Shown here in pieces: positions 1 through 64,000 of a stretch of DNA of 64,000 nucleotides (positions are counted from its first letter, which is position 1; each line of letters opens with the position of its first letter). The DNA is from a bacterium (GTDB lineage: Bacteria; Patescibacteriota; UBA1384; VFKW01), in contig JAUSIS010000013.1 of the NCBI GenBank assembly GCA_030647355.1, positions 177,165 to 241,164 on the forward strand, given 5' to 3'. The notes under the pieces were generated by a model. It had not been told where the DNA came from. It saw nothing but the letters and a program-made list of their open reading frames with translations, and ran no database searches. The position numbers and the translations under genes were made by a program.

Positions 1-77
1 AACCCGTTAAGCTGGCCTTTTTAAATGTGTAAAAATGTGCTATAATCACTAAATATAAATTTTTCAAAAGGAGAAGA

Positions 78-1697
78 ATGCCTAAAGCAAAACAAACCAA
101 ATATATTTTTGTCACCGGAGGCGTTCTTTCCGGGCTCGGTAAAGGCATCACCGCCGCTTCCATCGGAAACATCTTAAAAGCGCGCGGTTTTTCAATTTAC
201 ATGCAAAAATTCGACCAATACTTAAACGTTGACGCCGGCACCCTAAACCCGGGTGAACACGGGGAATGTTTCGTCACCGACGACGGCGCCGAAACAGACC
301 TCGATCTCGGTCATTACGAGCGATTTACCGATACCAGTTTATCCAAGAATTCCTCAATCATGACCGGCCAAATCTATCAATCAATCCTCGAGAAAGAAAG
401 AAATGGCCAATTTTTAGGCAAAACTATCCAGGTCATTCCCCATGTAACCAATGAAGTCAAAGAACGCATCAAAAAAGCTGCTAAAGAATCCGATTGCGAC
501 ATCTTAATCACCGAAATCGGCGGCACGATAGGGGATTACGAGGGCATGCATTTTATCGAAGCTATTCGCCAAATGCCCTATGACGTTGGGCATGATAATG
601 TTTTATATGTCCATGTCGGTTTTCTCCCATACTTGGAAGTTACTGAAGAATTAAAGAGCAAACCGATTCAAAACTCCGTTCACGACTTGCAAGCCATGGG
701 TATTCACCCCGATGTCATCATGTGCCGTGCCGATCATGTCGTCAGCGAAAATATCCTCAAGAAAGTCGCCCTTTTCTGCGGCGTTGACAAAGACGCCGTC
801 ATCCCGCTGGAAACCGTGCAGAGCGTCTACGAAGTCCCTTTGATCCTGGAAAAATACCAATTGGACAAATTAATTACCAAAAAACTCTGCCTACCCGATA
901 AAAATGGTCGCCAAGACGACTGGGCAAATCTTGTCAAAAAAATCAAGGCACCAAAAAACAAAAAAGTCACCATCGGCCTAGTCGGCAAATACATGGGCAT
1001 GAAAGATACCTATCTCTCCATCACCGAAGCAGTTAAAGCTGCAGCATTTTATTATGAAGCCGATCTTGATATTCAATGGATAGATTCCGAAGAGGTTGAA
1101 AAGAAAGGCACCGATCTGCTAAAAAAAGTTGACGGCATCCTGGTTCCCGGCGGCTTCGGCAACCGCGGCATCGAAGGCAAAATCACCGCTGCCAAATATG
1201 CCCGTGAAAACAACATTCCCTATCTTGGACTTTGCTTAGGACTACAAATCGCCGTGATTGAATTTGCCAGAAATGTCTGCAATCTCAAAGGTGCTCATTC
1301 AACGGAAATGGATCCTAAAACACCTTATCCGGTTATTCATATCATGCCCGAACAAGAAAAACTGCTCGAAGGCAATCAATACGGCGGCACCATGCGTCTC
1401 GGCGCCTATCCCTGCATTTTGAAAGATAAAAGTAAAGCCCTGGAACTCTATGGAGAGAAAAAGATCTCCGAGCGCCATCGCCATAGATATGAAGTGAACA
1501 ATAAATACCGCTCCGAGCTGGAAAAATGTGGCCTAGTCTTTTCCGGTACCTCCCCAAGCGGGCACCTGGCAGAAATCATCGAACTCCCCAATAATCGATT
1601 TTTCATGGCTTCACAATTCCACCCTGAATTCAAATCCAGACCCAATAGGCCGCATCCGCTTTTTGCCGGTTTCATAAAAGCCACAATAAAAAGTTAG
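78..1697 (+). CDS. pyrG: CTP synthase
   Basis: 539 aa. N-terminus MPKAKQTKYIFVTGGVLSGLGKGI is the canonical CTP synthase ATP-binding region. C-terminal type-1 glutamine amidotransferase with GLCLG Cys and HPEF. RBS aaaggag upstream. Confidence 0.95.
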   Translation: MPKAKQTKYIFVTGGVLSGLGKGITAASIGNILKARGFSIYMQKFDQYLNVDAGTLNPGEHGECFVTDDGAETDLDLGHYERFTDTSLSKNSSIMTGQIYQSILEKERNGQFLGKTIQVIPHVTNEVKERIKKAAKESDCDILITEIGGTIGDYEGMHFIEAIRQMPYDVGHDNVLYVHVGFLPYLEVTEELKSKPIQNSVHDLQAMGIHPDVIMCRADHVVSENILKKVALFCGVDKDAVIPLETVQSVYEVPLILEKYQLDKLITKKLCLPDKNGRQDDWANLVKKIKAPKNKKVTIGLVGKYMGMKDTYLSITEAVKAAAFYYEADLDIQWIDSEEVEKKGTDLLKKVDGILVPGGFGNRGIEGKITAAKYARENNIPYLGLCLGLQIAVIEFARNVCNLKGAHSTEMDPKTPYPVIHIMPEQEKLLEGNQYGGTMRLGAYPCILKDKSKALELYGEKKISERHRHRYEVNNKYRSELEKCGLVFSGTSPSGHLAEIIELPNNRFFMASQFHPEFKSRPNRPHPLFAGFIKATIKS

Positions 1698-1797
1698 TTG
1701 CTTCTCAAGCTAAGTCCAAACAATTAAAAAGAGGGGACTGCATGTGCCAAAACACACCACAGCCCCCATAATCATAAAACAGTTTCCCGTCAGCTCA

Positions 1798-3171
1798 TTA
1801 CTCAGATGGCACAGGAATCGGATAGTCGCCATCGAAACACGCCATACAAAACTGATCCTTCGGACAGCGTGTCGCTTCTATCGTGCTCTCCTGGCTCAAG
1901 TAGTTAAGCTGATCGGCGCCGATATAGTCGCGTACTTCCTCAATCGTCTTATCAGCCGCGATCAGCTCGCCGCGCGTTGACATTGCAATCCCATAGAAGC
2001 AGGGATACTTAACCGGCGGCGCCACCACCTCAACCTCCACCCGCAACGCCCCTGCGTCCTTCAGCATGGCAACCGTACCGCCGGTTGTATTTGCTCGGAC
2101 AATGCTGTCTTCCACTTCGGCCAGTCGCTTGCCTGCCACCATTGGCTCTAGAGCCGCGTATTTGTGGCGTACCAAGTCATCCCACCCATCAGGTGCGATG
2201 AACGTTCGACCAAGGTACCGATTCTTGGCAAAACCGTAACCAAACGGTACTCCAGACGCCTCGGCAAAACCGACTGCCGCATGATTGCCCGACTCCGGTA
2301 CCGGTATTACTTTGTCCAGATTAACCGGCTTACATTGCCTCGCCAAGTTCTGGCCTAGCCGATGCCGCACTTCACACACCCACTGGCCCATCATCACACT
2401 ATCCGGCCGGGAAAAGTAGATGAACTCGAAAATGCACAATTTCCGTTTGGCCTCAACCGGCAATTGATAGTGGAACCGATTCCGCCCGTCAATCACCAGC
2501 ATCTCACCGGGAGCTATCTCTCGCGTCGTCTCTGCCCTAAGAAATCCGAAGGCACATGTCTCCGAGGTCAGCAAATAAAACTCCTCGCCCCGTTCGTTTC
2601 TCGATCGCCCCAGATAGAGCGGACGAATGCCAAATGGGTCACGCACCCCGATAAGCTTCCCTTCCGCCAATACCAGAAGCGCATACGAGCCTTCGATTGA
2701 CATACAGGTCTCTATCACTGCTTCCTCGATCGTAGGTGCCGTTGATCGGGAAATCATCGCCGCGATAATCTCCGTATCGCTCGTTGATTCAAACTCGACG
2801 CCCTCCGCCTCCAATTCCTTGCGCAACTCAGCGCTCTTGGGCAGATTGCCATTGTGCACAACCGCAACTTTCCGGCGATCAGTCCTGTAATGGGGATGTG
2901 CATTCAGCAATACTGATTCCCCAGTCGTACTGTAACGCACATGGCCGATCGCCACCGTACCCGGTAATGACTGGATTATATCCTTAGTCAACCCGGTAGT
3001 GACCAAACCGCATCGCTTTTCTGTTCGGATCGTTCCATTGTCCCACGCCGCCTCACCTGCCGCTTCCTGGCCCCGATGCTGGAGCATGTACAATCCCGTA
3101 TACGTATAAGCCGCCGGCAAAAATGGCGTATCGCACTTACTCACCGTCGCTACACCGAACACACCACACAT
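1798..3171 (-). CDS. purF: Amidophosphoribosyltransferase (glutamine PRPP amidotransferase)
   Basis: 457 aa. Begins MCGVFGV (Ntn-type catalytic Cys after Met), then a PRTase domain and a C-terminal Cys cluster (CPKDQFCMACFDGDYP) typical of Fe-S PurF. Confidence 0.92.
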   Translation of the reverse strand: MCGVFGVATVSKCDTPFLPAAYTYTGLYMLQHRGQEAAGEAAWDNGTIRTEKRCGLVTTGLTKDIIQSLPGTVAIGHVRYSTTGESVLLNAHPHYRTDRRKVAVVHNGNLPKSAELRKELEAEGVEFESTSDTEIIAAMISRSTAPTIEEAVIETCMSIEGSYALLVLAEGKLIGVRDPFGIRPLYLGRSRNERGEEFYLLTSETCAFGFLRAETTREIAPGEMLVIDGRNRFHYQLPVEAKRKLCIFEFIYFSRPDSVMMGQWVCEVRHRLGQNLARQCKPVNLDKVIPVPESGNHAAVGFAEASGVPFGYGFAKNRYLGRTFIAPDGWDDLVRHKYAALEPMVAGKRLAEVEDSIVRANTTGGTVAMLKDAGALRVEVEVVAPPVKYPCFYGIAMSTRGELIAADKTIEEVRDYIGADQLNYLSQESTIEATRCPKDQFCMACFDGDYPIPVPSE

Positions 3172-3337
3172 TGTCCTCTCCTCCTGGTTGACCGTATATT
3201 TTTGTCAAGGAACCACATTTCAATTCCTATCTTCCCACTGCCACACTATCATGAGTTTGTCTTAATGGAAACCCAATAATCATTTTTAAACTAAACCAAT
3301 ATGTTGTAGCCCAAGCTTTAGCTTATTTTTTCCAACC

Positions 3338-3368
3338 AAAAAGACGAAACTTCTCAATCTCGTCTTTT
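3338..3368. terminator. Putative hairpin terminator between the Cys-rich peptide gene and purF
   Basis: aaaagacg...cgtctttt inverted repeat (8-bp stem, large loop) with flanking A/T tracts, just downstream of the 3392..3583 minus-strand ORF. Confidence 0.35.
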
Positions 3369-3391
3369 CGTACTTCTTACTGCTTACTTTC

Positions 3392-3583
3392 TTACTGCTT
3401 ATCTTTGTAGCACTCGCATTCGCATTCACCGGTCGTGCAACATTTGCATTGGCACTGGCAGCGTTTCCCTAGATCGCAAACATTGCCTACATGCTCTAGT
3501 TTCTCGTCCACTTCCGGCTTTCTATTTCGCAAAAAGCCCAATATCTCATCCAATTTAGCCAGAATCTCCTCGTCTTTATCCAT
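3392..3583 (-). CDS. Small cysteine-rich protein (metallothionein-like or RiPP-precursor-like), 63 aa
   Basis: Strong SD (AGGAGG). Acidic helical N-terminal half (MDKDEEILAKLDEILGFLRN) then 11 Cys in the last 28 aa (CDLGKRCQCQCKCCTTGECECECY). 52 nt downstream of the VanW gene on the same strand. Confidence 0.5.
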   Translation of the reverse strand: MDKDEEILAKLDEILGFLRNRKPEVDEKLEHVGNVCDLGKRCQCQCKCCTTGECECECYKDKQ

Positions 3584-3634
3584 ATGCCTCCTGATAATTA
3601 TTTACTCTCTAACTATAACACAAACGTCAATACC

Positions 3635-5650
3635 CTACAGGCTGGGCGGTGGCGCAGGCGGAGTTTCGACAACAGGAGTAGCCACCGGAACCGGTACCGG
3701 CGCTACAGGCACAGGTTTAGTCCCCACTAAATACTTCGCTCCCCAGGGCTTGAATTTACTGTTAAAAGTCTGTTTATTGATCTCTTGCCCGCCCCTCACC
3801 ACAGAGTAATTAACCACTACTGTCGCTCCCGGGTGCGATCCTTCCAGTTGCTGTGTCTGCCCAACAAACAATGTATCGGTATTAATATACTGGGCCGCGG
3901 GCGCCGGAATAACATTTGATATCGCAGGAGTCGAAATCGTCGCCACTCTTCCGTCTTTTGTCCCCCAAAAATCAAATGTTAATTTATTGCCTTCAACTCT
4001 TCCTTGCACTAAAATCCACGCTCCCGTATCATTCACAAACCTCAAATCAGGATGGGGCCCGTAAATCGTCGAATCCAATCCCGGGCCTAAATATTTTCCA
4101 TTCCCATCCGTCTCATAATAACCCACCCGATAAGCATGATTCTTCCGTTCCGTAATCTTCAATCCTGAATATAAAGCTGACCGAAATAGGGTAGAAGACA
4201 CCTGGCACAAACCTCCTCCATATTCCGGAATCGTCTGCGAGCCCTTAATAACCAGCCCCTGAACAAACCCGCTTGAGGCATCAACATTGCCAATTGCTTT
4301 AACTGTAGAAAATTCTTCCCCCGGTTTTATAAGCGTCCCCGTTACAATCCTGGCCCCGTTTGCAATATTATGCTTACGTGCATCACTGCTTCCCTTAAAA
4401 TTAGTCGCCCCACTACCGACTATCTCCTTTATTCCCAAATTCATATAATTAGCTTCCGTAACGTCGGGCTCCACCACCTTTACAGCCAGCTCTATATCCG
4501 ATTGCTGACCATCCTGAATTGCCCCTATAATCGGACCTAAGCTGGCATCTTGATCAAAAACATATCCTTCTTTACTCGGTGCCGTCACAGTCAGAACCCC
4601 GTTTGCATCCATACTCAACCTGGCATTCTGCGGCGCTCCGTCAATGTCTTTCGATATCTTTTTCAAATATGACTTGACTTCCTGCTGATCGACATAAGAG
4701 GTCAATTGATATTGGCCTGGAGCACCTTCAACACCAACTGATTTGAATTTTATCCAGTTCGAAAATGTATCGGTCCCCACTACCCAAGCCCCCTTCTGCC
4801 ATTTCAGACTCAATTTACTCTTAAGCATCGTCAAAACCTGCTGGCGGGCATTTTCTGTATCTCCTAATGTCACCTTAGGATGGGAAGTAAAAACTTGGAC
4901 CAAAACCTTCTTTTTTACCATATTATCAAAATTTCGCTTAATTGATTTCTCCAGAGCAACTTTATCCACTCTCAAGCCAGTTCTCTCTTGGACGAAGGTA
5001 ACATTGTTGTTTTTTATCACGCCTGTCGCATCTTTTTCCGGAATATCAACATCCTCCGCTATCTTGCTGACAAAACCATCAAATGCTTCCTTGTCAAAAC
5101 TATACACTGGCAATACCTTGCTAGCCCTGCCTAGAGCCGCTAGGCGACTCCCTAATCGCCTCCAGAAGGTTTTCTCCCTCCCTACCCCATAAACTGCCCT
5201 TGCAGTTTTTGTGGCATCATAGGAAAGCTTGATGTCGCTCAAGGGCAATTCCCAATCTTTATCCTGATACTGAACCGCTATTGTCTCTCCTTCAAACTCC
5301 CTCACCCGTTGACCAACAACTTTTTCAATATCCCGTAACGGCCTACTCCCCACATTCATCCCTGCCATAACTACTCTCGGATACGACTTCTCTCTATAAG
5401 AAAGAATATATATTCCATAAATAATAGCTAAGAGACAGACCGCTAGCACCATAAGTGAACCCCACCGGTAATAACTGGCTTTACCCCTATCTGTTTTTCT
5501 TAAAGATAGACCCAATGCACCCAGAGAGATAAAACTCAAAATAGCCGCTAAATAGTATTTCGCTTTAGCTGGTTTCAAATATCTTCTAATTACCCAAAAA
5601 ACGTCCCATCCCTGTTTCTTGGGTTCTTTTTTGACTTTTTTCTTTGCCAC
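3635..5650 (-). CDS. VanW-domain protein with N-terminal TM anchor and Pro-rich C-terminus
   Basis: 671 aa. Lys-rich N-terminus plus a single TM. VanW-like core (GGGLCQVSSTLFRSALYSGLKITERKNHAYRVGYYE). C-terminal PVPVAPVPVPVATP low-complexity tail. Confidence 0.7.
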   Translation of the reverse strand: MAKKKVKKEPKKQGWDVFWVIRRYLKPAKAKYYLAAILSFISLGALGLSLRKTDRGKASYYRWGSLMVLAVCLLAIIYGIYILSYREKSYPRVVMAGMNVGSRPLRDIEKVVGQRVREFEGETIAVQYQDKDWELPLSDIKLSYDATKTARAVYGVGREKTFWRRLGSRLAALGRASKVLPVYSFDKEAFDGFVSKIAEDVDIPEKDATGVIKNNNVTFVQERTGLRVDKVALEKSIKRNFDNMVKKKVLVQVFTSHPKVTLGDTENARQQVLTMLKSKLSLKWQKGAWVVGTDTFSNWIKFKSVGVEGAPGQYQLTSYVDQQEVKSYLKKISKDIDGAPQNARLSMDANGVLTVTAPSKEGYVFDQDASLGPIIGAIQDGQQSDIELAVKVVEPDVTEANYMNLGIKEIVGSGATNFKGSSDARKHNIANGARIVTGTLIKPGEEFSTVKAIGNVDASSGFVQGLVIKGSQTIPEYGGGLCQVSSTLFRSALYSGLKITERKNHAYRVGYYETDGNGKYLGPGLDSTIYGPHPDLRFVNDTGAWILVQGRVEGNKLTFDFWGTKDGRVATISTPAISNVIPAPAAQYINTDTLFVGQTQQLEGSHPGATVVVNYSVVRGGQEINKQTFNSKFKPWGAKYLVGTKPVPVAPVPVPVATPVVETPPAPPPSL

Positions 5651-5744
5651 TTCTCTCCTTGTAGCTCTTCAATCGAATTGTACCGCCCAATCTCTCCTTT
5701 GTCAAAACCCACTTGTTAAAACGGCCGCCGCCACTCTTCTTTAC

Positions 5745-6170
5745 CTCTTCCTGCTCTAAAAACAGGATGTGCCTTAAAAAGACATCTCGCAAATTTATAA
5801 GCTTGGTCTCTTTTCCTTTTCTTCAAGATTGAAATATGGTGTTTGAGAGGTATCTCGGAGGCATACTCGCCTCCTTTCTCTAAAAAACGAAATATGCTTT
5901 ATTAAAGGTCTCTCGCAGGTGAAGCAAGCTCAGTCTTTCTCGGTCCCATTTCTCTTCCAACCAAGAAGAATGTTGTCTTTCGAGAGGTATCTCGTAGGTC
6001 GAGAGGGCAATCGTCACTTCTCCCCTTCTAAAAACAGAATATGCATTGAAAAGACATCTCGGAGGTTTGCAAGCTTGGTTCCGCCAGCCGGCGGATTGCA
6101 AACCGAGAGTAAGCGCCGTTTGCCGCTGGAGCAAACGGACGCGGTCTTTGAAAAGCATATCCTGTTTTAT
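5745..6170. repeat. Tandem array of about 145-bp imperfect repeats (about 2.5 copies plus one inverted partial copy) with a periodic GRYATCTCG motif
   Basis: Repeated blocks ctaaaaacagRatRtgcNttaaaaagacatctcgcaNN...aagcttgg and gaaatatggtgtttgagaggtatctcggagg...ctcctttctc. Core GRYATCTCGNAGG at 5781, 5849, 5906, 5986, 6053. Inverted copy of aaaacaggatatgc at 6141-6165. Confidence 0.7.
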
Positions 6171-6174
6171 CTCT

Positions 6175-6408
6175 TTATTCTCCCCTCAAAATCTCCTGCA
6201 AAACAGCCCTTGCCAGATTTTCCCGCCTCTTTTCCATCTTTTTATCACAAATGAGTTCGCTGTAGATCGCATCGCCTTCTTGAGCATCTTTATCCAAAAA
6301 ACGCCTCGGCACTACCAATTCTTGCCCCTCATACAAAAGCACCGCCTTTGCCCCCTCAAATCTATCTAAGATGAAATATAATTCTTTTGAATTAATTCTT
6401 TGGGACAA
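6175..6408 (-). CDS. DUF3006-like small protein
   Basis: 77 aa. Pattern ILDRFEGAKAVLLYEGQELVVPRRFLDKDAQEGDAIY resembles the DUF3006 family (IDRFEG..AVLE....VPR..LP..AKEGD). Confidence 0.45.
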   Translation of the reverse strand: MSQRINSKELYFILDRFEGAKAVLLYEGQELVVPRRFLDKDAQEGDAIYSELICDKKMEKRRENLARAVLQEILRGE

Positions 6409-6582
6409 GTTGACCTCCGTTACAAATCCAAAATTCGAATTTCAAATATCAAATCAATACCCAAGCCCAAAATCCAAATCTTGACATTTAGCCATTTGGG
6501 CTTCATTTGGCATTGAAAATTGGAAATTTGACATTAAATCTCCCTCAGTACTTATCAGCTTAATTCTTACCAGCTTATTAGC

Positions 6583-8595
6583 TTATTTCACTATAAACCT
6601 GACAATCAGCAGCGCCACAATATTCAACACCTTAATCATCGGATTGATCGCCGGACCGGCTGTATCTTTGTAAGGATCGCCAACCGTATCGCCCGTAACC
6701 GCCGCTTTGTGCGCTTCCGAACCTTTTCCGCCCAAATTACCTTCTTCAATGTACTTCTTGGCATTATCCCAAGCCGCCCCGCCAGTTGTCATCGAAATCG
6801 CTACAAACAAACCTGTTATAATCGCTCCGACCAGCATTCCACCCAGCGCCTGCGCGCCCAAGCCGAATCCAACGATAAACGGTGCCGCAATCGGTAACAA
6901 TGCCGGAAAAATCATCTCTCTTTGCGCCGCGGCAGTCACGATATCCACACATCTTGAATAATCCGGCTTTACCTTGCCTTCCATTATCCCTTTTCTCTCC
7001 TTAAACTGACGACGCACTTCCTGTACTACCGCACCGGCCGCTTTCCCCACCGCTTCCATCGAAAGCGCCCCAAAGAAGTAGGGGAGTAGTCCCCCGATAA
7101 ATAACCCGATCAATACTTTCGGTTCTTCAATCGAGAAACTAATGTGCTTGCCCATGTCGGCAATTTCTTGCGTATATGCAGAAAACAAGACAATCGCCGC
7201 CAATCCCGCCGAGGCAATAGCATAGCCCTTGGTTACCGCTTTGGTCGTATTGCCCACAGCATCCAGTGGATCCGTCACAGCCCGCACCTTATCACCCATC
7301 TCGGCCATCTCGGCAATTCCTCCGGCATTATCAGTAATCGGACCATAAGCATCAATCGCCACAATAATTCCTGTCATGGATAACATAGCAAACGCCGCTA
7401 CTGCCACTCCATATAATTCAGCCAAATTGTATGAAACCAAAACCCCAGCGGCAATCAGAAGGACCGGCCAGAAAGTCGATCTCATAGATAATGCCAAACC
7501 GGCAATAATATTCGTTCCATGCCCCGTAACTGACGCTTCCGCCACTTTCTGAACAGGTCTGTTCTTGGTAGATGTGTAATATTCGGTAATAATCACCATT
7601 CCTGCCGTCACTACCACGCCAACCAACGAACAATAGAACAGATCCATAACTGTCACGCCTTTCAAACCCTTCATCATCCAGTTTGTGATAGGGTAGAAAG
7701 CCGCAATGGCAATAACCGCCGAAACAATCAAGCCTTTATACAACGCTTTCATAATGTCATTATCTTTACCCAACCTGACAAAGAATGTCCCGATAACCGA
7801 AGCCAAAACTGATACCCCGCCCAAAGCTAGAGGATAGAGAACTGCATTCTCATTGTTTTTAAATAGTAAATTACCCAGTAACATCGCCGCTACAGCCGTC
7901 ACCACATAAGTTTCGAACAGATCAGCCGCCATACCCGCGTCATCTCCGACGTTATCGCCTACGTTATCGGCAATAACTGCCGGATTTCTTGGATCATCTT
8001 CCGGAATTCCCGCTTCCAATTTACCGACCAAATCAGCGCCGACATCGGCTGCTTTAGTATAAATTCCGCCTCCCAATCGAGCAAAAATAGAAATAAGCGA
8101 GGCTCCGAATGCCAAACCAATCAAACTCTTAACATCATGCGTAACAGAATAAAAAACCGTCACGCCAAGTAATGCCAAACCCGCTACCAGTAAACCAGTT
8201 ACAGCACCTCCGCGAAATGCCAAAGTTAAAGCTTGTCCTAAACCCTGTCTGGCTTTCTCGGCTGTCCTGACATTAGCTCTAACTGCTACATTCATGCCAA
8301 TATAACCGGCTGCTGCCGATAAAATCGCTCCCACGGCAAAGCCCCAAGCTGTTGTCCAGCCCAGTTGTTTGACAAAACCAATAACTAAAAATAATACTAA
8401 AGCTACCATCGCTACCACGCGATATTGACGATTCAAATATGCCGAAGCGCCCTGCTGAATCGCTAGTGCGATTTCCTGCATTTTCTTGTTGCCAGCATCT
8501 TGTGATAAAACCCAGCGAATTAAATAAACACCATACAAAATGGTGATAATTGAGGCACCGACTGCCAAACGAACAGGTGTAAGCCACTCTGGCAT
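6583..8595 (-). CDS. hppA: Membrane-bound proton/sodium-translocating pyrophosphatase
   Basis: 670 aa polytopic protein with hallmark H+-PPase motifs ([39 protein letters not shown]). Confidence 0.93.
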
Positions 8596-8961
8596 ACTGC
8601 TCCTTTCTTAATAAATCCAAATGGCAAAATCCTAATTTCCCAATCAAAATCCAAATTTGTAAAAGTCAAAAATTTGAACTTGGGGTTTGAACTTAATTCG
8701 GCATTTGCCATTAGAAATTTGAAATTCTATTATTTCCCCTTAAATTTACCAAAATATCGCTCATCTGTCAAACGCCTTCAATTGTCATTGCGAGGCAATG
8801 CCGAAGCAATCTTTCCTCCTCCACCAACACATGCAATTGATTTTTCCCGTTTTTTAATATAAAATCAACCCAGCCAATAAGAGTAAGGATTAATCCTTGC
8901 CGCCTGAGATCCTGGGATTTATTCCAGGACCAAATCCAGGTCAATTTGGAGGATTCGTACC

Positions 8962-9801
8962 TTGAAAGAGTTAGGTAAAAAGATCAGCGTACCGACACTC
9001 GTAGGAAGCTTCAGTTCTGACGGAGGCATTGCCGGCAAGAGCGTTCCGTTCACAATTCGAGATGAACGAGCTCGCGGTGGACTTATCGAGATTGACCTCG
9101 GGTATCTCGATCCCGGGATCAAGGAAAAACTATTCGCTCTACCCTGGGAAACCGACGACTACCTTGACTTCAACGGGGGACCCCAGATTAGATCCAGCCG
9201 CCGGGGAGAGTTCCAAACCACCGCCGCTCAACTTCTCGCTCTGATTGCTCCTTGCTGGGGTATGACAATCGAGAACATGTCAATCAATGACCCTCGACCG
9301 GAGCAATTCTTCGAAGAAGGTAAGACGCGTTTCCCATATGCAATCTCCGTCACACAGAAGATGCGAGAGGTGGTTATAGAAAGCCAACTCCGTCCACTAC
9401 TAATGGCTCTCTGCCAAGCAACACAACTTCTGCATTACTGCGACTCCATCCAGGACCCAGCAACTCCCCCGCAGAAGCACGACTTCGTCGTCGAGATCAT
9501 GAGGGACATTACGAGAGATCGGCACTTGATACCGTCCAATGATCGTGAGACTTTCAATGAACACTTCTTCCTTTGCGGAGAGAAAGTCAAGGTAGAGAAT
9601 GATCTGCATCACGATCTTGCATGTTGTGTCGCCGATTGGGATTCCAACCCATTCCCGGACGACAAGAGCAACCGAACCGTCGGGCATTTTCTGAGAACGG
9701 TGATCGAATGGCTGTGCCAGAGACACCACCTCGACTTCTCTCTATACCAAGCAGCTATCATCAATTACGCTGACTTGCTCGAAGCACTAAAGACCGACTA
9801 A
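8962..9801 (+). CDS. Hypothetical protein (TTG start)
   Basis: 279 aa, no recognisable domain. Good SD (ttggagga) 8 nt upstream of TTG. Followed by a strong terminator. Confidence 0.5.
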   Translation: MKELGKKISVPTLVGSFSSDGGIAGKSVPFTIRDERARGGLIEIDLGYLDPGIKEKLFALPWETDDYLDFNGGPQIRSSRRGEFQTTAAQLLALIAPCWGMTIENMSINDPRPEQFFEEGKTRFPYAISVTQKMREVVIESQLRPLLMALCQATQLLHYCDSIQDPATPPQKHDFVVEIMRDITRDRHLIPSNDRETFNEHFFLCGEKVKVENDLHHDLACCVADWDSNPFPDDKSNRTVGHFLRTVIEWLCQRHHLDFSLYQAAIINYADLLEALKTD

Positions 9802-9816
9802 GAACCCAGCCTCAAC

Positions 9817-9853
9817 GCCCCGCCCTTTCCCGGTAAAGAGCGGGGCTCTTTTT
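9817..9853 (+). terminator. Rho-independent terminator
   Basis: ccccgc...gcgggg stem followed by ctcttttt. Confidence 0.6.
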
Positions 9854-9861
9854 ATACCATC

Positions 9862-9905
9862 CACCAAGATCTCCAATATCACGATCCTCAAATAAACCCG
9901 TTTCT
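9862..9905 (-). pseudogene. Displaced remnant of the pyrB 3' end (att-like duplicate)
   Basis: atctccaatatcacgatcctcaaataaacccgttt is about 85-90% identical to 11798-11838 inside the pyrB C-terminal codons. Its reverse-complement translation KKRVYLRIVILEIL matches the pyrB C-terminus KNGLYLRMAILEML. Confidence 0.55.
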
Positions 9906-9996
9906 TCCTAAGTGTTGACCTAACTAAAAACTGCTATAAAATTAAGCCGAACAGCACCTTGACGTTTTAATCAATCCAACCTACGGAGGTCAACTC

Positions 9997-11724
9997 GTGA
10001 TTTACACCCTAACGAACAAGAATCCTGGTTTCCCCATCAGTGCCGCAATTATTGCTCAGATTGATGAGGAAAAAAGAGTCCGCCACACCCGCGAGATGAT
10101 TCTACTTTTCGGACTCGGCTCCCAGTTTGATCATCTTATCAAGCAGGAAATAGAAAAGCTGGGCGTCTTCTGTATGGTTGCCGACCCGGCCACTATCTCC
10201 TCTGATGATGTCAAGCAGGTAGCTCCCATCGGAATCATTTTGTCCGGCGGTCCCTCATCTGTTGTTGATGAACCGCCACCACTCGACAAGACCATTCTTG
10301 GACTGGGCATTCCTACCTTAGGCATCTGCCTGGGGCTGCAAGGAATTGCCCAGTATGTCGGCGCCGAAGTCACCTCCGCCTCGCAATCCCCCAGCGGTTA
10401 TCGCGAATTCGGCACCCACATCGCCACTATCACCGAAGACAGCTCATCGGTTAACGCCTTATTCCGTGGTTTGCCGCGGATGATGGATGTACTGGAGAGC
10501 CACGGCGACTGTGTTCAGCCGTCGCCTAAACTGACTATCTTGGCCACAACCGAGAATGCGCCGGTTGCCGCCGCTCGGGGCGCCGCTAAGGAGCATCAGC
10601 ACCTTTACGGTGTCCAGTTCCATCCCGAGGTGGAAGAGACCCAGTTCGGCAGCCGAATTCTGGCGAATTTCTGCTTTGGAGTTTGTGGCGCCAAGGAGAG
10701 TTTCCGGGCTCAGGATGAAGCGGAAATAAAAACCGAGTGGCTACGCCAAGAAATTGGCGATAAGCTTGTCGTTATTGGCCTGTCTGCCGGTTCTGATTCC
10801 TCAACCTGCGCCCATCTTGTCAAGAAAGCCTTGAATGACCAACCCGGACGCGTTCTCGGCGTCTACATTAAAGCTACCGATAGACCCGAAGATGAGGAAT
10901 TCGTCCGCCGGCACTTTGGCAATCAGGACTGGATTGAACTGAAGGTGGTGGATGCTACCTCTCAATTCCTGAAAGCTCTCCGTAACCAGCCGTGGTGGTG
11001 GCCATCTAAGTGGTGTCCGCTCCAGCGCCGCATTACCATGAAGCAGAAGCGCCGAGCGATGAAGCGCGTCTACCATCAAGTCCTTGAGGATGAGATCACT
11101 ATCTTCGCTGCCGCCAAGAACCGCCCACGTGACGAGGTTGTCATTATACAGGGAACCCTGTACACCGACCTTTGCGAAAGCGGCCATGGCTATAACACCG
11201 GTGCCCGTCGAGCCACCATCAAAGAGCACCACAATGTCGGCATTCCCTTCTCTGTTAAGGAGCTCTGTCCTCTGGATGACTGCGTCAAGGACAACGGCCG
11301 TAACATTGGTCGCGCCATCGGCGTGCCAGAGGAACTTTTAACGCGTCATCCCTTCCCCGGACCGGGATTAATAGTCCGGATTGAAGGCGAAGTGACCGCC
11401 GATAAGCTCCGTATTGCCCGCGCCGCCGATAAGATCTGGATAGACGAACTGCGCGATAAGGGCTTTTACCACAAGGTCTGGCAAGCCGGCGTCTTTGTAA
11501 CCCAGTCAGGTACAACCTGCACTAAGGGTGATGACGCCACTTCCGGTCTTGTTATTATCTTTTGGGCGGTGAATAGTACCAACGGCTTTACTGCCCGCGC
11601 TGCTGACCTTCCAATGTCTTTCCTTAGAAGGGTTAGTCAGCGCATGACTAACGAAATCCGTGAGGTGGGAGCGGCCGCATATCGAACTTCCGACAAACCG
11701 CCAACCACCATTGAATTCGGTTAA
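9997..11724 (+). CDS. guaA: GMP synthase (glutamine-hydrolysing), divergent
   Basis: 575 aa, GTG start with GGAGG SD. GATase-1 (GICLGLQ, FHPEV). PP-loop ATP pyrophosphatase with atypical LSAGSDSS. C-terminus DKPPTTIEFG matches the GuaA terminal KPPATIEWE motif. Higher GC than surroundings. Confidence 0.8.
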   Translation: MIYTLTNKNPGFPISAAIIAQIDEEKRVRHTREMILLFGLGSQFDHLIKQEIEKLGVFCMVADPATISSDDVKQVAPIGIILSGGPSSVVDEPPPLDKTILGLGIPTLGICLGLQGIAQYVGAEVTSASQSPSGYREFGTHIATITEDSSSVNALFRGLPRMMDVLESHGDCVQPSPKLTILATTENAPVAAARGAAKEHQHLYGVQFHPEVEETQFGSRILANFCFGVCGAKESFRAQDEAEIKTEWLRQEIGDKLVVIGLSAGSDSSTCAHLVKKALNDQPGRVLGVYIKATDRPEDEEFVRRHFGNQDWIELKVVDATSQFLKALRNQPWWWPSKWCPLQRRITMKQKRRAMKRVYHQVLEDEITIFAAAKNRPRDEVVIIQGTLYTDLCESGHGYNTGARRATIKEHHNVGIPFSVKELCPLDDCVKDNGRNIGRAIGVPEELLTRHPFPGPGLIVRIEGEVTADKLRIARAADKIWIDELRDKGFYHKVWQAGVFVTQSGTTCTKGDDATSGLVIIFWAVNSTNGFTARAADLPMSFLRRVSQRMTNEIREVGAAAYRTSDKPPTTIEFG

Positions 11725-11750
11725 CGACTACTAGACCTTTACCAACCAAC

Positions 11751-11775
11751 GGGGTGCATACGCACCCCTCTTTTT
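11751..11775. terminator. Bidirectional hairpin terminator between guaA and pyrB
   Basis: ggggtgcatacgcacccc followed by tcttttt. Confidence 0.6.
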
Positions 11776-11785
11776 ATTACTCGCT

Positions 11786-12706
11786 TTATCTTACCAACAT
11801 CTCCAATATCGCCATCCTCAAATAAAGCCCGTTTTTTGCCTGGCGAAAATACGCCGCTCTCTTGTCATGATCCACTTCGGGAGCAATTTCCGTTATACGC
11901 GGTAATGGATGCATAATAATCGCCTGTTTATTCAGCTTACGCAAGAGCGCTTTGTCTACCTGATAAACATCTTTCACCTGATTGTAGTCATTTTCCGAGG
12001 CAAACCGCTCTTTCTGTACTCGCGTCATATACAAAACATCAATCTTGCCTAAGATTTCTCCAAAATCCTGCAGTTCCCTGAACTTCACCCCTCTTGCCTG
12101 CATTTCTGCCCTTATCTTCTGGGGAACGGCCAGCCTCGGTGGAGAAATTAAAAAAAATTGACAACTTTTGTAAAGCATCGCCAAATTAAGTAGAGAATGG
12201 ACCGTCCTCCCGTATAGTAAATCGCCTACTAAAGCAATTCTGAGCCCCTCGATTTTCCCCAATTCCTTGCGCATAGTATAAAAATCCAGCAATGCTTGCG
12301 TCGGATGCTCACCCGCACCGTCTCCGGCATTGATAATTGGGACCTCGGAAACCCTTGCCGCCCTCCTGGCTGCTCCTTGAATGTAATGGCGCATAACAAT
12401 CGCATCGGCATACCCGTTAACAACCCTGATAGTATCCTCCAATGTCTCGCCTTTAGATGAAGAACCAAATTGGCCGGCATTCTCACTCGAGATTACCTTG
12501 GCGCCCAATTTTAATGCTGCCGTCTCAAAGGAGAACCGAGTACGGGTACTAGGTTCAAAAAAAAGACAGGCGATGACCTTGTCTTGTAACGGTTTGGGCA
12601 ATGTGCCGGCTTGATCCCATCTTTCCCATTCATCCGTTCTCTGGAATATTTCTTCCAACATCCGGCTATCCTTAAATTGGCCGGAACTCACTAGATGTTT
12701 AATCAT
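11786..12706 (-). CDS. pyrB: Aspartate carbamoyltransferase catalytic subunit
   Basis: 306 aa with STRTR carbamoyl-phosphate motif and HPTQ (ATCase rather than OTCase HPCQ). Confidence 0.9.
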   Translation of the reverse strand: MIKHLVSSGQFKDSRMLEEIFQRTDEWERWDQAGTLPKPLQDKVIACLFFEPSTRTRFSFETAALKLGAKVISSENAGQFGSSSKGETLEDTIRVVNGYADAIVMRHYIQGAARRAARVSEVPIINAGDGAGEHPTQALLDFYTMRKELGKIEGLRIALVGDLLYGRTVHSLLNLAMLYKSCQFFLISPPRLAVPQKIRAEMQARGVKFRELQDFGEILGKIDVLYMTRVQKERFASENDYNQVKDVYQVDKALLRKLNKQAIIMHPLPRITEIAPEVDHDKRAAYFRQAKNGLYLRMAILEMLVR

Positions 12707-12807
12707 ACTCCTCCTTAATGAAGATTATACATCGAGCCGTTTGCTTGTAAAGTACATGAAAAAAACCCGCCGGAAACCCGGCGGGCATGATAGTACATTG
12801 CTTAGGA

Positions 12808-13839
12808 TCAACTCCGACTGGGGATCTTCATATCCTCGGCCTGGTACTTCCTCAGTACCTTCCCGGTGATCATCGCTACGATTATGTCATACCGATCTTT
12901 CGTGTCGTAGATGACCTCATTCGGTACCTGCAGAGACTCCGCCACATAGGCCAGATGCTCCTCGTTTTCCGTGTCCAGGTTCTGCAGACCGACCCCCCAG
13001 GGCGTTCCGACCTCCCGTCCCCAGATTCTGACCGGCTCCTTGTCATAGAAGATCGGGTCGCGGCCCTCCTGAATTGCTGCCGCCAAACCCTCGTAAGTAG
13101 TGAACCGCGATGAATCCGGAGTGAGAACCTCATCTGCCACCTTGCCGTCGAAAGTGTTCTCAAACTTGGTGTCAAGAATGAGAATCCCGCGCTTAGCGGC
13201 ATACTCATAAGCTCTCTGGTAGATAGCCAGATCCATACTTGCCAAACGGCCGCCCTCAAACCCGGTGAGTTCAGCATACCGCTGAATCGTCACCGGCAAG
13301 TCATGGCCCTCTTCAGCTTTCGTCGTCGGCGTAAAGATCGGCCGGGGAAGCTTCTGCCACTTGGAAAGACCAGAAGGAAGGATATTGCCACAGGCAGTCC
13401 CGTCCTTCAGATAATCCTTCCAAACGGATCCGCCGATGTGCGCTCGGAAGATCATCTCGTACTTCCAGATCTTACATCTCTTCACCAGCAGGATGCGTTC
13501 CAACGGCAGCTCAGCGACATCCTTCATGTTCCAGCCGGCCGCTTTCCATCGCCCAACATTCCACCCCCAGGCAAGCAGGTGGTTCGGAATATCTTGGAAC
13601 ACCTGCGTCAGCCAGAAGTGAGTCAGCGCGATCAGCACTTCGCCCTTGCCCTGCACCAAACATGGCAGAACGAAATCGAAGATCGAAAGCCGGTCGGACC
13701 GCATCATCAGGAGCTGATCCGGCTTCCCGGGAATCTCGTACAGCTCTCCGACCTTACCGCGATACAGCAGGATGTAGCCAAGCTTAATCAGCTTGCGGCT
13801 AAACGAGCTCTCGGCTACCTTTTCCGGAATTCTGGACAT
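12808..13839 (-). CDS. purC: Phosphoribosylaminoimidazole-succinocarboxamide (SAICAR) synthase, long form
   Basis: LLYRGKVGELYEIPG...DRLSIFDFV...KGEVL...FW pattern of SAICAR synthetase. Start placed at MSRIPEK (13839) with an aaaggaaaag RBS; the ORF-track start at 13902 is an in-frame upstream Met. Confidence 0.85.
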   Translation of the reverse strand: MSRIPEKVAESSFSRKLIKLGYILLYRGKVGELYEIPGKPDQLLMMRSDRLSIFDFVLPCLVQGKGEVLIALTHFWLTQVFQDIPNHLLAWGWNVGRWKAAGWNMKDVAELPLERILLVKRCKIWKYEMIFRAHIGGSVWKDYLKDGTACGNILPSGLSKWQKLPRPIFTPTTKAEEGHDLPVTIQRYAELTGFEGGRLASMDLAIYQRAYEYAAKRGILILDTKFENTFDGKVADEVLTPDSSRFTTYEGLAAAIQEGRDPIFYDKEPVRIWGREVGTPWGVGLQNLDTENEEHLAYVAESLQVPNEVIYDTKDRYDIIVAMITGKVLRKYQAEDMKIPSRS

Positions 13840-14098
13840 CAGTCTTTTCCTTTCATTTCTATCGTTCAGATTTACCGCAAAACAACAAAGAGTCGCCATC
13901 AACTCCTTGTCATATCATTCACCAGCAGATTATCACATATCTTAAAATCTGACAATCCAATTATTATTAATATCTTCTTCACAATTAAAAGAATCCGATG
14001 AACTCTTTTTAGTATCAAATAATCAACCTCACTAATCTCTAGAAAACTTATCCAGCCCAAATTCACCTTAATTAAGGCAACAATTTTATTCTAATCCT

Positions 14099-14380
14099 TT
14101 ATCTATCAGGCAGCACCGCCTTTAGACCCAATTTAGTTTCAATATTTTTCACCCGCTCTTCCAAAATATAATAATCAGCTTTATGCACCATTTCCGTCAT
14201 TTTGAAATCATGCGCCACTTGGGACCTCTTAAGTAATTCAAATTGCCCATCGTGCTCTTCAAGCTTTTTATGGACACGTCCAAACTCCTTTGCCGTCATC
14301 ACTGCCAAATTACCGACCTCCCTTTCAACAACCTCTCCAACTACGCCCTTGATTTGTCTTAGATCATCCTTAGTCAACAT
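14099..14380 (-). CDS. Hypothetical small protein
   Basis: 93 aa charged, predicted helical. No recognisable family. Confidence 0.35.
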   Translation of the reverse strand: MLTKDDLRQIKGVVGEVVEREVGNLAVMTAKEFGRVHKKLEEHDGQFELLKRSQVAHDFKMTEMVHKADYYILEERVKNIETKLGLKAVLPDR

Positions 14381-14490
14381 TTTGCCTCCGTGTAGTTATT
14401 ATTAATCTCCAACTATCCGCTGTCAATACACATAAGCAGCCGACAATTGAGCTTGGACTCTAAAATTTTTTACTTTTTCATTTCCACTTT

Positions 14491-15624
14491 TTACTTTTGG
14501 AGATTTACCGCTTCCTCATAAACCCGCAAAGTCTCGCTCGCCATCTTTCGCCAAGAATATTTCTTCACTTGCTCTTTACCCAACTGAACCAATTCATCGC
14601 GCCTATTTTTATTATTAATTAACTTATCTAAAACCCGGGCTATGTTATGCGGATCCCTCGGGTCAAAATACTCCGCCGCATCCTGCAAAACCTCCGGCAT
14701 GCAGGAAGTATTCGATGTCGCTACCGGCACCCCCGCCGCCATCGCCTCTAAATGAGTCAAACAAAAACCTTCATACAAAGAAGCCAAAACATAAATCATT
14801 GCCCCGTCATAGATCGCCGGCAAATCTTCCTCCGGAATAAACCCCGTCATCACCACCCCGCCAACCTTTTTCCTGACCTCCTCGGCTTTGGCAATTATTT
14901 CCGGAAAATCAACATTCTGCTTACCACCGATAACTAAATTAATCTCATCTTCATATTGCTCTTTCAAAATCTCATAAGCCTCCAAAAGTGGAATAATGCC
15001 CTTATGCGGCCGCCATTGGCTGATAAACAACAAATATGGTTCTTGTATTTTATACTGACCCAAAATTTCTTTCCTTATTTTTTCATTTGTCTTTCCGTCA
15101 TACTCACTATCAACCGCTTCGTAAGTTACCACTACGTCGTCTGGCTTTGCCCCCAACATCCTCACCACATCCTCTTTTGAAGCCACCGACGGCACGATCA
15201 CTTTCCTTGCCGATCTTGCCGCATGTTTCATAATGTAATCATAAGCCAATTTCCTGATTGGATTTTTTTGCTTCCTGCCCACCGGATACAGACTCATGAT
15301 CAGATCATGTATAGTCACCACAAAAGGCGTCTTGGAAAAAATCGGATGATTAAAATTCGTATAATGAATCAAGTCTAGCTTTTCTCTTTCGATAATTTTC
15401 CCGAATTTCCTCTGCTCATCCAAAGAATAATGGATTATATCCGCCTTCACCGCCTTAAAATTCTCTGCCGGCTGCACCCATTCCTTCATGTCATCACCAG
15501 TTAAGAAAACTACATATTCATTTTTTTTGTCAATCACCGCCAGCTCGTTTATCAATCCGCGCGTATACCGCCCGATTCCCCCCGTTTCCTTTCTGTACAT
15601 TCTGGCATCAATCCCTATTCTCAT
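14491..15624 (-). CDS. Glycosyltransferase family 4 (GT-B, group 1)
   Basis: 377 aa. MRIGIDARMYRKETGGIGRYTRGL N-terminus. C-terminal sugar-nucleotide-binding E..E region typical of GT4. Confidence 0.85.
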   Translation of the reverse strand: MRIGIDARMYRKETGGIGRYTRGLINELAVIDKKNEYVVFLTGDDMKEWVQPAENFKAVKADIIHYSLDEQRKFGKIIEREKLDLIHYTNFNHPIFSKTPFVVTIHDLIMSLYPVGRKQKNPIRKLAYDYIMKHAARSARKVIVPSVASKEDVVRMLGAKPDDVVVTYEAVDSEYDGKTNEKIRKEILGQYKIQEPYLLFISQWRPHKGIIPLLEAYEILKEQYEDEINLVIGGKQNVDFPEIIAKAEEVRKKVGGVVMTGFIPEEDLPAIYDGAMIYVLASLYEGFCLTHLEAMAAGVPVATSNTSCMPEVLQDAAEYFDPRDPHNIARVLDKLINNKNRRDELVQLGKEQVKKYSWRKMASETLRVYEEAVNLQK

Positions 15625-15700
15625 ATCTCTCCTCCTTGTCTTTAGATTATTGGATTGGTTCGCACTTACAGGTACAACCCTTGCCTATGAAGTGAGTCAA

Positions 15701-15744
15701 AGCGTAGTGCCGTCCGAGTTGCTTGCAACCAGGACAAAACGCTC
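15701..15744 (-). promoter_or_regulatory. Conserved 5'-UTR hairpin motif (copy 1), about 77 nt upstream of the GT4 start
   Basis: agcgtagtgccgtccgagttgcttgcaaccaggacaaaacgctc. Near-identical to 55676-55722 upstream of rfbD. Outer AGCGU/ACGCU stem enclosing a GTTGC...GCAAC hairpin. Confidence 0.4.
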
Positions 15745-15782
15745 ACTGAATAGGTATATATCTGACTAGCACTCAAACTTTA

Positions 15783-15811
15783 TTAGCAAATCCGACAAAT
15801 TAGACTATAAT
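15783..15811 (+). promoter_or_regulatory. Sigma70-like promoter for the gtrB-like operon
   Basis: TTAGCA-N17-TATAAT about 45 nt upstream of the 15855 ATG. Confidence 0.4.
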
Positions 15812-15854
15812 CTAGCTGCCTTCATTCTAACACTAAATCAACCATCGAGGAATT

Positions 15855-16811
15855 ATGCCAAAAACAAGCCCTACTTTAGCCATCATCGTTCCATGCTTTA
15901 ACGAGCAGGCGATTTTAGATGACTCAATAACTAAACTGCTCCAAGAGTTAAAAAACCTCATTTCTCAAAAAAAAATAAATTCACACAGCTTTCTTTACCT
16001 TGTAAACGATGGCAGCCAGGACAAAACGCAAAAGATTATTGAAAAAACCCATGCTAAATACCCGTCCAAAGTAAGAGGATTAACTTTCTCTCGTAATTTT
16101 AGCCACCAAAATGCCATTCTAGCCGGTCTTTCCAAGTGTAGCCATAAAGCCGATATTTTTCTCACTATAGATGCCGACCTGCAAGATGATATTACTGTTA
16201 TCGGCAAATTCATTGACGCCTATCTGGAAAAAAATGAAATCGTCTATGGTGTCAGAAAAGACAGAAAAACCGACTCTTATTTTAAAAAAACCACCGCCCA
16301 AACATTTTACAAATTGATGCATCTGATGGGAGTGGAAATAATCTACAACCACGCCGACTATCGTCTAATAAGCCAAAGAGCCCTAGATGAATTGGAAAAA
16401 TTTCAGGAAGTTAATCTATTTCTTCGGGGTATATTCCCACTTCTCGGCTTCAAAAATAAGATCATCCATTACAACCGGCAAAACCGACAAAATGGCAAAT
16501 CAAAATACTCTCTATCGAAGATGCTCTCCCTTACTCTGGACGGAATAACTTCATTTAGTATCAAACCGCTCCGCTTAGTTACTTGGGTGGGATTTTTAAT
16601 TTTTCTTTTTTCACTCATCATGAGCATCTGGGTGATTATTGATAAACTATTCATTGGCCACACCGTGAGCGGCTGGGCATCTACTGTCCTGCCGATCTAT
16701 TTCATCGGCGGCATCCAAATTCTATCCATTGGTATAATCGGCGAATATCTGGGTAAAATATACCGGGAAGTCAAGCACCGCCCGCCATTTATTATCGAAA
16801 AAGAGTTATGA
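15855..16811 (+). CDS. GT2 polyprenyl-phosphate sugar transferase (GtrB/ArnC-like)
   Basis: 318 aa. GT-A fold (IIVPCFNE, NDGSQD, DADLQDD) plus two C-terminal TM helices. Overlaps the downstream GtrA gene. Confidence 0.85.
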   Translation: MPKTSPTLAIIVPCFNEQAILDDSITKLLQELKNLISQKKINSHSFLYLVNDGSQDKTQKIIEKTHAKYPSKVRGLTFSRNFSHQNAILAGLSKCSHKADIFLTIDADLQDDITVIGKFIDAYLEKNEIVYGVRKDRKTDSYFKKTTAQTFYKLMHLMGVEIIYNHADYRLISQRALDELEKFQEVNLFLRGIFPLLGFKNKIIHYNRQNRQNGKSKYSLSKMLSLTLDGITSFSIKPLRLVTWVGFLIFLFSLIMSIWVIIDKLFIGHTVSGWASTVLPIYFIGGIQILSIGIIGEYLGKIYREVKHRPPFIIEKEL

Positions 16812-17218
16812 ACCATCAGAAGCTTAACAGTTCATTTACTCGATTCATTATTGTTGGTGTAATCAACAACGCCATAGACTTTGGCCTACTTAATTTACTC
16901 CATCTTGCATTTCAGTTAAATCTCTACTGGGCAATCAATATTAGCTTTTCCGCATCAACCATCAATAGCTATTTTCTCAATCGCCACTGGACATATCAAT
17001 ACAAATCAAACCAAAAAGACCACCTTAAAAAAATCAGCCAATTCTTCTTTGTTAGTATAGTTGGGTTACTCATGAACAACGGCATAATCTACTTCGTCAC
17101 TAACCAAACTAACCTAAACTACAATTATGGAAAAATTATCGCCACAGTACTTGTAGTTCTGTGGAATTATTCAATCAACAAATCCTGGACTTTCAAAAGT
17201 CCCCGCCAATCTATATAA
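16808..17218 (+). CDS. GtrA-family membrane protein (polyprenyl-P-sugar translocation)
   Basis: 136 aa, 4 TM. FTRFIIVGVINNAIDFGLLNLL is the GtrA signature. Translationally coupled (ATGA) to the GtrB-like gene. Confidence 0.8.
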   Translation: MNHQKLNSSFTRFIIVGVINNAIDFGLLNLLHLAFQLNLYWAINISFSASTINSYFLNRHWTYQYKSNQKDHLKKISQFFFVSIVGLLMNNGIIYFVTNQTNLNYNYGKIIATVLVVLWNYSINKSWTFKSPRQSI

Positions 17219-17237
17219 TCACTGGGTAGGAGTTTTC

Positions 17238-18560
<1,323 letters not shown>

Positions 18561-18664
18561 ACCTCCGTTGTTTTTTAGTAAAATCGCTGCGACTTTACTG
18601 AGCGGTTGACTTTCTCAAGATCGTCAAGTAAAATCCAAATAGAACATAAAAAATAAAATATATG

Positions 18665-18800
18665 TCTTATCAAGAGTGACGCTAGGGAATTGGCCCAGTG
18701 ATCGTCCAGCAACCTTAAATCTAGTAGCTTATATGCTTACTGCTTACCAGCTTACTAACTTATTCGGTGCTAAATCCAAGCCCCAGAGGCAAGATAATAC
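18665..18800 (+). promoter_or_regulatory. SAM-I (S-box) riboswitch in the metK leader
   Basis: tcttatcaagag / gctagggaattggcccagtgatcgtccagcaacc / ggtgctaaatcc / gataa match the SAM-I consensus P1-P2-P3 and P1 closing. The P3 loop carries a copy of the cttactgcttaccagcttac dispersed repeat. Confidence 0.75.
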
Positions 18801-18804
18801 ACTC

Positions 18805-18827
18805 AGCGCCTCACGGCGCCTTTTTAA
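18805..18827 (+). terminator. Riboswitch expression-platform terminator
   Basis: gcgcctcacggcgcc hairpin then ttttt, 30 nt before the metK ATG. Confidence 0.6.
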
Positions 18828-18856
18828 AAATAACAAATTAAGTAAAGGAGCAAAAA

Positions 18857-20023
18857 ATGGAAAGAACACTTTTTACGTCTGAATCGGTTACAGAGGGACA
18901 CCCCGACAAAATGGCTGACCAAATTTCCGATGCGTTGCTTGATGCCCTTCTGGAAAAAGATGAAAAATCCAGGGTGGCAATCGAAACGCTTCTTACTAAT
19001 GGAGTCTGTATCATTGCCGGAGAAGTCACTACCAACGCCTATGTAGATATGGCAAAAATCGCCCGCAAAGTAATCAAGGAAATTGGTTACAATGGCTGCG
19101 GCTTCCATCATGAAACAAGCGGAGTCATGACAGCCATTAAAGAGCAATCTTCCGATATTGCCCAAGGTGTTGACAGCTATGTCAAAACTGAAAGCGGTAA
19201 GATCGTCAGAGAAGATCTCGAGCATCTGGGCGCCGGCGATCAAGGATTAATGTTCGGATACGCCTGCAATGAAACGCCCGAGCTGATGCCCCTGCCAATA
19301 ATTCTCGCTCAACGGCTATGTCAAAAATTAGCATCCGTACGTAAAAAAGGGACTATTACCGGCTTAAGACCAGACGGTAAATCGCAAGTTACCATCGAGT
19401 ACGTTGACGACAAACCAAGCAGAATCCACACTGTACTCATTGCCGCCCAGCACGACCCATATAAAGACATCAAAAAACTCCGCAAAGAAATAACCGATAA
19501 AGTCATTAATCCCGTGCTAAAATCTTATGGACATCGGATAGATTCAAAAACCAAGATTTATATCAACACAACCGGCAAATTTGTCATTGGCGGACCGGAA
19601 GGCGACACCGGCTTGACCGGCCGTAAAATCATCGTTGACACTTACGGCGGCTATGCTCGGCATGGCGGAGGCGCTTTCTCGGGCAAGGATCCGTCCAAAG
19701 TTGACCGCTCCGGCGCCTATGCCGCCAGATGGGTAGCCAAAAGCATCGTCGCTTCGGGATTAGCCGAAAAATGCGAGGTTCAATTGGCTTATGCTATAGG
19801 TAAACCGGAACCGCTTTCTATCTATGTTAATACTTTCCAAACTAGTAAAAAGACTGACGAAGAAATAATTAAAAAAATCTCTGACAACTTCGACTTAAGG
19901 CCTGGCATGATTATCAAAAACTTAGGACTAAGACGCCCGTTATACCGCCAGTGTGCCGCTTATGGCCACTTTGGTCGTCCGGAACTAAACCTCCCATGGG
20001 AAAAAGCTAAAAAAATTAGATAG
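18857..20023 (+). CDS. metK: S-adenosylmethionine synthetase
   Basis: 388 aa. [13 protein letters not shown] and [16 protein letters not shown] motifs. RBS aaaggag. Confidence 0.95.
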
Positions 20024-20150
20024 CTTAATTCTTACCGCTTATTGCTTACCAACTTACTCCCAGTCATTGCGAGGCCTCAGCCGTGGCAAACCCCCCATAT
20101 CCTTCGAGCCCGGTCGAGAAGCTCTTCTTAATTCTTACTGCTTATTTCAC
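20024..20150. repeat. Composite dispersed repeat (family A ends plus family B core)
   Basis: cttaattcttaccgcttattgcttacc at each end of a cagtcattgcgaggcctcagccgtggcaaa...gagcccggtcgagaagctcttc core. About 95% identical to the copy at 22040-22160. Confidence 0.6.
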
Positions 20151-20164
20151 TTGGAGAAAATACT

Positions 20165-21094
20165 ATGCCTATCACCGTACACCACCAACCACCAACCACC
20201 AACCACCAACTAGTTATCGTCGGCTCTATCGGGCTAGACGATATTGAAACACCATTTGGCAAGGTTAAATCAGCTTTGGGGGGTAGCGCCATCTATGCAT
20301 CGCAAGCCGCCTCCTATTTTACCAAACCAAGTGTTGTGAGTATCATGGGCAACGATATACCAGAAGAATACTTGAAAATCCTCAACCGGTTCGATATTTC
20401 CGGCATAGCCCTAACTGAAAAAACCTTTCGTTGGACCGGGTCATACGAATATGATATGAATGAAGCCAAAACCATTGATACAAAACTAAATGCCTTATCT
20501 GAATTTGAAGCCAATGTCCCTAAAAATTATCAAGAGGCAAAATATCTCCTTCTCGGTAACATCGACCCCGACCTGCAACTCAAAGTATTAAGCCAAATGA
20601 AAGACCATCCCTTCACCTTGCTTGATACAATGAATTTTTGGATAACTTCGAAGCGCGACAAACTCGAACAAATAATCAATAAAGTCAACTTTTTGGTGAT
20701 CAACGAGGGGGAAGCAAGACAATTCTGCCAAACACCCAACCTGATAAAAGCCGGAAAAATGTTGCTCAATCTAGGACCAAAATTTATAGTCATCAAAAAA
20801 GGGGAACATGGTGCCTTGTTATTCTCTAATAATGATTTCTTCTCTGCTCCCAGCTATCCCCTGGAAGAATTAAAAGATCCGACCGGTTGCGGCGACTCAT
20901 TTGCTGGCGGGCTAATCGGTTATCTTGCCAAAACCGACCAAATTAGCGAAAAAAACATCAGAAAAGCCATTATTTATGGTACAGCCGTCGCTTCGTTTTG
21001 CGCTGAAGATTTTGGCACCAAGAAAACTATTAAATTAACAATTAAAGATATCGAGGAGCGATATGACTTTCTCACCAAAATCAGACAATTTTAA
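20165..21094 (+). CDS. PfkB-family carbohydrate/nucleoside kinase (probable adenosine kinase)
   Basis: 309 aa. Ribokinase-like fold. C-terminal DPTGCGDSFAGGLIGYL anion-hole motif. Sits between metK and ahcY. N-terminus contains HQPPTTNHQPPTTNHQ from a caccaac x4 DNA repeat (20180-20210). Confidence 0.75.
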   Translation: MPITVHHQPPTTNHQLVIVGSIGLDDIETPFGKVKSALGGSAIYASQAASYFTKPSVVSIMGNDIPEEYLKILNRFDISGIALTEKTFRWTGSYEYDMNEAKTIDTKLNALSEFEANVPKNYQEAKYLLLGNIDPDLQLKVLSQMKDHPFTLLDTMNFWITSKRDKLEQIINKVNFLVINEGEARQFCQTPNLIKAGKMLLNLGPKFIVIKKGEHGALLFSNNDFFSAPSYPLEELKDPTGCGDSFAGGLIGYLAKTDQISEKNIRKAIIYGTAVASFCAEDFGTKKTIKLTIKDIEERYDFLTKIRQF

Positions 21095-21147
21095 ATAAAA
21101 TCTCAAAATGTACTACCAAAAACCCCATAATATGATATAATTAAGAT

Positions 21148-21420
21148 ATGAATTATCAAAAATACACTTGGTATAATCGAAACGCAAAACTAGACAACCC
21201 CGAGACAATCCATCAAGTACTGTCATTTGGGAAAATTGATGAGATCAAGAAGATGGAACACATGCTTGGGTTAGAACAAATCACGCAAGTATATTTAAAA
21301 TATCCAAAAAATATTTATTCCCGACCGGTTTTCGCCTTTATCAACAAATATATTCTCAAAAACAAGGAGCCCATAGATGAGCGAAAATATCTCAAAAATA
21401 CATCTCGAAATCTTGAGTAA
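21148..21420 (+). CDS. Hypothetical small protein, possible antitoxin partner of the AbiEii-like gene
   Basis: 90 aa. Overlaps the downstream nucleotidyltransferase gene by 44 nt. No recognisable motif. Confidence 0.3.
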   Translation: MNYQKYTWYNRNAKLDNPETIHQVLSFGKIDEIKKMEHMLGLEQITQVYLKYPKNIYSRPVFAFINKYILKNKEPIDERKYLKNTSRNLE

Positions 21421-22039
21421 ACAGCAACAAGAAGTTCTGTTAAAACTCCAGCCGGTCCTAAAAGATTTCGTCCTCGGCGGCGGTACGGCGTTGGCGCTAC
21501 AGATCAAACATCGGCAATCTTTCGATTTCGATTTCTTTACTCTAAAACCAATTGATAAAAATCTACTGGAGAAAATTAGTCAACTCGGTTTTTCGTCAAC
21601 TGCGCCAATATTTGATAGCGTTGATGAATTAACTCTGATTATTGACAATGAAATCAAAATAACCTTTTTGTCTTATCCGTTTTCTAAAATATTTAATCTC
21701 GTTTTTCTAGATCAAAACATCCAAACATTCTCCCTCTCCGGCCTTGCAGCCCAAAAAGCTTATACAATCGGTAGGGGTGGAGTCTGGCGCGATTATTATG
21801 ATATTTTTACCTTACTTCGCCACAAATTTTTTACTCTAAAGGAAATCATCGGATTGACCCAGAAAAACTACGGTGACATTTTTAATCCCAAGCTGTTTTT
21901 GTCGCAGCTGGTCTATTTCGAGGACATTCAGGATTACTCCATTGAGCCAATCAATAATAGCTTAAACCCAATAGCTAGTAACGAAGTTAAAGCTTTTTTA
22001 GAAGAAGAAGTAGAAAAATATCTTGAAAGCATCAAATAG
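21377..22039 (+). CDS. AbiEii/AbiGii-family nucleotidyltransferase (type IV toxin-like, DUF1814)
   Basis: 220 aa. N-terminal FVLGGGTALALQIKHRQSFDFDFF matches the LKGGTAL...R.S.DIDF motif of AbiEii nucleotidyltransferases. Confidence 0.6.
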   Translation: MSENISKIHLEILSKQQQEVLLKLQPVLKDFVLGGGTALALQIKHRQSFDFDFFTLKPIDKNLLEKISQLGFSSTAPIFDSVDELTLIIDNEIKITFLSYPFSKIFNLVFLDQNIQTFSLSGLAAQKAYTIGRGGVWRDYYDIFTLLRHKFFTLKEIIGLTQKNYGDIFNPKLFLSQLVYFEDIQDYSIEPINNSLNPIASNEVKAFLEEEVEKYLESIK

Positions 22040-22160
22040 TCTTATTTCTTACCAGCTTACTCCCAGTCATTGCGAGGCCTCAGCCGTGGCAATCCCCCCC
22101 ATATTCTTCGAGCCCGGTCGAGAAGCTCTTCTTACTACTTACTAGCTTATTGCTTACTAG
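22040..22160. repeat. Composite dispersed repeat, second copy
   Basis: cagtcattgcgaggcctcagccgtggcaatccccccc...gagcccggtcgagaagctcttc flanked by cttaYttcttac...gcttattgcttac motifs. Confidence 0.6.
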
Positions 22161-22177
22161 CTTCTGAAAGGAACAAC

Positions 22178-23581
22178 ATGTCACTACCCGCCAAGTCAAA
22201 GGACTACAAAGTCGCCGACCTCTCGTTACACGAGTGGGGTCGAAAAGAAATTGAATCAGCCGAAAAAGAGATGCCAGGACTGATGGCTCTCCGCCAAGAA
22301 TATGGCTCCCAAAAGCCCCTGAAGAGCGCTAGGATAGCCGGTTGCCTGCATATGACTATTCAGACTGCTGTTTTAATTGAAACCCTCTTAGAGCTCGGCG
22401 CAGAAGTTCGCTGGTCCAGTTGCAATATCTTCTCCACTCAAGACCATGCTGCTGCTGCCATTGCCAAAAAAGATATACCTGTTTTTGCCTGGAAAGGTGA
22501 AACAGAAGAAGATTATTGGTGGTGCATCGAGCAAACCCTAAAATTCCCAACCAACCCCTCCGTCATTGCGAGGAACTCCTCTTCCGTCATTGCAAAAGCC
22601 TTTAGCCCCGGACTCGATCCGGGGGAAGAGAAGCAATCTTCCCAAGGTCCCAACATGATCCTCGACGACGGCGGAGACTTAACACTGCTCGTTCACGAAA
22701 AACACCCTGAACTTCTCAAGGACATCATCGGCGTCTCCGAAGAAACAACTACCGGAGTTCACCGGCTTTATCAGATGATGGAAGCGAAAACTTTGAAAAT
22801 GGCCGCCATAAATGTGAATGATTCGGTCACCAAATCAAAATTTGACAATAAATACGGCTGCCGCGAATCTCTCGCCGATGGCATCAAACGCGCAACCGAT
22901 ATCATGATTGCCGGAAAAGTAGTTGTTATCGCCGGTTATGGCGATGTCGGCAAAGGCTGTGCCCAGAGCATGCGCGGCTACGGCGCCCGAGTTATTATCA
23001 CAGAAATCGATCCGATAATTGCCCTGCAAGCAGCCATGGAAGGCTTTGAAGTTCTCACGATGGATCAAGCCGCCGAGATAGGGGACATATTTGTCACCGC
23101 CACGGGCTGCTGTGATGTTATAACTGGTAAGGATTTGGGAAAGATGAAAGACGGCGCAATAGTCTGCAACATCGGACATTTTGATAGCGAAATAGATGTC
23201 AAATGGCTGGAAGATCAAAAAGACATCAAGGAAGAAAACATAAAACCCCAAGTTGATCGGTTTATTTGGCCAAACGACAAATCAATTACCTTACTCTCCC
23301 GCGGCCGTCTCGTCAATTTAGGCAATGCCCACGGCCATCCCAGCTTCGTCATGAGCACCTCCTTCACCAATCAAACGCTCGCCCAGATCGCCCTCTACAC
23401 CGAGAGCAGAAAATACGAAAAAGGAAAAGTTTACACTCTTCCCAAAGAATTAGATGAAAAAGTCGCCCGCCTCCACCTCGACAAGCTCGGCGTCAAATTA
23501 ACTAAGCTTACTAAAAAACAAGCCGACTACCTAGGCATCCCCCAAGACGGCCCTTTCAAACCCGATTCCTATCGTTATTAG
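22178..23581 (+). CDS. ahcY: Adenosylhomocysteinase with a 33-aa in-frame repeat insertion
   Basis: Start at [26 protein letters not shown] (the ORF-track start at 22070 reads through the upstream repeat). NAD-binding [11 protein letters not shown]-terminus ...KPDSYRY. Insertion [33 protein letters not shown] between the conserved LKF and [10 protein letters not shown]. Confidence 0.92.
22550..22648 (+). repeat. Family-B palindromic repeat inserted in-frame inside ahcY
   Basis: 99 nt: two gtcattgc half-sites, palindrome ccccggactcgatccgggg and gaagagaagcaatc. Related to the intergenic gtcattgcgagg...gaagcaatc copies. Length is a multiple of 3 with no stop. Confidence 0.6.
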
Positions 23582-23616
23582 CTTAATTCTTACCGCTTAC
23601 GAGCTTATTGCTTATA

Positions 23617-23650
23617 TTTGCCCCTACAAACCCGACTCCTACCACTATTA
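23617..23650 (+). pseudogene. Short remnant copy of the ahcY terminal codons
   Basis: gcccctacaaacccgactcctaccactattaa versus the genuine 3' end ggccctttcaaacccgattcctatcgttattag (about 80% identity), 36 nt after the real stop and separated from it by a family-A repeat. Confidence 0.4.
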
Positions 23651-23737
23651 ACAATTGTTACTTGGGAATGAATTCCCCTCAATCCTTACTAGCGGCCTAT
23701 AGCCAAGACCACTGAAAAACTTACCCCATAGTAGTCA

Positions 23738-23835
23738 TTGCGAGCAAGGCGAAGCAATCTCTAAACAAGGAACTGATTGCCACGGCCATTAAAAACGGCC
23801 TCGCAATGACAATCTAGAATGTTTTTCAGCGATCC
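23738..23835. repeat. Family-B palindromic repeat plus gtttttcagcgatc arm
   Basis: gtcattgcgagcaaggcgaagcaatc ... ggcctcgcaatgac inverted pair, then gtttttcagcgatc, which is inverted relative to gatcgctgaaaaac at 25167-25181 on the other side of the AAA-ATPase gene. Confidence 0.55.
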
Positions 23836-23847
23836 TATAGCCACCTA

Positions 23848-23887
23848 TTGACAAAAATGACTCCATAAATTATAATAAATTTATGGA
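23848..23887 (+). promoter_or_regulatory. Consensus sigma70 promoter with overlapping palindromic operator
   Basis: TTGACA(23848-23853)-N17-TATAAT(23871-23876). Palindrome ctccataaatt-ataat-aaatttatggaa spans the -10, with a third ctccataaatt half-site just downstream. 50 nt before the AAA-ATPase ATG. Confidence 0.6.
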
Positions 23888-23926
23888 ATTGAACTCCATA
23901 AATTAATCTTAATATAAGGAGTTACT

Positions 23927-25066
23927 ATGACAAAATACACTCAAATACCAAGAGTATATGATAATCTGGAAAAATACTTAAAAAAAAATACCGTACTGGT
24001 GATTTATGGTCCAAGGAGAGTGGGGAAAACTACCATACTCAAAAACTTTCTAAAGAGCTATAAGGGCAAATACAAACTTAGCTCTGGAGACGATATTGAT
24101 GTCCAAGAAATCGTAGGATCCAGCCGCTTTTCTACTATTCTTGAATATGCAAGTAATATAGATCTTTTGGCCATTGATGAAGCTCAAAAGATTAGGGGGG
24201 TCGGTCAGGGTCTAAAAATTATAGTTGATCAGATAGAGGGCATTATTGTCATCGCAACAGGATCATCATCTTTTGATTTGGCTAATCAAGTCGGAGAACC
24301 ATTGACCGGACGCAAGAAGACGCTTACCCTATACCCCATAGCTCAAAAAGAACTCAAAGATTATTTTGGCGTATTTGAATTAAAGAAAAAACTACCGGAA
24401 TTTCTAGTTTTCGGTTCATATCCAACAATCATAACAGCCAAAACAAAAGAAGAAAAAACTCAACTACTTCTCGAAATAGTAAATTCATATCTCTTAAAAG
24501 ATATTTTAGCTTTGGATAATATCAAAAATTCCACTTTCATTATAAATCTCTTAAAGCTGCTCGCTTTTCAAGTTGGATCAGAAGTATCGCTAAATGAACT
24601 CGGCACCCAGCTTAATGCCGATGTTAAAACAGTAGCAAGATATTTAGATCTTCTTGAAAAAACCTTTGTCATAACAAGACTAGGTGGGTATAGTAGCAAT
24701 TTGAGGAAAGAAGTAACAGACAAATACAAATATTACTTCTGGGATAATGGAATTCGCAATGCAATCATCTCTCAATTCAATAATCTGGAGGACAGAAACG
24801 ATGTCGGTCAACTCTGGGAAAATTTCATCGTGATTGAACGGCTAAAGAAGTTGTCGTACGACAATATCTACGGCAATCGCTTTTTTTGGCGGACATATGA
24901 TCAAAAAGAAATAGACTTAATTGAAGAACGAGACGGAAAACTCTTTGGCTACGAAATAAAGTGGGGCACAAAGAAAGTCAAGAATCCCGACGAGTTTTTA
25001 AAAACATACAACAATGCCAGTTTTAAAGTGATAAGTCAGGATAATTACATAGAATTTATCAGCTGA
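23927..25066 (+). CDS. AAA+ ATPase with DUF4143-like C-terminal domain
   Basis: 379 aa. Walker A GPRRVGKTT, Walker B LLAIDEAQ. C-terminal region typical of the ATPase/DUF4143 family. RBS aaggag. Confidence 0.7.
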   Translation: MTKYTQIPRVYDNLEKYLKKNTVLVIYGPRRVGKTTILKNFLKSYKGKYKLSSGDDIDVQEIVGSSRFSTILEYASNIDLLAIDEAQKIRGVGQGLKIIVDQIEGIIVIATGSSSFDLANQVGEPLTGRKKTLTLYPIAQKELKDYFGVFELKKKLPEFLVFGSYPTIITAKTKEEKTQLLLEIVNSYLLKDILALDNIKNSTFIINLLKLLAFQVGSEVSLNELGTQLNADVKTVARYLDLLEKTFVITRLGGYSSNLRKEVTDKYKYYFWDNGIRNAIISQFNNLEDRNDVGQLWENFIVIERLKKLSYDNIYGNRFFWRTYDQKEIDLIEERDGKLFGYEIKWGTKKVKNPDEFLKTYNNASFKVISQDNYIEFIS

Positions 25067-25330
25067 TTAGCCTCGCCTCATTTATCATTCTGAATCTTCT
25101 CCCCCATCATTCTAACCCGTCATATCTTGTCATTCTGAACTGTCAAGTGAAGAAGCGAGATCGCTGAAAAACCTCCTTCGTCATTCCAAAACCGGGTGGC
25201 ACCCAATATTTGGAATCCAGATATGAGGTTAATAGATTCCGGATCCGCCTTGGCTCGAAAGACAGGTCTGGGATCCCATTCCTGAATCAAGTTCAGGACA
25301 GACTCCGACCGGAATGACGATTTTAAAGGC
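25060..25330. repeat. Cluster of gtcattctgaa / cgtcattcc repeat words with a long imperfect palindrome
   Basis: gtcattctgaa (x2), cgtcattccaaaacc ... ggaatgacg inverted about 140 bp apart, and gatcgctgaaaaac. A variant of the family-B gtcattgcgag repeat. Confidence 0.5.
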
Positions 25331-25501
25331 TTTCACTGGGTTTTTCAGCGGACTCGAAGCTTCACTTCACTTCCTACACCGTCAATTTGAAAAAAACCAA
25401 AAATCCAAAGCAAAAGGACCTGTCCCTAAGAGGTCTTACTTATTGATAAACATACCATTGATTATATATTCGAAATACATTAAAATTAAGTTGAGGCAAA
25501 A

Positions 25502-25843
25502 ATGAAACTAAATAAATTGATCAATGAAACAAAAGGGAAATATTTTAGAAAATTTGATCCTGAAATGGTTCACTTTTATCGTACAAAAATGCCTAAAAAA
25601 TTAAATGTTAAAATTCATCAAGATGAAAACTGTAATAAATATTGGGCTGAAATTGATTTTGATGGTAAGTCTTCTAAAGATAAAATTTTTACTCAAGCAA
25701 AAAATCTGAACAATATCGACACTATGATCAATGATGCCATTGCTACATATTATGAAGTACCTTTTATATACGCAAAGCATATAGTAATAAGCAAAAATTA
25801 TGAACCTGAGGGAAAACTCAAAGAAACACTCAGAACTACCTAA
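25502..25843 (+). CDS. Putative HicB-like (UPF0150) antitoxin
   Basis: 113 aa. YWAEIDFDGKSS...FTQAKNLNNIDTMINDAIATYYE resembles the HicB N-domain (Y.A...G...TQGDTLEEALENAKEAIELYLE). Sits 8 nt upstream of hicA. Very low GC. Confidence 0.4.
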   Translation: MKLNKLINETKGKYFRKFDPEMVHFYRTKMPKKLNVKIHQDENCNKYWAEIDFDGKSSKDKIFTQAKNLNNIDTMINDAIATYYEVPFIYAKHIVISKNYEPEGKLKETLRTT

Positions 25844-25851
25844 GGAATAGG

Positions 25852-26076
25852 ATGGGGCTCAAACCTTGTACTGCGAAAAAGTTAATACGCTCATTTATTA
25901 AAAATGGATGTATTATTATTGATGGCGGGAAAGGCTCTCATACAAAAATTAAACACATCAAAACTGGCGCCACAACGACAATCCCAAAAGGAGATCTAAC
26001 CAACGTACGACATGCAATACTCAACTGGGCTGAAAATCTCGGAATCACCAAAGACAATATAGAACAATATTTATAA
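25852..26076 (+). CDS. hicA: HicA-family mRNA interferase toxin
   Basis: 74 aa. LKPCTAKKLIRSFIKNGCIIIDGGKGSHTKIKH...TTTIPKG matches the HicA (YcfA) pattern K..EL...L...G......GSH......TIP.H. Confidence 0.65.
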   Translation: MGLKPCTAKKLIRSFIKNGCIIIDGGKGSHTKIKHIKTGATTTIPKGDLTNVRHAILNWAENLGITKDNIEQYL

Positions 26077-26289
26077 AAGATTACATGGGATTTATCAGCT
26101 AATTAGCTTATCCCACCTGCAGAACCCCGCTAAAGGCGGTAGCCACTTATTAGCTTACAAGCTTATTGCATATTAATATTATCGTTCGAGGCCAGGCCGA
26201 GAACTTAACCTTTTAGTTCTCGATTCTCTTCGATCTCTCGAACAATATTCTATTCTTAATCCTTACAATCTTACCAGCTTATCGCTTGC

Positions 26290-26408
26290 CGGCTCGTAAT
26301 CATCTCGACAAACTCGGCGTCAAGCTAACAAAATTAACCAATAAACAAGCCGACTACCTCGGCCTCCCCGTAGGTGGCCCATATAAAAGTGATAATTACC
26401 GATACTAG
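26290..26408 (+). pseudogene. Displaced copy of the ahcY 3' end, about 2.7 kb downstream of the intact gene
   Basis: Translates to [35 protein letters not shown], against the genuine AhcY C-terminus [35 protein letters not shown]. About 75% nucleotide identity. No upstream ahcY body. Confidence 0.65.
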
Positions 26409-26424
26409 CACGTAGGAATAAATT

Positions 26425-27408
26425 ATGATTATAGCAAAAACACCCATCCGAATTAGTTTTGCCGGGGGCGGAAGCGATCTTCATTCATTCTACAAAAATC
26501 AACTGGGTGCTGTTGTTAGTACCACAATTGATAAATATATATTTGTAACTGTTAATAAAAACTTCGACGCGGGAGTTAAGCTTAAATATTCAAAATCGGA
26601 AGATGTTAAAAAAGTTACTCAACTCAAACACAATCGCGCTAAAGCTATCCTTAATTATCTAAAATTAGATGGAGGGTTAGAAATATCTTCTCTAGCCGAT
26701 ATACCCTCCAAAGGTACTGGTCTCGGCTCGTCAAGCTCTTTCACCGTCGCTTTGCTTCATGCTCTTCATACTTATAAGCAAGAATACGCTTCTCCTGAAC
26801 AATTAGCCCAAGAAGCTTGCCGAATAGAAATTGATATTTTAAAAGAACCAATCGGCAAACAAGACCAATATGCAGCCGCCTATGGTGGCTTAAATTTTAT
26901 CCAATTCAACCCTGATAAATCTGTTTTTGTTGACCCAATCATCTGCAAACAAGAAACCATCCTGAAATTAGAAGGTAATCTCTTAATACTTTTTACAGGT
27001 ATTACACGCAGTGCATCTAGTATCCTGTCAAGCCAGAAAAAGAATATGGAAACTGAAACTAAAAAAACTCAAATAATGAAAAAAATGGTAGCATTGGCTC
27101 GTGATCTAAAAAACGAACTTCAAAAAAATAATGTTGAAGTTTTCGGGCAAATTCTTCACGAAAACTGGTTACTTAAGAAAGAAATGGCGAGCGGTATATC
27201 CAACGACAAAATTGATTACTGGTATAATAAAGCCATGAAAGCTGGTGCTACTGGTGGCAAATTATTGGGTGCAGGAGGAGGGGGATTTCTATTATTTTAT
27301 GCCCCTAAAGAGAAACATGATGCTATCAAGCGATCTCTAAAATCTTTGCGCCCTTTGGACTTTAAATTTGATTACCAAGGAAGTAAAATAATTTTTATCC
27401 ATGATTAA
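26425..27408 (+). CDS. hddA: D-glycero-alpha-D-manno-heptose 7-phosphate kinase (GHMP kinase)
   Basis: 327 aa. PIRISFAGGGSD and GHMP motif PSKGTGLGSSSSFTVALL. Followed by gmhA, gmhB and hddC. Confidence 0.75.
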   Translation: MIIAKTPIRISFAGGGSDLHSFYKNQLGAVVSTTIDKYIFVTVNKNFDAGVKLKYSKSEDVKKVTQLKHNRAKAILNYLKLDGGLEISSLADIPSKGTGLGSSSSFTVALLHALHTYKQEYASPEQLAQEACRIEIDILKEPIGKQDQYAAAYGGLNFIQFNPDKSVFVDPIICKQETILKLEGNLLILFTGITRSASSILSSQKKNMETETKKTQIMKKMVALARDLKNELQKNNVEVFGQILHENWLLKKEMASGISNDKIDYWYNKAMKAGATGGKLLGAGGGGFLLFYAPKEKHDAIKRSLKSLRPLDFKFDYQGSKIIFIHD

Positions 27409-27991
27409 TAAAGGAGAACTCATGATAACAACTGCAAATAAATATTTGGGAGAACTGCAAGAAACTATATCAGGATTGCCACTCAAAACACTTGAGAAAA
27501 TCAAAGACATACTTCTTGAAGCCCACCAGAAAAACCGGCAGATCTTTATGATTGGTAATGGAGGAAGCGCTTCCACCTCCTCCCACATAACTTGCGATAT
27601 TGCCAAAGGTATTCTAGGTCACACTGGCGAAAAAAAATCCAAACGCTTCAAAATCATTTCCCTTAATGATAATGTCGCTCTAATGAGTGCCTGGGCTAAC
27701 GACACCATCTACGACAATATTTTTTCTGAACAAATTAAAAACCTTGCCAAAAAGGATGATATCGTAATTGCCTTAAGTGCCAGCGGTAATTCACCGAACA
27801 TCATTAAAGCCGTTGAGACGGCTAACGAAATTAGCTGCATTACGATTGGCTTGGCTGGTTTCAATGGAGGCAAACTTGCAAAATTAACAGATATTTGTCT
27901 GACGGCTAAAATTGACAAATATGATATTGCTGAAGACACTCATCTGATTCTCGGCCACATTCTTACTAGATGGTTTTTTGAGAATGTATAA
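27401..27991 (+). CDS. gmhA: Sedoheptulose-7-phosphate isomerase (SIS domain)
   Basis: 196 aa. IFMIGNGGSASTSSH and SASGNSPN motifs. Overlaps hddA by 8 nt. Confidence 0.85.
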   Translation: MINKGELMITTANKYLGELQETISGLPLKTLEKIKDILLEAHQKNRQIFMIGNGGSASTSSHITCDIAKGILGHTGEKKSKRFKIISLNDNVALMSAWANDTIYDNIFSEQIKNLAKKDDIVIALSASGNSPNIIKAVETANEISCITIGLAGFNGGKLAKLTDICLTAKIDKYDIAEDTHLILGHILTRWFFENV

Positions 27992-28520
27992 ATCGGATCG
28001 CTCTATCTAAATCCCGCAATATATAGTCCGGTCTATGTATCCAATTTTCGACGAATTGAACCTGTTTTTTACCCCTACCTGTTAAGACTAAAATCGTTCG
28101 ACAACCGGCAATTGCCCCGGCTTCGATCCCTTCTTGAGCATCGTCAATCATAAAAGAATTAGTTAAATCAATATGAAGATCTTGTGCCGCACGTAAGAAC
28201 ATGCCAGGTTTCGGTTTGCGGCAATCGCAATTATCCCCGTACCCATGCGGACAATGATAAAAAGCTCTAATTCTGTCATTTCCCAGAATTTTCTGGATAT
28301 TTTCATGAATATTGTACAAATCATTTTCACTCATTAACCCCCTGCTAATGCCTCTCTGGTTAGTAAGTACCACGCTTAAAAATTCACTTCTGGCAAGTAA
28401 TCTCAACCCCGCCAGCGCATTCTTATAAAACCTAAATTCACCCCATGACTTAATATAATCATGCTCCTTAGTAATATGATTAATCACCCCATCACGATCT
28501 AAGAAAACTGCCTTGTTCAT
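27966..28520 (-). CDS. gmhB: D,D-heptose 1,7-bisphosphate phosphatase (HAD superfamily)
   Basis: 184 aa. AVFLDRDGVIN and VLTNQ HAD motifs. CxHxxxxxxCxC zinc-binding loop as in GmhB. Confidence 0.85.
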   Translation of the reverse strand: MNKAVFLDRDGVINHITKEHDYIKSWGEFRFYKNALAGLRLLARSEFLSVVLTNQRGISRGLMSENDLYNIHENIQKILGNDRIRAFYHCPHGYGDNCDCRKPKPGMFLRAAQDLHIDLTNSFMIDDAQEGIEAGAIAGCRTILVLTGRGKKQVQFVENWIHRPDYILRDLDRAIRFIHSQKTI

Positions 28521-29230
28521 GAAAAACCTAATTCGTCCACCTTGCCCTGAGCCAACCGATAAGTCTCTAGCGTTCCAATATCCAACAAGAACTCTGTCAT
28601 TTTGTAACCATAAAGAGATTGATTATCTTCCAGTAATTTTGGGAATAAATCATGCCCAAAATCGAAAAATTTACCTTCTGGGATATATTTAATGACCTCC
28701 GATTCGCAAAGATAGATACCAGCATTCGCCCAGTTAGTCGTAATTTCTTCTGACTTAGGTTTTTCTTTAAATGATACTATTCTAGCATCTGAATCCATCT
28801 CAACAATTCCTTTACTTTCAGGATGCTCTTCGTAATATAAAGCTATAGTTACCAACCCACCTTTTTTCCGATGAAATTTGGCTAAATTATCTAGATTAAT
28901 GTTCGTTAAATTATCACCGTAGAAAACAAAAAAAGGTTGATCAAAAAATTCTGAAATTTTTTTGAGCGCGCCAGCAGTACCCATAAGCTCAGCCTCCTTA
29001 GAGTATTTTATTGTCATACCGAACTTTTTGCCATCACCAAAATACTCCATAATCATCTCTGGTAAGCAATATAAATTCATCGCACAATCTTTCACACCAA
29101 ATTTTTTCAATAAACGCAACTGATACTCAAGTAATGGCTTATTCCCAATTGGTAGCATTGGTTTAGGGATTTTATCAGTTAGAGGACGCAGTCTGGTTCC
29201 CAACCCAGCCGCTAATATCATGGCCTTCAC
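28517..29230 (-). CDS. hddC: D-glycero-alpha-D-manno-heptose 1-phosphate guanylyltransferase
   Basis: 237 aa. MKAMILAAGLGTRLRPLT...PKPMLPI sugar-1-P nucleotidyltransferase motif. Coupled to gmhB (TGA/ATG overlap). Confidence 0.7.
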   Translation of the reverse strand: MKAMILAAGLGTRLRPLTDKIPKPMLPIGNKPLLEYQLRLLKKFGVKDCAMNLYCLPEMIMEYFGDGKKFGMTIKYSKEAELMGTAGALKKISEFFDQPFFVFYGDNLTNINLDNLAKFHRKKGGLVTIALYYEEHPESKGIVEMDSDARIVSFKEKPKSEEITTNWANAGIYLCESEVIKYIPEGKFFDFGHDLFPKLLEDNQSLYGYKMTEFLLDIGTLETYRLAQGKVDELGFS

Positions 29231-30228
29231 TACTTCTCCTTGTATCCATTCGGATGCTTTTTATACCACTCCCAAGCAGTCTCAATAATTGTCTTCAAAT
29301 CCGAATATTGATTCTTGTACCCCAAGACATCTGACATCTTGCTCGAATCAGCTATTAATCGGGCAGGGTCACCCGGCCGTCTCCCTTCAACAATTACCTT
29401 GAATTCTTTACCCGATATCTTTTTTACCCATTCGATAATCTCTTTCACACTATAACCCTTCTTATTACCACAGTTAAAATAATCGGTACCGCAACCATTG
29501 TCTAAGTATTTCAAGGCAGCTACATGAATCCCGGCAAGATCGCTAACATGGATAAAATCTCTAATACCTGTACCATCTGGAGTTGGATAATCATCGCCGA
29601 ATATTTTAAAAGCCTCTCTCTTGCCTAAAGCAGTCAATATTGCCAGAGGAATCACATGCGTTTCTGGATCATGATTTTCCCCGATCTTACCATCGGGATC
29701 AGCCCCCGATGCACAAAAATAACGCAGCGACACCGACTTAATGCCATAAGCCCTGTCATAAGCCCCCAGAATCTGCTCAAACTGCCATTTAGTTAGCCCA
29801 TAAGGATTCGTCGGGCTTTTTGGATGATCTTCATTTGTGACCTCACTCTGCGGCTCTCCGTAGACAGAAGCGCTAGATGAAAAAACTATTCGCCTTACCC
29901 CATTGCCCCGCATCGCTTCCAATAGATTCATGCCACCAGTAATATTATTATCAAAATACTTGGCTGGATTTTCCACCGAATCAGGCACCGAAGCATACGC
30001 CGCAAAATGCACAACGCCGTCAATCTTATTTTCTGCAAATATTTGGTTCAACTGTTCTTTGTCCCGCAAGTCGCATTTGACTAACTTACCCCCGACTACA
30101 GCATTCTCGAATCCATTCTCCAAGCTATCAACTACCACCAATTCATAGCCCTGTTTCAGTAATTCTTTAACTGTATGCGACCCAATATACCCTGCCCCAC
30201 CGGTCACTAAAATACAATATTTTCCCAT
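29230..30228 (-). CDS. galE: UDP-glucose 4-epimerase
   Basis: 332 aa. ILVTGGAGYIGSH, catalytic YGxxK (YGLTK) and SSSASVYG. Confidence 0.85.
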   Translation of the reverse strand: MGKYCILVTGGAGYIGSHTVKELLKQGYELVVVDSLENGFENAVVGGKLVKCDLRDKEQLNQIFAENKIDGVVHFAAYASVPDSVENPAKYFDNNITGGMNLLEAMRGNGVRRIVFSSSASVYGEPQSEVTNEDHPKSPTNPYGLTKWQFEQILGAYDRAYGIKSVSLRYFCASGADPDGKIGENHDPETHVIPLAILTALGKREAFKIFGDDYPTPDGTGIRDFIHVSDLAGIHVAALKYLDNGCGTDYFNCGNKKGYSVKEIIEWVKKISGKEFKVIVEGRRPGDPARLIADSSKMSDVLGYKNQYSDLKTIIETAWEWYKKHPNGYKEK

Positions 30229-30363
30229 CGTTTCTCCTAAAATTCCCTCTAATATAACTCATCAATTACAATTTTACCAATCCTACGGTAATTTTACAAA
30301 TCAGTTAATAATCTTGTAATATTTAAACCATTTCGTATAATTTAGAGGACGTGAAAGGACAAT

Positions 30364-30834
30364 ATGAGCAAAAAAGAAATCAAATTCGCCCCTCGGGAAA
30401 TCTTCGAACAAATTCTAGAATGGAGCGTGATCCCGACTTTCGATCTAATCATCGAGTATGGAAATCAGGGTATCCTGCTAGTGAAACGGAAAAACGCGCC
30501 ATATAAAAATCAATGGGCATTACCTGGATTAAGGATGTTTAAGGGAGAAGAGATAGATGATGTCTTAGCCAGAATAGCTAAGAATGAGGTAGGTATACAA
30601 ATCGACCCTAAGCAAAAACATTTGATTAACCAATACGTTGGCAAATTTTCTACCGAATACAAGAGACAGGACATATCAACCGGTTATTCTATTAGAGTTG
30701 ACTCTGCGCAACCAATTAACCTTAATAAAGAACATTTTTTCCAATTCCGGATAATCACATCTCATCAACAAATTCCATCCCCAATGGGCGCGATGTATAG
30801 TCACTATCTCAAAGAGTATTTTTCAAATAGATAA
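30364..30834 (+). CDS. NUDIX hydrolase (possible GDP-sugar hydrolase)
   Basis: 156 aa. Degenerate Nudix box GEEIDDVLARIAKNEVG. Location inside the GDP-sugar block. Confidence 0.4.
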   Translation: MSKKEIKFAPREIFEQILEWSVIPTFDLIIEYGNQGILLVKRKNAPYKNQWALPGLRMFKGEEIDDVLARIAKNEVGIQIDPKQKHLINQYVGKFSTEYKRQDISTGYSIRVDSAQPINLNKEHFFQFRIITSHQQIPSPMGAMYSHYLKEYFSNR

Positions 30835-30843
30835 GGAAGTTAT

Positions 30844-31428
30844 ATGGAAATCCAGCGCCAAGAAGCAAAACCAAATTTTCAAGAGCTAAGTCCTGAAATT
30901 GAGACAAAATTAGGATTAAAGCTAGATCACCAGGATAATCGCCGTAAGATCTACATCATAACTGATCCAGAAAAATTTTTACTAGAAAGTGGGGATTTTG
31001 CAGGAATAGGATTTTCTTACTCCAAAATAAAAAAACTATTTGAAAAATATCCTAACGGATTAAAGCAAATGTTCATCATCGAGCCTTCCAACCAAGAGAT
31101 GCAATTAGGCGGACACTATCACACTCCACTCAAATCAGAAGGCACTGGCCAGGAAATCTTTTTATTTATTGACGTGCCAACCGAAACAACAATCAAAGCC
31201 GAGCAATATCAGCTTGACCAATCCAAAGGTTTAATAAGTTATCGCGTAAAAAGTGGCGATGAGATTACTAATGGCCCTTATCAACACCATACTTTCACTT
31301 GCAACGGGCCATTCACCATGATGCAATTAACGGAAGCCAAAACGTTCAAAGATGACGACCTACATCAGTTCTCTGCAGACGATTGGTCGCAAGAAACAGG
31401 GCGCCTAATACCTAAAACAGAAAAATAA
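30844..31428 (+). CDS. Cupin-like protein, FdtA/WxcM-like sugar ketoisomerase fold (tentative)
   Basis: 194 aa. GGHYH and YQHHTF resemble the RGxHAH...WHxxH metal-binding motifs of sugar 3,4-ketoisomerases. Confidence 0.3.
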   Translation: MEIQRQEAKPNFQELSPEIETKLGLKLDHQDNRRKIYIITDPEKFLLESGDFAGIGFSYSKIKKLFEKYPNGLKQMFIIEPSNQEMQLGGHYHTPLKSEGTGQEIFLFIDVPTETTIKAEQYQLDQSKGLISYRVKSGDEITNGPYQHHTFTCNGPFTMMQLTEAKTFKDDDLHQFSADDWSQETGRLIPKTEK

Positions 31429-31603
31429 GAATTTTTTATAGTCAGTAAAACGCAACCATTTGAAAATAATTATATCCTCTACTATTATCCAGAAGTTAAA
31501 ATACTCAGGGATAATATAAAAATAAGTATGAAAATACTCACAGCGGAAATCACTGGTCAAATTGAATAATTTATTATATATTGTTAATAATTGGAAGGTA
31601 GAA

Positions 31604-32440
31604 ATGAATAACGAAGAGCAAGAACATTTTTCAGATATACAGTTACAAGAAGATCCTGAAAAAAAAGACAATAATACCAAAGATAAGACACGGTTTTTCT
31701 CGCGACTTGCGGTTGAGGTCATGGGGTCATTAAGGCTCCATAAAAAAGAGGGGCTTTGGGACAGAAATGAAAAAAACCAAAGAGATTGGGGCAACGTCTC
31801 GGAGCATTGCCTAGTAGAAGTTGCTCGAACAAAAATACTATCTAGAGATCTGGGGCTAAGCGAAGACGAAACCAAAAAACTTACAATAGCCGCAGGTCTA
31901 CATGATTTTTTTAAAAAAGGTGAGAAATCATTTATGGGACAGAGCGGTTTGACCTGGGAGAGTACAGAACTATCCGAAGAAGAATCAAGAAGAATTATGA
32001 GAGAAAATGGATTTAGCGAGGAAATAATTGAACTTGCTCATTCAGTAGGTCATGGCTCATTGTCTAAAGTGGAAGAAATATTAAACAGACAAGATCTGAC
32101 TGAACATGAAATTGCTTTTTTAATAATGCATTATGTTGATGATTATACAATCGATAGTGAGTGGTGTAAGCCAGCTTATGATGAAAAAAACGATTTAGAT
32201 CGAAGGATAGAGAAAAATGAAACCAATCCTCGCTATCAAGTACTAAATCAAGACGGGGTTGGAAGATTTATGGAAAATGAAACAACTTTTCAAGCACAAC
32301 ACAGAATCGGAAAATTAGTGGAGTCAAGAATTGCTCAACTGATAGCAGATCGTTTACATGAGGAAATTAGGCCAACCGCCCTACCAACCCGTATTGATGA
32401 AGAAATTAAAAAAGAAATTGACAAAACCGAGCAAGGTTAA
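31604..32440 (+). CDS. HD-domain phosphohydrolase-like protein
   Basis: Start at MNNEEQ with GGAAGG RBS. H...HD signature (HCLVEVAR...AAGLHDFFK) and a second H-rich segment (AHSVGHG). Confidence 0.4.
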   Translation: MNNEEQEHFSDIQLQEDPEKKDNNTKDKTRFFSRLAVEVMGSLRLHKKEGLWDRNEKNQRDWGNVSEHCLVEVARTKILSRDLGLSEDETKKLTIAAGLHDFFKKGEKSFMGQSGLTWESTELSEEESRRIMRENGFSEEIIELAHSVGHGSLSKVEEILNRQDLTEHEIAFLIMHYVDDYTIDSEWCKPAYDEKNDLDRRIEKNETNPRYQVLNQDGVGRFMENETTFQAQHRIGKLVESRIAQLIADRLHEEIRPTALPTRIDEEIKKEIDKTEQG

Positions 32441-32501
32441 AAATTTATCAGTCTGATTTGTCACAATTTAAAGATATGTATAATAAAAAATTTGGAGATG
32501 T

Positions 32502-33566
32502 ATGAAAAAAGCATTAATCACAGGTATTACCGGTCAAGACGGCTCTTACTTAGCGGAACTACTGCTGGAAAAAGGATATGAAGTCCACGGTATAATACGA
32601 CGCTCATCAACTTTTAACACCTCAAGAATCGACCATCTCTATGCTGACCCTCACATCAATGGCGTAAAACTTTTCCTTCACTATGGCGACCTGTCAGATG
32701 CCAGCAATATCAGCCGATTACTTGCAAAAATAAAACCAGCAGAAATCTACCATCTTGGTTCCCAGAGCCACGTTCGCGTAAGTTTTGACATTCCGGAATA
32801 CACTGCCGACGTTTCAGGCATTGGCACCCTGCGTATCCTTGATGCCATTCGGGAAGCGGACATCAATACTAAATTTTATCAAGCCTCCTCTAGTGAAATG
32901 TTTGGCAAAGTCCAAGAGACTCCACAGAGAGAGACCACTCCATTCTACCCTCGTTCCCCTTATGGGTGTGCGAAGGTGTTTGCCTATTGGATTACCGTCA
33001 ACTATCGTGAAAGCTACAATCTTTTCGCCTGCAACGGAATACTATTCAATCATGAATCTCCCCGCCGCGGTGAAACCTTTGTGACTCGAAAAATAACTCG
33101 AGGACTAGCCCGCATTAAATTGGGTATTGATGAGAAGTTATATTTAGGTAACCTTGATGCTAAGCGCGACTGGGGTTATGCCAAAGACTACGTAGAAGCC
33201 ATGTGGCTAATGCTTCAGCAAGATCAACCGGACGATTATGTTGTCGCGACTAATGAAACTCATAGCGTCAGAGAGTTTGTAGAAGAAAGTTCCAAATATC
33301 TAAATTTTGAACTAGAATGGCAAGGCAAAGGAATAAATGAAATCGGCATTGATAAAACAACTGGCAAAACAATTATCAAAATCGATCCCAAATATTTTAG
33401 GCCATCAGAAGTAGATCTATTAATTGGTGATTATAGTAAAGCCAAAAAACATCTTAAATGGCAACCCAAAGTCACATTTAAAGAACTATCCAAAATAATG
33501 GCGGAAGCCGATCTAAAAAATGAAAGAAAAAACCATTTAACTAAAACTCGGGAGGCAGTTGCATGA
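32502..33566 (+). CDS. gmd: GDP-mannose 4,6-dehydratase
   Basis: 354 aa. [36 protein letters not shown] is the canonical Gmd N-terminus. Catalytic YxxxK. Confidence 0.93.
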
Positions 33567-34498
33567 AAAAAAACTCAAAAATTTTTGTCGCCGGACATCA
33601 GGGTCTAGTAGGTTCGAATATCACCAAAAAGCTTCAGCAGCAAGGTTATACAAATTTAATATTAAAAACATTTTCCGAGCTAAACTTAATGGACTTTGAG
33701 GCGACCAAAAAGTTCTTCGAAACAGAAAAACCGGAATATACTTTTCTGGCCGCTGCAAAAGTCGGCGGGATCTTAGCCAACAAAGATTTCGGTGGAGACT
33801 TTATCTACAACAATTTATCAATTGAGATTAATGTTATTAAAAGTGCGCAACTAGCGAAAGTCACGAAGCTACTTTTCCTCGGAAGCAGCTGTATTTACCC
33901 AAGAGATTGCCCCCAACCAATTAAGGAAGAATATTTGATGACAGGCCCATTAGAAGAAACCAACAAACCCTATGCTGTAGCCAAAATAGCGGGCATTGTG
34001 ATGTGCCAAGCATTCAATAAGCAGTATGGTACCAATTTTATATCTGTAATGCCAACAAATCTTTACGGTCCTGATGATAATTTTGACTTAAAAAACTCCC
34101 ACGTTCTCCCAGCTTTAATCAGAAAAATGCATGAGGCAAAAGAAAGCAATTCGCCAACGGTAGAAATCTGGGGCACAGGCACACCAAAAAGAGAATTCCT
34201 CTTTGTCGAAGACCTTGCCGATGCTTGCGTTTATCTTATGAATAATTATGATGATCCTAGCATAATCAATATTGGGGTCGGCCAAGACCTTACCATTAAA
34301 GAATTAGCCCAAACAATTAAGGAAATTGTCGGTTTTAAGGGTCAGTTGGAATTCGACACATCAAAACCGGACGGCACGCCCAGAAAACTTTTGGATGTAT
34401 CAAAACTTAACTCAACTGGTTGGAAAGCGAAAACAGATCTAAAAGACGGGATCCAATTTTCTTACACCTGGTTCGTTGAACACTGGAAAGATAAATAA
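33563..34498 (+). CDS. fcl: GDP-L-fucose synthase (GDP-4-keto-6-deoxymannose 3,5-epimerase/4-reductase)
   Basis: 311 aa. [22 protein letters not shown] catalytic motif. 4-nt overlap with gmd. Confidence 0.9.
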
Positions 34499-35573
34499 AA
34501 TTGAAGTAAAACCCTTTGAAAGAGATTTAATGCCTGAGCCACACAATAACATATTAAAAAAAGTAAAAATAGGATTACTATCCGAATTTCCGGCACCTAT
34601 AATTTATGGTGGGCTTGAAATGCAATGCGTTAGAACTTTTGGTGCACTACAACAAACAGGACTGGATGTATCTTTGGTAGATTACTATGTGCCTGAACAG
34701 AAAATTGATATTTTGCACATTTTTGGCAACCCCCCCAGTATGTATGAGATATGCGTATCTGCCTCCAAGACTAAAAAAATTGTTATCAGCACTGTGTTTG
34801 GCGGTGCTCAAATTTCTCGCCCTCTATCTTTTGGAATTAAAACTTTATCCAGCATGCTTGAGCTGGCAGGCCAAAAGATTGACCATACTAGAGTACGAGT
34901 TATGCTTGAGCTTGCAAGTCACATTATCAGTTTAAATGAGATAGAAAGAGATTTTATCATTGAACGGTATAATATTGATCCTAGGAAAATAACTATCATC
35001 GCCAACGGCATTGATGATTTTTACTTTAATGTCTCAGCTGAGCCGTTCATTAAGAAATATCAGATCCGGGACTACGTTCTTTTTACTGGAAATATCAATC
35101 CCAGAAAAAACCCGCTGAGGCTTGCACTGGCACTAAACAAGCTGAACGCTAAGGGGGTATTTATCGGCAAGACAGTCGCGACAGAACTGGCCTACGCCCA
35201 AGAGTTCGAGAAAGTGATTAACAGTTCTCTGAATTTATTATGGATTCAAGGGCTGTCAAACAAAGACCCTTTGCTGCCAAGCGCCTACAAAGCATCGGCG
35301 GTGTTTTGTTTGCCAAGTTTTGCTGAGGGACAGAGTTGCTCTGTCCTAGAGGCGATGGCATCCGCGAAGCCGGCCATTATGGCAGATAGGCCCTATGCGT
35401 ATCAAGACGGATTTGAACATTCATTGAAATGTGATCCTAGTAGTGTCGATAGTATCTCTGAAGCAATTAAAGAGGTTCTTAAGCATTCAGAAAAATACAG
35501 CTACCAACTGCCGGATAACTATAATTGGCATAATGTCGCCAACGCAATAATAGAGGTATATAAAAAATTATAA
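34476..35573 (+). CDS. Glycosyltransferase family 4 (GT-B)
   Basis: 365 aa. C-terminal EG..C.VLEAMA...P motif typical of GT4. Confidence 0.65.
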   Translation: MNTGKINKIEVKPFERDLMPEPHNNILKKVKIGLLSEFPAPIIYGGLEMQCVRTFGALQQTGLDVSLVDYYVPEQKIDILHIFGNPPSMYEICVSASKTKKIVISTVFGGAQISRPLSFGIKTLSSMLELAGQKIDHTRVRVMLELASHIISLNEIERDFIIERYNIDPRKITIIANGIDDFYFNVSAEPFIKKYQIRDYVLFTGNINPRKNPLRLALALNKLNAKGVFIGKTVATELAYAQEFEKVINSSLNLLWIQGLSNKDPLLPSAYKASAVFCLPSFAEGQSCSVLEAMASAKPAIMADRPYAYQDGFEHSLKCDPSSVDSISEAIKEVLKHSEKYSYQLPDNYNWHNVANAIIEVYKKL

Positions 35574-35624
35574 GAGTATGTATTAAGTTTAATCTAAATT
35601 ATTTAGTATTAAGGAGACCTCCGT

Positions 35625-36620
35625 ATGATAAAAACAGCCACAACATCAGATAAAAAATCTACTACAGTAATCTGCCCTGTATGCAAAAATAATACAAAGA
35701 AAGTCAGAACACTTGATCAAAAATTTATCTTAAAAGGACTTCAATATTATTATAATGAGTATTTCGATAACAAGATGACTAAAAATTTAAATATTCATGA
35801 CTATTCAATATATAGATGCAATTACTGTACGCTTGAATTTTCCTTGCCTCCAATAACGGGCAATAATGACTTTTATGAATGGGTAACAAGTCACCCAAAT
35901 TATTTTCATTCTAATCGATGGGAATGGCCAACTATTGTAGCCAATCTTGTAAAACAATCAAAGAAAAGAAAAATTAGAGTTCTTGAAGTTGGTTGTGGAT
36001 CAGGTATTTTTCTAAACATGATTAACGGCTTAAGAAATACTGATGTTATTGGCATTGATTCGACTCCTTCAGCAGTGGAAGAATGTCATAAAAAAGGATT
36101 AATGGTTTATCTCGAAACACTAGAATCTTTTTTATCTAAACCAAAACACAAAAACCAACGGTTTGATTATGTAATAGCCTTTCATACTTTGGAGCACATT
36201 GAACGGCCAAAAGAATGGGTTAGTATTATGACTCGCATCTTAAAGCCCAAAGGTACAATTATTCTAAGTACACCTTATTCGCCATTGAGTTTTGAAACCA
36301 AATGGTACGATCCCTTAAATTATCCCCCACACCATATGACACGTTGGAACCAAAGGGCCTATCACGAACTAGCTTCCCAACTCGGCCTAAAAGCGAATAT
36401 TGTGACTTCGCCTTCATCTTCTCTAATAGTCCGTACGCTAATAAGCCTCAATTTGAGTTGGAATAGTGCATCTGAGCCTATGTCTGTGCGGAAGACTTTT
36501 TTACAAGCTATTGTGCATCCGATTACCGTTGTTTGGGAAATCCAGAGACAGTTTAAAAGAGAGAAGGTAAATGGTCGACCAGCTGGCGATATAGCCCTTG
36601 TTCAAATCAACAAAAAATAA
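35625..36620 (+). CDS. Class I SAM-dependent methyltransferase with N-terminal Cys4 zinc ribbon
   Basis: 331 aa. CPVCKNN...CNYC ribbon. Motif I VLEVGCGSGIF. Confidence 0.7.
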   Translation: MIKTATTSDKKSTTVICPVCKNNTKKVRTLDQKFILKGLQYYYNEYFDNKMTKNLNIHDYSIYRCNYCTLEFSLPPITGNNDFYEWVTSHPNYFHSNRWEWPTIVANLVKQSKKRKIRVLEVGCGSGIFLNMINGLRNTDVIGIDSTPSAVEECHKKGLMVYLETLESFLSKPKHKNQRFDYVIAFHTLEHIERPKEWVSIMTRILKPKGTIILSTPYSPLSFETKWYDPLNYPPHHMTRWNQRAYHELASQLGLKANIVTSPSSSLIVRTLISLNLSWNSASEPMSVRKTFLQAIVHPITVVWEIQRQFKREKVNGRPAGDIALVQINKK

Positions 36621-36768
36621 ATAATCCATGCTGTTATAAAAATTGTTTTTAATCAAAATATGTTGAGGAGATAAACATAAACTTTATAATTAAAATTCTA
36701 ACGATGGGAATAATATTATTTTAATCAAGATTATTAAAGAAATACATTATAAGGTATTCGGTCATAAG

Positions 36769-38001
36769 ATGACAGCTGACATGAGTACTTTTTTGAGGTC
36801 ACTTTCGTGGTCATTATTCGGTACTGCAATAAGTGCTTTTCTTTTTTTTATAATTAATATACTAGCAGGAAGATTGCTGGGTCCTACCGAATACGGTAAG
36901 TATAATTTGGTCGCTACGATCTCAGGTGTTTTGGCAGTTTTTATTACACTTGGATTCGATACAACAGTGATAAAATTTGTCTCTTCTACTAAAAAAGAGG
37001 AAGACAAAAATTTTTTTCTATCGAACGCTCTGATAATAATATCGATTTCATCGATCGTAATATTATTATTGGTGGTTACTCTGTCGAGATTCTTAGCGAT
37101 TAAACTGAATACCGACAAGCTGCTCGTAATAATTGGTGCTCTTTATGCTATTATATTTACTTTTAAAACCTTTTTTGATTCTATTATCCGAGCTTTGCAT
37201 AAATTTAAAATTCAAGCATTCGTGAAATCCATCGAAGCATTGGTCGCGACCATATCATTTTTTGTTTTAATTATTGTTTTAGAACACAAAAGCTATGTCT
37301 TTTATGTGTGTGCTGTTTTTATTGCAGCCATAGTTCTTTTATTAATTTATTTTTATCAGATTAAAGCAAGATTTCGAAGATGGAGCGGTAAGCATTTTCA
37401 ATCTGCTAAACCATATGCGATGACTGTATTGGCCACTTCGTTAGCCACTATAGTGACGGTTACAATTGATAGATTTGCAATCAATATTGCATTAGGACCA
37501 AAAGTTTTAGGTATTTATAGTGCTTATCTTATTTCAACCACAATAATTGCGTCTCAAATATCTGCTGCAATTACAAATGTATTTTTCCCAACTATAAGCA
37601 AATCACCAGACAAAATTGGGTTGATGCGAAAGGTAGACAATTTATTAATATGGATAGGGTTCCCTTTTTTAATTATAATGTCATTATTATCAATTGCTAT
37701 TATATTTCTATTTGGAGTGAATTACCATTTAAATTTAATTTATGTATTTCTTTCTTCGTCTGTGGCCTTTTTACAGTTAGCTGCTGTTTTTTATGTAACC
37801 ATAGCTATGACTTCAGAAAAATTATTTGTTTTATACACAAAATTTGCTTATTTAAAATTAATAATAATATTGGTGGTATATTCAGCTTTGTTTGTGTTAA
37901 AGTTAATAAGCATATCAAGTGTTTTAGAAGTTTTAGCCATTGCTTCCATCTATGATATTTTTGTTACCAGATACATTATAGAAAATAAATCAGGAGATTA
38001 G
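36769..38001 (+). CDS. Wzx-like oligosaccharide flippase (MOP superfamily)
   Basis: 410 aa, about 12 TM helices. Adjacent to glycosyltransferases. Confidence 0.65.
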   Translation: MTADMSTFLRSLSWSLFGTAISAFLFFIINILAGRLLGPTEYGKYNLVATISGVLAVFITLGFDTTVIKFVSSTKKEEDKNFFLSNALIIISISSIVILLLVVTLSRFLAIKLNTDKLLVIIGALYAIIFTFKTFFDSIIRALHKFKIQAFVKSIEALVATISFFVLIIVLEHKSYVFYVCAVFIAAIVLLLIYFYQIKARFRRWSGKHFQSAKPYAMTVLATSLATIVTVTIDRFAINIALGPKVLGIYSAYLISTTIIASQISAAITNVFFPTISKSPDKIGLMRKVDNLLIWIGFPFLIIMSLLSIAIIFLFGVNYHLNLIYVFLSSSVAFLQLAAVFYVTIAMTSEKLFVLYTKFAYLKLIIILVVYSALFVLKLISISSVLEVLAIASIYDIFVTRYIIENKSGD

Positions 38002-38003
38002 TT

Positions 38004-38777
38004 ATGCCACAAAAACCTTTTATTACTATCCTAATTCCATCCTGGAACTCTGAATTATTCATCGAAAGAGGAGTACAATCTATTTTAAAAAATAGCTACG
38101 ACAATATTGAAGTCCTTATCATGGATAATAACTCTACCGATCGGGCAAGCAAAATTATTTCAGAATTAAAAGATGATAGAGTTGTCTTCTCCGCACAAAA
38201 AGACAAAAGCATGTATGAAGCATTGAACAGGGGCATTAAAGAGGCCAAAGGTGAGATAATCTGCTGGATTGGATCAGATGACAGATACGACAAAGACGCA
38301 TTAAAAATTATTGCGGATACCTTTAAAGAAAACCCAAGCATTAACTGGCTGGTCGGAGAAGGCAAATTTGTATTTGAAAATGAAAATAATAGAACAATTT
38401 ACCACCAATTGCCGCAAGAAATCACCCCCGGTATTATTATTAACGGAAACCCTTTGATAAGTCCAAGTGTAGCGTTTCGTAAGAACTTTTTTGAAAAAGC
38501 CAACTGCTTTGACGAAAACTATAAATACGCAGCTGATTATGATCTTTGGATAAAATTTGTTCTTATGCAAAATCCTTTCATAATTCGCTCATCATTATCA
38601 TTATTCTCACTTAATGGCGATAATATTAGTTCAAAAAATAAAATCGATATATATAAAGAAACAATCCGAATATTGAATAGTATCAAAACGGAAAAATACT
38701 TTACATCGATTTTCTTGAATAAAATAAGGATGAATCTATTTATTTATTATAATTATATTTGTAGCATGATAAAATGA
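38004..38777 (+). CDS. Glycosyltransferase family 2
   Basis: 257 aa. ITILIPSWNS, MDNNSTD and GSDD motifs of GT-A. Confidence 0.85.
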   Translation: MPQKPFITILIPSWNSELFIERGVQSILKNSYDNIEVLIMDNNSTDRASKIISELKDDRVVFSAQKDKSMYEALNRGIKEAKGEIICWIGSDDRYDKDALKIIADTFKENPSINWLVGEGKFVFENENNRTIYHQLPQEITPGIIINGNPLISPSVAFRKNFFEKANCFDENYKYAADYDLWIKFVLMQNPFIIRSSLSLFSLNGDNISSKNKIDIYKETIRILNSIKTEKYFTSIFLNKIRMNLFIYYNYICSMIK

Positions 38778-39646
38778 GTAACATGAAACAATACTATGTC
38801 TCAATTATCATCCCTTCATTTAATAAGGGAGATTTAATCCTAGGAACAATAGAGAGTGTTTATGCTAGCGACTTTCAAGGTCAGCTAGAAGTAATTATAA
38901 TAGATGATAATTCAACCGATCCAGAAACAATACATGCTTATCAAGTTATTCGCAAAAAATACCCCATGGTTATTATTAAAGAAAACGAACATAAACATCC
39001 TCATACTATCGGCCCAGGCTCAGCACGTAATCTTGGCCTAAAGATTTGCCACGGGCAATACGTTGTCTTCTTAGATAATGATGATCTGATTACACCTAAT
39101 TTTCTTTCCTCGGCCTTAGATACAATCATTTCAAAGCAGGGAATCAGCTTTGTCTATAGCGACATCATCACTTTCGGTTCACAAACAGGCCTAAGAATAA
39201 CCCCAGAATACTCTCTGGATCGTCTTAAAAAATATAACTACATTCCTGTCACTTCCTTATTCAAAAAACAACCTCTTGTAAATGTGGCCGGGTTTAGAAC
39301 CAATTTATTCTCAATGGAAGACTGGGATTTATTCATTAGACTTGGATTAAAGAGATGTTTCGGCCAAAAAATTCCCAAGGAGAAAGAAGCATATTTACTA
39401 TATCGCATTACTAAAGGTCAGGGCGTAAATCAGTCAGCCTCATCTCCTCGGAAACGCTTTGTAGTTAGAAATCAGATACTCAAAGCCAATAAACTTTATA
39501 CCCCAGTATCTATATTTTGGAATATTGCAGCAATAGTATATGCTTCATTATCAAGCTTCTCCCGAGTATCCGAATCACGCGCTTTCGACCTTATAAATCC
39601 AGCCTCAAAGACGAGAATAAATCAACTACTAAGTAAGGCGAAATAA
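38774..39646 (+). CDS. Glycosyltransferase family 2
   Basis: 290 aa. VSIIIPSFNKGDLI, IIDDNSTD, FLDNDD motifs. Confidence 0.85.
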   Translation: MSNMKQYYVSIIIPSFNKGDLILGTIESVYASDFQGQLEVIIIDDNSTDPETIHAYQVIRKKYPMVIIKENEHKHPHTIGPGSARNLGLKICHGQYVVFLDNDDLITPNFLSSALDTIISKQGISFVYSDIITFGSQTGLRITPEYSLDRLKKYNYIPVTSLFKKQPLVNVAGFRTNLFSMEDWDLFIRLGLKRCFGQKIPKEKEAYLLYRITKGQGVNQSASSPRKRFVVRNQILKANKLYTPVSIFWNIAAIVYASLSSFSRVSESRAFDLINPASKTRINQLLSKAK

Positions 39647-39657
39647 CATCGGAGATA

Positions 39658-40281
39658 TTATTCTTTAGAAGCATAGGTAGTAAGATGTTCAGGAAAAGAG
39701 GTTTTCGCCCGATAACCACATTCTTTTAATATCACTTCTAATCTCTTTGAAGTTCGGACATTGTTTCTCATGTGGTATGAAGCAATTGCGAAATTGACTG
39801 CATTTTTATCTAACCAATTTTTCAATGAATCAATAACTTCAATTTCTGCTCCCTCGATATCCATTTTTACAAAATCAATTTTCTCAACCCCAATACGCTT
39901 AATCTCTTCATCAAGTTTAACGGTTTTAATAATTATAGGATTAGTATTATTATCACCATAAATACAAGACGAGCCAGCACCTTGGCCATTATAAAAAGTT
40001 AATTCAGTAGACTTATCCCATAGCCCCTTTTTAATAACAATAATATTTTTAAGTTTATTTAATTTAATATTAGCTAACAATTTTATATAGCTCAAAGGAT
40101 CTGGCTTAAATGCTATTACTTTGCCATTTGGCCCAACCACTTTTGCAGTATAAACTGCAAAAGCTCCAATATAAGCACCTGCATCCACAACGTTGTCGCC
40201 AGATTTTAATTTAAATATAAAATAATTATCAATAAAATTTACCCTGAAATCATTTTCATATTTCGAATTATAAAAAAACAT
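39658..40281 (-). CDS. FkbM-family methyltransferase
   Basis: 207 aa. VVDAGAYIGAFAVYTAKVVGPNGKVIAFKPDP matches the FkbM family. Confidence 0.7.
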   Translation of the reverse strand: MFFYNSKYENDFRVNFIDNYFIFKLKSGDNVVDAGAYIGAFAVYTAKVVGPNGKVIAFKPDPLSYIKLLANIKLNKLKNIIVIKKGLWDKSTELTFYNGQGAGSSCIYGDNNTNPIIIKTVKLDEEIKRIGVEKIDFVKMDIEGAEIEVIDSLKNWLDKNAVNFAIASYHMRNNVRTSKRLEVILKECGYRAKTSFPEHLTTYASKE

Positions 40282-40400
40282 CTCACTTTATTTTTTTGGG
40301 CACGGAAAAATAATTTTATTTTTCCTTCTGGAAAATAACTGGCTATTTGTACTAGCATTCGCTGAATTTCCACTTTGACCATTTGCCTCCTAATAAATAC

Positions 40401-42458
40401 TTAACGTAATTTGAATATAACAACACTGTTATCATGGTATATTGAATGTGATAAGTAATCAGCAGCAAAATATTTATATCTGTTCTTATAATCGTTCCGA
40501 TCGAGATATTTTGGGCTACCAATAAATTGAAGTTTTTTAAATCTTTCAAGTGAATATATCAGATAAACCGAACTATTCATATTTGTAATGCTCTTTTCCT
40601 CTATCTTTGTCTCTTTCCTGGAAATCACTTGACCAGATTTATCATAAGTCAGAATTACAATCCTATTCGGCACTCCATCATCTCTTATCATGCTATCATA
40701 TTTCTCAATTGCCTTTAAGCTAAAGACGTTAAATTTCGAATTCATATCAATTATGGGTATATTTACAAAATTTCGTTCACTATAGGTAGCTATCCCTGTG
40801 CTATGCATTTGAGTTGAAACTAGCACTGAATCTTTCGGAGTGTTTTGTTTGATAAAATTAATTGCCGAAACCTCTTTCCTAGAAAACAATATCCCACGAT
40901 TAGCGGATAAATAAATAATTGCAGAAGTACCAAAAAGAATAACAAACAGCATGAGAACAATTAGGGCTTTTCTTACCCATGGCAAACGATACTCAAAAAG
41001 TTCTAAAAACCTACCAATTAAGAGTACAAAAATTATATCAATCCCAAGACCTAAGAAGATCCATGCTCTCTCTGGTAAAAAAGCAAATGTTGAAATTCTT
41101 GGATATATTTCTGCAATGAAATAAAAAAGTAGTGTAAAAAACATTAACGGAAGATATGGTACCCATCCTCCAATTACATTCTTTCTTTTAATACCTAATT
41201 TTTTAGAAGCAAGAAATATTATTCCAAATAAAAATACTGTAAATAAAAAGGCTAAAGCCCCTAAATACGCATACCAAAATAGACCTTTTGTTCCAGGATA
41301 ATTAAAAACTATCCCATCTGGGTTCAGATAATGATTCACATACCACCAGCGCCAATGCAAACCTGAATTTAATATATCCGTAAAAGAAGGAAAGACCGAT
41401 AGTACCATTTTCAACTTAGAAAGAATATTTAGAATAATTAAATATGGGGAAACGACAAGAAAAATAATAATTAGTTTCTTAAAAAAAGTTAATCTATTTT
41501 TATTAAAAATTTCAATCTCATACAAAAGAAGGCCTATTAAACTCGTAAATAAGATTACAAAACCTAATTCATGATAAAGAATACTAACAATACCTAAAAC
41601 AACCGATGACAAAATCATTTTGAGATCATGATTTTTAAGACCAATGATTGAAAAAATAAGCATAGAAATTGAAAATAATAAAATGAAACTCTGCGGAATA
41701 CTGTATTGAATTTGAAACACCAAATAGGGTGCCGAGAGAAATAATAATGAAAATATTAGATAAGTCGACTTGCCCTTCAGAATATATTTAGTAAGCAAGG
41801 CAGCCGGTAGTAAAAATGATGACATGACAACCGTAGGTAATACATATTGTAATATTGAAAAAACTGATATACCGCTTGCATAATGAACAAGCAATATGAA
41901 CGGTGTAAAGATTGGTCGTCTCTCCAGCACTGGCTGAATAATTGTGCCCATTTTAATCGATTGTTCAATAGTTCCAGCAAGAGTATATGTATCATCGCCC
42001 GGGAAAAAGGGGTAAATTAACCATGAAACAAGATTAATTAAAAACGGGAATGCTAAAATCAGGTAAAATATTAAGTTTTCTTTTCTTGTACCAATTCTTT
42101 TTGGAACATGAATATTATCAACTTTTTGAAACTTAATTATAAGAAAAAGTATAACAGTTATTAAGACAAGTGCAAAAATCTGATTAGCTGGGGTGTAAAC
42201 TTTCGAGATGATCGAAATTACTACCTCCACAATTGTTAATATTGCGATGGAAACTGGTAGCACTGCTATCAAATTGAATGGTTTTACAAAATATTTATCG
42301 ATATTTAAAAAAGATGAAACAAGCAGTCCTGGAATTATGAAAATAAAAAACAAGCCAACGATATTCAAAAAAAATCCAAAATGAAAAAACTTAAAAATAG
42401 CCAAGCTTAAAAAATAAAGAAAAATTAGCGCAATAAAAATTTTATTATTTTTAACCAT
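40401..42458 (-). CDS. Large polytopic membrane protein, putative GT-C-type glycosyltransferase
   Basis: 685 aa. About 13-15 N-terminal TM helices then a roughly 200-aa soluble C-terminal domain. Genomic neighbours are GT2 and Dpm1-like genes. Confidence 0.45.
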   Translation of the reverse strand: MVKNNKIFIALIFLYFLSLAIFKFFHFGFFLNIVGLFFIFIIPGLLVSSFLNIDKYFVKPFNLIAVLPVSIAILTIVEVVISIISKVYTPANQIFALVLITVILFLIIKFQKVDNIHVPKRIGTRKENLIFYLILAFPFLINLVSWLIYPFFPGDDTYTLAGTIEQSIKMGTIIQPVLERRPIFTPFILLVHYASGISVFSILQYVLPTVVMSSFLLPAALLTKYILKGKSTYLIFSLLFLSAPYLVFQIQYSIPQSFILLFSISMLIFSIIGLKNHDLKMILSSVVLGIVSILYHELGFVILFTSLIGLLLYEIEIFNKNRLTFFKKLIIIFLVVSPYLIILNILSKLKMVLSVFPSFTDILNSGLHWRWWYVNHYLNPDGIVFNYPGTKGLFWYAYLGALAFLFTVFLFGIIFLASKKLGIKRKNVIGGWVPYLPLMFFTLLFYFIAEIYPRISTFAFLPERAWIFLGLGIDIIFVLLIGRFLELFEYRLPWVRKALIVLMLFVILFGTSAIIYLSANRGILFSRKEVSAINFIKQNTPKDSVLVSTQMHSTGIATYSERNFVNIPIIDMNSKFNVFSLKAIEKYDSMIRDDGVPNRIVILTYDKSGQVISRKETKIEEKSITNMNSSVYLIYSLERFKKLQFIGSPKYLDRNDYKNRYKYFAADYLSHSIYHDNSVVIFKLR

Positions 42459-43487
42459 CTAAACGACCCACACAATTAACTTCCAATATGCCGTTAAAAA
42501 TAAAGAATAAATTCTGAATCCCGAAGCTGATAGCTCTGAAAATGATATCACAGAACTCAAATATTGCTTTAATTCTCTTTCGCTAACTTTTCTTTCCTCA
42601 ATTATTTTACGCCATTCAATAATTTTATTAAACCAGTGAATCACATCAATATATGATTTCATTTTAATCAAAAACCAACCTGAAACAATTGAATAAATAA
42701 CCACTAATAATTCATTCAGTACAGCTATAGGTAAGATTACTAATAAATACCCAGTAGAGAAATTCTTCAACATAAAAATAATTCTGTTTCTTTCTGCATA
42801 AAATAATTTATTTTTATTTCTTGAGAAAGAGTATTTATGCCAGACCTGAGCATCTGGTTGCAAGTTAATTTTGAAACCAGCTATCCTCGCCCTCCAACTA
42901 AAATCGACATCCTCATGGTACATAAAAAAACTTTTGTCAAATAAACCTAATTGTCTAACTATTTTTGCCGGAATAAACATCGCCGCACCGCTTGCTAAGG
43001 CAATATCCTCAGGCAAACCTATTTCTTTATAATTTTTCCGGTAATTACCGACATAACTCATGCCTAAATAATGCAAGACATTCCCAGATGTGTTAATTAA
43101 ATCTGTTTTCTTCCCGTTCTCGTGTAATAAGATTAAAGGTTGTAAGATTAAGTTTCTTTTTGCAGATTTAATAAGTAAATCTAGGCAATTCTCATTGACG
43201 ATAGTGTCTGGATTCAACAAAAAGATATACTCACATCCGTCATGCATCGCTTTTTCAGCGCCAATATTATTCGCATTAGCAAAACCATAATTCTGCTCGA
43301 GTTTAATAGTCTCAACACCCGTCCATTTTTTTTCAATATATTCCAGTGAGTCATCACTCGATTTATTATCTACAAAATAAACCTTGAAATCCTGACAGCT
43401 TGAATCAAAAACACTTCCCAAACAATCAGGAAGGTACTTTCTGCTATTATACCCAACTATTATTATCCCAACTCTACTCTTCAACAT
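42459..43487 (-). CDS. Glycosyltransferase family 2 with C-terminal TM segment
   Basis: 342 aa. IIIVGYNSRKYL, VDNKSSDD, NPDT motifs. Confidence 0.8.
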   Translation of the reverse strand: MLKSRVGIIIVGYNSRKYLPDCLGSVFDSSCQDFKVYFVDNKSSDDSLEYIEKKWTGVETIKLEQNYGFANANNIGAEKAMHDGCEYIFLLNPDTIVNENCLDLLIKSAKRNLILQPLILLHENGKKTDLINTSGNVLHYLGMSYVGNYRKNYKEIGLPEDIALASGAAMFIPAKIVRQLGLFDKSFFMYHEDVDFSWRARIAGFKINLQPDAQVWHKYSFSRNKNKLFYAERNRIIFMLKNFSTGYLLVILPIAVLNELLVVIYSIVSGWFLIKMKSYIDVIHWFNKIIEWRKIIEERKVSERELKQYLSSVISFSELSASGFRIYSLFLTAYWKLIVWVV

Positions 43488-43809
43488 CCCTCAATCCTAA
43501 TTTCATTACCAAATCCCTCAACTGACGCTCTAATCTATGGGACTTAACATACACTCTATAAGTAATAAAAAATAAGAAAACAAACGCGATCCCCAGATAT
43601 GTACCTATACCTGTATTTTGGTTACCAAATTGGCTATTCAATTCTATAAACAAAACTGGCTTAAGCGCAAATACTGCAATTATTGCCCATGCTATAACCC
43701 AGAATAGAAACATTCCTAAGGTTTCTTTTTTCTTTTTATAATCCAAGTAAGTCTTGGATGCAACTAATATAAATAATATGATAGAAATTATTTTGGCTAG
43801 AAAAATCAT
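43474..43809 (-). CDS. DUF2304-like small membrane protein (GT2 partner)
   Basis: 111 aa, two or three TM helices. Overlaps and follows the Dpm1-like GT2, the usual DUF2304 arrangement. Confidence 0.5.
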   Translation of the reverse strand: MIFLAKIISIILFILVASKTYLDYKKKKETLGMFLFWVIAWAIIAVFALKPVLFIELNSQFGNQNTGIGTYLGIAFVFLFFITYRVYVKSHRLERQLRDLVMKLGLRDVEE

Positions 43810-44507
43810 TTCTGCCTCCCAATTCTAATCGCAATAGACTTTGTTAATATATTCACTGCATTTAAAATATCTTGTCCTTTAGCCCTCGAATAATCAGTAT
43901 AAACTACTTCAATCGGCACTTCTGTAAAAGCTAATTTATTGCGCCTAATTTCCCCTACAATCTCCGAACATATCTCATATCCAACCGAATGTAGCTTCAT
44001 TTTTTTCAACGCGCTTTTGGAAAACGCTTTCATTCCCGATTGAGAATCTGAAGTCCATTTTCTAAAAACAATGAAAGTGATAACATTCATCGTCCAGTTC
44101 CCAAAAACCTTTACAAAAGGCATGCCATTATGATTTTTCATTCGAGAGCCTATCACTACATCTTTGCTATCACTTAATATCGGTTTTATTAAATGCTGAA
44201 TATCCTTAACCCTGTGCTGACCATCTGCATCCATAGTTACAATAATATCCGCTTTCTCCTTCTTTGCCACCTCCAAGCCGGTAATCGTCGCCGCTCCTAC
44301 ACCCATATTTAAGACTAACTTGATCGCTCTATCAGCATACTGTTTCGCAACCTCGTAAGTCCTGTCTTCACTACCGTCATCCACCACAATACTAACAATC
44401 TCATCTATTCCCTTTATTTTCTTCGGCAAAGACTTCAAAACCGCCCCAATCACTTTTTCCTCATTATGGGCCGGTATAACAATCGCTAATTTCATAACAA
44501 CCCTCAA
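43806..44507 (-). CDS. GT2 polyprenyl-phosphate sugar synthase (Dpm1-like)
   Basis: 233 aa. LAIVIPAHNEE, VVDDGSED, DADGQH motifs. Confidence 0.85.
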   Translation of the reverse strand: MRVVMKLAIVIPAHNEEKVIGAVLKSLPKKIKGIDEIVSIVVDDGSEDRTYEVAKQYADRAIKLVLNMGVGAATITGLEVAKKEKADIIVTMDADGQHRVKDIQHLIKPILSDSKDVVIGSRMKNHNGMPFVKVFGNWTMNVITFIVFRKWTSDSQSGMKAFSKSALKKMKLHSVGYEICSEIVGEIRRNKLAFTEVPIEVVYTDYSRAKGQDILNAVNILTKSIAIRIGRQK

Positions 44508-44584
44508 TCAAGCTATATTACTTTATCAACTATTAATCAATCTTTTCTAACTTAACTTTATCTGATACAATTTAAACAAATATT

Positions 44585-45988
44585 ATGGATAAAATCAAAT
44601 ATCTTCTCGAAAATAAAATAATTTATTACTTGATTCTCGCCTGTTTCCTTGTTGGACTTCTTTTTCTTGTTTATCAATATGCCTTACTAACAAATTTTCC
44701 TATCGGCGATGATCCTGCCATTCATATCATATACGCTAAAACCTTATCTTACTCCCAAATTTGGCAACAAATTATTTATCCGCTACCACTTATTATATTT
44801 AAATATCTTCATAACCTCACATCAATTGAATACCCAAAACTCTTTACCTTACTAATCCCAACCTTCCTACTGTTTTCGGTTATAGCTATAAGCATTTACA
44901 CATATGGAATTAAAAAAAACATCCTCATCCCAATTACCGCCGCCATCCTTTTTTCAACTGCTAGGTGGACTATCGATGGATTGAGAATGGGATTGCTCGC
45001 AGAAACCTTCGGTTGGGTCATTTTACTGATTACTCTGATTGGATTGTCAAGACAAAATATCATAATTACTCTTATTGGCAGTATCCTATTGCCTTTTTCT
45101 CATCCTTTTTCCACCGTTGTCTATACTCTCATATTTTTACTTTATTTTATCATCTCAATTAAAAACCCCCTTGAACGAAAATTTTTATTCACCATTGCAG
45201 GTGCTTATTTAGCTTTATTTCTACTGTTCCATTTTTTAAAACCGGAACTCATCGATCGTTTTGTAAATTTTTCCAACCCTGAAGTCCGCGGCTGGGGAGA
45301 ACGCAGTTTCATAAATGTTATCACCGGCGAAGCTCCTTACCGATTCCTTATCCCATTAGTTTCTTTGATCGGTATTATCGTTTCATTTAAGGATTGGAAG
45401 AAACCCGTTATAAAAATATCCTACTTATTATTACTTGTTGGAATGTTTTTTTCTTTCAATCATCTCTTTGGAATGCAATTTATTGTTTTCCGTTTCTATC
45501 CTTATCTGGAAATGGGAATGATCATTTTCGCCGCCATCGGTTTGAACTATCTCATCACAAACCTCAAATATAAATCTACTCCCGCCTTATTATTAACTAT
45601 CATATTTTCCCTAATACTTGCTGCTCCAAATTTCCACATCAATCGCTCCGGTATCAAAATACAAGCTCATGATGTCAGCGCCAAAGCAATCATGCTTCCC
45701 GCTGACCAAGCCGCAATAGAATGGATCGACAAAAACACGCTGCCGACCGACACCATCGCCACCGATATCCGTCATTCTATCTGGATAACAGCGTTAGCCA
45801 ATAGAGCAGCTTTTGATTATCAAAATATCTATTTCGACAGTGTTTTATTAACAAAAGAACCCGATCCAAACTTATTAACAGCCAAATATATCTATTATCC
45901 AATTGGCCACACCATTCCTGAAGAGATAACCCAATTTTACAAACCCATCTTCTCTCAAGACGGTGTCACAATCGAGGTTAAAAAATGA
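44585..45988 (+). CDS. Polytopic membrane protein, putative GT-C-type glycosyltransferase
   Basis: 467 aa, many TM helices. Divergent from the Dpm1-like GT2. Confidence 0.4.
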   Translation: MDKIKYLLENKIIYYLILACFLVGLLFLVYQYALLTNFPIGDDPAIHIIYAKTLSYSQIWQQIIYPLPLIIFKYLHNLTSIEYPKLFTLLIPTFLLFSVIAISIYTYGIKKNILIPITAAILFSTARWTIDGLRMGLLAETFGWVILLITLIGLSRQNIIITLIGSILLPFSHPFSTVVYTLIFLLYFIISIKNPLERKFLFTIAGAYLALFLLFHFLKPELIDRFVNFSNPEVRGWGERSFINVITGEAPYRFLIPLVSLIGIIVSFKDWKKPVIKISYLLLLVGMFFSFNHLFGMQFIVFRFYPYLEMGMIIFAAIGLNYLITNLKYKSTPALLLTIIFSLILAAPNFHINRSGIKIQAHDVSAKAIMLPADQAAIEWIDKNTLPTDTIATDIRHSIWITALANRAAFDYQNIYFDSVLLTKEPDPNLLTAKYIYYPIGHTIPEEITQFYKPIFSQDGVTIEVKK

Positions 45989-46353
45989 TCAAATACGATT
46001 CTAAAAAAACTACCATTTTCCTATTATTATATATTTGCCTTGCCCAATTTACCGATTTCCTTCTGCATCTGTGGTTTTTCATCCCCATTCTTATATTAAC
46101 TATTTTTTACTCTGCCAAAGAAATCAAAAAACAAGAATTTTTGCATCTTGCTATTAATTTCCTAATATTTTATCTTATCCTAGAAAGAGTTATCCGCTTG
46201 CCCTATCTCATTCTGACAAAACATGGTTATTCACTCGCCATCTCTATAATTCTCTCAATTCTCTATATCTGTTTTATTCTTTTTATAATCAATATTTTAA
46301 CTAATTTGGGAATCAAACAATATCGAAAGAAGCTTCCATTGCATCAAAAATAA
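45985..46353 (+). CDS. Small membrane protein
   Basis: 122 aa, 3-4 TM. ATGA overlap with the upstream gene. Confidence 0.35.
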   Translation: MIKYDSKKTTIFLLLYICLAQFTDFLLHLWFFIPILILTIFYSAKEIKKQEFLHLAINFLIFYLILERVIRLPYLILTKHGYSLAISIILSILYICFILFIINILTNLGIKQYRKKLPLHQK

Positions 46354-46356
46354 TAA

Positions 46357-47604
46357 TTATTTCATATTATTCTTTGAGATCATCAAACCACTAATTAAAA
46401 ACATCAAAAATATCCCAACCTGACCTGTATAGATATTAATAAAAAGACCTGAAATTGCCATAGCCAATGTCAATAAAAAGGCCGACTTATATTCCAACAT
46501 CCCATATTTTTTATAACTTGCTGCTAGAAAATATCCAAACATCGCCACAAGCAACCCCATCCCAATTAACCCCAGTTGTTCAAATGTATCCAAATAAATA
46601 TTTTCCGTCCAACGGTTAGTTGTCCCATCCAGACTATACTGCGAAGCCGGCCCAGCTGTCCCCATCCCGCGGCCAACCAACCCGATCTCATTTCTTGTAT
46701 CCCATATTCTCTCATACTGTTTAATCCTGTCTTGAGACGAAGCATAATGAGTCAATAAATCTTTCGTCGATGCATTACTATAAACCACTAATCCCAATCC
46801 AGCCAGCAAAAATAAACCCAAACACAAAGAAGTAACCGCTATCCTTAAATTAAACCTATCTTTCAAATAAACAAATAAAACACTAAATAACATCAATATA
46901 GCCCCGATCAATGCACTCCTACAAAATGTAAGAACCAGTACAACAAAAAATATTCCCAAAAGCCATTTGCTCGTTTTGCCAAATTTTTGAAAAATCCCCA
47001 AACAACATCCTACAAGTGCCATCATATACAAACCGAGAGCATTTGGTCCAGCCAAAACCCCTTGTAGACGAGGTATTTTTAGTGAACCGGAAATATGCTC
47101 ACTAACCAACGCCCCCGTCGAAGACAAACTGGTTGTCAAAGGAATTCTAACCCCGACTAGCTCCAAAATTGCCAGAGCAGAAATAACTGATCCCCCTACT
47201 ATCAAAACTTTATATATCCAGCTCTTCTGCTTTTCAGTCAAATCCATCAGACTAACCGACAAAAACAATACGATCGGCATAAAAATAAACCTAAACCCTC
47301 GGAGCCACTGCATCAAGCTATCTTCTCTCCAAAATACCGACAGCAAACCAAATAAGATAAAAACCACAAAAAGCCACAATGACTTATCTATTTTCTTTTT
47401 CTTCAAATAGACCCCGTACAATGCCATCAAAAAAATCAATCCGACAAACAAATCTCTTAGTAAACTAATCGAAGATTTACCTGTTAAACTCACAATCCAC
47501 GAGCTAAAAGGCAAAAAACCAAGCAATCCAACCAAACCATAAAACACCCACTTATTTATTCTTTCAATTTTTGCTAGATTATTTTTTTCCATTCGTTCTC
47601 CCAA
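46357..47604 (-). CDS. O-antigen ligase/polymerase-like (Wzy_C) membrane protein
   Basis: 415 aa, about 10-12 TM with a large external loop, as in the WaaL/Wzy family. Confidence 0.5.
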   Translation of the reverse strand: MGERMEKNNLAKIERINKWVFYGLVGLLGFLPFSSWIVSLTGKSSISLLRDLFVGLIFLMALYGVYLKKKKIDKSLWLFVVFILFGLLSVFWREDSLMQWLRGFRFIFMPIVLFLSVSLMDLTEKQKSWIYKVLIVGGSVISALAILELVGVRIPLTTSLSSTGALVSEHISGSLKIPRLQGVLAGPNALGLYMMALVGCCLGIFQKFGKTSKWLLGIFFVVLVLTFCRSALIGAILMLFSVLFVYLKDRFNLRIAVTSLCLGLFLLAGLGLVVYSNASTKDLLTHYASSQDRIKQYERIWDTRNEIGLVGRGMGTAGPASQYSLDGTTNRWTENIYLDTFEQLGLIGMGLLVAMFGYFLAASYKKYGMLEYKSAFLLTLAMAISGLFINIYTGQVGIFLMFLISGLMISKNNMK

Positions 47605-48973
47605 CTCCCAACGCCTGACTCCGGACTGCTAATCCCGCTATCCACCCTAACAAAAACCAGATATACGTTATATACAAGGTTGAAAAAAATTGATACTGTA
47701 CGATAATACCTACCAAAGCCGAGATAAGAGCACCTAAATAATAATTATTTTTGTCATTTTTATCCGTTGCCACCTTTGCCTTCAAACCCCAATAAATTAC
47801 AAACCCGAGAAAACTCAATATTACCAGCATCCCCACCAAACCTGTTTCCGCCAATATTTCTAGCGGCTCATTATTTACAATCTGATTCGTTCCATAAACG
47901 GTTGCCTTTCCAGCCGCGTATGGTCCGAAATTACCAATTCCTACCCCAAAAAGCGGCTTGCTCTTCCAAGCCTCGATTGCCAGATCATAAGTACTTTTTC
48001 TATCATTTGTCGAATAATCATTCTGATCAACTGCATGGTTGGTAAACCTGCTGATAGCCATCCTGCTATTTTGGGTATTATTAACTTGTCCAGGGTTCAA
48101 TCGATTGGATTCTATTTTCTGATACCAACCAGCAAACCCAATCATCAAAAATGCAAACCCTGTAATAACTACTCCCTCCCCAACCAATAATAAAACCCTT
48201 TTCCAGTTATCTAATCTCGCGTACATGAGCAGAACTGCCAAAACCATAAACGCCGCCCCAAGATATGCCCCTCTTGAAATCGACAAAACTAACACTGCAC
48301 CAATTAATATGGTTAAAATTCTTCTCCATAAAGCAGAAATTATTTTCCAATCTTTCAATTCAGCAATCATTAAAAATGCCAGTGGTATTATCATAAAATT
48401 ACCCATATAGAGAGGCTCTAAAAACGTCGATTGAATTCTTGGAAAGCCAAATACTAATTTTGTATATTCCAACCGTAAACCAGTAAAAATTGTTGACACA
48501 CCCAAAACATCTCCGATGAATTGATACAATCCAAATAAAGTAATCAAACCAGATACAACCAGCAACGTCTTTATCATTAATTCTTTTTTATCCCTTAAAA
48601 CCAACTGAGATGCTACCAAAAAGACAACACATGCATAGGCGGAAAAAATTAGATAATGAACTCCTCTGCCGATATCGATCGCCCCCCGAAGTGACACCAA
48701 GCAAACCAGTAAATAAACCAACAATAAAAGATAATATTTTTTGACTTTAATTTTCTCTCTTTTCCTCATCCAATCCCAGATAATTATCAAAAAAGAAACT
48801 CCCAATAAAATCTCATTTATTTTAATCGTCGCTCCGGTAATATCAAAAGAGGGGAGTCGCTCAAACGGCAACGATGCTACCAAAATTGCCGGCATCCACT
48901 CTCGCTTAACAACCATCAGCACTGTTCCTATTAGCGCCAAAACCAATATCAACCAAATCAACTTTTCCTCCAC
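47579..48973 (-). CDS. O-antigen ligase/polymerase-like membrane protein (second copy)
   Basis: 464 aa polytopic. Loop containing PLFGVGIGNFGPY resembles Wzy_C. Confidence 0.5.
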   Translation of the reverse strand: MEEKLIWLILVLALIGTVLMVVKREWMPAILVASLPFERLPSFDITGATIKINEILLGVSFLIIIWDWMRKREKIKVKKYYLLLLVYLLVCLVSLRGAIDIGRGVHYLIFSAYACVVFLVASQLVLRDKKELMIKTLLVVSGLITLFGLYQFIGDVLGVSTIFTGLRLEYTKLVFGFPRIQSTFLEPLYMGNFMIIPLAFLMIAELKDWKIISALWRRILTILIGAVLVLSISRGAYLGAAFMVLAVLLMYARLDNWKRVLLLVGEGVVITGFAFLMIGFAGWYQKIESNRLNPGQVNNTQNSRMAISRFTNHAVDQNDYSTNDRKSTYDLAIEAWKSKPLFGVGIGNFGPYAAGKATVYGTNQIVNNEPLEILAETGLVGMLVILSFLGFVIYWGLKAKVATDKNDKNNYYLGALISALVGIIVQYQFFSTLYITYIWFLLGWIAGLAVRSQALGVGRTNGKK

Positions 48974-49773
48974 CCTCGCAACTTAAAATAATTAACCATT
49001 ACTATTGGCCAACGCAACATATCTAAACACATTACCGACCATAATCCATAATGCTTCGCAAAAAACCGCGCTTGGTTTTGATAATACATCTGCTTCTGCT
49101 TCCAACCTACACCAAAGCTCCTCCCGCCCAGATGAACAATCTCCACTTCCGGATACCACGCCACCTTGAATCCCTCTTCTTTCACCCCCTGACACAAATC
49201 CGTATCTTCAAAATACATAAAAAATCGCTCGTCAAAACCGCCAATTTTTTTAAACAAATCCCTTCGAATCAAAAGCACCGCGCCTGTCACCCAATCAACC
49301 TCCGCATAACCCTTGCTGTTCAATTTTGCCTTAAAATTTACATTTCTCCCTAAAAGAGACCATAAACTTGGCTCTCTCCCATACTGCCCAATTTGCTCCG
49401 TTCCTCCATCCTCCAAAACCAATTTCGGCCCTATTGCCCCGACATCTCTATGTCTCCCCATAAATTCCACCATTCTCCTGATCCCATCGTCCACCAAAAC
49501 CGTATCGCTATTTAAAAACAGTAAATATTCTCCCGACGCCATCTTTGCCCCGATATTATTTGCCGCCCCAAAACCCACATTTTTCTCATTTTCCACTACC
49601 CTTACCCAACCAAAGCTAGCTCTCACCGCCTCCACAGAGCCGTCAGACGAGGCATTATCCACTACCGTAACCTCAACTTCATTTTTATCCAAAAACCTCT
49701 CCAAGGACGCCAAGCAGTCAAGCAATAGCTTTTTAGTATTATAACTGATGATTATTATTGATAACTTCACCAT
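48958..49773 (-). CDS. Glycosyltransferase family 2
   Basis: Start chosen at MVKLSIIIISYNTKKLL. VDNASSDGS, FGFGAANN, NSDT motifs. Confidence 0.85.
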   Translation of the reverse strand: MVKLSIIIISYNTKKLLLDCLASLERFLDKNEVEVTVVDNASSDGSVEAVRASFGWVRVVENEKNVGFGAANNIGAKMASGEYLLFLNSDTVLVDDGIRRMVEFMGRHRDVGAIGPKLVLEDGGTEQIGQYGREPSLWSLLGRNVNFKAKLNSKGYAEVDWVTGAVLLIRRDLFKKIGGFDERFFMYFEDTDLCQGVKEEGFKVAWYPEVEIVHLGGRSFGVGWKQKQMYYQNQARFFAKHYGLWSVMCLDMLRWPIVMVNYFKLRGWRKS

Positions 49774-49819
49774 CAACCTATCTTGCTCATAACCCGATAA
49801 AATAATACAATATCCATAG

Positions 49820-51121
49820 ATGGCCGAACAAAAAACAAAAATAGCTTTAATATGCAACGACTATATCGGATCAAAAATGGCTGGACCAGGTATCCGTTAT
49901 TTTGAAATGGCCAAAGTGTTCTCTCAACATTTCGAAACCACCTTATTTGTACCCGACTCCTGCGATTTTAAATCTGACGACTTCCAAATCATCACTTACA
50001 ACTCCGCTAAATCCAGCTCCAGTATAGCAAAAAAACTGGGTAATTGCGACTATGTCATCGCCCAGAACCTCCGCCCTACCCTCATAAAATTTATAAAACA
50101 AAATAAAATCCGCTATATTTCCGATCAATATGACCCTCTCCTCATTGAAATTCTTGAATATACAAAAGGTGATTCCCAACAATTAAAACAAAACACTTCA
50201 AAATTTATATATCATCTGACCATGCTGCAGTTTTTCACTGCTGACCATGTTCTTTGCGCCTCTGAGATTCAAAAAAGTTTCTATCTCGGCTTAATGTCCG
50301 GTAACCAACTTATATCCCCAAATGAATATAAAAATGACCCTGGTCTCAATAATTTTATGAGTTTATTGCCCTTTGGCATTTCCCAAGACAAGCCGATATA
50401 TACAAACCCAAACCAGATGGAAGAAAAATTTCCGCAAATAAAACCTGATGATAAAATTATTTACTGGGGTGGGGGAGTGTGGAATTGGTTCGATGCTCTT
50501 TCTGCCGTCAAAGCAATCGAGATTATCTCCAAAAAACGCTCCGATATTAAACTTTTCTTTTTAGGCACACGGCCTCCCAACCCCAAAATCAAAGAAATGG
50601 CCATGGTAGGGAGAACTGTCGATTATTGTCGCCAGCACAATCTACTTGATAAATTTGTCTTTTTCAATTTTGGCTGGACCCCTTATGAGGAAAGAGTCAA
50701 TTACCTACTTCGTTCCTCTGTCGGCATCTCAACTCATTTTTCTTCACTTGAAACCAGATTTTCCTTTCGCACCAGAGTGCTAGATTATTTTTGGGCCGAA
50801 CTTCCCATGGTCTTAACCAAAGGTGATTATATGGCCGATCTAACACAAAAACATAATCTCGGTCTTGTAGTCGATTATCAAGACTCTACGGCTATCGCCG
50901 CCGCAATTGAGAAAATCATCGATCATCCCGATACTTACAAAATAATGAAAGCCAATATCGTCGAGTTCAAAAAACAATTTTTATGGGAACAATCCGCCAA
51001 AGAATTAATTGAAAAGGTTAAATCAGATAAAATAGTTTTCCATCCCATAAGCCCATCCAAATTTCAAGCCTTACAATTTAATTTTTACTACTGGGGATTT
51101 AGAAAGAAATTTTTCAAATAA
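49820..51121 (+). CDS. Glycosyltransferase, GT-B fold (GT4-like)
   Basis: 433 aa. Two-lobed Rossmann-like organisation with a conserved E in the C-lobe. Confidence 0.45.
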   Translation: MAEQKTKIALICNDYIGSKMAGPGIRYFEMAKVFSQHFETTLFVPDSCDFKSDDFQIITYNSAKSSSSIAKKLGNCDYVIAQNLRPTLIKFIKQNKIRYISDQYDPLLIEILEYTKGDSQQLKQNTSKFIYHLTMLQFFTADHVLCASEIQKSFYLGLMSGNQLISPNEYKNDPGLNNFMSLLPFGISQDKPIYTNPNQMEEKFPQIKPDDKIIYWGGGVWNWFDALSAVKAIEIISKKRSDIKLFFLGTRPPNPKIKEMAMVGRTVDYCRQHNLLDKFVFFNFGWTPYEERVNYLLRSSVGISTHFSSLETRFSFRTRVLDYFWAELPMVLTKGDYMADLTQKHNLGLVVDYQDSTAIAAAIEKIIDHPDTYKIMKANIVEFKKQFLWEQSAKELIEKVKSDKIVFHPISPSKFQALQFNFYYWGFRKKFFK

Positions 51122-51158
51122 TATTCATATAATCAAAAAAGTTACAAAAAAGGTAAAA

Positions 51159-52610
51159 ATGGAACCGGATATTCACGCCAATCCTAATAAAATCGCTTCC
51201 AACACTCTTTTCCAGATTATTTCAAAATTTGCTATCCTTTTATTGTCTCTAATTGCGATTAAAATTATTACCAATACACTTGGTGTCAGCGGTACGGGCT
51301 ACTTTAACACTATTACCACCTATTTCGGGTTCATCATCATTGCCGCTGATTTAGGACTTTTCTCTGTCGCCGTACGCGAAATTTCCAAACAACCGGAAAA
51401 ACAAAGAAAAATTTTATATAACGTTTTTACAATAAGACTGATTTTCTCAACAATCTTTACAATTATCGGTATTTCCCTCGCTTTCTTGACACATTACCCC
51501 TCCCAAATAAAATACGGACTTCTTATTGCTAGCTTATATCCGATTATAAATCTTGTCTCCAGCGTTTATGATATCTTTTTTCAATACAAATTAGAGATGA
51601 AAAAAGTCGCCATTTCTGAACTTTTTTCAAAAATTATTACTACCGTTATTTTACTCATTTTTACTTATTATAAGGTCAATTTTTACATCTTTATGACTAC
51701 CATTCCCATCGCCGCCCTCCTAATATTTATCTGTAAAATCTACCTTAGCCGCAATGAATTAAAGCTCAAATTTGAATACGACAAACCAGTTTATAATAAT
51801 CTATTAAAAATGTCTTTACCTTTAGGTATTGTCTTTATTGTTAATAATTTCTATTTTAAAGTTGACACATTGATTCTCTTTTTCTTTAAAGGCGCTACTG
51901 CTGTCGGTATTTATTCCGTTACCTATCGTATCCTCGAAACCACTCTTTTCACTGGCTCATTTCTTTCAAGTTCATTAAAACCATTACTATCCACCTCTGT
52001 TCACAACGATCCGGCTAAAACCGAAAAAGCCCTCCAGCGCGGTTCGGCCTTCTTGGTTTTTATGGCTTTATTTTTGACCATTTCTTGTGTTACCTTTCCA
52101 AGAGAAATCATCACTCTTTTAAGTAACAACTCCTTCATTTCCGGACAATACGCCCTAGTAATTCTCGGTTTCGTCTCTATATTTATCTATACCGGCGGCT
52201 TACTTGGCGAAATTATGATTGCCCTTGATCTTCGTCGAATTTTAATTCGTAACTCAATATTCATCTTACTTTTCAATGTTATTCTTAATGTCCTGGTTAT
52301 TCCTCGCTATTCCTTCACCGGCGCCGCCGTTACTACCTTGATTTCAGAAATTGTATTATTTACCATCACCGCTACGATAGTAAAAAAATATTTCAAACTT
52401 GCTTTTGATTGGCCTAGAATTGCTAAATTACTTGGTATCGCATTTTTATCAATCCTGCTCGGTTATACCTTCAAAAGCTATACACCATTTCTATTAAATC
52501 TTCCTTTAGTGTTATTATTTTATGCCGTCATTGCATATTTTGCCGACGCCATCCCCAGAGAAATTACCGATAATTATCTCAAAACTATAAAATCCCGTTT
52601 CTCAAGATGA
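51159..52610 (+). CDS. Polysaccharide flippase (Wzx/MOP superfamily)
   Basis: 483 aa, 14 predicted TM helices. N-terminus typical of the polysaccharide biosynthesis protein family. Confidence 0.65.
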   Translation: MEPDIHANPNKIASNTLFQIISKFAILLLSLIAIKIITNTLGVSGTGYFNTITTYFGFIIIAADLGLFSVAVREISKQPEKQRKILYNVFTIRLIFSTIFTIIGISLAFLTHYPSQIKYGLLIASLYPIINLVSSVYDIFFQYKLEMKKVAISELFSKIITTVILLIFTYYKVNFYIFMTTIPIAALLIFICKIYLSRNELKLKFEYDKPVYNNLLKMSLPLGIVFIVNNFYFKVDTLILFFFKGATAVGIYSVTYRILETTLFTGSFLSSSLKPLLSTSVHNDPAKTEKALQRGSAFLVFMALFLTISCVTFPREIITLLSNNSFISGQYALVILGFVSIFIYTGGLLGEIMIALDLRRILIRNSIFILLFNVILNVLVIPRYSFTGAAVTTLISEIVLFTITATIVKKYFKLAFDWPRIAKLLGIAFLSILLGYTFKSYTPFLLNLPLVLLFYAVIAYFADAIPREITDNYLKTIKSRFSR

Positions 52611-52613
52611 TAC

Positions 52614-52640
52614 AAAAATGAGTCGCTAGCGACTCATTTT
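52614..52640. terminator. Bidirectional rho-independent terminator
   Basis: Perfect palindrome aaaatgagtcgc-ta-gcgactcatttt just after the flippase stop. Confidence 0.65.
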
Positions 52641-52694
52641 AATAATTCTTACTGTCCACCCCGACCGAAGTGTCAGGGCTGGCCAACTTACTTT

Positions 52695-52937
52695 TTTTGG
52701 GTTAGCATATGAGGCTACCGAATCACCCAATCTTCTTTCCACCGCCTCATAATTCACTTTTTTACCACTTGCTCACTCTACCTCGTCAATTACTTCAAAA
52801 ACCGTATATCCTTTGCCGGTTCCCAGATTAAAAACTCCAGATTCATCCTTTTCCATTAGCAGGGTTAGGATAATATTAAAAGCTCTCCCCGCTACTTGTA
52901 TTATTGTGTTGTAGGCAACGTTTCTCGCAATAGTCAT
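52695..52937 (-). pseudogene. Decayed fragment of a galE-type epimerase C-terminal region
   Basis: Minus-strand frames read ...RAFNIILTLLMEKDESGVFNLGTGKGYTVFEVIDEVE* and KVNYEAVERRLGDSVASYANP. These match ...KALKLLLDGDKSDVFNLGTGTGYSVLEVLSEVE and KINYKVVDRRPGDPAVSYANP of the intact epimerase at 53568..54749. Frameshifts and stops present. Confidence 0.6.
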
Positions 52938-53006
52938 ATATCTTCCGACCTATTATACCATAAAAAACGGACAATTTCCGCGTCTTAAACTATATTTTAG
53001 CTATAA

Positions 53007-53528
53007 TTACTGGCTCGTTTTATATACAAATAATTGATTACTAAGCAGCTCGTTTTCCGGTAGAACTCTTAATCCTTCCTCCAAGGTCTTTACCGCCTCA
53101 TCTTTAAGATCAAGCTTAAACTGAATTTCAGCTTTTTCAAGATAAAGAGTCACCTGTGAAGAATCTAGTTTGATGGCCGAATCCAAACTTTGCAGAGCAT
53201 CATTGAATTGCCCTTGATTCTTACTATCCATCGCATTCTGATAATAACTCGCCACCGTAGCTTGAGTTTTAGAAGTTATTGGTGGTTGAACCGTTGGTGT
53301 ACTGGTCGAGGGAGAACCTCCGCCGCCAGGGCTGCCGCCCTTAACGTCGGGTTCTGTTTGAGAAGGGGCTGTACTGCCAGGAACATCTGGCTGATCAACT
53401 TGCATCTGCACTGGCGGCTTTGTACTTTTCGGTTTGGAAGAACGAATAAAAATTAAGGAAACGCCCACACAGACAAGAACTATAATGGCTAAGATTACCA
53501 ATTTATGTTTGCCTAAAAATAACCCCAT
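53007..53528 (-). CDS. Membrane-anchored protein with Pro/Ser/Thr-rich linker and TPR-like C-terminal domain
   Basis: 173 aa. One N-terminal TM, low-complexity linker (GGSPGGGGSPSTSTPTVQPP), helical C-terminus. Confidence 0.4.
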   Translation of the reverse strand: MGLFLGKHKLVILAIIVLVCVGVSLIFIRSSKPKSTKPPVQMQVDQPDVPGSTAPSQTEPDVKGGSPGGGGSPSTSTPTVQPPITSKTQATVASYYQNAMDSKNQGQFNDALQSLDSAIKLDSSQVTLYLEKAEIQFKLDLKDEAVKTLEEGLRVLPENELLSNQLFVYKTSQ

Positions 53529-53567
53529 CGATACTCCTCAATATCATTATAACACGCCAGGTAATCA

Positions 53568-54749
53568 TCAGTCACCATATCCTTTGAGATGGGTAGAATG
53601 CCACTTCCAGGCAGTTACTGCCATATCCGCCAAACTATATTTCGCTTTCCAGTTCAGCTTGTCGTTAGCTCGCTTGGGATTAGCATAAGAAACCGCCGGA
53701 TCCCCTGGACGCCGATCAACAACCTTGTAATTAATCTTTCTTCCGCTTGCCTTTTCCACCTCTGATAAAACTTCTAAGACTGAATATCCCGTGCCTGTGC
53801 CTAAATTAAACACATCCGATTTATCTCCATCAAGTAATAATTTAAGTGCTTTCACATGGCCATCCGCTAAATCTAGTGGATGAATATAATCTCTGACACC
53901 CGTTCCATCTTTTGTTGGATAATCGTTCCCAAATACTTGCAGCTTGCCCAAATTTCCTAAAATACTCAAGATAGTTCTTGTCATAAGATTCGTCGGTTCT
54001 GGCTTGTCATCCCCCATCTTGCCGTCCAAACTGGCTCCGCAAACATTGAAGTAACGGAGCGCTACGCATTTAATACCATAAAGTTTATCGTATTTTTCCA
54101 TAATTATTTCATCAAATAATTTGGTTAAACCATAAACCGATGAAGGTATCATAAGCTTAATTTTTTCTTCATCGGTAAGCAATAAATCTTGGCGCAAAGC
54201 AAACATTTGTTGGTAGCTCTCCAATATTTTTCCCAAAAACTCGTTTTTTTTCACTTTCTGCCCGTCCCAGTGACCTTCCAACAAACAAGACTTCCCGGGT
54301 TTAAAATCCTGCAAGTAATTCTCTTCCAGCGGAAAATATTTATCTTCCGGATCGCCATATACAGCTGCGGTTGAAGATTTAATAATATACTTACATCCCT
54401 TTTCTCTCATCACATCAAGCAGTTTAATGAAATTTTCCACATTATTTATCATGTATTTTTTGGGATTTTCCATTGATTCGCCCACCGACAAATAAGCCAC
54501 AAAATCAATCACTGCTTCAATTGGATATGTATCAAACACTCGTCTAACCCCTGCAATATCAGCTAAATCTACAATTTCCAGGTGCAATTTACTACTGACA
54601 CCAGACCCCTGACCACCTAGAGCGGCGCTTAGCGCCGCCTCATGCCCATTCTCTAAACTATCCAGCACCACAACTTCCCAGCCATTATTTATTAGTTCTC
54701 TAACTGTAAAACTGCCAATATAGCCAGCCCCACCAGTTACTAGAATCAT
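53568..54749 (-). CDS. NAD-dependent sugar epimerase, GalE family with about 55-aa insertion
   Basis: 393 aa. ILVTGGAGYIGSF, SSTAAVYGDP, YGLTK, and C-terminus as in UDP-glucose 4-epimerase. Extra segment between VYGDP and YGLTK. Confidence 0.8.
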   Translation of the reverse strand: MILVTGGAGYIGSFTVRELINNGWEVVVLDSLENGHEAALSAALGGQGSGVSSKLHLEIVDLADIAGVRRVFDTYPIEAVIDFVAYLSVGESMENPKKYMINNVENFIKLLDVMREKGCKYIIKSSTAAVYGDPEDKYFPLEENYLQDFKPGKSCLLEGHWDGQKVKKNEFLGKILESYQQMFALRQDLLLTDEEKIKLMIPSSVYGLTKLFDEIIMEKYDKLYGIKCVALRYFNVCGASLDGKMGDDKPEPTNLMTRTILSILGNLGKLQVFGNDYPTKDGTGVRDYIHPLDLADGHVKALKLLLDGDKSDVFNLGTGTGYSVLEVLSEVEKASGRKINYKVVDRRPGDPAVSYANPKRANDKLNWKAKYSLADMAVTAWKWHSTHLKGYGD

Positions 54750-54756
54750 AAAACTC

Positions 54757-55608
54757 CTATCTGGCTTTCAAATAATCTGCCAGCGCCGATTGCCAATCTC
54801 TCATTACTATCCCCAGATTAGCTAATTTTGCAGTAGACAGCACTGAATATTGTGGCCTTTTGGCCGGCCCTGGATATTCATTTGTAGAAATAGGGGAGAC
54901 CTTAATCTCTTTATTTACTAGCCTAAAAATCTCGCATGCGAAATCATACCAACTACAATGCCCGGAATTAACCGCATGGAAAACTCCGGTAACATTTTTA
55001 TCAATCAATTTTTTAATTGCTCCTGCCAAGTCTTTAGTGTAAGTAGGGGAGCCAACTTGGTCGTTAACCACTCCCAAAGTTGTTTTTTCTTCGGCTAATT
55101 TTAGCATGGTCTCAACAAAATTCTTTTTACTTCGAGCTCCATCGAGAAGCCCGTTTTCCCCATAAAGCCAAGCAGTTCGAGCAATAATGTATTCCGGTAA
55201 ATTAGAAATTCTTTTTTCGCCAGCTAACTTGCTTTTCCCGTAAATACTCTGCGGGTTGGTCTGATCGTTTTCTTTGTAGGGCTGTGTTGCTGTTCCGTCA
55301 AATACATAATCAGTCGAGACATAAACAACTTTAGCCCCAACCTCTTTTGCCAATTCTGCAACATTTTCAGTAGCTTCATCATTAATTAAAAAAGTGGTTT
55401 TTTGGTCTGATTCGGCACCGTCAACATTGGTGTACGCGGCTGCATGAATAATGACTGCTGGCTTAAATTCTCTGCCAACCTTGAGCACTTCCTCACGATT
55501 GGTAATATCCATCTCTTCTTTATCGGTTGCCAAAATCTCATCATCGGCAAATACTCTTTTCAACCAATAACCAAGCTGTCCGTTAGCCCCCGTAATTAAT
55601 ATTTTCAT
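54757..55608 (-). CDS. rfbD: dTDP-4-dehydrorhamnose reductase
   Basis: 283 aa. MKILITGANGQLG, catalytic YGKSK. Confidence 0.9.
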   Translation of the reverse strand: MKILITGANGQLGYWLKRVFADDEILATDKEEMDITNREEVLKVGREFKPAVIIHAAAYTNVDGAESDQKTTFLINDEATENVAELAKEVGAKVVYVSTDYVFDGTATQPYKENDQTNPQSIYGKSKLAGEKRISNLPEYIIARTAWLYGENGLLDGARSKKNFVETMLKLAEEKTTLGVVNDQVGSPTYTKDLAGAIKKLIDKNVTGVFHAVNSGHCSWYDFACEIFRLVNKEIKVSPISTNEYPGPAKRPQYSVLSTAKLANLGIVMRDWQSALADYLKAR

Positions 55609-55675
55609 TTTTCTCCTCTGATAAAAACAGGCTTCCTGCTACTTAATCGAGCATATGGTTATGAGGAGAGTTAAG

Positions 55676-55722
55676 CGTAGTGCCGTTCAAGTTGCGTTAG
55701 CAACCTGAACAAAACGCTCTCC
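55676..55722 (-). promoter_or_regulatory. Conserved 5'-UTR hairpin motif (copy 2), about 68 nt upstream of the rfbD start
   Basis: aagcgtagtgccgttcaagttgcgttagcaacctgaacaaaacgctc. About 85% identical to 15701-15744. Same distance from a minus-strand start codon. Confidence 0.4.
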
Positions 55723-55764
55723 GAATGACTATACGCTCGATTTATCATCCCTTTTCCTTAGTTA

Positions 55765-56778
55765 TTATCTATTACTATACTGCTTCTTATAATAATCCTG
55801 ATATTCGCCCGATTTTACTCTTTTCCACCAATCCTCATTATCCCGATACCATTGGACCGTTTTCTCCAACCAGTCTTCAAAATCATGCTCTGGCTCCCAA
55901 CCCAATTCCCGCCTGATTTTACTGGCATTAATCGCATATTTTACATCATGTCCGGGACGATCTCCTACCATTTCAATCTTATCTTCACTCTCTCCCAGTA
56001 TTTTCAGGATCATCCTCGCCACTTCCAAGTTGGTATATTCCCGATGCTGGCTGCCCACCAGATATGTTTCACCTATTTTACCCTTTTCCAAAACCAAATC
56101 TATGGCACGGCAGTGATCAGTCACATAAAGCCAGTCGCGTACCTGATTCCCTGGTTTATAAATGGGGATTTTTTTACCTTCCAAAATATTAGTAACTGCC
56201 AATGGAATAAGTTTCTCCGGAAAGTGATATGGTCCAAAATTATTTGAGCAGTTAGTAATAGTAATCGGCAAGCCGTAAGTGATGTGATATGCCCGCACCA
56301 AATGGTCAGAAGCCGCCTTGCTTGCCGCATAAGGACTACGCGGGTTATATGGACTGTCCTCCACCCATTCTTCCTTAGAATCCAGCTCAATCATCCCATA
56401 AACTTCATCAGTCGAAACATGATGAAACCTTTGTACCTTTAATTCTTTGGCAACATTCAGCAAAACCTGCGTTCCGATCACATTGGTTCGGACAAAAACC
56501 GCCGGACCGGTAATACTCCTGTCAACATGCGATTCTGCGGCAAAATGCACTACTATATCGCAGCCTTGCATAGCCGATTTCACATGCTCATATTCACAGA
56601 TATCACCCTTAACGAATCTATATCTTCCATCCCCGTCAATCTCTTTTAAATTCTCCAAATTTCCCGCATAGGTCAGCGCATCAAAATTAACGATCTCGAT
56701 ATCGCTATGCTCATTAAGCATATAACGAATAAAATTCGACCCGATAAATCCGGCTCCTCCGGTTACAAAAAGTTTCAT
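55765..56778 (-). CDS. rfbB: dTDP-glucose 4,6-dehydratase
   Basis: 337 aa. MKLFVTGGAGFIGSNF, YAASKAASD catalytic motif. Confidence 0.93.
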   Translation of the reverse strand: MKLFVTGGAGFIGSNFIRYMLNEHSDIEIVNFDALTYAGNLENLKEIDGDGRYRFVKGDICEYEHVKSAMQGCDIVVHFAAESHVDRSITGPAVFVRTNVIGTQVLLNVAKELKVQRFHHVSTDEVYGMIELDSKEEWVEDSPYNPRSPYAASKAASDHLVRAYHITYGLPITITNCSNNFGPYHFPEKLIPLAVTNILEGKKIPIYKPGNQVRDWLYVTDHCRAIDLVLEKGKIGETYLVGSQHREYTNLEVARMILKILGESEDKIEMVGDRPGHDVKYAINASKIRRELGWEPEHDFEDWLEKTVQWYRDNEDWWKRVKSGEYQDYYKKQYSNR

Positions 56779-56779
56779 G

Positions 56780-57262
56780 TTACTCCTCTTTTAGTAAATC
56801 CCAATCAAATCCTATTTCCTTATCATATGGATCAATTCTCTCTTCGTCCGGATTCGTGCTGTCGTAGGCTTTCGTTACATGATAAAAAAGCAAACATGGT
56901 TCTTTTGACAATACCTTGTAACCGTGCACCACTCCGACCGGAATCAAAACCAACTTATAGTCATCAGTTCCGCCATAAATCACATCCGTCTGACCATGCG
57001 TTAGGGAATCTTTCCTTTGATCATATAATACTATCGCCGCCTTGCCGGAAGCCAGAAACCATAAATCATCTTGATATTTGTGCCAATGAAACGCCTTTAT
57101 TGTACCCGTGTGGGCAATCGTAAAATTACTCTGTCCAAATTTAGACATCAAATTATCGTCATCCCGCAAAACTTCCATCAAAACACCGGGTTTGATGTCT
57201 TGTTTTAAATCCGGCTTATCTTCCCAAACCTTCAGTTCTTTAATTTTCACTCCATCTATCAT
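56780..57262 (-). CDS. rfbC: dTDP-4-dehydrorhamnose 3,5-epimerase (RmlC-like cupin)
   Basis: 160 aa cupin with HxH..F/W..Y pattern. Immediately follows rfbB. Confidence 0.75.
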   Translation of the reverse strand: MIDGVKIKELKVWEDKPDLKQDIKPGVLMEVLRDDDNLMSKFGQSNFTIAHTGTIKAFHWHKYQDDLWFLASGKAAIVLYDQRKDSLTHGQTDVIYGGTDDYKLVLIPVGVVHGYKVLSKEPCLLFYHVTKAYDSTNPDEERIDPYDKEIGFDWDLLKEE

Positions 57263-57410
57263 CTTTCTACCTTCCTCGCTTAGTTAGTTATTCTTTGTTA
57301 AAAACCCTCGCGCAGACCGAAGCGGGCATGGTGTCGCAAAGCGACGAGCAAGGACGAGCGGGAGCGCAATTTTCTCGCTGGGAAAATTGATAGCGTGTTT
57401 TCGGCAAAGC

Positions 57411-58133
57411 TTAACTAACCGTTTGTTTGGCCTTCTCCGCCATAATATTACTAATACTCAAAAGTCCCTCAAATGTCCCCGCATCTTCCCAAACACCTTC
57501 AATAATATTTACTTTCAATTCTTTCATCTGTAAAAACACATTATTCAAATCGGTTATTTCAATCTCTCCTCGAGCGGATGGCTTCAAATTCTTCGCCAAC
57601 TGAATCACCTGATTATCGTAAACATATAACCCCACCACCGCATAGTTGCTTTTTGGCTTTGTTGGCTTCTCTTCGATCGAGAGAACGCTCATTTTGTCGT
57701 CAAAATCCACTACTCCGAACCTCTCCGGATCTTCCACCTCTTTGGCAAATACCATCCCGCCTTTTTCAAACGATTTAATCTGCTTAGTAAAATCGTGGTC
57801 AAAGATATTATCACCCAAAATCATTGCAACTGACTCCTCGCCTATAAAATCCTCACCTACAATGAATGCATCTGCCAATCCTCTGGGTTCCTCTTGAATC
57901 GCATAACTGAATTTAGCCCCAAAATCTTTGCCTGAACCCAAAAGATGCATAAAATGGCCGGCATGTTCCGGTGCTACGATAATTAATATCTCCTCAATAC
58001 CAGCTTTTACCAATGTCTCAAGCGGATAAAAAATCATCGGCTTGTTATACACCGGCAATAACTGCTTGGAGGTGACTTTAGTTAGCGGTCTAAGTCGTGT
58101 TGCTTTCCCTCCCGCTAAAACAATCCCTTTCAT
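57411..58133 (-). CDS. rfbA: Glucose-1-phosphate thymidylyltransferase (short form)
   Basis: 240 aa. MKGIVLAGGKATRLRPLT...KQLLPVYNKPMIFYPL. Confidence 0.9.
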   Translation of the reverse strand: MKGIVLAGGKATRLRPLTKVTSKQLLPVYNKPMIFYPLETLVKAGIEEILIIVAPEHAGHFMHLLGSGKDFGAKFSYAIQEEPRGLADAFIVGEDFIGEESVAMILGDNIFDHDFTKQIKSFEKGGMVFAKEVEDPERFGVVDFDDKMSVLSIEEKPTKPKSNYAVVGLYVYDNQVIQLAKNLKPSARGEIEITDLNNVFLQMKELKVNIIEGVWEDAGTFEGLLSISNIMAEKAKQTVS

Positions 58134-58277
58134 ATTTTCCTTTCTGACTCAAATTTTCTTTACTTCGAGTTTGCATAGCCCTTCCTCATCATTGCGAGCG
58201 TAATGTGGCAATCTTTCCCTTTCCCAACTTACTTCTTACTGCTTATTGCTTAATTCTTACTAACTTGCCGGCCTTTC

Positions 58278-58832
58278 TTAAAATCTCAAAAAATGTCTAA
58301 CTTTATCTGTAACATGTTCACTCGCCGTTGGATGTTCGGGTAAATACCTTAGTAAAAAATGCCTGACTTCCTCGACCGGCTGATCCTCCAGCAAGAGTGA
58401 TAGGGGTAAGCCAACTTCCACTTTCTCAAAGTGTGCAACCGGACTTGGCTGCTCCGTTATCCAGAAAGATTTCAACTTATCATAGCTATAAACATATCCC
58501 ATGATAACCACGCCATTCTGCCCCAATTCAGCTTTGAATTTTCTCGGCTCGATATGTCCATATTGTGCGAACACAAAGATGAGCAAAATCATTACCAGAA
58601 TTAATGAGTAATCGGCTAAAGTCAACTGATACCCAAAATACTGCGCGGCCGCTACAAACAGGAAAGATAACCCTAGAATCAAAATAACTATTCCAAAGAT
58701 CCAGTACTGATTCTTTGAGTAGTAGTGAAATTCTGCCGCCTCCCAATTAATACTCTCTTTAGGCGCTAGACGTTCTATATGTTTATACTTTTTCTTAATG
58801 TTCTTCTTGGTAATATCCGTGCATTTTTTCAT
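58278..58832 (-). CDS. Hypothetical membrane protein
   Basis: 184 aa with two central TM helices. No recognisable family. Confidence 0.4.
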   Translation of the reverse strand: MKKCTDITKKNIKKKYKHIERLAPKESINWEAAEFHYYSKNQYWIFGIVILILGLSFLFVAAAQYFGYQLTLADYSLILVMILLIFVFAQYGHIEPRKFKAELGQNGVVIMGYVYSYDKLKSFWITEQPSPVAHFEKVEVGLPLSLLLEDQPVEEVRHFLLRYLPEHPTASEHVTDKVRHFLRF

Positions 58833-59023
58833 TTTCCCCTCCTATCTCGAGCAAGCCGAGATAATTACTCACCTGTAATATATCATTGATAGTAAGTGTT
58901 AGTCAATAAAGTTTTATTATCGATGGCAAAAGAAATAATTAAAAAATTACAGTAATCACGCCAGATAAACCACCAGCACACCTGAAATACCTCAAATATT
59001 TGAGATTTTACCATCAATCACAT

Positions 59024-59049
59024 GGCGGGACACCCGGGTCTAGAACCTT
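59024..59049. repeat. GGCGGGACACYCGGGYCTAGAACCTT motif, copy 1
   Basis: Identical-orientation copies at 59024, 60828 and 62059, each in a minus-strand intergenic region. Confidence 0.6.
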
Positions 59050-59082
59050 TATTTACTTCAATATCTCTTTCTTCCCCCTACT

Positions 59083-59649
59083 TTATTGTGCGGCTGGCAA
59101 TTCGGGTGGTAGGGATTGTTGATACAATGTTTGCAACCAGTACGTACCTAGTATTACTAAGCCGACTACTATGATAATAGATAGGATAAAAACAACAACA
59201 CCCCATTTCGTCCATGATTGCTGGACGGCCTTAAATTGTTCCACGTTTTCAAACTTACGGTTCTTCCATGCCCATTCATTACCTTTAATTCCCAGAATGA
59301 TAGCTACGACTAAGGTCATCGGACCAATTAGAGTTAAGAGTATGACACAGATTTGATAGGCAATTGACCAAGCTTGTACGCTACCGTTAATACCAATGAT
59401 ACCCAGGATAACGGTTATAGCTAAACTTAATGGCCCAATGAGAGCAAATAATCCAATCCAAACCCGATTGCCGATTGACCAAATCCATGTCAAGGAAAAA
59501 GCGCCCCAATTCCATCGATTTAACTCTGGAGGAAAAGGTCTATTAGAGCCACCGGCACTCGGAGTTGCATTAGCAGAGGGACCAGTCAGCCTAGACAAAG
59601 TATTGTCTGCAGACGAGGCAGGGGACGTCGAAGATATAGTTTCTTCCAT
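59083..59649 (-). CDS. Hypothetical membrane protein with Pro/Ala/Ser-rich N-terminus
   Basis: 188 aa. Low-complexity N-terminus then about 4 TM helices. Confidence 0.4.
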   Translation of the reverse strand: MEETISSTSPASSADNTLSRLTGPSANATPSAGGSNRPFPPELNRWNWGAFSLTWIWSIGNRVWIGLFALIGPLSLAITVILGIIGINGSVQAWSIAYQICVILLTLIGPMTLVVAIILGIKGNEWAWKNRKFENVEQFKAVQQSWTKWGVVVFILSIIIVVGLVILGTYWLQTLYQQSLPPELPAAQ

Positions 59650-59689
59650 GTTTCCTCCTTATCTATTATACCTGCCAAGTAAGTGATCC

Positions 59690-59860
59690 TTGGCGGAAGG
59701 GGTGGGATTCCTCCTCCCCCGTCGTTTCACTGTGCTGCCGCACCCTGGGCGCTCACATCTCGCTCCCGCCGCATTTGTGCTCGTTATTCCTCGCACGCGG
59801 CCCTCCGGGGCCTGGGAGTCTCGCTGACGGCTCACAAGAAATATTCGCCTTTCCTCCACC
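59690..59860. ncRNA. GC-rich (about 65%) island, candidate structured RNA of unknown class
   Basis: A 170-bp segment with GC content far above flanking DNA, in the gap between two minus-strand CDSs, rich in complementary G/C runs (ggaggaggaatcccacccc, ccccggagggccgcg). No confident match to RNase P, tmRNA or SRP consensus. Confidence 0.3.
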
Positions 59861-59862
59861 TT

Positions 59863-60807
59863 TTACTGCTCATTTTTAAAAAAAGACTCAGCCTGTTTAA
59901 ATGATTTTTCTAGAATATCCAATTGTTCATTTAATCCGTAAAGTGGCGATGTAAGAGATCGCAATCTGAGAACCAATGTATTGGTATCTTCTGAATTTAC
60001 AACTTCATCGGGTCTAAACTCAGGATGTTCAGGATATTGATGCACATGAGCCATAAATGAATCAATATCTTCTTTCACATTTTTTATCGTAATCAAAAAT
60101 AAAGTCCTACTATGGTCAAACCCTTGTCTCTGTTGGCTAATTATTTTTGGATCAACCTTATCAAAATTATCCAGTTGTTTAATTGATGTATCGTGGAGCG
60201 TATTAATCCGTAGCTCAGTCCTCTTAACTTCATCTAGTACTTCAGATTGCACTTTCTCTAATCGTGCAATAACCTCTTCAAATGTGTACCCCTTTTCGGT
60301 AGTAGCTGAGTTTTGGGCAAGCTGTTCGCCTATTTCATGATTTAACTGTATTTTTTCCTTTCCTGTTTGTGCAGCCTTACTGGCCCACTCTTGAGTATCG
60401 GTCGAGATCGGCTCACCGGCAGCTTGTAATATTTTTTCAGCTAACTCGTCCTGCAATATCATTACTTCTCGCTCCAAGTCCTCGCATTCCCTATGCTCCT
60501 TAGGCTCTTGATTATCATCCATAAATCTGTTATTTACCGATATCATAGATCGTAAAAAACTTGCTTCCGATTTACTTGCTCTTAGTTCCGGGACTTTCTC
60601 GGCAAACCCACAGGCAAAAAGCAAACTTTCGGTGTCTTTAATAGTATCACCTGTCAATTCAATTTTAGACAATTCTCTCTTCTGGAGTTCCAGTTTCTCT
60701 CTCGTCGACAAAGTGGGTAATTTACCTTCCTTCTCCCAATCAAACCCGTTGACACCCGGTTCATGTTCCACGATAACCTCCTCATATTTTATTTCTAAAT
60801 CAAGCAA
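59863..60807 (-). CDS. Hypothetical coiled-coil protein
   Basis: 314 aa, highly charged with heptad-like segments. No recognisable motif. Confidence 0.4.
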   Translation of the reverse strand: MLDLEIKYEEVIVEHEPGVNGFDWEKEGKLPTLSTREKLELQKRELSKIELTGDTIKDTESLLFACGFAEKVPELRASKSEASFLRSMISVNNRFMDDNQEPKEHRECEDLEREVMILQDELAEKILQAAGEPISTDTQEWASKAAQTGKEKIQLNHEIGEQLAQNSATTEKGYTFEEVIARLEKVQSEVLDEVKRTELRINTLHDTSIKQLDNFDKVDPKIISQQRQGFDHSRTLFLITIKNVKEDIDSFMAHVHQYPEHPEFRPDEVVNSEDTNTLVLRLRSLTSPLYGLNEQLDILEKSFKQAESFFKNEQ

Positions 60808-60827
60808 TAACCAGGGAAATATTCTAA

Positions 60828-60852
60828 GCGGGACACTCGGGTCTAAAACCTT
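60828..60852. repeat. GGCGGGACACYCGGG motif, copy 2
   Basis: agcgggacactcgggtctaaaacctt, 20 nt upstream of the 59863..60807 start and downstream of tRNA-Ser. Confidence 0.55.
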
Positions 60853-60888
60853 CTGACCCTGTCCTCTGCCACCTGTCTTCTGGATTTG

Positions 60889-60975
60889 CGGTGAGGGTGG
60901 GATTCGAACCCACGGAGCCCTTACGAGCTCAACATCTTAGCAGGATGCTGCCTTCAACCTCTCGGCCACCTCACC
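60889..60975 (-). tRNA. tRNA-Ser (anticodon GCU), class II with long variable arm
   Basis: Reverse complement GGTGAGGTGGCCGAGAGGTTGAAGGCAGCATCCTGCTAAGATGTTGAGCTCGTAAGGGCTCCGTGGGTTCGAATCCCACCCTCACCG. Anticodon loop CT-GCT-AA, GTTCGAATC T-loop. No encoded CCA. Confidence 0.85.
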
Positions 60976-61980
60976 ATATGAATCCAAATACTTCTTAATA
61001 TGTTTAGGATTGTGACTTCCTATTTCTTGAAAATATTTTCTAACATCCTTGGTATCATACAATCTTAAATCTCCACGACAATCTACCTTAGGATGAATAC
61101 CAATCTGCTCTAAAATTATCTTGACCGATTCTATCAAATTCACTGACCGTGAGCTAAATCCTATTTTATAATAAATGTATTGCTTACCTCTCACGGAATA
61201 TCTATGCTTGTACACACATCCATCTGTATCAACCAACCCCCTAACACAAGCTAACGAATATTTCATATCCTTCTTGATCCATTCCGGAATATCAATTTGA
61301 TGTTTAACCTTATTACCCTTAACCAATCCATTCTTTAATAAATACGCTACTAAATTTTTTCTAGAAACCTGAATATTTACTACGGAATTTCGAATTATTT
61401 CGCTGGGCTGAATTCTAAAAAGTTTTATCATCAATTGACAAACATATTTTGCATATTCCCGATCGTCAACCCGATTTAAAGTGATTGTAACCTGATAATC
61501 TGTAATTCCACCATCACCAATCAGTATCCCAAACATTTCTGCTAAATTCACACTTTTTTTGGGGAACAAGACTATTTTTGGACAGCTTATGCTATTTGTC
61601 GAAAAACGCCCTTTGGTTAGCCACCATTCCTCCCACCCTTTTCTCCTTTTCTCCGGATCAGTACAAATTGTTCCATATTTTCTGATTGTTGTCTCTGCAC
61701 CTAATCGGGCAGCTTTTTTTGTTGACCAAAAAGCCGGACGAATTTCAACATCATCTGGTATTTTTATTCCCATATGGCTAACCAACTTATCAACCGCCTT
61801 CTCCGTCATCGAAAAACGCTCCCTCTTCCAATCTGTCAAAGTCCGAACTCCAACTTCGCAGAATACAGACAATTCTAAATTTGACCCAAACACACCCATT
61901 GCTCTGTTTAAAAACTCTGCCTGCTTCCCCTTTAGGAATAACACGCGATTAGAATAATCTTTTTTAATCAATTCCGCCAT
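60937..61980 (-). CDS. LAGLIDADG-family homing endonuclease (double-motif)
   Basis: 347 aa. Two LAGLIDADG motifs (FGILIGDGG and VRGLVDTDGCV). The 3' end overlaps the 5' half of tRNA-Ser(GCU) by 39 nt. Confidence 0.8.
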   Translation of the reverse strand: MAELIKKDYSNRVLFLKGKQAEFLNRAMGVFGSNLELSVFCEVGVRTLTDWKRERFSMTEKAVDKLVSHMGIKIPDDVEIRPAFWSTKKAARLGAETTIRKYGTICTDPEKRRKGWEEWWLTKGRFSTNSISCPKIVLFPKKSVNLAEMFGILIGDGGITDYQVTITLNRVDDREYAKYVCQLMIKLFRIQPSEIIRNSVVNIQVSRKNLVAYLLKNGLVKGNKVKHQIDIPEWIKKDMKYSLACVRGLVDTDGCVYKHRYSVRGKQYIYYKIGFSSRSVNLIESVKIILEQIGIHPKVDCRGDLRLYDTKDVRKYFQEIGSHNPKHIKKYLDSYGEVAERLKAASC

Positions 61981-62058
61981 ATTTCCATTATACTATGTTT
62001 TAAATGTACAATACAGCATCCCGGCCAAGCGGTGGGGGTGAGATTCGTCCAGCTCTTT

Positions 62059-62084
62059 GGCGGGACACTCGGGCCTAGAACCTT
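62059..62084. repeat. GGCGGGACACYCGGG motif, copy 3
   Basis: ggcgggacactcgggcctagaacctt. Preceded at 62030-62053 by gcggtgggggtgagattcgtcc, a degenerate copy of the tRNA-Ser(GCU) 3' end (gcggtgagggtgggattcgaacc). Confidence 0.55.
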
Positions 62085-62171
62085 GTAAGTCCTTCGACTC
62101 GATTCCTCGCTCAGGACATTCGTCTCGTTTGCTCCCTGGTCGAAGACCATGAGCGAGCAAAGCGAGTCGAA

Positions 62172-62261
62172 TGGCGGAGAGTGCAGGATTCGAACCTGCG
62201 AGAGTCTCTCGACCCTTCTGGTTTTCAAGACCAGCGCCATCAACCACTCGGCCAACTCTCC
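62172..62261 (-). tRNA. tRNA-Ser (anticodon UGA), class II, CCA encoded
   Basis: Reverse complement GGAGAGTTGGCCGAGTGGTTGATGGCGCTGGTCTTGAAAACCAGAAGGGTCGAGAGACTCTCGCAGGTTCGAATCCTGCACTCTCCGCCA. Anticodon loop CT-TGA-AA. Confidence 0.85.
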
Positions 62262-62584
62262 ACAAAGGGCTGGATTCAAGACTGTCCCGACCAAACCCCT
62301 GTCCCACTTGAGAGCAATCTATTTGGCAAAGAGAAATAATCATCTATTTTGCCGAGAGATTGAAATCGAGTGGGAGCTCCGGCACCCCACCATTTTATCT
62401 TAATTTACGCTATTAAGCCATTAGATTATATCAGAAAAAGCCCGAAAATCAAGTTATTACGCCTGTACATGCGAAAACCGCATCTCAACAATTGCTGCGA
62501 AAAATCTGTATTTTTGAAATTTGAAATTTGGATTTTGAAATTTACCTGTGTTATATTGTTCCTGTAGAGAAAAAAGGAGAAACT

Positions 62585-64000
62585 ATGGATGATCTCTCAT
62601 CATTCAATCAAACTATGCGTCGCCAAGACGAAGAAACAAACGCTCAAATGCTTGCAGCACAATACAGCGTCCCCTATATAAATCTTATCGGTTATCCAAT
62701 CGCTCCGGACATTCTATCAATAATTCCCCAAGAGCTAGCAGTTAAATATAACTCCATTGCTTTCATGCGAGCCCAAAACAAAGTCCATGTTGCCATACTG
62801 ACCCCGGAAAATCCCGAAATGATCAAATTCCTCCAAGAATTAGCCGTCAAGACAAAATACGAATTCGCCTTTGTTCTCTGTTCTCCCGCCAGCATCAATC
62901 ACGCCCTAGAATTATACAAAACCCTAAAACCCGACCAATCCTCCCATTCGTCCGACCAAATAGACACTTCCCAAACCTCTGCCGATGACATCCTTAAGGA
63001 TGTAAAAAATCTAACCGACCTAAAAGATAAAATCAAAACCATCTCCACCACGCAGCTTCTGGATGTCATTTTCGGTGGAGCAGTAAAAATTGATGCTGCC
63101 GACATCCATCTCGAGCCAGCGGAAAATGGAGTTAGAATTCGCTATCGAATTGATGGAGTCTTGCAGGAAGTCGCCATCCTGCCGCTCGATGTCTATAAGT
63201 CACTCAATTCCCGCATTAAATTTCTCTCCAATCTAAAACTGGACGTGAAAACCACCCCCCAAGATGGTCGCTTCAGCATAAAGACCGGCCCCACCGACAC
63301 CATAGATATTCGTATCTCCACCATGCCTGCCGCCTATGGCGAAATCATTGATATGCGCTTGCTCAACAGTAAAGATGAAATCGTTGACCTTGCCAATCTA
63401 GGAATCCGCCCTGATGCCCTAGCTCTCATCGAAGAAGCCGTCGCCAAACCAAACGGGCTGGTACTAAACACCGGTCCTACCGGTTCCGGTAAAACAACCA
63501 CCTTGTATGCAATACTAAATAAGCTCAACAAACCCGGAATAAAAATAATCACCCTGGAAGACCCAATCGAGTATAAAATACCTAATATCGATCAGGTTCA
63601 AATAAACGCCGAAAAAGGATACACTTTTGCCGCCGCTCTTCGCGCCTCCTTAAGGCAAGACCCGAACATTATTATGGTTGGGGAGATGCGTGACAAGGAG
63701 ACAGCCGAGATCGGTCTGCAAGCCGCTATGACTGGACATTTGGTATTATCAACCCTACACACCAACAATGCACCCGCCTCACTCGGTCGCCTCATGGATA
63801 TGGGTATTGAGCCCTATCTTCTAGCCGGCTCCATCAACCTGATTATCGCCCAAAGGTTAGTACGAAAAGTCTGCGTAAGCTGTAAAGGCAAAGGCTGCTC
63901 TATCTGCAATCATACCGGTTTCAAAGGCCGTATTGCGATCATTGAATGCCTGAAACCTAATGATGTTATAAACAATCTAATTATCCGAAAAGCCCCTCTC
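62585..64000 (+). CDS. Type IV pilus / type II secretion assembly ATPase (PilB/GspE family), 3'-partial
   Basis: RBS aaaggag. N-terminal GSPII-like domain. Walker A GPTGSGKTT, Asp box, Walker B MVGEMRD, His box, and a CxxC...CxxC tetracysteine motif. Runs off the window end. Confidence 0.9.
   Translation, partial: MDDLSSFNQTMRRQDEETNAQMLAAQYSVPYINLIGYPIAPDILSIIPQELAVKYNSIAFMRAQNKVHVAILTPENPEMIKFLQELAVKTKYEFAFVLCSPASINHALELYKTLKPDQSSHSSDQIDTSQTSADDILKDVKNLTDLKDKIKTISTTQLLDVIFGGAVKIDAADIHLEPAENGVRIRYRIDGVLQEVAILPLDVYKSLNSRIKFLSNLKLDVKTTPQDGRFSIKTGPTDTIDIRISTMPAAYGEIIDMRLLNSKDEIVDLANLGIRPDALALIEEAVAKPNGLVLNTGPTGSGKTTTLYAILNKLNKPGIKIITLEDPIEYKIPNIDQVQINAEKGYTFAAALRASLRQDPNIIMVGEMRDKETAEIGLQAAMTGHLVLSTLHTNNAPASLGRLMDMGIEPYLLAGSINLIIAQRLVRKVCVSCKGKGCSICNHTGFKGRIAIIECLKPNDVINNLIIRKAPL

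Follow-up and report, generated by a model that had tools for sequence, protein, structure and literature searches.

The interval from 23.58 to 26.41 kb of the window (the whole 64-kb stretch of DNA analysed) can be read as small selfish or defence cassettes, free of integrases, that would have stacked up at the 3' end of ahcY by insertion with long target duplication and spread by homologous recombination. We give this reading a probability of roughly 0.55. The extra ahcY end within this interval is the scar of small integrase-free cassettes and is not evidence for a dedicated attachment site in ahcY. The evidence, all of it comparative, was drawn from metagenomic contigs. The features are listed in Table 1.

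Table 1. Features at and downstream of ahcY, in window positions
Feature	Positions	Strand	Basis
Intact ahcY (S-adenosylhomocysteine hydrolase), 467 aa	22178..23581	+	Pfam AdoHcyase E=2e-135, AdoHcyase_NAD E=5e-79
Direct-repeat copy 1, functional ahcY 3' end	23474..23582	+	Repeat search (D1), ungapped alignment
CTTA-type short tandem repeat element at the ahcY stop codon	23579..23617	+	Repeat families D2, D4, D5, D7
Mini remnant of the last ahcY codons, (C)PYKPDSYHY plus stop	23619..23651	+	Repeat D10, local alignment
Palindromic MITE-like filler	23700..23835	.	Inverted repeats; without homology in L003
PDC-S01 cassette: promoter, palindromic operator, ATPase/PD-(D/E)XK ORF	23836..25071	+	PADLOC, Pfam, L003 comparison
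ATPase-3'-end repeat copy 1, live gene end including stop, 28 nt	25044..25071	+	D12, 89%
Nested insertion: repeat cluster, promoter-like site, 113-aa ORF, HicA-like toxin	25072..26079	+	Pfam, promoter scan, GC
ATPase-3'-end repeat copy 2 (DYMGFIS plus stop), allelic remnant	26080..26107	+	D12, L003 comparison
Spacer: CTTA-type repeats 26154-26175 and 26270-26291, MITE-like stretch 26171-26252	26108..26291	.	D2
Direct-repeat copy 2, displaced ahcY 3' end	26292..26408	+	Pfam, tblastn E=3e-16, 74% nt identity
GHMP kinase (hddA-like), first gene of a heptose-nucleotide cluster	26425..27408	+	Pfam GHMP_kinases_N, _C

Extra copies of the ahcY 3' end

The ahcY gene is full length with a native C-terminus, the state in which a surrogate 3' end leaves its target. 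Its protein was 100% identical to a MAG protein at NCBI, and the next-closest relatives stood at 82% and 80%. Pairwise alignment of 23474-23582 with 26301-26409 was ungapped over 109 nt at 74% nucleotide identity; in the final 108 nt, 80 positions were identical, together with 29 of 37 residues including the stop, and the longest identical stretch was 17 nt (AAACAAGCCGACTACCT). The protein-level match of copy 2 reached 26292 (ARNHLDK...), giving a copy length of 108-117 nt, and the 40-aa ORF at 26286-26408 alone matched positions 263-299 of 299 in Pfam AdoHcyase (E=1.1e-12). This copy lies 2.8 kb downstream of ahcY and 16 nt ahead of the hddA-like ATG. No third copy of the 109-nt repeat was found in the 64-kb window, where other segments always gave fewer than 55 identities in 111; as no comparable match exists there, the similarity of copy 2 to ahcY is not a matter of chance. 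The mini copy (23620-23650, 31 nt) was 81% identical to 23550-23580, and the closest relative of this locus (L003) has a counterpart, GPFKPNSYRY plus stop, at its positions 3979-4008.

These alignments cover the segments singled out in a preliminary description of this DNA (23470-23581, 23617-23650 and 26290-26408), and ahcY, the copy at 26292-26408, the mini copy, the promoter, the operator and the ATPase were all found where it had placed them. It had further proposed that an insertion separates intact ahcY from a displaced copy of its 3' end and that this end was used repeatedly; both proposals held, the mini remnant being present besides the larger copy. Copies 1 and 2 do come from different ahcY alleles, so that one of them arrived on foreign DNA. 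Two observations ruled out an assembly artefact: identity between the repeats is just 74%, and an independent Logan assembly (L001, SRR13727527) agrees with the present one, at 100% identity across 22933-30000.

Short repeats surround these copies. The 21-mer TAGCTTAATTCTTACCGCTTA occurs identically at the stop codons of metK (20021) and ahcY (23579). In the filler, 23707-23720 is an inverted repeat of 23821-23834, and GTCATTGCGAG at 23734-23747 has its inverse at 23797-23810. The spacer stretch 26171-26252 was 75.6% identical to positions 5714-5795 of another PDC-S01 locus (L087), where the segment is located upstream of the cassette. None of the island's filler segments was multi-copy inside the 64-kb window, and an Rfam search over 19800-26600 returned no matches.

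The PDC-S01 cassette and the nested HicA block

The ATPase ORF (23927-25066) contains Pfam AAA_14 and DUF4143 and matched the PADLOC profile PDC-S01 (PDLC04789) with E=1.1e-143, residues 10-378 aligning to profile positions 6-373 of 375. Its Walker A (G28-T36), Walker B (D84/E85) and D330...E343xK345 motifs were conserved across 30 homologues; with the PD-(D/E)XK motif intact, the cassette's own nuclease may supply breaks. The promoter at 23848-23876 agreed with the consensus TTGACA-17-TATAAT at all 12 positions. The putative operator is formed by a 31-nt inverted repeat (23860-23890 and 23892-23922, span 23860-23922), and the cassette is probably autoregulated through this palindrome, which overlaps the -10 box.

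Comparison of the cassette with that of the closest relative gave 93.7% identity over 1236 nt (78 mismatches, zero indels), and 60 of the 72 mismatches in the ORF fell at codon position 3. The flanking genes were less similar (metK 75.8%, pfkB 74.0%, ahcY 77.0%), and silent-site divergence was 0.16 for the cassette versus 0.42-0.53 for the flanking genes. Homology to cassettes elsewhere begins at 23836-23847, with an abrupt onset at the -35 box in six cassettes, and stops at 25061-25071. Cassettes of 76-88% protein identity were found in unrelated contexts (AbiE/glycosyltransferases, T2SSE/pilins, radical-SAM/GT-C). These results show 23836-25071 to be a discrete cassette of ~1.24 kb and, because it is so much closer to its counterpart than metK, pfkB and ahcY are to theirs, a mobile one. 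Plasmid and phage collections contained 6 and 4 distant homologues only, and no vector was identified there. The relative has its nearly identical cassette but no ahcY repeat in the 323 nt available downstream, and the ahcY-to-cassette interval is not conserved between the two loci, so the latest cassette transfer did not bring the ahcY arm.

The preliminary description had treated the insert as one island. We found instead that two insertions or more are nested here, one being the ATPase cassette and another the HicA block. The latter stands between two 28-nt copies of the 3' end of the ATPase gene, a length borderline for the >30-bp direct repeats of long target duplication, and this bracketing shows it to be a second, nested insertion. 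The relative's 5275-5305 was 90% identical to 26080-26110, and the sequence past repeat copy 2 matched its post-ATPase flank. Within the block, the repeat cluster contains an inverted repeat (25142-25173 and 25339-25370), a promoter scan placed a promoter-like site at 25443-25470, and GC falls to 0.25-0.32 across 25350-25950.

The block had been described as carrying a hicB-hicA pair, of which hicA stood and hicB is only a candidate. The HicA ORF (25852-26076) scored 28.0 bits against HicA_toxin PF07927, marginally above the gathering threshold of 27, and matched the PDB HicA 5yrz with E=0.025. The 113-aa ORF (25502-25843) proposed as hicB, a putative antitoxin, matched no Pfam family and no PDB sequence; among the 18 members of its family, DUF1902 and UPF0150 were matched by one, a distant member (E=0.013). 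A model of this ORF from the single sequence reached a pLDDT of 53, and one from an 18-sequence alignment a pLDDT of 75. The latter has a beta-beta-beta-alpha core, and its best Foldseek match in the PDB (E=0.15) was not significant.

Bracketing repeats and the origin of the ahcY copies

We searched 55 non-redundant PDC-S01 loci for bracketing repeats. The results showed a direct repeat in 16 of 55, at least 45 nt long in 14, while ~70% of the loci had no repeat. Control ORFs had one in 2 of 410 cases versus 14 of 55 cassette loci (Fisher p=2e-12, ~70-fold enrichment). Inverted repeats occurred in only 1-2 of the same 55 loci, and cross-locus pairs scored 1/110. The repeats range from 20 to 290 nt, and their targets are ahcY, a T2SSE ATPase, a radical-SAM gene, tRNA-Leu and intergenic DNA. 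Individual brackets consist of 126 nt of a T2SSE 3' end (92%, L085), 148 nt of a radical-SAM gene (86%; L087, L088, L089), 41 nt of the ATPase's own 3' end (L084), a duplicated tRNA-Leu (96%, L150), and repeats of 115 nt (L097) and 47 nt (L137), both at 100%. In most loci copy 2 begins 1-90 nt past the ATPase stop, and insert sizes cluster at 1.25-1.35 kb. The 18 flanking repeats of at least 45 nt shared no 10-mer beyond chance. These findings show that family cassettes are typically bracketed by long direct repeats of what appears to be insertion-point sequence, often the upstream gene's 3' end. From this family pattern we infer that the ATPase cassette was the primary insert at ahcY; the 109-nt repeat in the window encloses the entire composite.

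Copy 2 had been called a decaying fragment, a claim that the sequence contradicts. It is almost undecayed, with no stop or frameshift, a near-native AhcY profile score (79, versus 93 for the live end in copy 1) and substitutions to states found in functional AhcY homologues. In a neutral-decay simulation with only 12 substitutions, against ~30 actual differences between the copies, a score of 79 was reached in 0.045% of runs (P<=0.0005). We pooled the repeat pairs of five loci, in four of which the coding overlap is substantial. The copies differed 6, 8 and 39 times at codon positions 1, 2 and 3; 36 codon changes were synonymous and 11 non-synonymous, and copy 2 contained no stop. This pattern departs from the expectation for duplication plus neutral decay, that is, a selected/neutral pair (p=3e-4), and spurious short ORFs showed no codon-position bias of this kind. 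Because the differences are mostly synonymous, the repeat copies that overlap real genes are, on this codon evidence, two functional alleles and not a gene end with its decaying duplicate. Copy 1 was 80% identical to the closest relative versus 70% for copy 2, and copy 2 was 78% identical to a second relative (L002) versus 77% for copy 1, a marginal difference. Neither relative revealed a clear donor/recipient mosaic in the two copies, and sliding identity along ahcY showed no recombination breakpoint.

An empty site, with ahcY directly adjoining hddA, had been predicted for relatives and was not recovered. The closest hddA relatives (71-72%) have a flippase or methyltransferase upstream, and L002 has ahcY without insert or remnant but with a different gene downstream. 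The remnant or the ATPase was present at 0 of 80 other ahcY loci. An AhcY scan of GTDB genomes returned mostly distant phyla and two Magasanikbacteria, among which there was no remnant, ATPase or empty site; exact look-up of the window's AhcY gave no record, and that of its hddA gave the same organism only. The hddA-like gene scored 180 bits against NCBIfam HddA (D-glycero-D-manno-heptose 7-phosphate kinase), under the 600-bit equivalog cut-off, and its cluster (GmhA-like, HAD-phosphatase and nucleotidyltransferase genes) is conserved in L170-L174. Between the remnant stop and its ATG an operon-type 16-nt spacer is kept.

In the mechanism that we favour, a founding insertion with long target duplication would leave the upstream gene intact in copy 1 and the 5' context of the downstream gene intact after copy 2. 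The repeat copies would then serve as portable homology arms. The cassette with its target fragment would loop out, or be taken up as DNA, and re-enter relatives that have the same conserved gene end by homologous recombination (a Campbell-type single crossover, or a double crossover within the repeat), so that copies 1 and 2 would be donor and recipient alleles. Several observations count against this mechanism. There is no empty site at the ahcY locus, so that target duplication is deduced there; the 17-nt identical run is short for RecA-type recombination; and the missing mosaic, the repeat-free majority of family loci and the relative's cassette without an ahcY arm also weigh on this side.

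A bolder form of this mechanism, which we put forward as a tentative and rather doubtful idea, would make PDC-S01 genes minimal autonomous mobile elements. They would be 1.3-kb promoter-plus-ORF cassettes that insert, with long target duplication, through the action of their own ATPase/nuclease. The duplicated, conserved gene ends would be their homology arms for recombinase-free hops between diverged genomes, and their own 3' end would be a landing pad for further toxin-antitoxin cassettes.

Among the alternatives, the target may have been duplicated in situ each time, for example if the cassette's PD-(D/E)XK nuclease cut the two strands at staggered positions 30-150 nt apart and the gaps were then filled in; the repeats would then be identical at birth and no donor allele would be involved. 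This has been discussed for restriction-modification systems (PMC2853133), and it agrees with the identical or nearly identical repeats of L097, L137 and L150, the junctions tight against the 1.25-1.35-kb unit and the conserved D330...E343xK345 motif. We nevertheless consider it unlikely, since the older coding repeats differ mainly at synonymous sites with the frame of copy 2 kept, the codon-position pattern departs from that of a selected/neutral pair, and the ahcY remnant has its near-native profile score; rescue would require later allelic replacement of the live gene.

Somewhat less likely again is one-sided homology-facilitated illegitimate recombination during natural transformation, a process not specific to the cassette. 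A long foreign fragment, anchored by homology in or before ahcY, would have had its other end joined illegitimately to the resident ahcY at a point 117 nt ahead of the stop, leaving the resident 3' end as a scar. The allelic nature of the copies and the lack of a recombinase fit this, as does a 44-nt pyrB-like 3'-end remnant in the same window, on the far side of the housekeeping gene guaA, and Patescibacteria are generally thought competent for DNA uptake. It leaves unexplained, however, why copy 2 starts 1-90 nt from the cassette stop, why inserts cluster at 1.25-1.35 kb and why long repeats are ~70-fold enriched around the PDC-S01 family.

The preliminary description had taken the ahcY end for a recombinase attachment site. 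An integrative element encoding a tyrosine or serine recombinase, using the ahcY 3' end as attB, carrying a surrogate 3' end and having since lost the recombinase, would produce the observed geometry of intact gene, insert and displaced 3' end with a 17-nt identical core; the tRNA-Leu duplication in L150 and a serine recombinase ~3 kb off in L085 point the same way. We regard it as improbable, because no recombinase was found within ~10 kb of the island (Pfam, genes 9997-32440, precomputed Pfam to ~37 kb), the inserts are merely 1.3-2.8 kb, other ahcY loci lack both remnant and cassette, and repeats of such varied length on unrelated targets share no core. A remnant of a mostly deleted second (paralogous or tandem) ahcY, unrelated to the insertions, is very improbable: the copy is 70-78% identical to L002 and L003, a divergence like that of another lineage's orthologue, but other genes show this arrangement around members of the cassette family, the end of the remnant coincides precisely with the operon-type hddA junction, and no relative has two ahcY copies.

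Relation to known systems

If the pattern of insertion with long target duplication holds, one of the most abundant uncharacterised "defence" families would be a self-contained integrase-free mobile cassette, and its abundance and enrichment in defence islands could stem from selfish mobility in addition to immunity. Such insertion would extend past restriction-modification systems, and a duplicated conserved gene end as a portable homology arm would be a testable idea. In the annotation of CPR genomes, short in-frame "pseudogene" ends beside accessory genes could mark a recently gained cassette and point to the donor allele.

The ATPase resembles PADLOC PDC-S01 in its full-length HMM match and its fusion to a PD-(D/E)XK domain. 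PDC-S01 is a single-gene system with extensive horizontal transfer (PMC12988326; PMC3424549). In the papers that we found it is a defence candidate through "guilt-by-embedding", and among "defence" candidates in prokaryotes PDC-S01 (COG1373/DUF4143) is reported to rank fourth in frequency. None of the descriptions that we found presents it as a discrete unit of promoter and ORF flanked by long repeats, and its integrase-free insertion with long target duplication appears unreported.

The nested block resembles HicAB type II toxin-antitoxin systems in its small HicA-like protein with an adjacent small gene, its own promoter, its low GC and its place among defence genes. It differs in that the partner lies upstream of hicA and does not itself match HicB, UPF0150 or DUF1902; the typical hicAB order is the reverse of this arrangement. 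Integrase islands and prophages in gene or tRNA 3' ends (attL/attR) likewise show an intact gene, an insert and a displaced 3' fragment, with one end foreign, whereas the PDC-S01 loci have no recombinase, no common core, targets that vary by locus and inserts of 1.3-2.8 kb.

A close parallel is the insertion of restriction-modification gene complexes with long target duplication (Nobusato et al. 2000; Furuta, Abe and Kobayashi 2010, PMC2853133). Both involve a small nuclease-type selfish or defence insert without transposase or integrase, and direct repeats from >30 bp to hundreds of bp, longer than transposon target duplications, which vary in length and sequence and often overlap the neighbour's 3' end while leaving that gene intact. 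In the window, the repeat is 109 nt and unique in the 64 kb, and the 2.7-kb insert, under the 20-kb limit, contains only the ATPase, the 113-aa ORF and HicA, with no mobility gene. Unlike the restriction-modification case, the cargo is a single PDC-S01 gene or a HicA module and not an R plus M pair, and the host is a Patescibacteria MAG. The published copies are mostly near-identical and match an empty site, whereas the copies here are diverged alleles with a signature of purifying selection.

The composite island behind ahcY

The segment between ahcY and the hddA-like GHMP kinase gene is bracketed by a direct repeat of the ahcY 3′ end (see table). The protein-level match of the displaced copy, or remnant, to AhcY begins at 26292, and its 40-aa ORF by itself matches the C-terminal 37 positions of the Pfam AdoHcyase profile (E=1.1e-12); no other segment of the 64-kb window approaches this similarity to the ahcY end. 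The remnant stop is followed after 16 nt by the ATG of the kinase. The same island is present, identical, in the Logan assembly of SRR13727527, and the nearest relatives of AhcY are from Patescibacteria/Magasanikbacteria. The repeat and the Pfam match bear out the preliminary description, which had placed a displaced ahcY 3′ copy in front of hddA; the promoter, operator, ATPase, low-GC gene pair and kinase junction are also as it described them.

The island had been described as a single unit, and this part does not stand. A second repeat comprises the terminal ATPase codons together with the stop and the 5 nt that follow it. Its second copy translates in frame as DYMGFIS and a stop, and the continuation after it (TTAGCTTA...TCCC) matches the sequence 3′ of the ATPase in L003, the closest relative (Logan SRR30681598) with the gene order metK, pfkB, ahcY, mini remnant, ATPase. 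Given this bracketing repeat and the L003-matching continuation, the block between the copies is an insertion nested at the 3′ end of the ATPase gene, making the island a composite. HicA in this block barely clears the Pfam threshold (28.0 bits vs 27), and its 113-aa partner received no assignment from Pfam, PDB or fold searches, so that 'hicB' is a putative label.

The window and L003 share the mini remnant, in which ~31 nt of the terminal ahcY codons are repeated downstream of the ahcY stop, ahead of the cassette. The filler separating it from the ahcY stop differs: in the window it is a CTTA-repeat element of 38 nt, in L003 an unrelated ~60-nt stretch. The mini remnant is a third bracketed slot at the ahcY 3′ end; either it arose before the two lineages split, or it passed between them. 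Together with the displaced 3′ end, it upholds the claim that the ahcY end was used repeatedly.

Features of the window and bracketing repeats of related cassette loci
Locus	Feature	Coordinates	Description
Window	Direct repeat	5755-5807 and 6027-6079	53 nt, 83%, 272 nt apart
Window	Aspartate/ornithine carbamoyltransferase 3′-end copies	9863-9906 and 11793-11836	44 nt, 84%
Window	guaA	9997-11724	housekeeping gene
Window	Aspartate/ornithine carbamoyltransferase gene	11786-12706	minus strand
Window	21-mer TAGCTTAATTCTTACCGCTTA	20021-20041 and 23579-23599	identical; starts at metK and ahcY stop codons
Window	~105-nt element	20038-20139 and 22041-22143	94-95% identical; 3′ of metK and AbiEii stops
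Window	AbiEi/AbiEii-like pair	21148-22039	
Window	ahcY	22178-23581	
Window	ahcY loop insertion	22540-22645	in frame, ~32 aa, between conserved LKF and GPN
Window	ahcY-end direct repeat	23474-23582 and 26301-26409	109 nt, ungapped, 74% identity
Window	Mini remnant	23620-23650	81% identical to 23550-23580
Window	ATPase cassette	23836-25071	
Window	ATPase-end repeat	25044-25071 and 26080-26107	28 nt, 89%
Window	Nested block	25072-26079	repeat cluster; promoter-like site 25443-25470; 113-aa ORF; HicA 25852-26076
L084	Repeat	4101-4141 (one copy)	41 nt, 85%; ATPase's own 3′ end, directly 3′ of AbiEii stop; cassette 3′ of AbiE pair, 5′ of glycosyltransferases
L085	Repeat		126 nt, 92%; T2SSE 3′ end + 29 nt; copy 2 from 7 nt past ATPase stop; cassette flanked by T2SSE ATPase and pilin genes
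L087, L088, L089	Repeat		148 nt, 86%; within radical-SAM 3′ part; copy 2 from 18 nt past stop; cassette flanked by radical-SAM gene and GT-C enzyme

Other repeats were observed in the window. The end copy of the carbamoyltransferase gene lies beyond guaA, a further single gene bracketed by a gene-end remnant, and copies of the ~105-nt element bracket pfkB and the AbiE-like pair. The position of the AbiE-like pair, between pfkB and ahcY, is occupied by a 23S_rRNA_IVP gene in the related locus L002 and is empty in L003. CTTA-type tandem repeats of 7-8 nt recur 3′ of stop codons in the window, L002 and L003. The ahcY loop insertion includes the GTCATTGCGAGG motif of the intergenic repeats; four relatives (P0002, P0004, P0011, P0081) carry unrelated 20-35-aa insertions in the same loop, e.g. 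HPVIPAKAGIHKNTILDPRVKPEDD, which look like translated MITE-type repeats.

The ATPase cassette and its bracketing repeats

The cassette promoter agrees with the consensus at 12/12 positions, and a 31-nt inverted repeat forming the palindrome 23860-23922 spans its -10 box. The encoded ATPase has AAA_14 and DUF4143 domains and was identified as PADLOC PDC-S01 by a full-length profile match (E=1e-143); Walker A, Walker B and D330...E343xK345 are kept in 30 homologues. DUF4143/COG1373 has been assigned to the PD-(D/E)XK superfamily (PMC3424549). PDC-S01, an ATPase fused to a PD-(D/E)XK domain, has been described as an unvalidated candidate and the fourth most common 'defence' in prokaryotes (PMC12988326).

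We compared the window with L003. Nucleotide identity was 75.8% for metK, 74.0% for pfkB, 77.0% for ahcY and 93.7% for the cassette, which differed by 78 mismatches and 0 indels, with 60/72 ORF mismatches at codon position 3. Third-position divergence was 0.16 in the cassette and 0.42-0.53 in the three genes, and between the ahcY stop and the cassette nothing was alignable except the mini remnant. Cassettes with 76-88% protein identity occupy unrelated genomic contexts (L084, L085, L087-L089). In six cassettes homology sets in abruptly at the -35 box, ends at most 5 nt from the stop codon and takes in the conserved palindrome ACTCCATAAATTATAATAAATTTATGGAGT. These sequence comparisons indicate that the ATPase unit is a discrete mobile cassette.

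A metagenome scan with the ATPase alignment yielded 80 further loci. Non-redundant loci flanked by 600 nt or more on each side numbered 55; in these we compared 1 kb upstream with 1 kb downstream. The results showed a direct repeat in 16/55 loci (at least 45 nt in 14) and an inverted repeat in 2/55 (at least 45 nt in only 1), while cross-locus flank pairs scored in 1/110 and control ORFs in 25/410, nearly all marginal; control repeats reached 45 nt in 2/410 (Fisher p=2e-12 for the long-repeat excess). Roughly 70% of the family loci lack a repeat. Family repeats are 20-292 nt long with 75-100% identity. In most cases copy 2 starts 1-90 nt past the ATPase stop, and the end of copy 1 usually lies 70-190 nt upstream of the ATG. 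This gives an inserted unit of 1.25-1.35 kb in ten or more loci.

The ahcY 3′ end had been proposed as an attachment site. Motif comparison found no motif common to the family repeats, and neither remnant nor ATPase was found at 80 other ahcY loci, which argues against this proposal; recombinase-driven integration likewise gained no support, with no recombinase in the genes scanned around the island. Long direct-repeat bracketing thus goes with the cassette family and not with ahcY.

Three related loci provided further observations. In L150, the bracketing repeat (3782-3858 and 5456-5533; 78 nt, 96%) overlaps a minus-strand tRNA-Leu gene (5459-5545). In L085, a 91-nt element (5696-5786 and 7304-7394, 96% complementary) follows each T2SSE 3′-end repeat copy in opposite orientations, and a serine recombinase gene lies ~3 kb upstream. 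The L084 repeat copy at the AbiEii stop is an allelic ATPase 3′-end remnant (KVINQDNYLDFIG, then a stop) upstream of the cassette promoter, suggesting either that cassettes once stood there in tandem or that the AbiE pair was inserted at the 3′ end of an ATPase gene.

Repeat copies as alleles

We analyzed codon positions for repeats whose copy 1 lies over a genuine gene: ahcY, T2SSE, radical-SAM, the 151-aa ORF of L090 and, as a short case, L152. Summed over these loci, the copies differed at 6, 8 and 39 sites in codon positions 1, 2 and 3. Of the changed codons, 36 were synonymous and 11 non-synonymous, and copy 2 contained no stop. Where the repeats covered spurious short ORFs, there was no codon-position bias. 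A selected copy paired with a neutral one would be expected to give ~27%, 27% and 46% by position, and this fitted poorly (chi-square p=3e-4; binomial p=8e-5).

In the ahcY remnant, all but two substitutions match states of functional homologues. Against an AhcY profile of 118 homologues, the remnant scored 79 and the live end 93; when the live end was mutated at random, a score of 79 with no stop was reached in 0.045% of trials at 12 substitutions and never at 16 or more. The ATPase-end remnants of the window and L084 behaved in the same way. The two ahcY ends are 71-74% identical, a divergence equal to that separating the window from L002 or L003. From this comparable divergence and the near-native remnants, it follows that, until recently, one copy was functional as a gene end in a different lineage. 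The copies are thus better described as alleles than as a decaying duplicate, so that the idea of a decaying displaced end is set aside, while its companion, that one gene end came from a foreign allele, agrees with the synonymous-biased differences and the near-native profile score.

Proposed mechanism and known systems

Insertion would be non-disruptive, with copy 1 completing the upstream gene and copy 2 leaving the downstream gene with its native 5′ context. To explain the allelic copies, we infer that the bracketed unit spreads via homologous recombination, in which the conserved gene end, being duplicated, acts as an arm. A loop-out circle could integrate Campbell-style, or a linear repeat-cassette-repeat fragment could enter by double crossover inside the resident gene end; by both routes the copies would end up differing as donor and recipient. 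The two ahcY copies are never identical over more than 17 consecutive nt. L003 has no large ahcY repeat in the 323 nt present downstream and shares only the cassette proper (94%), and no empty site was found for the window's insertion. The 109-nt repeat brackets the entire composite, in which the ATPase cassette is the presumed primary insert. Rival explanations are in-situ duplication alone, illegitimate recombination on one side, loss of an integrase and deletion of a paralogue.

More widely, these sequences suggest that the 3′ ends of genes accumulate PDC-S01 cassettes and toxin-antitoxin modules between long allelic repeats. The geometry is the same as in the insertion with long target duplication of restriction-modification systems, where mobility genes are lacking and repeats of 46 to >400 bp sometimes lie over the 3′ end of a neighbouring gene, mostly in naturally competent species; a cycle of invasion, amplification via the repeats and release has been hypothesised (PMC2853133). 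Cassette accretion looks like this known but little-studied kind of gene mobility, in a new form.

Follow-up and report, generated by a model that had tools for sequence, protein, structure and literature searches.

The ahcY gene and its expanded loop

The window, i.e., the whole stretch of 64 kb that was analysed, carries on its plus strand an intact adenosylhomocysteinase gene, ahcY (22178..23581; 467 aa plus stop), whose product matches the Pfam models AdoHcyase (E 1.9e-135) and AdoHcyase_NAD (E 4.8e-79) as well as the rat and human SAHH (E about 1e-198), and is 100% identical to the protein entry "MAG: adenosylhomocysteinase [bacterium]". The alignment with rat SAHH 1b3r (E 7e-199) is split into two stretches (query 9-127 and 157-467), and the insert described below coincides exactly with the break between them. 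The whole expanded loop (residues P124-G157; 22547..22648, plus strand) is preceded by the helix of residues 110-120 and followed by the NMILDDGGD strand. Between F123 (after ...TLKF) and P158 the spacer reaches 34 residues in this protein, whereas among the 112 sequences that could be scored within the 120 best AhcY homologues it comprises 5 residues in 91 cases, 4 in 11 and 12-35 in 8. The net excess of the loop amounts to about 29 residues; an earlier note on this DNA had counted 33 extra residues over a usual spacer of 3-4, while the spacer of homologues is of 4-5 residues.

The insert keeps the reading frame and contains zero stops. We infer that it is translated as part of AhcY: it would be transcribed and translated along with ahcY and would add about 26-29 residues, probably disordered and solvent-exposed. 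In an AlphaFold2 model, residues 127-153 appear as coil with a pLDDT below 50 (the mean pLDDT of the model being only 73), so that this variable loop of an otherwise highly conserved enzyme is predicted to be disordered; it probably lies at the protein surface.

Anatomy of the element and its relatives

Within the loop, the pattern of end words and the junction restored in a sister gene (see below) delimit a core repeat element of 78 nt, or 26 codons (22562..22639, plus strand), which runs from GTCATTGCGAGG to GAAGCAATCT between pyrimidine-rich flanks; the element of 99 nt proposed at first has to be trimmed to this core. Its 5' part is a truncated half unit, GTCATTGCGAGG, with a CT-rich spacer, AACTCCTCTTCC (22562..22585, plus strand), identified both by a direct repeat, TCCGTCATTGC (11 nt), that starts at 22559 and again at 22583 with a spacing of 24, and by the recurrence of the same half-unit-plus-spacer layout in the metagenomic copies L131, L182, L222, L212, and L146. 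The remainder is a complete long-form unit, GTCATTGC...GAAGCAATCT (22586..22639, plus strand), and elsewhere (L044, L068, and L131) the long form likewise carries a CCCC...GGGG inner hairpin at this place. The inner hairpin of the insert (22606..22624, plus strand) pairs CCCCGGA with TCCGGGG over 7 bp around a CTCGA loop; it is the only stem common to both centroid structures and the only robust part of the fold. Since the fold of the insert as a whole is no more stable than that of shuffled sequences (z -1.0 as DNA and -0.56 as RNA), it may be an old and decaying copy, and its degeneracy is apparent in the truncated half unit, in GAAGA replacing GAC and in the weak overall fold. The same folding comparisons rule out a strong overall palindrome. 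An intein or an intron is likewise ruled out, by the size of 78 nt and by the Rfam scan of the window, which returned two tRNAs and a SAM riboswitch and no match at the insert.

Six intergenic copies occur in the window. Word search and alignment identified a short copy, GTCATTGCGAGGCAATGCCGAAGCAATCT, that has both end words in common with the insert (8784..8812, plus strand), and word or pattern searches recovered a copy of family D5 between metK and pfkB (20063..20091, plus strand), a copy that precedes the start codon of ahcY by 84 nt (22066..22094, plus strand), an inverted pair just downstream of ahcY (23734-23759, plus strand; 23775-23810, minus strand) and a copy with a variant tag, ATCATTGCGAG...GGCAATC (58188..58213, plus strand). 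The 3' end of ahcY also bears relics of past rearrangements. The word GTCATTGCGAG(G) is found exactly 6 times in the window, and 8 times with at most one mismatch versus 0.7 expected, a number reached in 0 of 100 shuffles. The short-form pattern gives 6 intergenic matches versus 0.00 expected, and the pattern GTCATTGCGAG-N40-70-GAAGCAATC a single match, which is the insert itself (0.00 expected); in addition, the GAAGCAATCT(T) of the insert recurs at the 3' end of two copies, those at 8784 and 23734. The likeness of the insert to the intergenic copies at the DNA level is significant by these shuffles and expectations, and the initial claim of a dispersed hairpin repeat lying in frame and without a stop in adenosylhomocysteinase is borne out by the end words common to the insert and the six intergenic copies. 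The recurrence of intergenic words in the insert holds for these end words and not for the CCCCGGA/TCCGGGG palindrome: when aligned locally with the window and with each intergenic copy in turn, the interior of the insert, palindrome included, showed no counterpart in the window. Other candidate intragenic copies at 310, 432, and 52527 were rejected as isolated words in ordinary coding sequence lacking the 3' word, and a scan for hairpins in general (GTCAT with a complementary 7-mer; 11 matches versus 4.6 in shuffles) was too unspecific.

Beyond this genome, the subfamily follows the consensus cGTCATTGCGAGG, a variable inner hairpin and GACGAAGCAATCcag, with an almost invariant core, and is present in at least 120 genome loci, more than 15 phyla being represented among the matches listed. 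The consensus is free of stops in five of the six frames. In other genomes, copies lie in frame within the genes for DNA ligase, GuaA, KsgA, and PfkB, inside their Pfam domains, and the translations of the repeat in unrelated proteins use other reading frames; VIARSEATKQS, SLRGAKRRSNP, HCEERSDEAIQ, and DCFVASLLAMT are possible spurious peptides of this origin. Literature searches on the translated peptides of the repeat, and on Patescibacteria combined with MITE and in-frame insertion, returned nothing. In six of the loci analysed (L039, L099, L139, L161, L196, and L219), a GIY-YIG gene of about 96-105 aa is enclosed by inverted copies of the subfamily (Pfam GIY-YIG E 6e-18 for the gene of L039 and 3e-15 for that of L099).

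History of the insertion and competing explanations

The sister orthologue (P0002, locus L001) is found in the same metK-pfkB-ahcY-AAA ATPase arrangement and lacks the 78 nt. When these are excised from the window ahcY, the flanks join to CCC TCC|TCC CAA, a sequence that is uninterrupted in the sister; the alignment of orthologues that had been suggested as a check sets in this way the boundary of 78 nt. It should be kept in mind that the loop of this closest relative, 82% identical to the window AhcY, is itself expanded and of low complexity, so that the restored junction of 12 nt could partly reflect composition. Both closest relatives, P0002 and P0011, have long loops too, with a homologous stretch, TCTACTCC...CTCCCAACTCC (p about 3e-4), and therefore some extension of the loop predates the element. 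Related orthologues are without the same 33-aa segment, and taken together the sequence comparisons support an insertion into ahcY rather than an ancestral loop. An alignment of four expanded loops with MAFFT was uninformative, their inserts not being homologous, and a weak out-of-frame similarity between the interior of the insert and the L001 loop (14 nt, p about 0.07) was set aside.

The same first loop holds hairpin inserts in six or more other CPR lineages, each of them nested among insert-free relatives, and two of these inserts can be recognised as CGTC elements of other subfamilies, those of L002 (CGTCATTCCGGGCTTGACCCGGAATCCAG) and of L004 (a near-perfect NTS). For L002 and for the window alike, the subfamily of the copy inside ahcY is also that of the copies that flank the gene in the respective genome. 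Two AhcY loops are recurrent sites of landing or tolerance.

In our opinion, 22562-22639 is very probably a copy of a CGTC-tagged hairpin repeat of the REP/SRM class lodged in an AhcY loop, and a selfish or neutral passenger rather than a functional module. The copy would have landed in, or been copied into, the loop of the substrate-binding domain that links helix 110-120 to the NMILDDGGD strand, its source being probably the copies that flank ahcY. Copies may spread via single-stranded hairpins as intermediates, on which an Ssn-type GIY-YIG nuclease would act; the gene for this nuclease would lie in another part of the genome. The insert would persist because five of the six frames of the family are open, because the length of the copy is a multiple of three and because the loop tolerates insertions.

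One may wonder whether the insert is kept for a role as DNA or RNA, either as an Ssn cleavage or recognition site by which recombination or transformation across the methyl-cycle cluster metK-pfkB-ahcY would be restricted, as happens with NTS around selected Neisseria genes, or as an mRNA hairpin acting on stability or translation; we consider this unlikely. Four of the six element loci of the window (the upstream copy, the insert, and the two of the downstream pair) are gathered in 3.75 kb around ahcY (p about 0.01 under a uniform model), the rearrangement relics at the 3' end of the gene would fit such a role, and NTS do cluster around particular genes, and cutting by SsnA reduces transformation with DNA that contains NTS (Chenal et al. 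2025, PMC11893778). The clustering is modest, however, and short-range copying explains it equally well, while the degenerate state of the copy, with its truncated half unit, its GAAGA and its weak fold, speaks against such a role. Unrelated hairpins found at the same site in other lineages fit tolerance better than a specific function, and two motif scans covering all six frames found no GIY-YIG gene in the 64-kb window. A more far-reaching version, to which we give a similarly small chance, is that CGTC/SRM repeats are repeatedly directed to the same two AhcY loops across CPR, or that the intragenic copy is kept as a target of the Ssn nuclease controlling recombination or transfer at the methyl-cycle locus; were it true, the copies in coding sequences would count among the working components of a genome-dynamics system in these reduced genomes.

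It is very improbable that the loop is a lineage-specific one, grown by slippage or duplication for a role at the protein level, with a secondary likeness to the repeat. The long loops of P0002 and P0011 with their homologous stretch (p about 3e-4) and the internal 11-nt direct repeat would agree with such growth, but it leaves unexplained exact end words of 12 and of 10-11 nt that lie in the right order and orientation, belong to a cross-phylum family and are expected 0.00 times; moreover, the sister lacks the 78 nt, the peptide is predicted to be disordered and, in unrelated proteins, the repeat is translated in other frames. Mis-threading of repeat reads into ahcY during assembly, conceivable for a metagenome-assembled genome in which this multi-copy repeat also lies 470 nt upstream and 1.1 kb downstream, is hardly credible given the unique interior and conserved frame of the insert, the unique ahcY sequence on both sides within a contig of 241,868 bp and the analogous inserts in the same loop of independent assemblies from other samples.

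Comparison with known repeat systems

The AhcY case reveals no new kind of system. It draws attention to a widespread and so far nameless repeat, cGTCATTGCGAGG...GAAGCAATCcag, tied to small GIY-YIG genes in the recently described Ssn layout; annotators and structure modellers should be aware that loop inserts of this type are derived from repeats, and the inserts may be used as natural labels for positions at which AhcY is permissive.

With the GTAG-tagged REPs and REPINs mobilised by RAYT, the repeat has in common that both are short extragenic palindromes, often in inverted pairs, which flank a partner gene and, in the case of the GTAG REPs, probably act as single-stranded hairpins. These REPs differ from it by their tag, GTAG, and by their partner protein, an IS200/IS605-like tyrosine transposase (RAYT). 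RPE-1 is a Rickettsia-specific element of about 100-150 bp whose peptide domain is NCBIfam TIGR01045. Ogata and colleagues reportedly described it in 2000 as a selfish repeat, inserted in frame in many unrelated genes and modelled as surface-exposed. Like the RPEs, the present repeat lies in frame in conserved genes without stops, and neither RPE-1 nor our insert destroys the gene that it enters; the insert nevertheless has no match of the TIGR01045 type and belongs to a cross-phylum family. With the named RPE families, the peptide of the window insert gave no NCBIfam match at E up to 10, and the insert of P0004 matched the RPE4 model weakly (E 0.16; 12 bits versus a cutoff of 24). RPE-1 itself has been called "longer palindromic insertions" (Di Nocera et al. 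2013, PMC3733652).

The NTS/SRM hairpins are cut by Ssn GIY-YIG single-strand nucleases, occur in an NTS-ssnA-NTS layout and are rare inside genes, where 2% of them are found in N. meningitidis (PMC11893778). The NTS, CGTCATTCCCGCGMAVGCGGGAATCYRG, and the window repeat follow a parallel layout, cGTCATT-stem-loop-stem-AATC-cag, and as oriented hairpins the consensus cGTCATT...AATCcag aligns with the NTS CGTCATT...AATCYRG. The NTS-ssnA-NTS layout is itself paralleled by the inverted subfamily copies around small GIY-YIG genes in the six loci of other genomes mentioned above. The SRM search string, HGTCWYN(0-2)YYVSBRHN(0-5)WNVSBRGN(0-2)RNCYNB, found no match in the window, the GTCATTGCGAGG subfamily included, and among the first loci it matches the insert of L004 only.

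The likeness to Rickettsia palindromic elements suggested in the earlier note turns out to be more than an analogy, for its tag, the AT start of its stem and its short tail follow the layout of the CGTC superfamily, RPE-4 and RPE-6 included (PMC3733652). RPE-4 (CGTC-4) and RPE-6 have been placed together with dRS3 of Neisseria (CGTC-1) in this superfamily of CGTC-tagged REPs, whose marks are a C/T-GTC tag, a stem starting with AT and a short tail; the tag variants TGTC and CCTC are tolerated, the consensus of the tail is CCA, and the stem has 8-9 bp from the A-T pairs with a loop of 4-5 nt, although CGTC-1 variants with other loops exist in Bradyrhizobium (PMC3733652). The tag is present in the insert as cGTC at 22561-22564 and 22585-22588, reads c/tGTCATT in the consensus of 132 copies and takes the forms t/a/aGTC, plus one ATC variant, in the intergenic copies of the window. 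The stem of the insert starts with ATTGC and closes with GCAAT; it has the same AT start as the CGTC-REPs, but 5 bp, an internal loop and a variable inner hairpin (2-10 bp) stand in place of the contiguous 8-9 bp with a loop of 4-5 nt. A short tail follows, ...GCAATC-CAG in the consensus and C-TTTCC or C-TTCCC in the window. As to dispersal, the six intergenic copies of the window, one inverted pair among them, and the at least 120 loci elsewhere agree with the habit of the CGTC-REPs, which like the window repeat are mostly intergenic, dispersed and often arranged in inverted pairs. The host sets our case apart, since the CGTC-REPs of the 2013 survey came from five phyla, none of them CPR/Patescibacteria (PMC3733652), to which the present genome belongs. 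A minority of CGTC-REPs lie in frame inside conserved genes and encode 20-30 residues, as does the insert in ahcY, and this in-frame decoration by CGTC hairpins, known from RPE-4 and RPE-6 of Rickettsia and from a few other bacteria, is here extended to the candidate phyla radiation.

The expanded loop of AhcY and the repeat copy within it

A complete adenosylhomocysteinase ORF occupies 22178-23581 (+) (Pfam AdoHcyase, E 1.9e-135; AdoHcyase_NAD, E 4.8e-79). The window belongs to a metagenome-assembled Patescibacteria/CPR genome. The ORF product is 100% identical to the record "MAG: adenosylhomocysteinase [bacterium]", and the database matches that follow are named Patescibacteria or Magasanikbacteria. 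Among solved structures rat SAHH (1b3r) matches best (E 7e-199); its HMMER alignment breaks into query residues 9-127 and 157-467 and leaves the flagged segment unaligned. The spacer between F123 and P158 counts 34 residues in this protein; among the 120 best homologues, 112 of which could be scored, it counts 5 residues in 91 and 4 in 11, and just 8 have 12-35. This protein thus exceeds the usual length by about 29 residues: the earlier note was right that the protein carries extra residues but set their number at 33, and its claim of a preserved, stop-free reading frame is borne out through the insert. Outside the loop the protein is conserved, with 89% identity to the sister orthologue P0002 in the homologue alignment, where DDGGD, SEETTTG and a 13-residue motif are invariant. 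In an AlphaFold2 model (25-sequence alignment, mean pLDDT 73), residues 127-153, which follow helix 110-120 and precede strand 160-163, form a coil of pLDDT <50; these two properties, and a length that varies naturally at the site, lead us to infer that the expanded loop would be solvent-exposed.

The insert itself, at 22562-22639 (+), begins with the 12-mer GTCATTGCGAGG, exact in four of the six intergenic copies in the window, and ends with GAAGCAATCT(T), as do copies 8784 and 23734 on their 3' side. These six copies (8784, 20063, 22066, 23734 (+), 23810 (-) and 58188) match the short-form pattern TCATTGCGAG-N5-30-GCAAWC, for which 0.00 were expected. The word GTCATTGCGAG is found six times exactly and eight times with at most one mismatch, against 0.7 expected and a count never reached in shuffles, and GTCATTGCGAG-N40-70-GAAGCAATC has its sole match in the window at 22562-22638 (0.00 expected), which contradicts the possibility that the similarity to intergenic copies is not significant. 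A stretch of 3.75 kb that includes ahcY holds four of the six element loci in the window (p ~0.01 for uniform placement). The insert interior, CCCCGGA/TCCGGGG hairpin included, has no counterpart elsewhere in the window, so that the words said to be shared with the intergenic repeats are those of the ends and not of this hairpin.

One unlikely alternative is that the insert works as a nuclease or recombination site, or as an mRNA hairpin. The 7-bp hairpin is the only stem retained in the centroid structures of the 93-nt segment, as DNA and as RNA, and the fold of the segment is no more stable than that of shuffles (z -1.0 as DNA, -0.56 as RNA). Accordingly, "palindromic", as the segment had been called, suits the design of the family more than the whole of this copy. 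Motif scans found no GIY-YIG nuclease gene in the 64-kb window.

Insertion history among orthologues

P0002 is 82% identical to the window AhcY, and the gene order at its locus (L001) agrees with that of the window: metK, pfkB, ahcY, AAA_14/DUF4143 ATPase. Its loop counts 26 residues of unrelated sequence, yet contains ACT CCC TCC TCC CAA. Excising 22562-22639 (78 nt, 26 codons) from the window leaves ACC AAC CCC TCC joined to TCC CAA GGT; the junction is the L001 sequence, and both sides of the cut coincide exactly with the repeat ends defined by the intergenic copies. L001 is a proxy for the empty site, not an allele. The insertion proposed earlier is supported by the joined flanks of L001, with its length reduced from 99 to 78 nt.

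A second, unlikely alternative, a functional loop specific to the lineage, has to be weighed against the same locus, since the unrelated L001 loop contradicts an ancestral 33-residue segment shared by orthologues. The junction region is pyrimidine-rich, and a 25-nt stretch common to L001 and L002, the locus of homologue P0011 (p ~3e-4), implies that some loop extension is older than the element; this extension may itself descend from earlier copies. A neighbour-joining tree of all 120 homologues, built without the loops and without bootstrapping, places inserts between F123 and P158 in P0001+P0002, P0011, P0004, P0099, P0073, P0081 and P0113, each nested among insert-free relatives. The insert DNA was read for three other lineages. 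That of P0011 contains CGTCATTCCGGGCTTGACCCGGAATCCAG. That of P0004 (L004) contains TGTCATTCCCGCGAAGGCGGGAATCCAT with an inverted partner ending GAGGATGAC; it fits the published string for Ssn-related motifs (SRM) and differs from the Neisseria NTS by one base, and its peptide weakly matches the RPE4 model (E 0.16). That of P0081 (L005) contains a GC-rich hairpin of another kind, CCCCCGTAGCTCCGAAGGAGCGAAGGTGGGG, a module also nested within long forms of the GTCATTGCGAGG repeat. Intragenic and gene-flanking copies are all of GTCATTCC types in L002 and all of GTCATTGCGAG type in the window, a match in keeping with genome-specific and probably short-range copying.

It is worth noting that a second AhcY loop, after PQVDKFIW (window residues ~364-368), is also an insertion hot spot. 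It is expanded in 9 of the 120 homologues, which are spread across the tree (12-18 residues vs 5-7, e.g. PARHASQGDAGG and SSAKASDGK types), and the sole expanded example whose DNA was inspected for structure (L006, 5221-5286) has by eye the look of an imperfect GC-rich hairpin. To us, that two AhcY loops have been used recurrently is the most interesting extra of this analysis.

The repeat consensus leaves five of the six frames free of stops (RHCEERSDEAIQ, VIARSEATKQS, SLRGAKRRSNP, LDCFVASLLAMT and GLLRRFAPRND), and of the 132 genomic copies among the matches listed about 5% sit within real genes, including the Pfam domains of an ATP-dependent DNA ligase (L084, Curtissbacteria), a GMP synthase (L047), KsgA/RsmA (L091, Patescibacteria) and a PfkB kinase (L100, Omnitrophota). 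An assembly artefact is a third and very unlikely alternative: the insert preserves the ahcY frame, and comparable inserts in this loop come from independently assembled samples. An intein or intron is ruled out by size and by the lack of an Rfam match. The insert is most likely a passive, translated passenger, that is, a selfish or neutral copy of CGTC/SRM type in a permissive loop.

Neighbourhood of ahcY and other features of the window

Downstream of the intact ahcY gene, its 3' end recurs as two relics: a 31-nt copy just past the stop (23620-23650; score 32, reached in 0/1000 shuffles), and ~110 nt at 26286-26408, 74% identical to 23474-23582 and still readable as AhcY C-terminal residues. 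The 2.7 kb in between contain an AAA_14/DUF4143-like ATPase gene, copies of the repeat and a pair of small ORFs, by eye putatively HicA/HicB-like. The ahcY 3' end looks like a target of repeated integration; L001 reads GPFKPNSYRY* right after its own ahcY stop. Other CGTC-type hairpin repeats cluster at 25100-25320, namely CGTCATTCCAAAACC...TTTGGAATCCAG (25180-25217, +), a long unit GTCATTCCGG...CCGGAATC (25235-25318, -) and GTCATTCTGAAC-type words, so that the window has several CGTC-type subfamilies in a mosaic arrangement.

A second small palindrome, CTTCGAGCCCGGTCGAGAAG, lies at 20102-20121 and 22106-22125, equally spaced after copies 20063 and 22066, in 100-nt intergenic blocks that are 94-95% identical to each other (families D5 and D11). 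CTTA-rich runs with a period of ~7 nt (e.g. CTTACTGCTTATTGCTTA) adjoin gene ends and hairpin repeats (6551-6587, 18728-18764, 20024-20062, 22129-22156, 23582-23614, 26247-26283 and 58228-58252) and also occur in L001 intergenic regions. At 18664-18800 a riboswitch of the SAM class (Rfam RF00162, 50.4 bits) precedes ORF 18857-20023, which we take to be a putative metK from its position and L001 synteny, and leads the metK-pfkB-ahcY methyl-cycle cluster, which L001 and L006 conserve. ORFs of 90 and 220 aa lie between pfkB and ahcY (21148-22039) and are missing from syntenic L001, which indicates a lineage-specific insertion adjoining copy 22066. Farther away, a 347-aa ORF (60937-61980, -) weakly matches LAGLIDADG_3; it is flanked by 87-nt tRNA genes at 60889-60975 and 62175-62261 and overlaps the first by ~39 nt, and an identical protein is on a contig from run SRR13727527.

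The repeat family and its known relatives

A scan for GTCATTGCGAGG-N4-30-GAAGCAATC, with one genome per species, returned at least 120 loci. Among those listed are Bradyrhizobium and other Alphaproteobacteria, Gamma- and Deltaproteobacteria, Bacteroidota, Chloroflexota, Planctomycetota, Zixibacteria, Omnitrophota, Armatimonadota, Gemmatimonadota, Bacillota, Helicobacter, a Rickettsiales MAG, "Candidatus Tisiphia" and several Patescibacteria (Doudna-, Berkel- and Curtissbacteria). The consensus reads cGTCATTGCGAGG-A-(GC GAA GC)-GAC-GAAGCAATC-cag, with the bracketed inner hairpin varying from 2 to ~10 bp; the insert's CCCCGGACTCGATCCGGGG-GAAGA-GAAGCAATC resembles long forms with a CCCC...GGGG inner hairpin, such as ACCCCGATGTCACATCGGGGGAC (L044) and ACCCCGAGCTTGTCGAGGGGGAC (L068, a Patescibacteria genome). 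In the insert a truncated 5' half unit is followed by a CT-rich spacer (period 20-25 nt) and this by a complete unit; its half-unit period is 24 (TCCGTCATTGC at 22559 and 22583). This layout recurs among the metagenome matches listed, in L131 (GTCATTGCGAGG-AGAGGGATTCCTCTCCC-GTCATTGCGAG-CCCCAATAGAGTCGGGGG-CGAAGCAATC), L182, L222, L212, L146, L164 and L241.

Among the repeat loci, chosen solely for containing the repeat, seven carry a GIY-YIG ORF of ~96-105 aa (Pfam E 6e-18 and 3e-15 for two of them); a UPF0213 single-domain protein is the closest relative with a solved structure. In six (L039, L099, L139, L161, L196 and L219), inverted copies of the window's subfamily sit on both sides, a few to ~40 nt from the start and stop codons; in L201 the flanks are GTCATTCCGGGG-type copies. 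The dRS3 repeat has been widened to an oriented NTS, CGTCATTCCCGCGMAVGCGGGAATCYRG, and degenerate SRM; small GIY-YIG proteins (Ssn) cleave the single-stranded hairpin, and ssn genes are typically motif-flanked (Chenal et al. 2025, PMC11893778). This single-strand specificity, together with the GIY-YIG flanking, suggests that copies might spread via single-stranded hairpin intermediates, and the tandem half units suggest that cutting near the tag followed by re-copying could generate them. The window's subfamily shares with NTS/SRM the layout cGTCATT-stem...stem-AATC-cag and, at loci in other genomes, the flanking of GIY-YIG genes, but does not match the published SRM search string.

CGTC-tagged REPs have a terminal CGTC (or TGTC/CCTC) tag, an AT-starting stem, a short loop and a CCA-like tail; CGTC-1 comprises Neisseria dRS3 and Rickettsia RPE-6, CGTC-4 is RPE-4, intragenic copies encode 20-30 residues, and a dedicated transposase was not found (Di Nocera et al. 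2013, PMC3733652). In-frame REP insertions are thus already known, from that work and the RPE literature; in the literature covered, itself incomplete, we found no report of CPR genomes with such insertions, nor of a link between this subfamily and GIY-YIG genes. The same GTCATTGCGAGG...GAAGCAATC subfamily occurs in Rickettsiales, in L041 (a MAG) and L111 (a Candidatus Tisiphia endosymbiont, Rickettsiaceae; three copies in 8 kb), which ties the window's repeat directly to the lineage of the first RPE descriptions. The window's repeat has the tag, AT start, tail and dispersal of CGTC-tagged REPs; its 5-bp stem, continued past an internal loop into the inner hairpin, departs from their usual 8-9 bp stem and 4-5 nt loop, and Bradyrhizobium CGTC-1 variants with other loops are mentioned in that paper. 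Its insert is no member of the named RPE families by sequence, but it acts like RPE-4, RPE-6 and other intragenic CGTC REPs, and the likeness to a Rickettsia palindromic element first drawn for it holds.

Follow-up and report, generated by a model that had tools for sequence, protein, structure and literature searches.

A Composite Flippase–Epimerase Gene Relic at a Glycan-Cluster Boundary in a Patescibacteria Genome

Introduction

Some elements duplicate the 3' end of the gene they target—islands in tRNA genes are examples, as are e14 and phage 21 in icd of E. coli. Such elements carry an integrase, leave an identical att core, and displace a fragment that reaches the native stop codon. The window, by which we mean the whole 64,000-nucleotide stretch of DNA analyzed here, resembles their products in that an intact gene is followed by candidate inserted DNA and then by a displaced 3' piece that keeps the orientation of the gene. 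An earlier note on this DNA had described a decayed piece of the epimerase gene galE beyond a small TPR gene, downstream of an intact galE, and had taken it as the third case, with pyrB and ahcY, of gene 3'-end duplication around inserted cargo.

Remnants in the O-antigen and capsule clusters of Salmonella and E. coli are another described case; there, a dead, truncated piece of a sugar-pathway gene, or of wzx or wzy, lies at a block boundary, and such pieces are taken to indicate that recombination or gene replacement happened relatively recently (PMC3715488, PMC7685785). The relic described here is alike in this respect; however, it comes from an uncultured Patescibacteria MAG, its joint has neither an IS nor an H-repeat, two genes are fused in it, and only distant relatives, as opposed to sister serogroups, show its parental forms.

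In naturally transformable bacteria, homology-facilitated illegitimate recombination (HFIR) has served to explain displaced 3' gene ends (PMC5361080), among them those in V. cholerae T6SS arrays, and rhs C-terminal displacement (PMC5361080, PMC3240628). A one-sided homologous anchor combined with an illegitimate joint gives an insertion with a deletion, and the displaced native 3' part may stay downstream—a likeness to the window that is limited by the lack of an identifiable anchor or donor here, the galE pair (60% nucleotide identity) being too divergent to act as the anchor in this segment. Campbell-type single crossover of circular DNA carrying a partial gene also leaves a partial gene-end duplicate flanking inserted DNA, as in lacZ-end duplications of 109-950 bp (PMC3240628). 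This process may fit the pyrB and ahcY copies of the window; however, it needs DNA homology between the copies, which is absent in the galE pair.

The Locus and Its Neighbors

The intact galE (53568..54749, minus strand) encodes a long-type UDP-glucose 4-epimerase of 393 aa (TIGR01179, E 1e-107; Pfam Epimerase) and is the last gene of an rmlA-rmlC-rmlB-rmlD-galE operon. This resident GalE is 100% identical to an NCBI protein named 'MAG: bacterium' and has about 120 Patescibacteria homologues at 50-65% identity; the best galE homologue in databases is 65% identical, with no close relative there. Next on the same strand is a gene for a membrane-anchored TPR protein of 173 aa (53007..53528; Pfam TPR_19 and TPR_11). 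Facing both from the other side, on the plus strand, is the gene for a Wzx flippase of 483 aa (51159..52610; Pfam Polysacc_synt), which heads a wzx-GT1-GT2-Wzy-Wzy block.

The stop codon of galE (53568) and that of the convergent wzx (52610) are separated by 957 bp, within which lie the TPR gene, which is intact, and the relic of this report, a chimeric pseudogene. The relic sits between an rmlACBD-galE-TPR block and the wzx-led block; comparison of GC, GC3, and skew did not distinguish the two blocks and the relic from one another. Between the relic and wzx, a perfect 13+13 palindrome (52615..52640), found by repeat search and terminator scan, forms a terminator-like hairpin. Rfam and tRNA scans around the relic returned nothing.

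The DNA was assembled from a metagenome as a MAG contig, and the flanks of the relic resemble different arrangement types, as might be expected if the assembly had joined two co-occurring genomes. However, a Logan assembly made independently matches it without a single difference over 13.8 kb (100% identity); no stretch of k-mer length is identical between wzx and galE that could cause a mis-join; and the lesions of the galE-derived part (stop, deletion, and truncation) would be unexpected in an intact gene from a second genome. We regard an assembly chimera as very improbable.

The galE-Derived Part

When the resident GalE was compared with the whole window by tblastn, positions 52868..52677 of the minus strand matched it at 59% identity over 68 aa (E 6e-19). 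Together with NCBIfam TIGR01179 and the identities by codon position, this match delimits a relic of a second long-type galE, here galE*, at 52677..52871 (minus strand), corresponding to codons ~300-369. Its conceptual translation matches TIGR01179 (galE) at positions 241-302 of 332 (E 4e-14), in register with the C-terminal substrate-binding part, and the counterpart in the resident GalE is residues ~300-369 of 393. The earlier note had described frameshifted pieces that match the last ~85 residues of the epimerase; on both points the alignment says otherwise. The match runs in a single frame throughout, with one in-frame TGA at 52773-52775 (Lys in the resident galE) and a deletion of four codons (12 nt), and the last 24 codons and the stop codon of galE have no counterpart in the relic, nor any trace in the other frames checked. 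Recoding of the TGA was considered and ruled out, as TGA terminates the resident galE itself.

As a functional gene the relic fails: only ~65 codons are left, interrupted by the stop and the deletion, and both ends are gone, whereas a functional galE is a complete ORF with an N-terminal Rossmann domain and the catalytic Ser/Tyr/Lys. What stands of the first description is that a dead piece derived from galE lies downstream of the intact galE, beyond the TPR gene; that it copies the resident gene's own 3' end does not stand. Overall nucleotide identity between the two is 60%, and by codon position it is 72/78/32%, the third position being at the random level; synonymous sites are saturated (pS 0.93, dN 0.25), and blastn gave no match between the pair. 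The saturated third positions and the missing blastn match therefore identify galE* as what is left of another galE that was functional for a long time, rather than as a recent 3'-end duplicate. The codon-position pattern marks it, on alignment evidence, as deeply diverged under purifying selection.

The neighboring galE is not the closest relative of the fragment either. Protein identity to the resident GalE is 61%, against 55-69% to the galE of other Patescibacteria (P0001 69%, P0021 66%, P0008 64%, and P0007 64%), and about eight foreign homologues are at least as similar to the relic as the neighbor is. The other galE of the window (29230-30228) had been raised as a possible better match, but is a poorer one (41% over 49 aa, E 4e-4). 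A word-indexed homologue search with the fragment returned only two short galE pieces, at 65-67% identity, on tiny contigs. In an exhaustive HMMER search of a 1.84 billion-protein representative library—one representative per 50%-identity cluster, so that closer cluster members are invisible—the best match was the family representative P0024 at 57%, and no near-identical donor was seen.

These data bear directly on the idea, which proximity and common orientation favor, that the 3' region of the resident galE was tandemly duplicated on the spot and then decayed neutrally. If it had decayed neutrally to 60% identity, scattered stops and frameshifts and equal change at the three codon positions would be expected; the relic has one stop, one in-frame deletion, and the uneven codon-position profile given above. 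Unless that profile is an alignment artefact, it refutes the idea, which we hold to be hardly credible. A related candidate, tandem duplication of galE-TPR-wzx followed by deletion, was rejected, with no TPR gene 3' of the fragment and a divergence that is too deep.

The Flippase Start and the Junction

The interval 52695-52937 had been taken to be galE throughout. Its first 22-28 codons are instead the start of a Wzx/MOP flippase gene, which we call wzx° (52854..52937, minus strand), as found by start-to-start alignment with the wzx genes of two relatives, L003 and L004. The ORF start MTIARNVAYNTIIQVAGRAFNIIL is the N-terminus of a Wzx flippase, not of galE; residues 1-28 of the relic align with residues 1-28 of the L003/L004 proteins at 57% identity, with an E-value of 4.6e-7 against ~1 Mb of fetched DNA, in which the next best match had E 2.5. 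The coding DNA is also similar to that of the L003/L004 wzx, genes that carry Pfam Polysacc_synt and MatE in precomputed annotation. A Pfam scan of the 30-, 54-, and 103-aa conceptual peptides of the relic gave no matches; the 30-aa peptide is too short.

Upstream, the intergenic region (52938..53006, minus strand), examined by terminator scan and by alignment with L003/L004, holds a small terminator-like hairpin 3' of the TPR gene (52967-52981) and a predicted extended -10, TGGTATAAT, at 52952-52960, which we assign to the lost flippase gene. The region is conserved upstream of wzx in L003/L004, and the alignment of both places TTTTTNGGTATAAT in the conserved part.

The relic is composite, as judged by these homologies: a wzx start followed by a galE part. 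Between them lies a probable junction zone (52856..52870, minus strand; codons ILTLL), where the two homologies overlap; that to wzx extends to NIILTLL (NIFLALVL in L003), and that to galE begins at LTLLMEK (YLLEK in P0001 and LKLLLDG in the resident galE). The break point can be placed only within ~5 codons. The appropriate annotation would be a wzx'::'galE chimeric remnant, not a duplication.

Up to the premature stop the relic forms a 54-aa ORF (52773-52937) that could be read as a functional small membrane protein co-opting the flippase start. A promoter-like element, a start codon, and one predicted hydrophobic helix are retained, and the Logan annotation lists the ORF as a gene. However, it has no homologues besides itself, and its C-terminal half is galE up to the stop, past which galE homology goes on in frame; a present function of this kind seems most unlikely from such features.

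Arrangements in Relatives

We surveyed 58 long-galE loci, and none has two long-type galE genes or a second fragment. In ~47 other loci, galE lies in a fixed priA-galE-def/fmt context. In the glycan-linked lineages the 3' flank of galE is different every time—in the window, in L002, in L003, in L005/L088, and in L136. The 3' flank of the long-type galE is thus a variable boundary in one subclade, against a rigid priA-galE-def/fmt context in most others.

In L002, an o58278-like gene and rmlACBD are followed by an intact galE and, after a gap of 6 nt, by a convergent wzx; the locus has no TPR gene and no galE fragment. The wzx block of the window is syntenic with that of L002, with 70% identity for wzx and 58% for the following GT1. 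Compared with L002, the window has 957 bp in place of 6 nt and lacks ~300 codons of galE*; L002 is a distant relative, not the recipient. L088 has rmlACBD-galE-TPR, and its rmlA is 72% identical to that of the window, versus 51% for L002. In L003, galE is followed by a small membrane protein of 109 aa and then by a same-strand wzx whose start matches the relic. By gene order and similarity, both parental arrangements exist in relatives, each resting on one or two lineages.

The TPR protein, used as query in a word-indexed search, matched nothing but itself; in L088 and L005/L006, a TPR membrane protein of the same length (173-174 aa) lies directly 3' of galE, at 33.5% identity (E 1e-27 to 1e-30). 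By this recurrence the predicted TPR gene is a conserved downstream partner of galE, not inserted cargo as had been thought. This weighs on the proposal that a site-specific element targeting the 3' ends of protein genes brought in the TPR gene as cargo, supplied a new galE 3' end, and displaced the native end downstream. The fragment does lie 0.7 kb downstream of galE in the same orientation with a gene between, and there are two further 3'-end copies in the window, of ahcY and pyrB. However, none of the marks of such elements is present: no integrase or recombinase lies between galE and the fragment, where the TPR gene is the only intact gene; no common att-like core was found, and no direct repeats of at least 13 nt at >85% identity link 52600-52950 with 53568-53900; and the fragment, with a wzx start joined to it, ends 24 codons before the gene does. 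DNA identity, moreover, is at the level of unrelated orthologues. The proposal is largely refuted, and we give it very little credence.

Origin of the Relic

The relic is a known kind of gene remnant: a truncated dead gene at a block junction in a surface-polysaccharide cluster. As to how it arose, we favor, with a probability of roughly 0.55, an illegitimate-recombination joint left by glycan-cassette turnover, with DNA import from another Patescibacteria lineage as the mechanism to which we commit. The relic would consist of the promoter and first ~25 codons of wzx° joined in frame to codons ~300-369 of galE* by an illegitimate (non-homologous), possibly microhomology-mediated, event. The left block would be rmlACBD-galE-TPR-wzx°, arranged as in L088, L005, and L003; the right block would be the end of galE* facing the convergent wzx-GT1-GT2-Wzy-Wzy, arranged as in L002. 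The joint would have removed the rest of wzx°, whatever came after it, and the first ~300 codons of galE*.

Under import, DNA of another Patescibacteria lineage would have been taken up and recombined, one end by homology, on the rml side or the far cluster side, and the other by an illegitimate joint where wzx° meets galE*, as in HFIR. Natural transformation has been shown in Patescibacteria (PMC10633639). Later decay would account for the stop codon, the 12-nt deletion, and the 3' truncation, the last of which needs an additional event. What we infer here is which way the transfer went, where the homologous anchor lay, and that the history had one step rather than two. Of the two explanations offered in the earlier note, its second, 3'-end replacement by recombination, comes close to this reading. 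To our knowledge, natural competence has been demonstrated only in Saccharibacteria, not in the lineage of the window, and this was counted against the import reading.

A possible but on balance unlikely course is deletion in place, without new transfer. The ancestor would have had two adjacent clusters in the same orientation, each with a long-type galE: galE-TPR-wzx° and, further along, galE* facing the convergent wzx. One illegitimate deletion, from codon ~25 of wzx° to codon ~300 of galE*, would then reflect streamlining rather than import. All parts are on one strand in the order that a simple deletion demands, both galE genes were long functional, and the genomes of Patescibacteria are reductive, as is well established. 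However, none of the 58 surveyed loci shows the required pair of long-type galE genes; the tandem state needs an earlier acquisition or duplication, which makes this a two-step version of the same scar; and import explains the mosaic of L088-like and L002-like blocks as easily. An internal deletion between two resident clusters yields the same structure as the import reading, which was counted against the latter.

Relation to the pyrB and ahcY Copies

The pyrB and ahcY fragments of the window are real, and both match their parent genes as DNA: the pyrB 3'-end copy at 89% over 45 nt (E 2e-10) and the ahcY 3'-end copy at 80% over 80 nt (E 9e-16). They are detectable at the DNA level and the galE relic is not; the latter therefore reflects a different, much older divergence, and does not make a third case of one pattern.

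Somewhat more speculatively than any of the courses above that we call possible, one process could have left the scars at all three genes, galE, ahcY (3'-end copies), and pyrB (3'-end copy)—a naturally competent Patescibacteria lineage repeatedly capturing foreign DNA by gene-anchored recombination. In each event the other end would join illegitimately or by single crossover and leave a displaced gene end, and the captured DNA would be guaA, an ATPase/HicAB-like module, and the whole glycan cassette. We regard this as doubtful. An extension of the same reading takes in the ahcY fragment (26292-26408) and galE* (52677-52871), which point inward from either side of the low-GC glycan cluster, a span of 26 kb; they might mark the limits of one block, native or imported, with flanks that were overwritten afterward.

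Conclusions

By itself, the relic is a routine pseudogene. Its value is modest: it would provide direct sequence evidence of glycan-cassette turnover by illegitimate recombination beside a conserved rml-galE operon in Patescibacteria, bacteria that need their cell surface for an epibiotic lifestyle and in which the routes of gene gain are poorly documented. If the one-process reading is true, relics of this kind could be counted genome-wide as a signature of anchored DNA capture, and thus of gene gain in reduced CPR genomes.

A chimeric remnant beside galE

The intact long-type epimerase gene galE (53568-54749; 393 aa) stands in a minus-strand row with rmlA (57411-58133), rmlC (56780-57262), rmlB (55765-56778) and rmlD (54757-55608), and is followed by a gene for a 173-aa TPR membrane protein (53007-53528) and by a galE-like relic. 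The resident wzx (51159-52610) and GT1 gene (49820-51121), on the plus strand, are convergent with this row and open onto a 26-kb low-GC glycan cluster. The host is an uncultured member of the Patescibacteria (CPR), and homologues of the epimerase are named Patescibacteria or Berkelbacteria. Over window positions 43568-57390, the Logan assembly of run SRR13727527 agrees at every base (100% identity).

The galE-like fragment reported in the earlier note does exist: a tblastn search with the resident GalE recovers it at 52868..52677 (E 6e-19, with 68 aa aligned at 59% identity), and it matches positions 241-302 of 332 in NCBIfam TIGR01179 (E 4e-14). The window's second galE (29230-30228), which that note had raised as an alternative source, reaches only 41% identity in an alignment of 49 aa; the neighbour is the better match. 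Rather than frameshifted pieces of a C-terminal end, we find a single frame throughout, which spans residues about 300 to 369 of the 393 and is interrupted by a lone in-frame TGA (52773-52775) and by a deletion of 4 codons; for the final 24 codons and the stop, no frame beside it has a counterpart. Nor is the ORF starting at 52937 galE throughout, as its first 22-28 codons are non-galE.

This start, MTIARNVAYNTIIQVAGRAFNIILTLL, aligns residue 1 to residue 1 with the Wzx flippase of two relatives' loci, L003/L004 (MNVMRKVAYNTIVQIAGRFINIFLALVL), at 57% identity; in a search of the window together with about 1 Mb of retrieved loci, no other match was significant (E 4.6e-7 for this one, 2.5 for the next best). 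The DNA 5' of the start is likewise conserved, including a predicted extended -10 element (TTTTTNGGTATAAT). Flippase homology ends at '...NIILTLL' and galE homology starts at 'LTLLMEK...' (compare 'YLLEK' in the homologue P0001), which places the joint within about five codons around 52856-52870. The relic is a chimera of two genes: a promoter, codons 1 to about 25 of a lost wzx, and an in-frame fusion to codons about 300-369 of a second, divergent long-type galE. A palindromic terminator-like hairpin (perfect 13+13; 52615-52640) lies 3' of it.

Divergence from the resident gene

A 3'-end duplication of the adjacent galE, as first proposed, is contradicted by a DNA identity of 60.6% over 60 aligned codons (72%, 78% and 32% by codon position; pS 0.93, saturated; dN 0.25); at word size 7, blastn does not align the fragment with the 3' end of galE. 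The two sequences have thus been separate for a very long time, over which each went on coding for a functional protein; the fragment was inactivated comparatively late, its lesions being a single stop, one in-frame deletion and truncations. The fragment is 60.7% identical to the neighbouring GalE and 69%, 66%, 64% and 64% to long-type GalE proteins of other lineages (P0001, P0021, P0008 and P0007), to which the resident segment is 58-65% identical; it is thus no nearer to its neighbour than to these. No closer source came up when 1.84 billion representatives were searched exhaustively with HMMER. The proposed integrating element targeting 3' ends finds no support, as galE and the fragment have no direct repeats or att-like core in common; the surroundings of the relic contain no recombinase, no tRNA and no Rfam family.

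Comparison of galE loci

Compared with classical GalE, the long GalE proteins of Patescibacteria (385-395 aa) have an insertion some 60 residues long. Among 58 surveyed loci with long-type galE, about 47 have the fixed housekeeping context priA-galE-def/fmt-rpsP-KH-trmD, a strongly conserved neighbourhood with a def/fmt fusion (L087, L089-L135, L137); galE is placed 3' of rmlACBD only in a small subclade, the window included. In the glycan-linked subclade the 3' flank of galE is different in each case. L002 has o58278-like-rmlACBD-galE and, after 6 nt, convergent wzx, GT1, GT2, Wzy and Wzy (wzx 70% and GT1 58% identical to the window), without a TPR gene or galE fragment; L088 has o58278-like-rmlACBD-galE-TPR-TPR2-576 aa, and the window's rmlA is 72% identical to its rmlA versus 51% to that of L002. 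L005/L006 read rmlD-amine oxidase-galE-TPR-TPR2; L003/L004, galE, a 109-aa membrane protein and same-strand wzx, GT2 and Wzy; L136, galE, then convergent GtrA, GT2 and DUF2304. Since a TPR gene follows galE in L088 and L005/L006 (33.5% identity, equal size and architecture), it is a conserved galE partner and not the inserted cargo once supposed. By gene order and identity, the window is a mosaic, L088/L003-like as far as the lost wzx start and L002-like from the tail of the second galE on; none of the other surveyed loci has a second galE fragment.

Gene-end copies at ahcY and pyrB

The earlier note joined galE, ahcY and pyrB in one recurring gene-end pattern. A window-wide scan does find the ahcY and pyrB copies; the galE relic differs in nature, being internal, chimeric and similar at the protein level only. 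The last 38 codons and stop of ahcY (22175-23581) recur 2.7 kb downstream at 26292-26408 (79% amino-acid identity; in DNA, 80% over 80 nt, E 9e-16), ending 17 nt before a GHMP-kinase gene, and a 9-codon mini-copy (PYKPDSYHY-stop) lies at 23622-23651, 41 nt past the stop codon of ahcY. The segment between the copies contains a DUF4143 AAA ATPase gene (23927-25066), a 113-aa ORF and a 74-aa HicA-like ORF, and no integrase; it looks as if the gene's end had been replaced serially while selfish or defence-type genes were inserted. From the pyrB 3' end (11786-11935), 45 nt (codons 291-305) are copied on the same strand 1.9 kb downstream at 9863-9906 (89%, E 2e-10); the convergent, unusually GC-rich guaA between them (9997-11724; GC 54%, GC3 59%) suggests insertion at that end. 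Recognisable in DNA, both are true gene-end copies, consistent with either anchored recombination or single-crossover integration involving related DNAs. What they share with the galE relic is no element family but, at most, the broad theme of anchored DNA capture; overall, the earlier observation is partly confirmed and its interpretation partly supported.

The ahcY and galE 3' fragments lie at either side of the 26-kb glycan cluster (24000-53000; GC 29-39% versus 41-55% in the flanks), both pointing inward, and could be two ends of one block. The pfkB-like kinase gene and ahcY are each preceded by a repeat (20042-20140 and 22047-22145; length about 95 nt, identity about 95%). The window has 8 occurrences of the repeat's core, GTCATTGCGAG, where 0.7 are expected—also at 8784, 22562, 23734, 23800(-) and 58188—with one occurrence an inverted pair just 3' of ahcY, at the inserted segment's edge; the repeat matches no Rfam family and could represent either a REP/MITE-like element or a leader that has escaped recognition. 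A SAM riboswitch (RF00162, 50.4 bits; 18664-18800, plus strand) lies upstream of metK (18857-20023), and an AbiEii-type nucleotidyltransferase toxin gene (21377-22039, plus strand), between the pfkB-like kinase gene and ahcY, is another accessory gene within the methionine-cycle gene row.

Origin of the relic

Most simply, the relic is explained by illegitimate recombination that joined codon about 25 of the lost wzx to codon about 300 of the second galE; the remainder of one glycan cassette and the greater part of one galE would have been removed in the process. Foreign Patescibacteria DNA may have integrated by homology on one side while its other side was joined illegitimately, in a manner resembling homology-facilitated illegitimate recombination (HFIR). 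We favour such a transfer-linked event, at a probability of roughly 55%; one event would then suffice to make the observed mosaic from an observed arrangement. For it we infer the direction of transfer, the homologous anchor and the joint microhomology. Natural transformation has been demonstrated within the Patescibacteria (PMC10633639). HFIR yields insertions that are accompanied by deletions and show 3-10-bp microhomology where the ends are joined (PMC3240628), and it has been invoked as the cause of displaced 3' gene ends elsewhere (PMC5361080). The main rival, in-situ deletion between two resident clusters, would yield a structure identical to that of the transfer-linked event, and we hold it to be rather unlikely; taken together, the readings as a recombination scar are highly probable.

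In O-antigen clusters such gene remnants are well known and are taken to mark recent genetic events (PMC7685785, PMC3715488). The relic resembles them in being a dead gene piece at a glycan-cluster junction, and is a further example of this known type.
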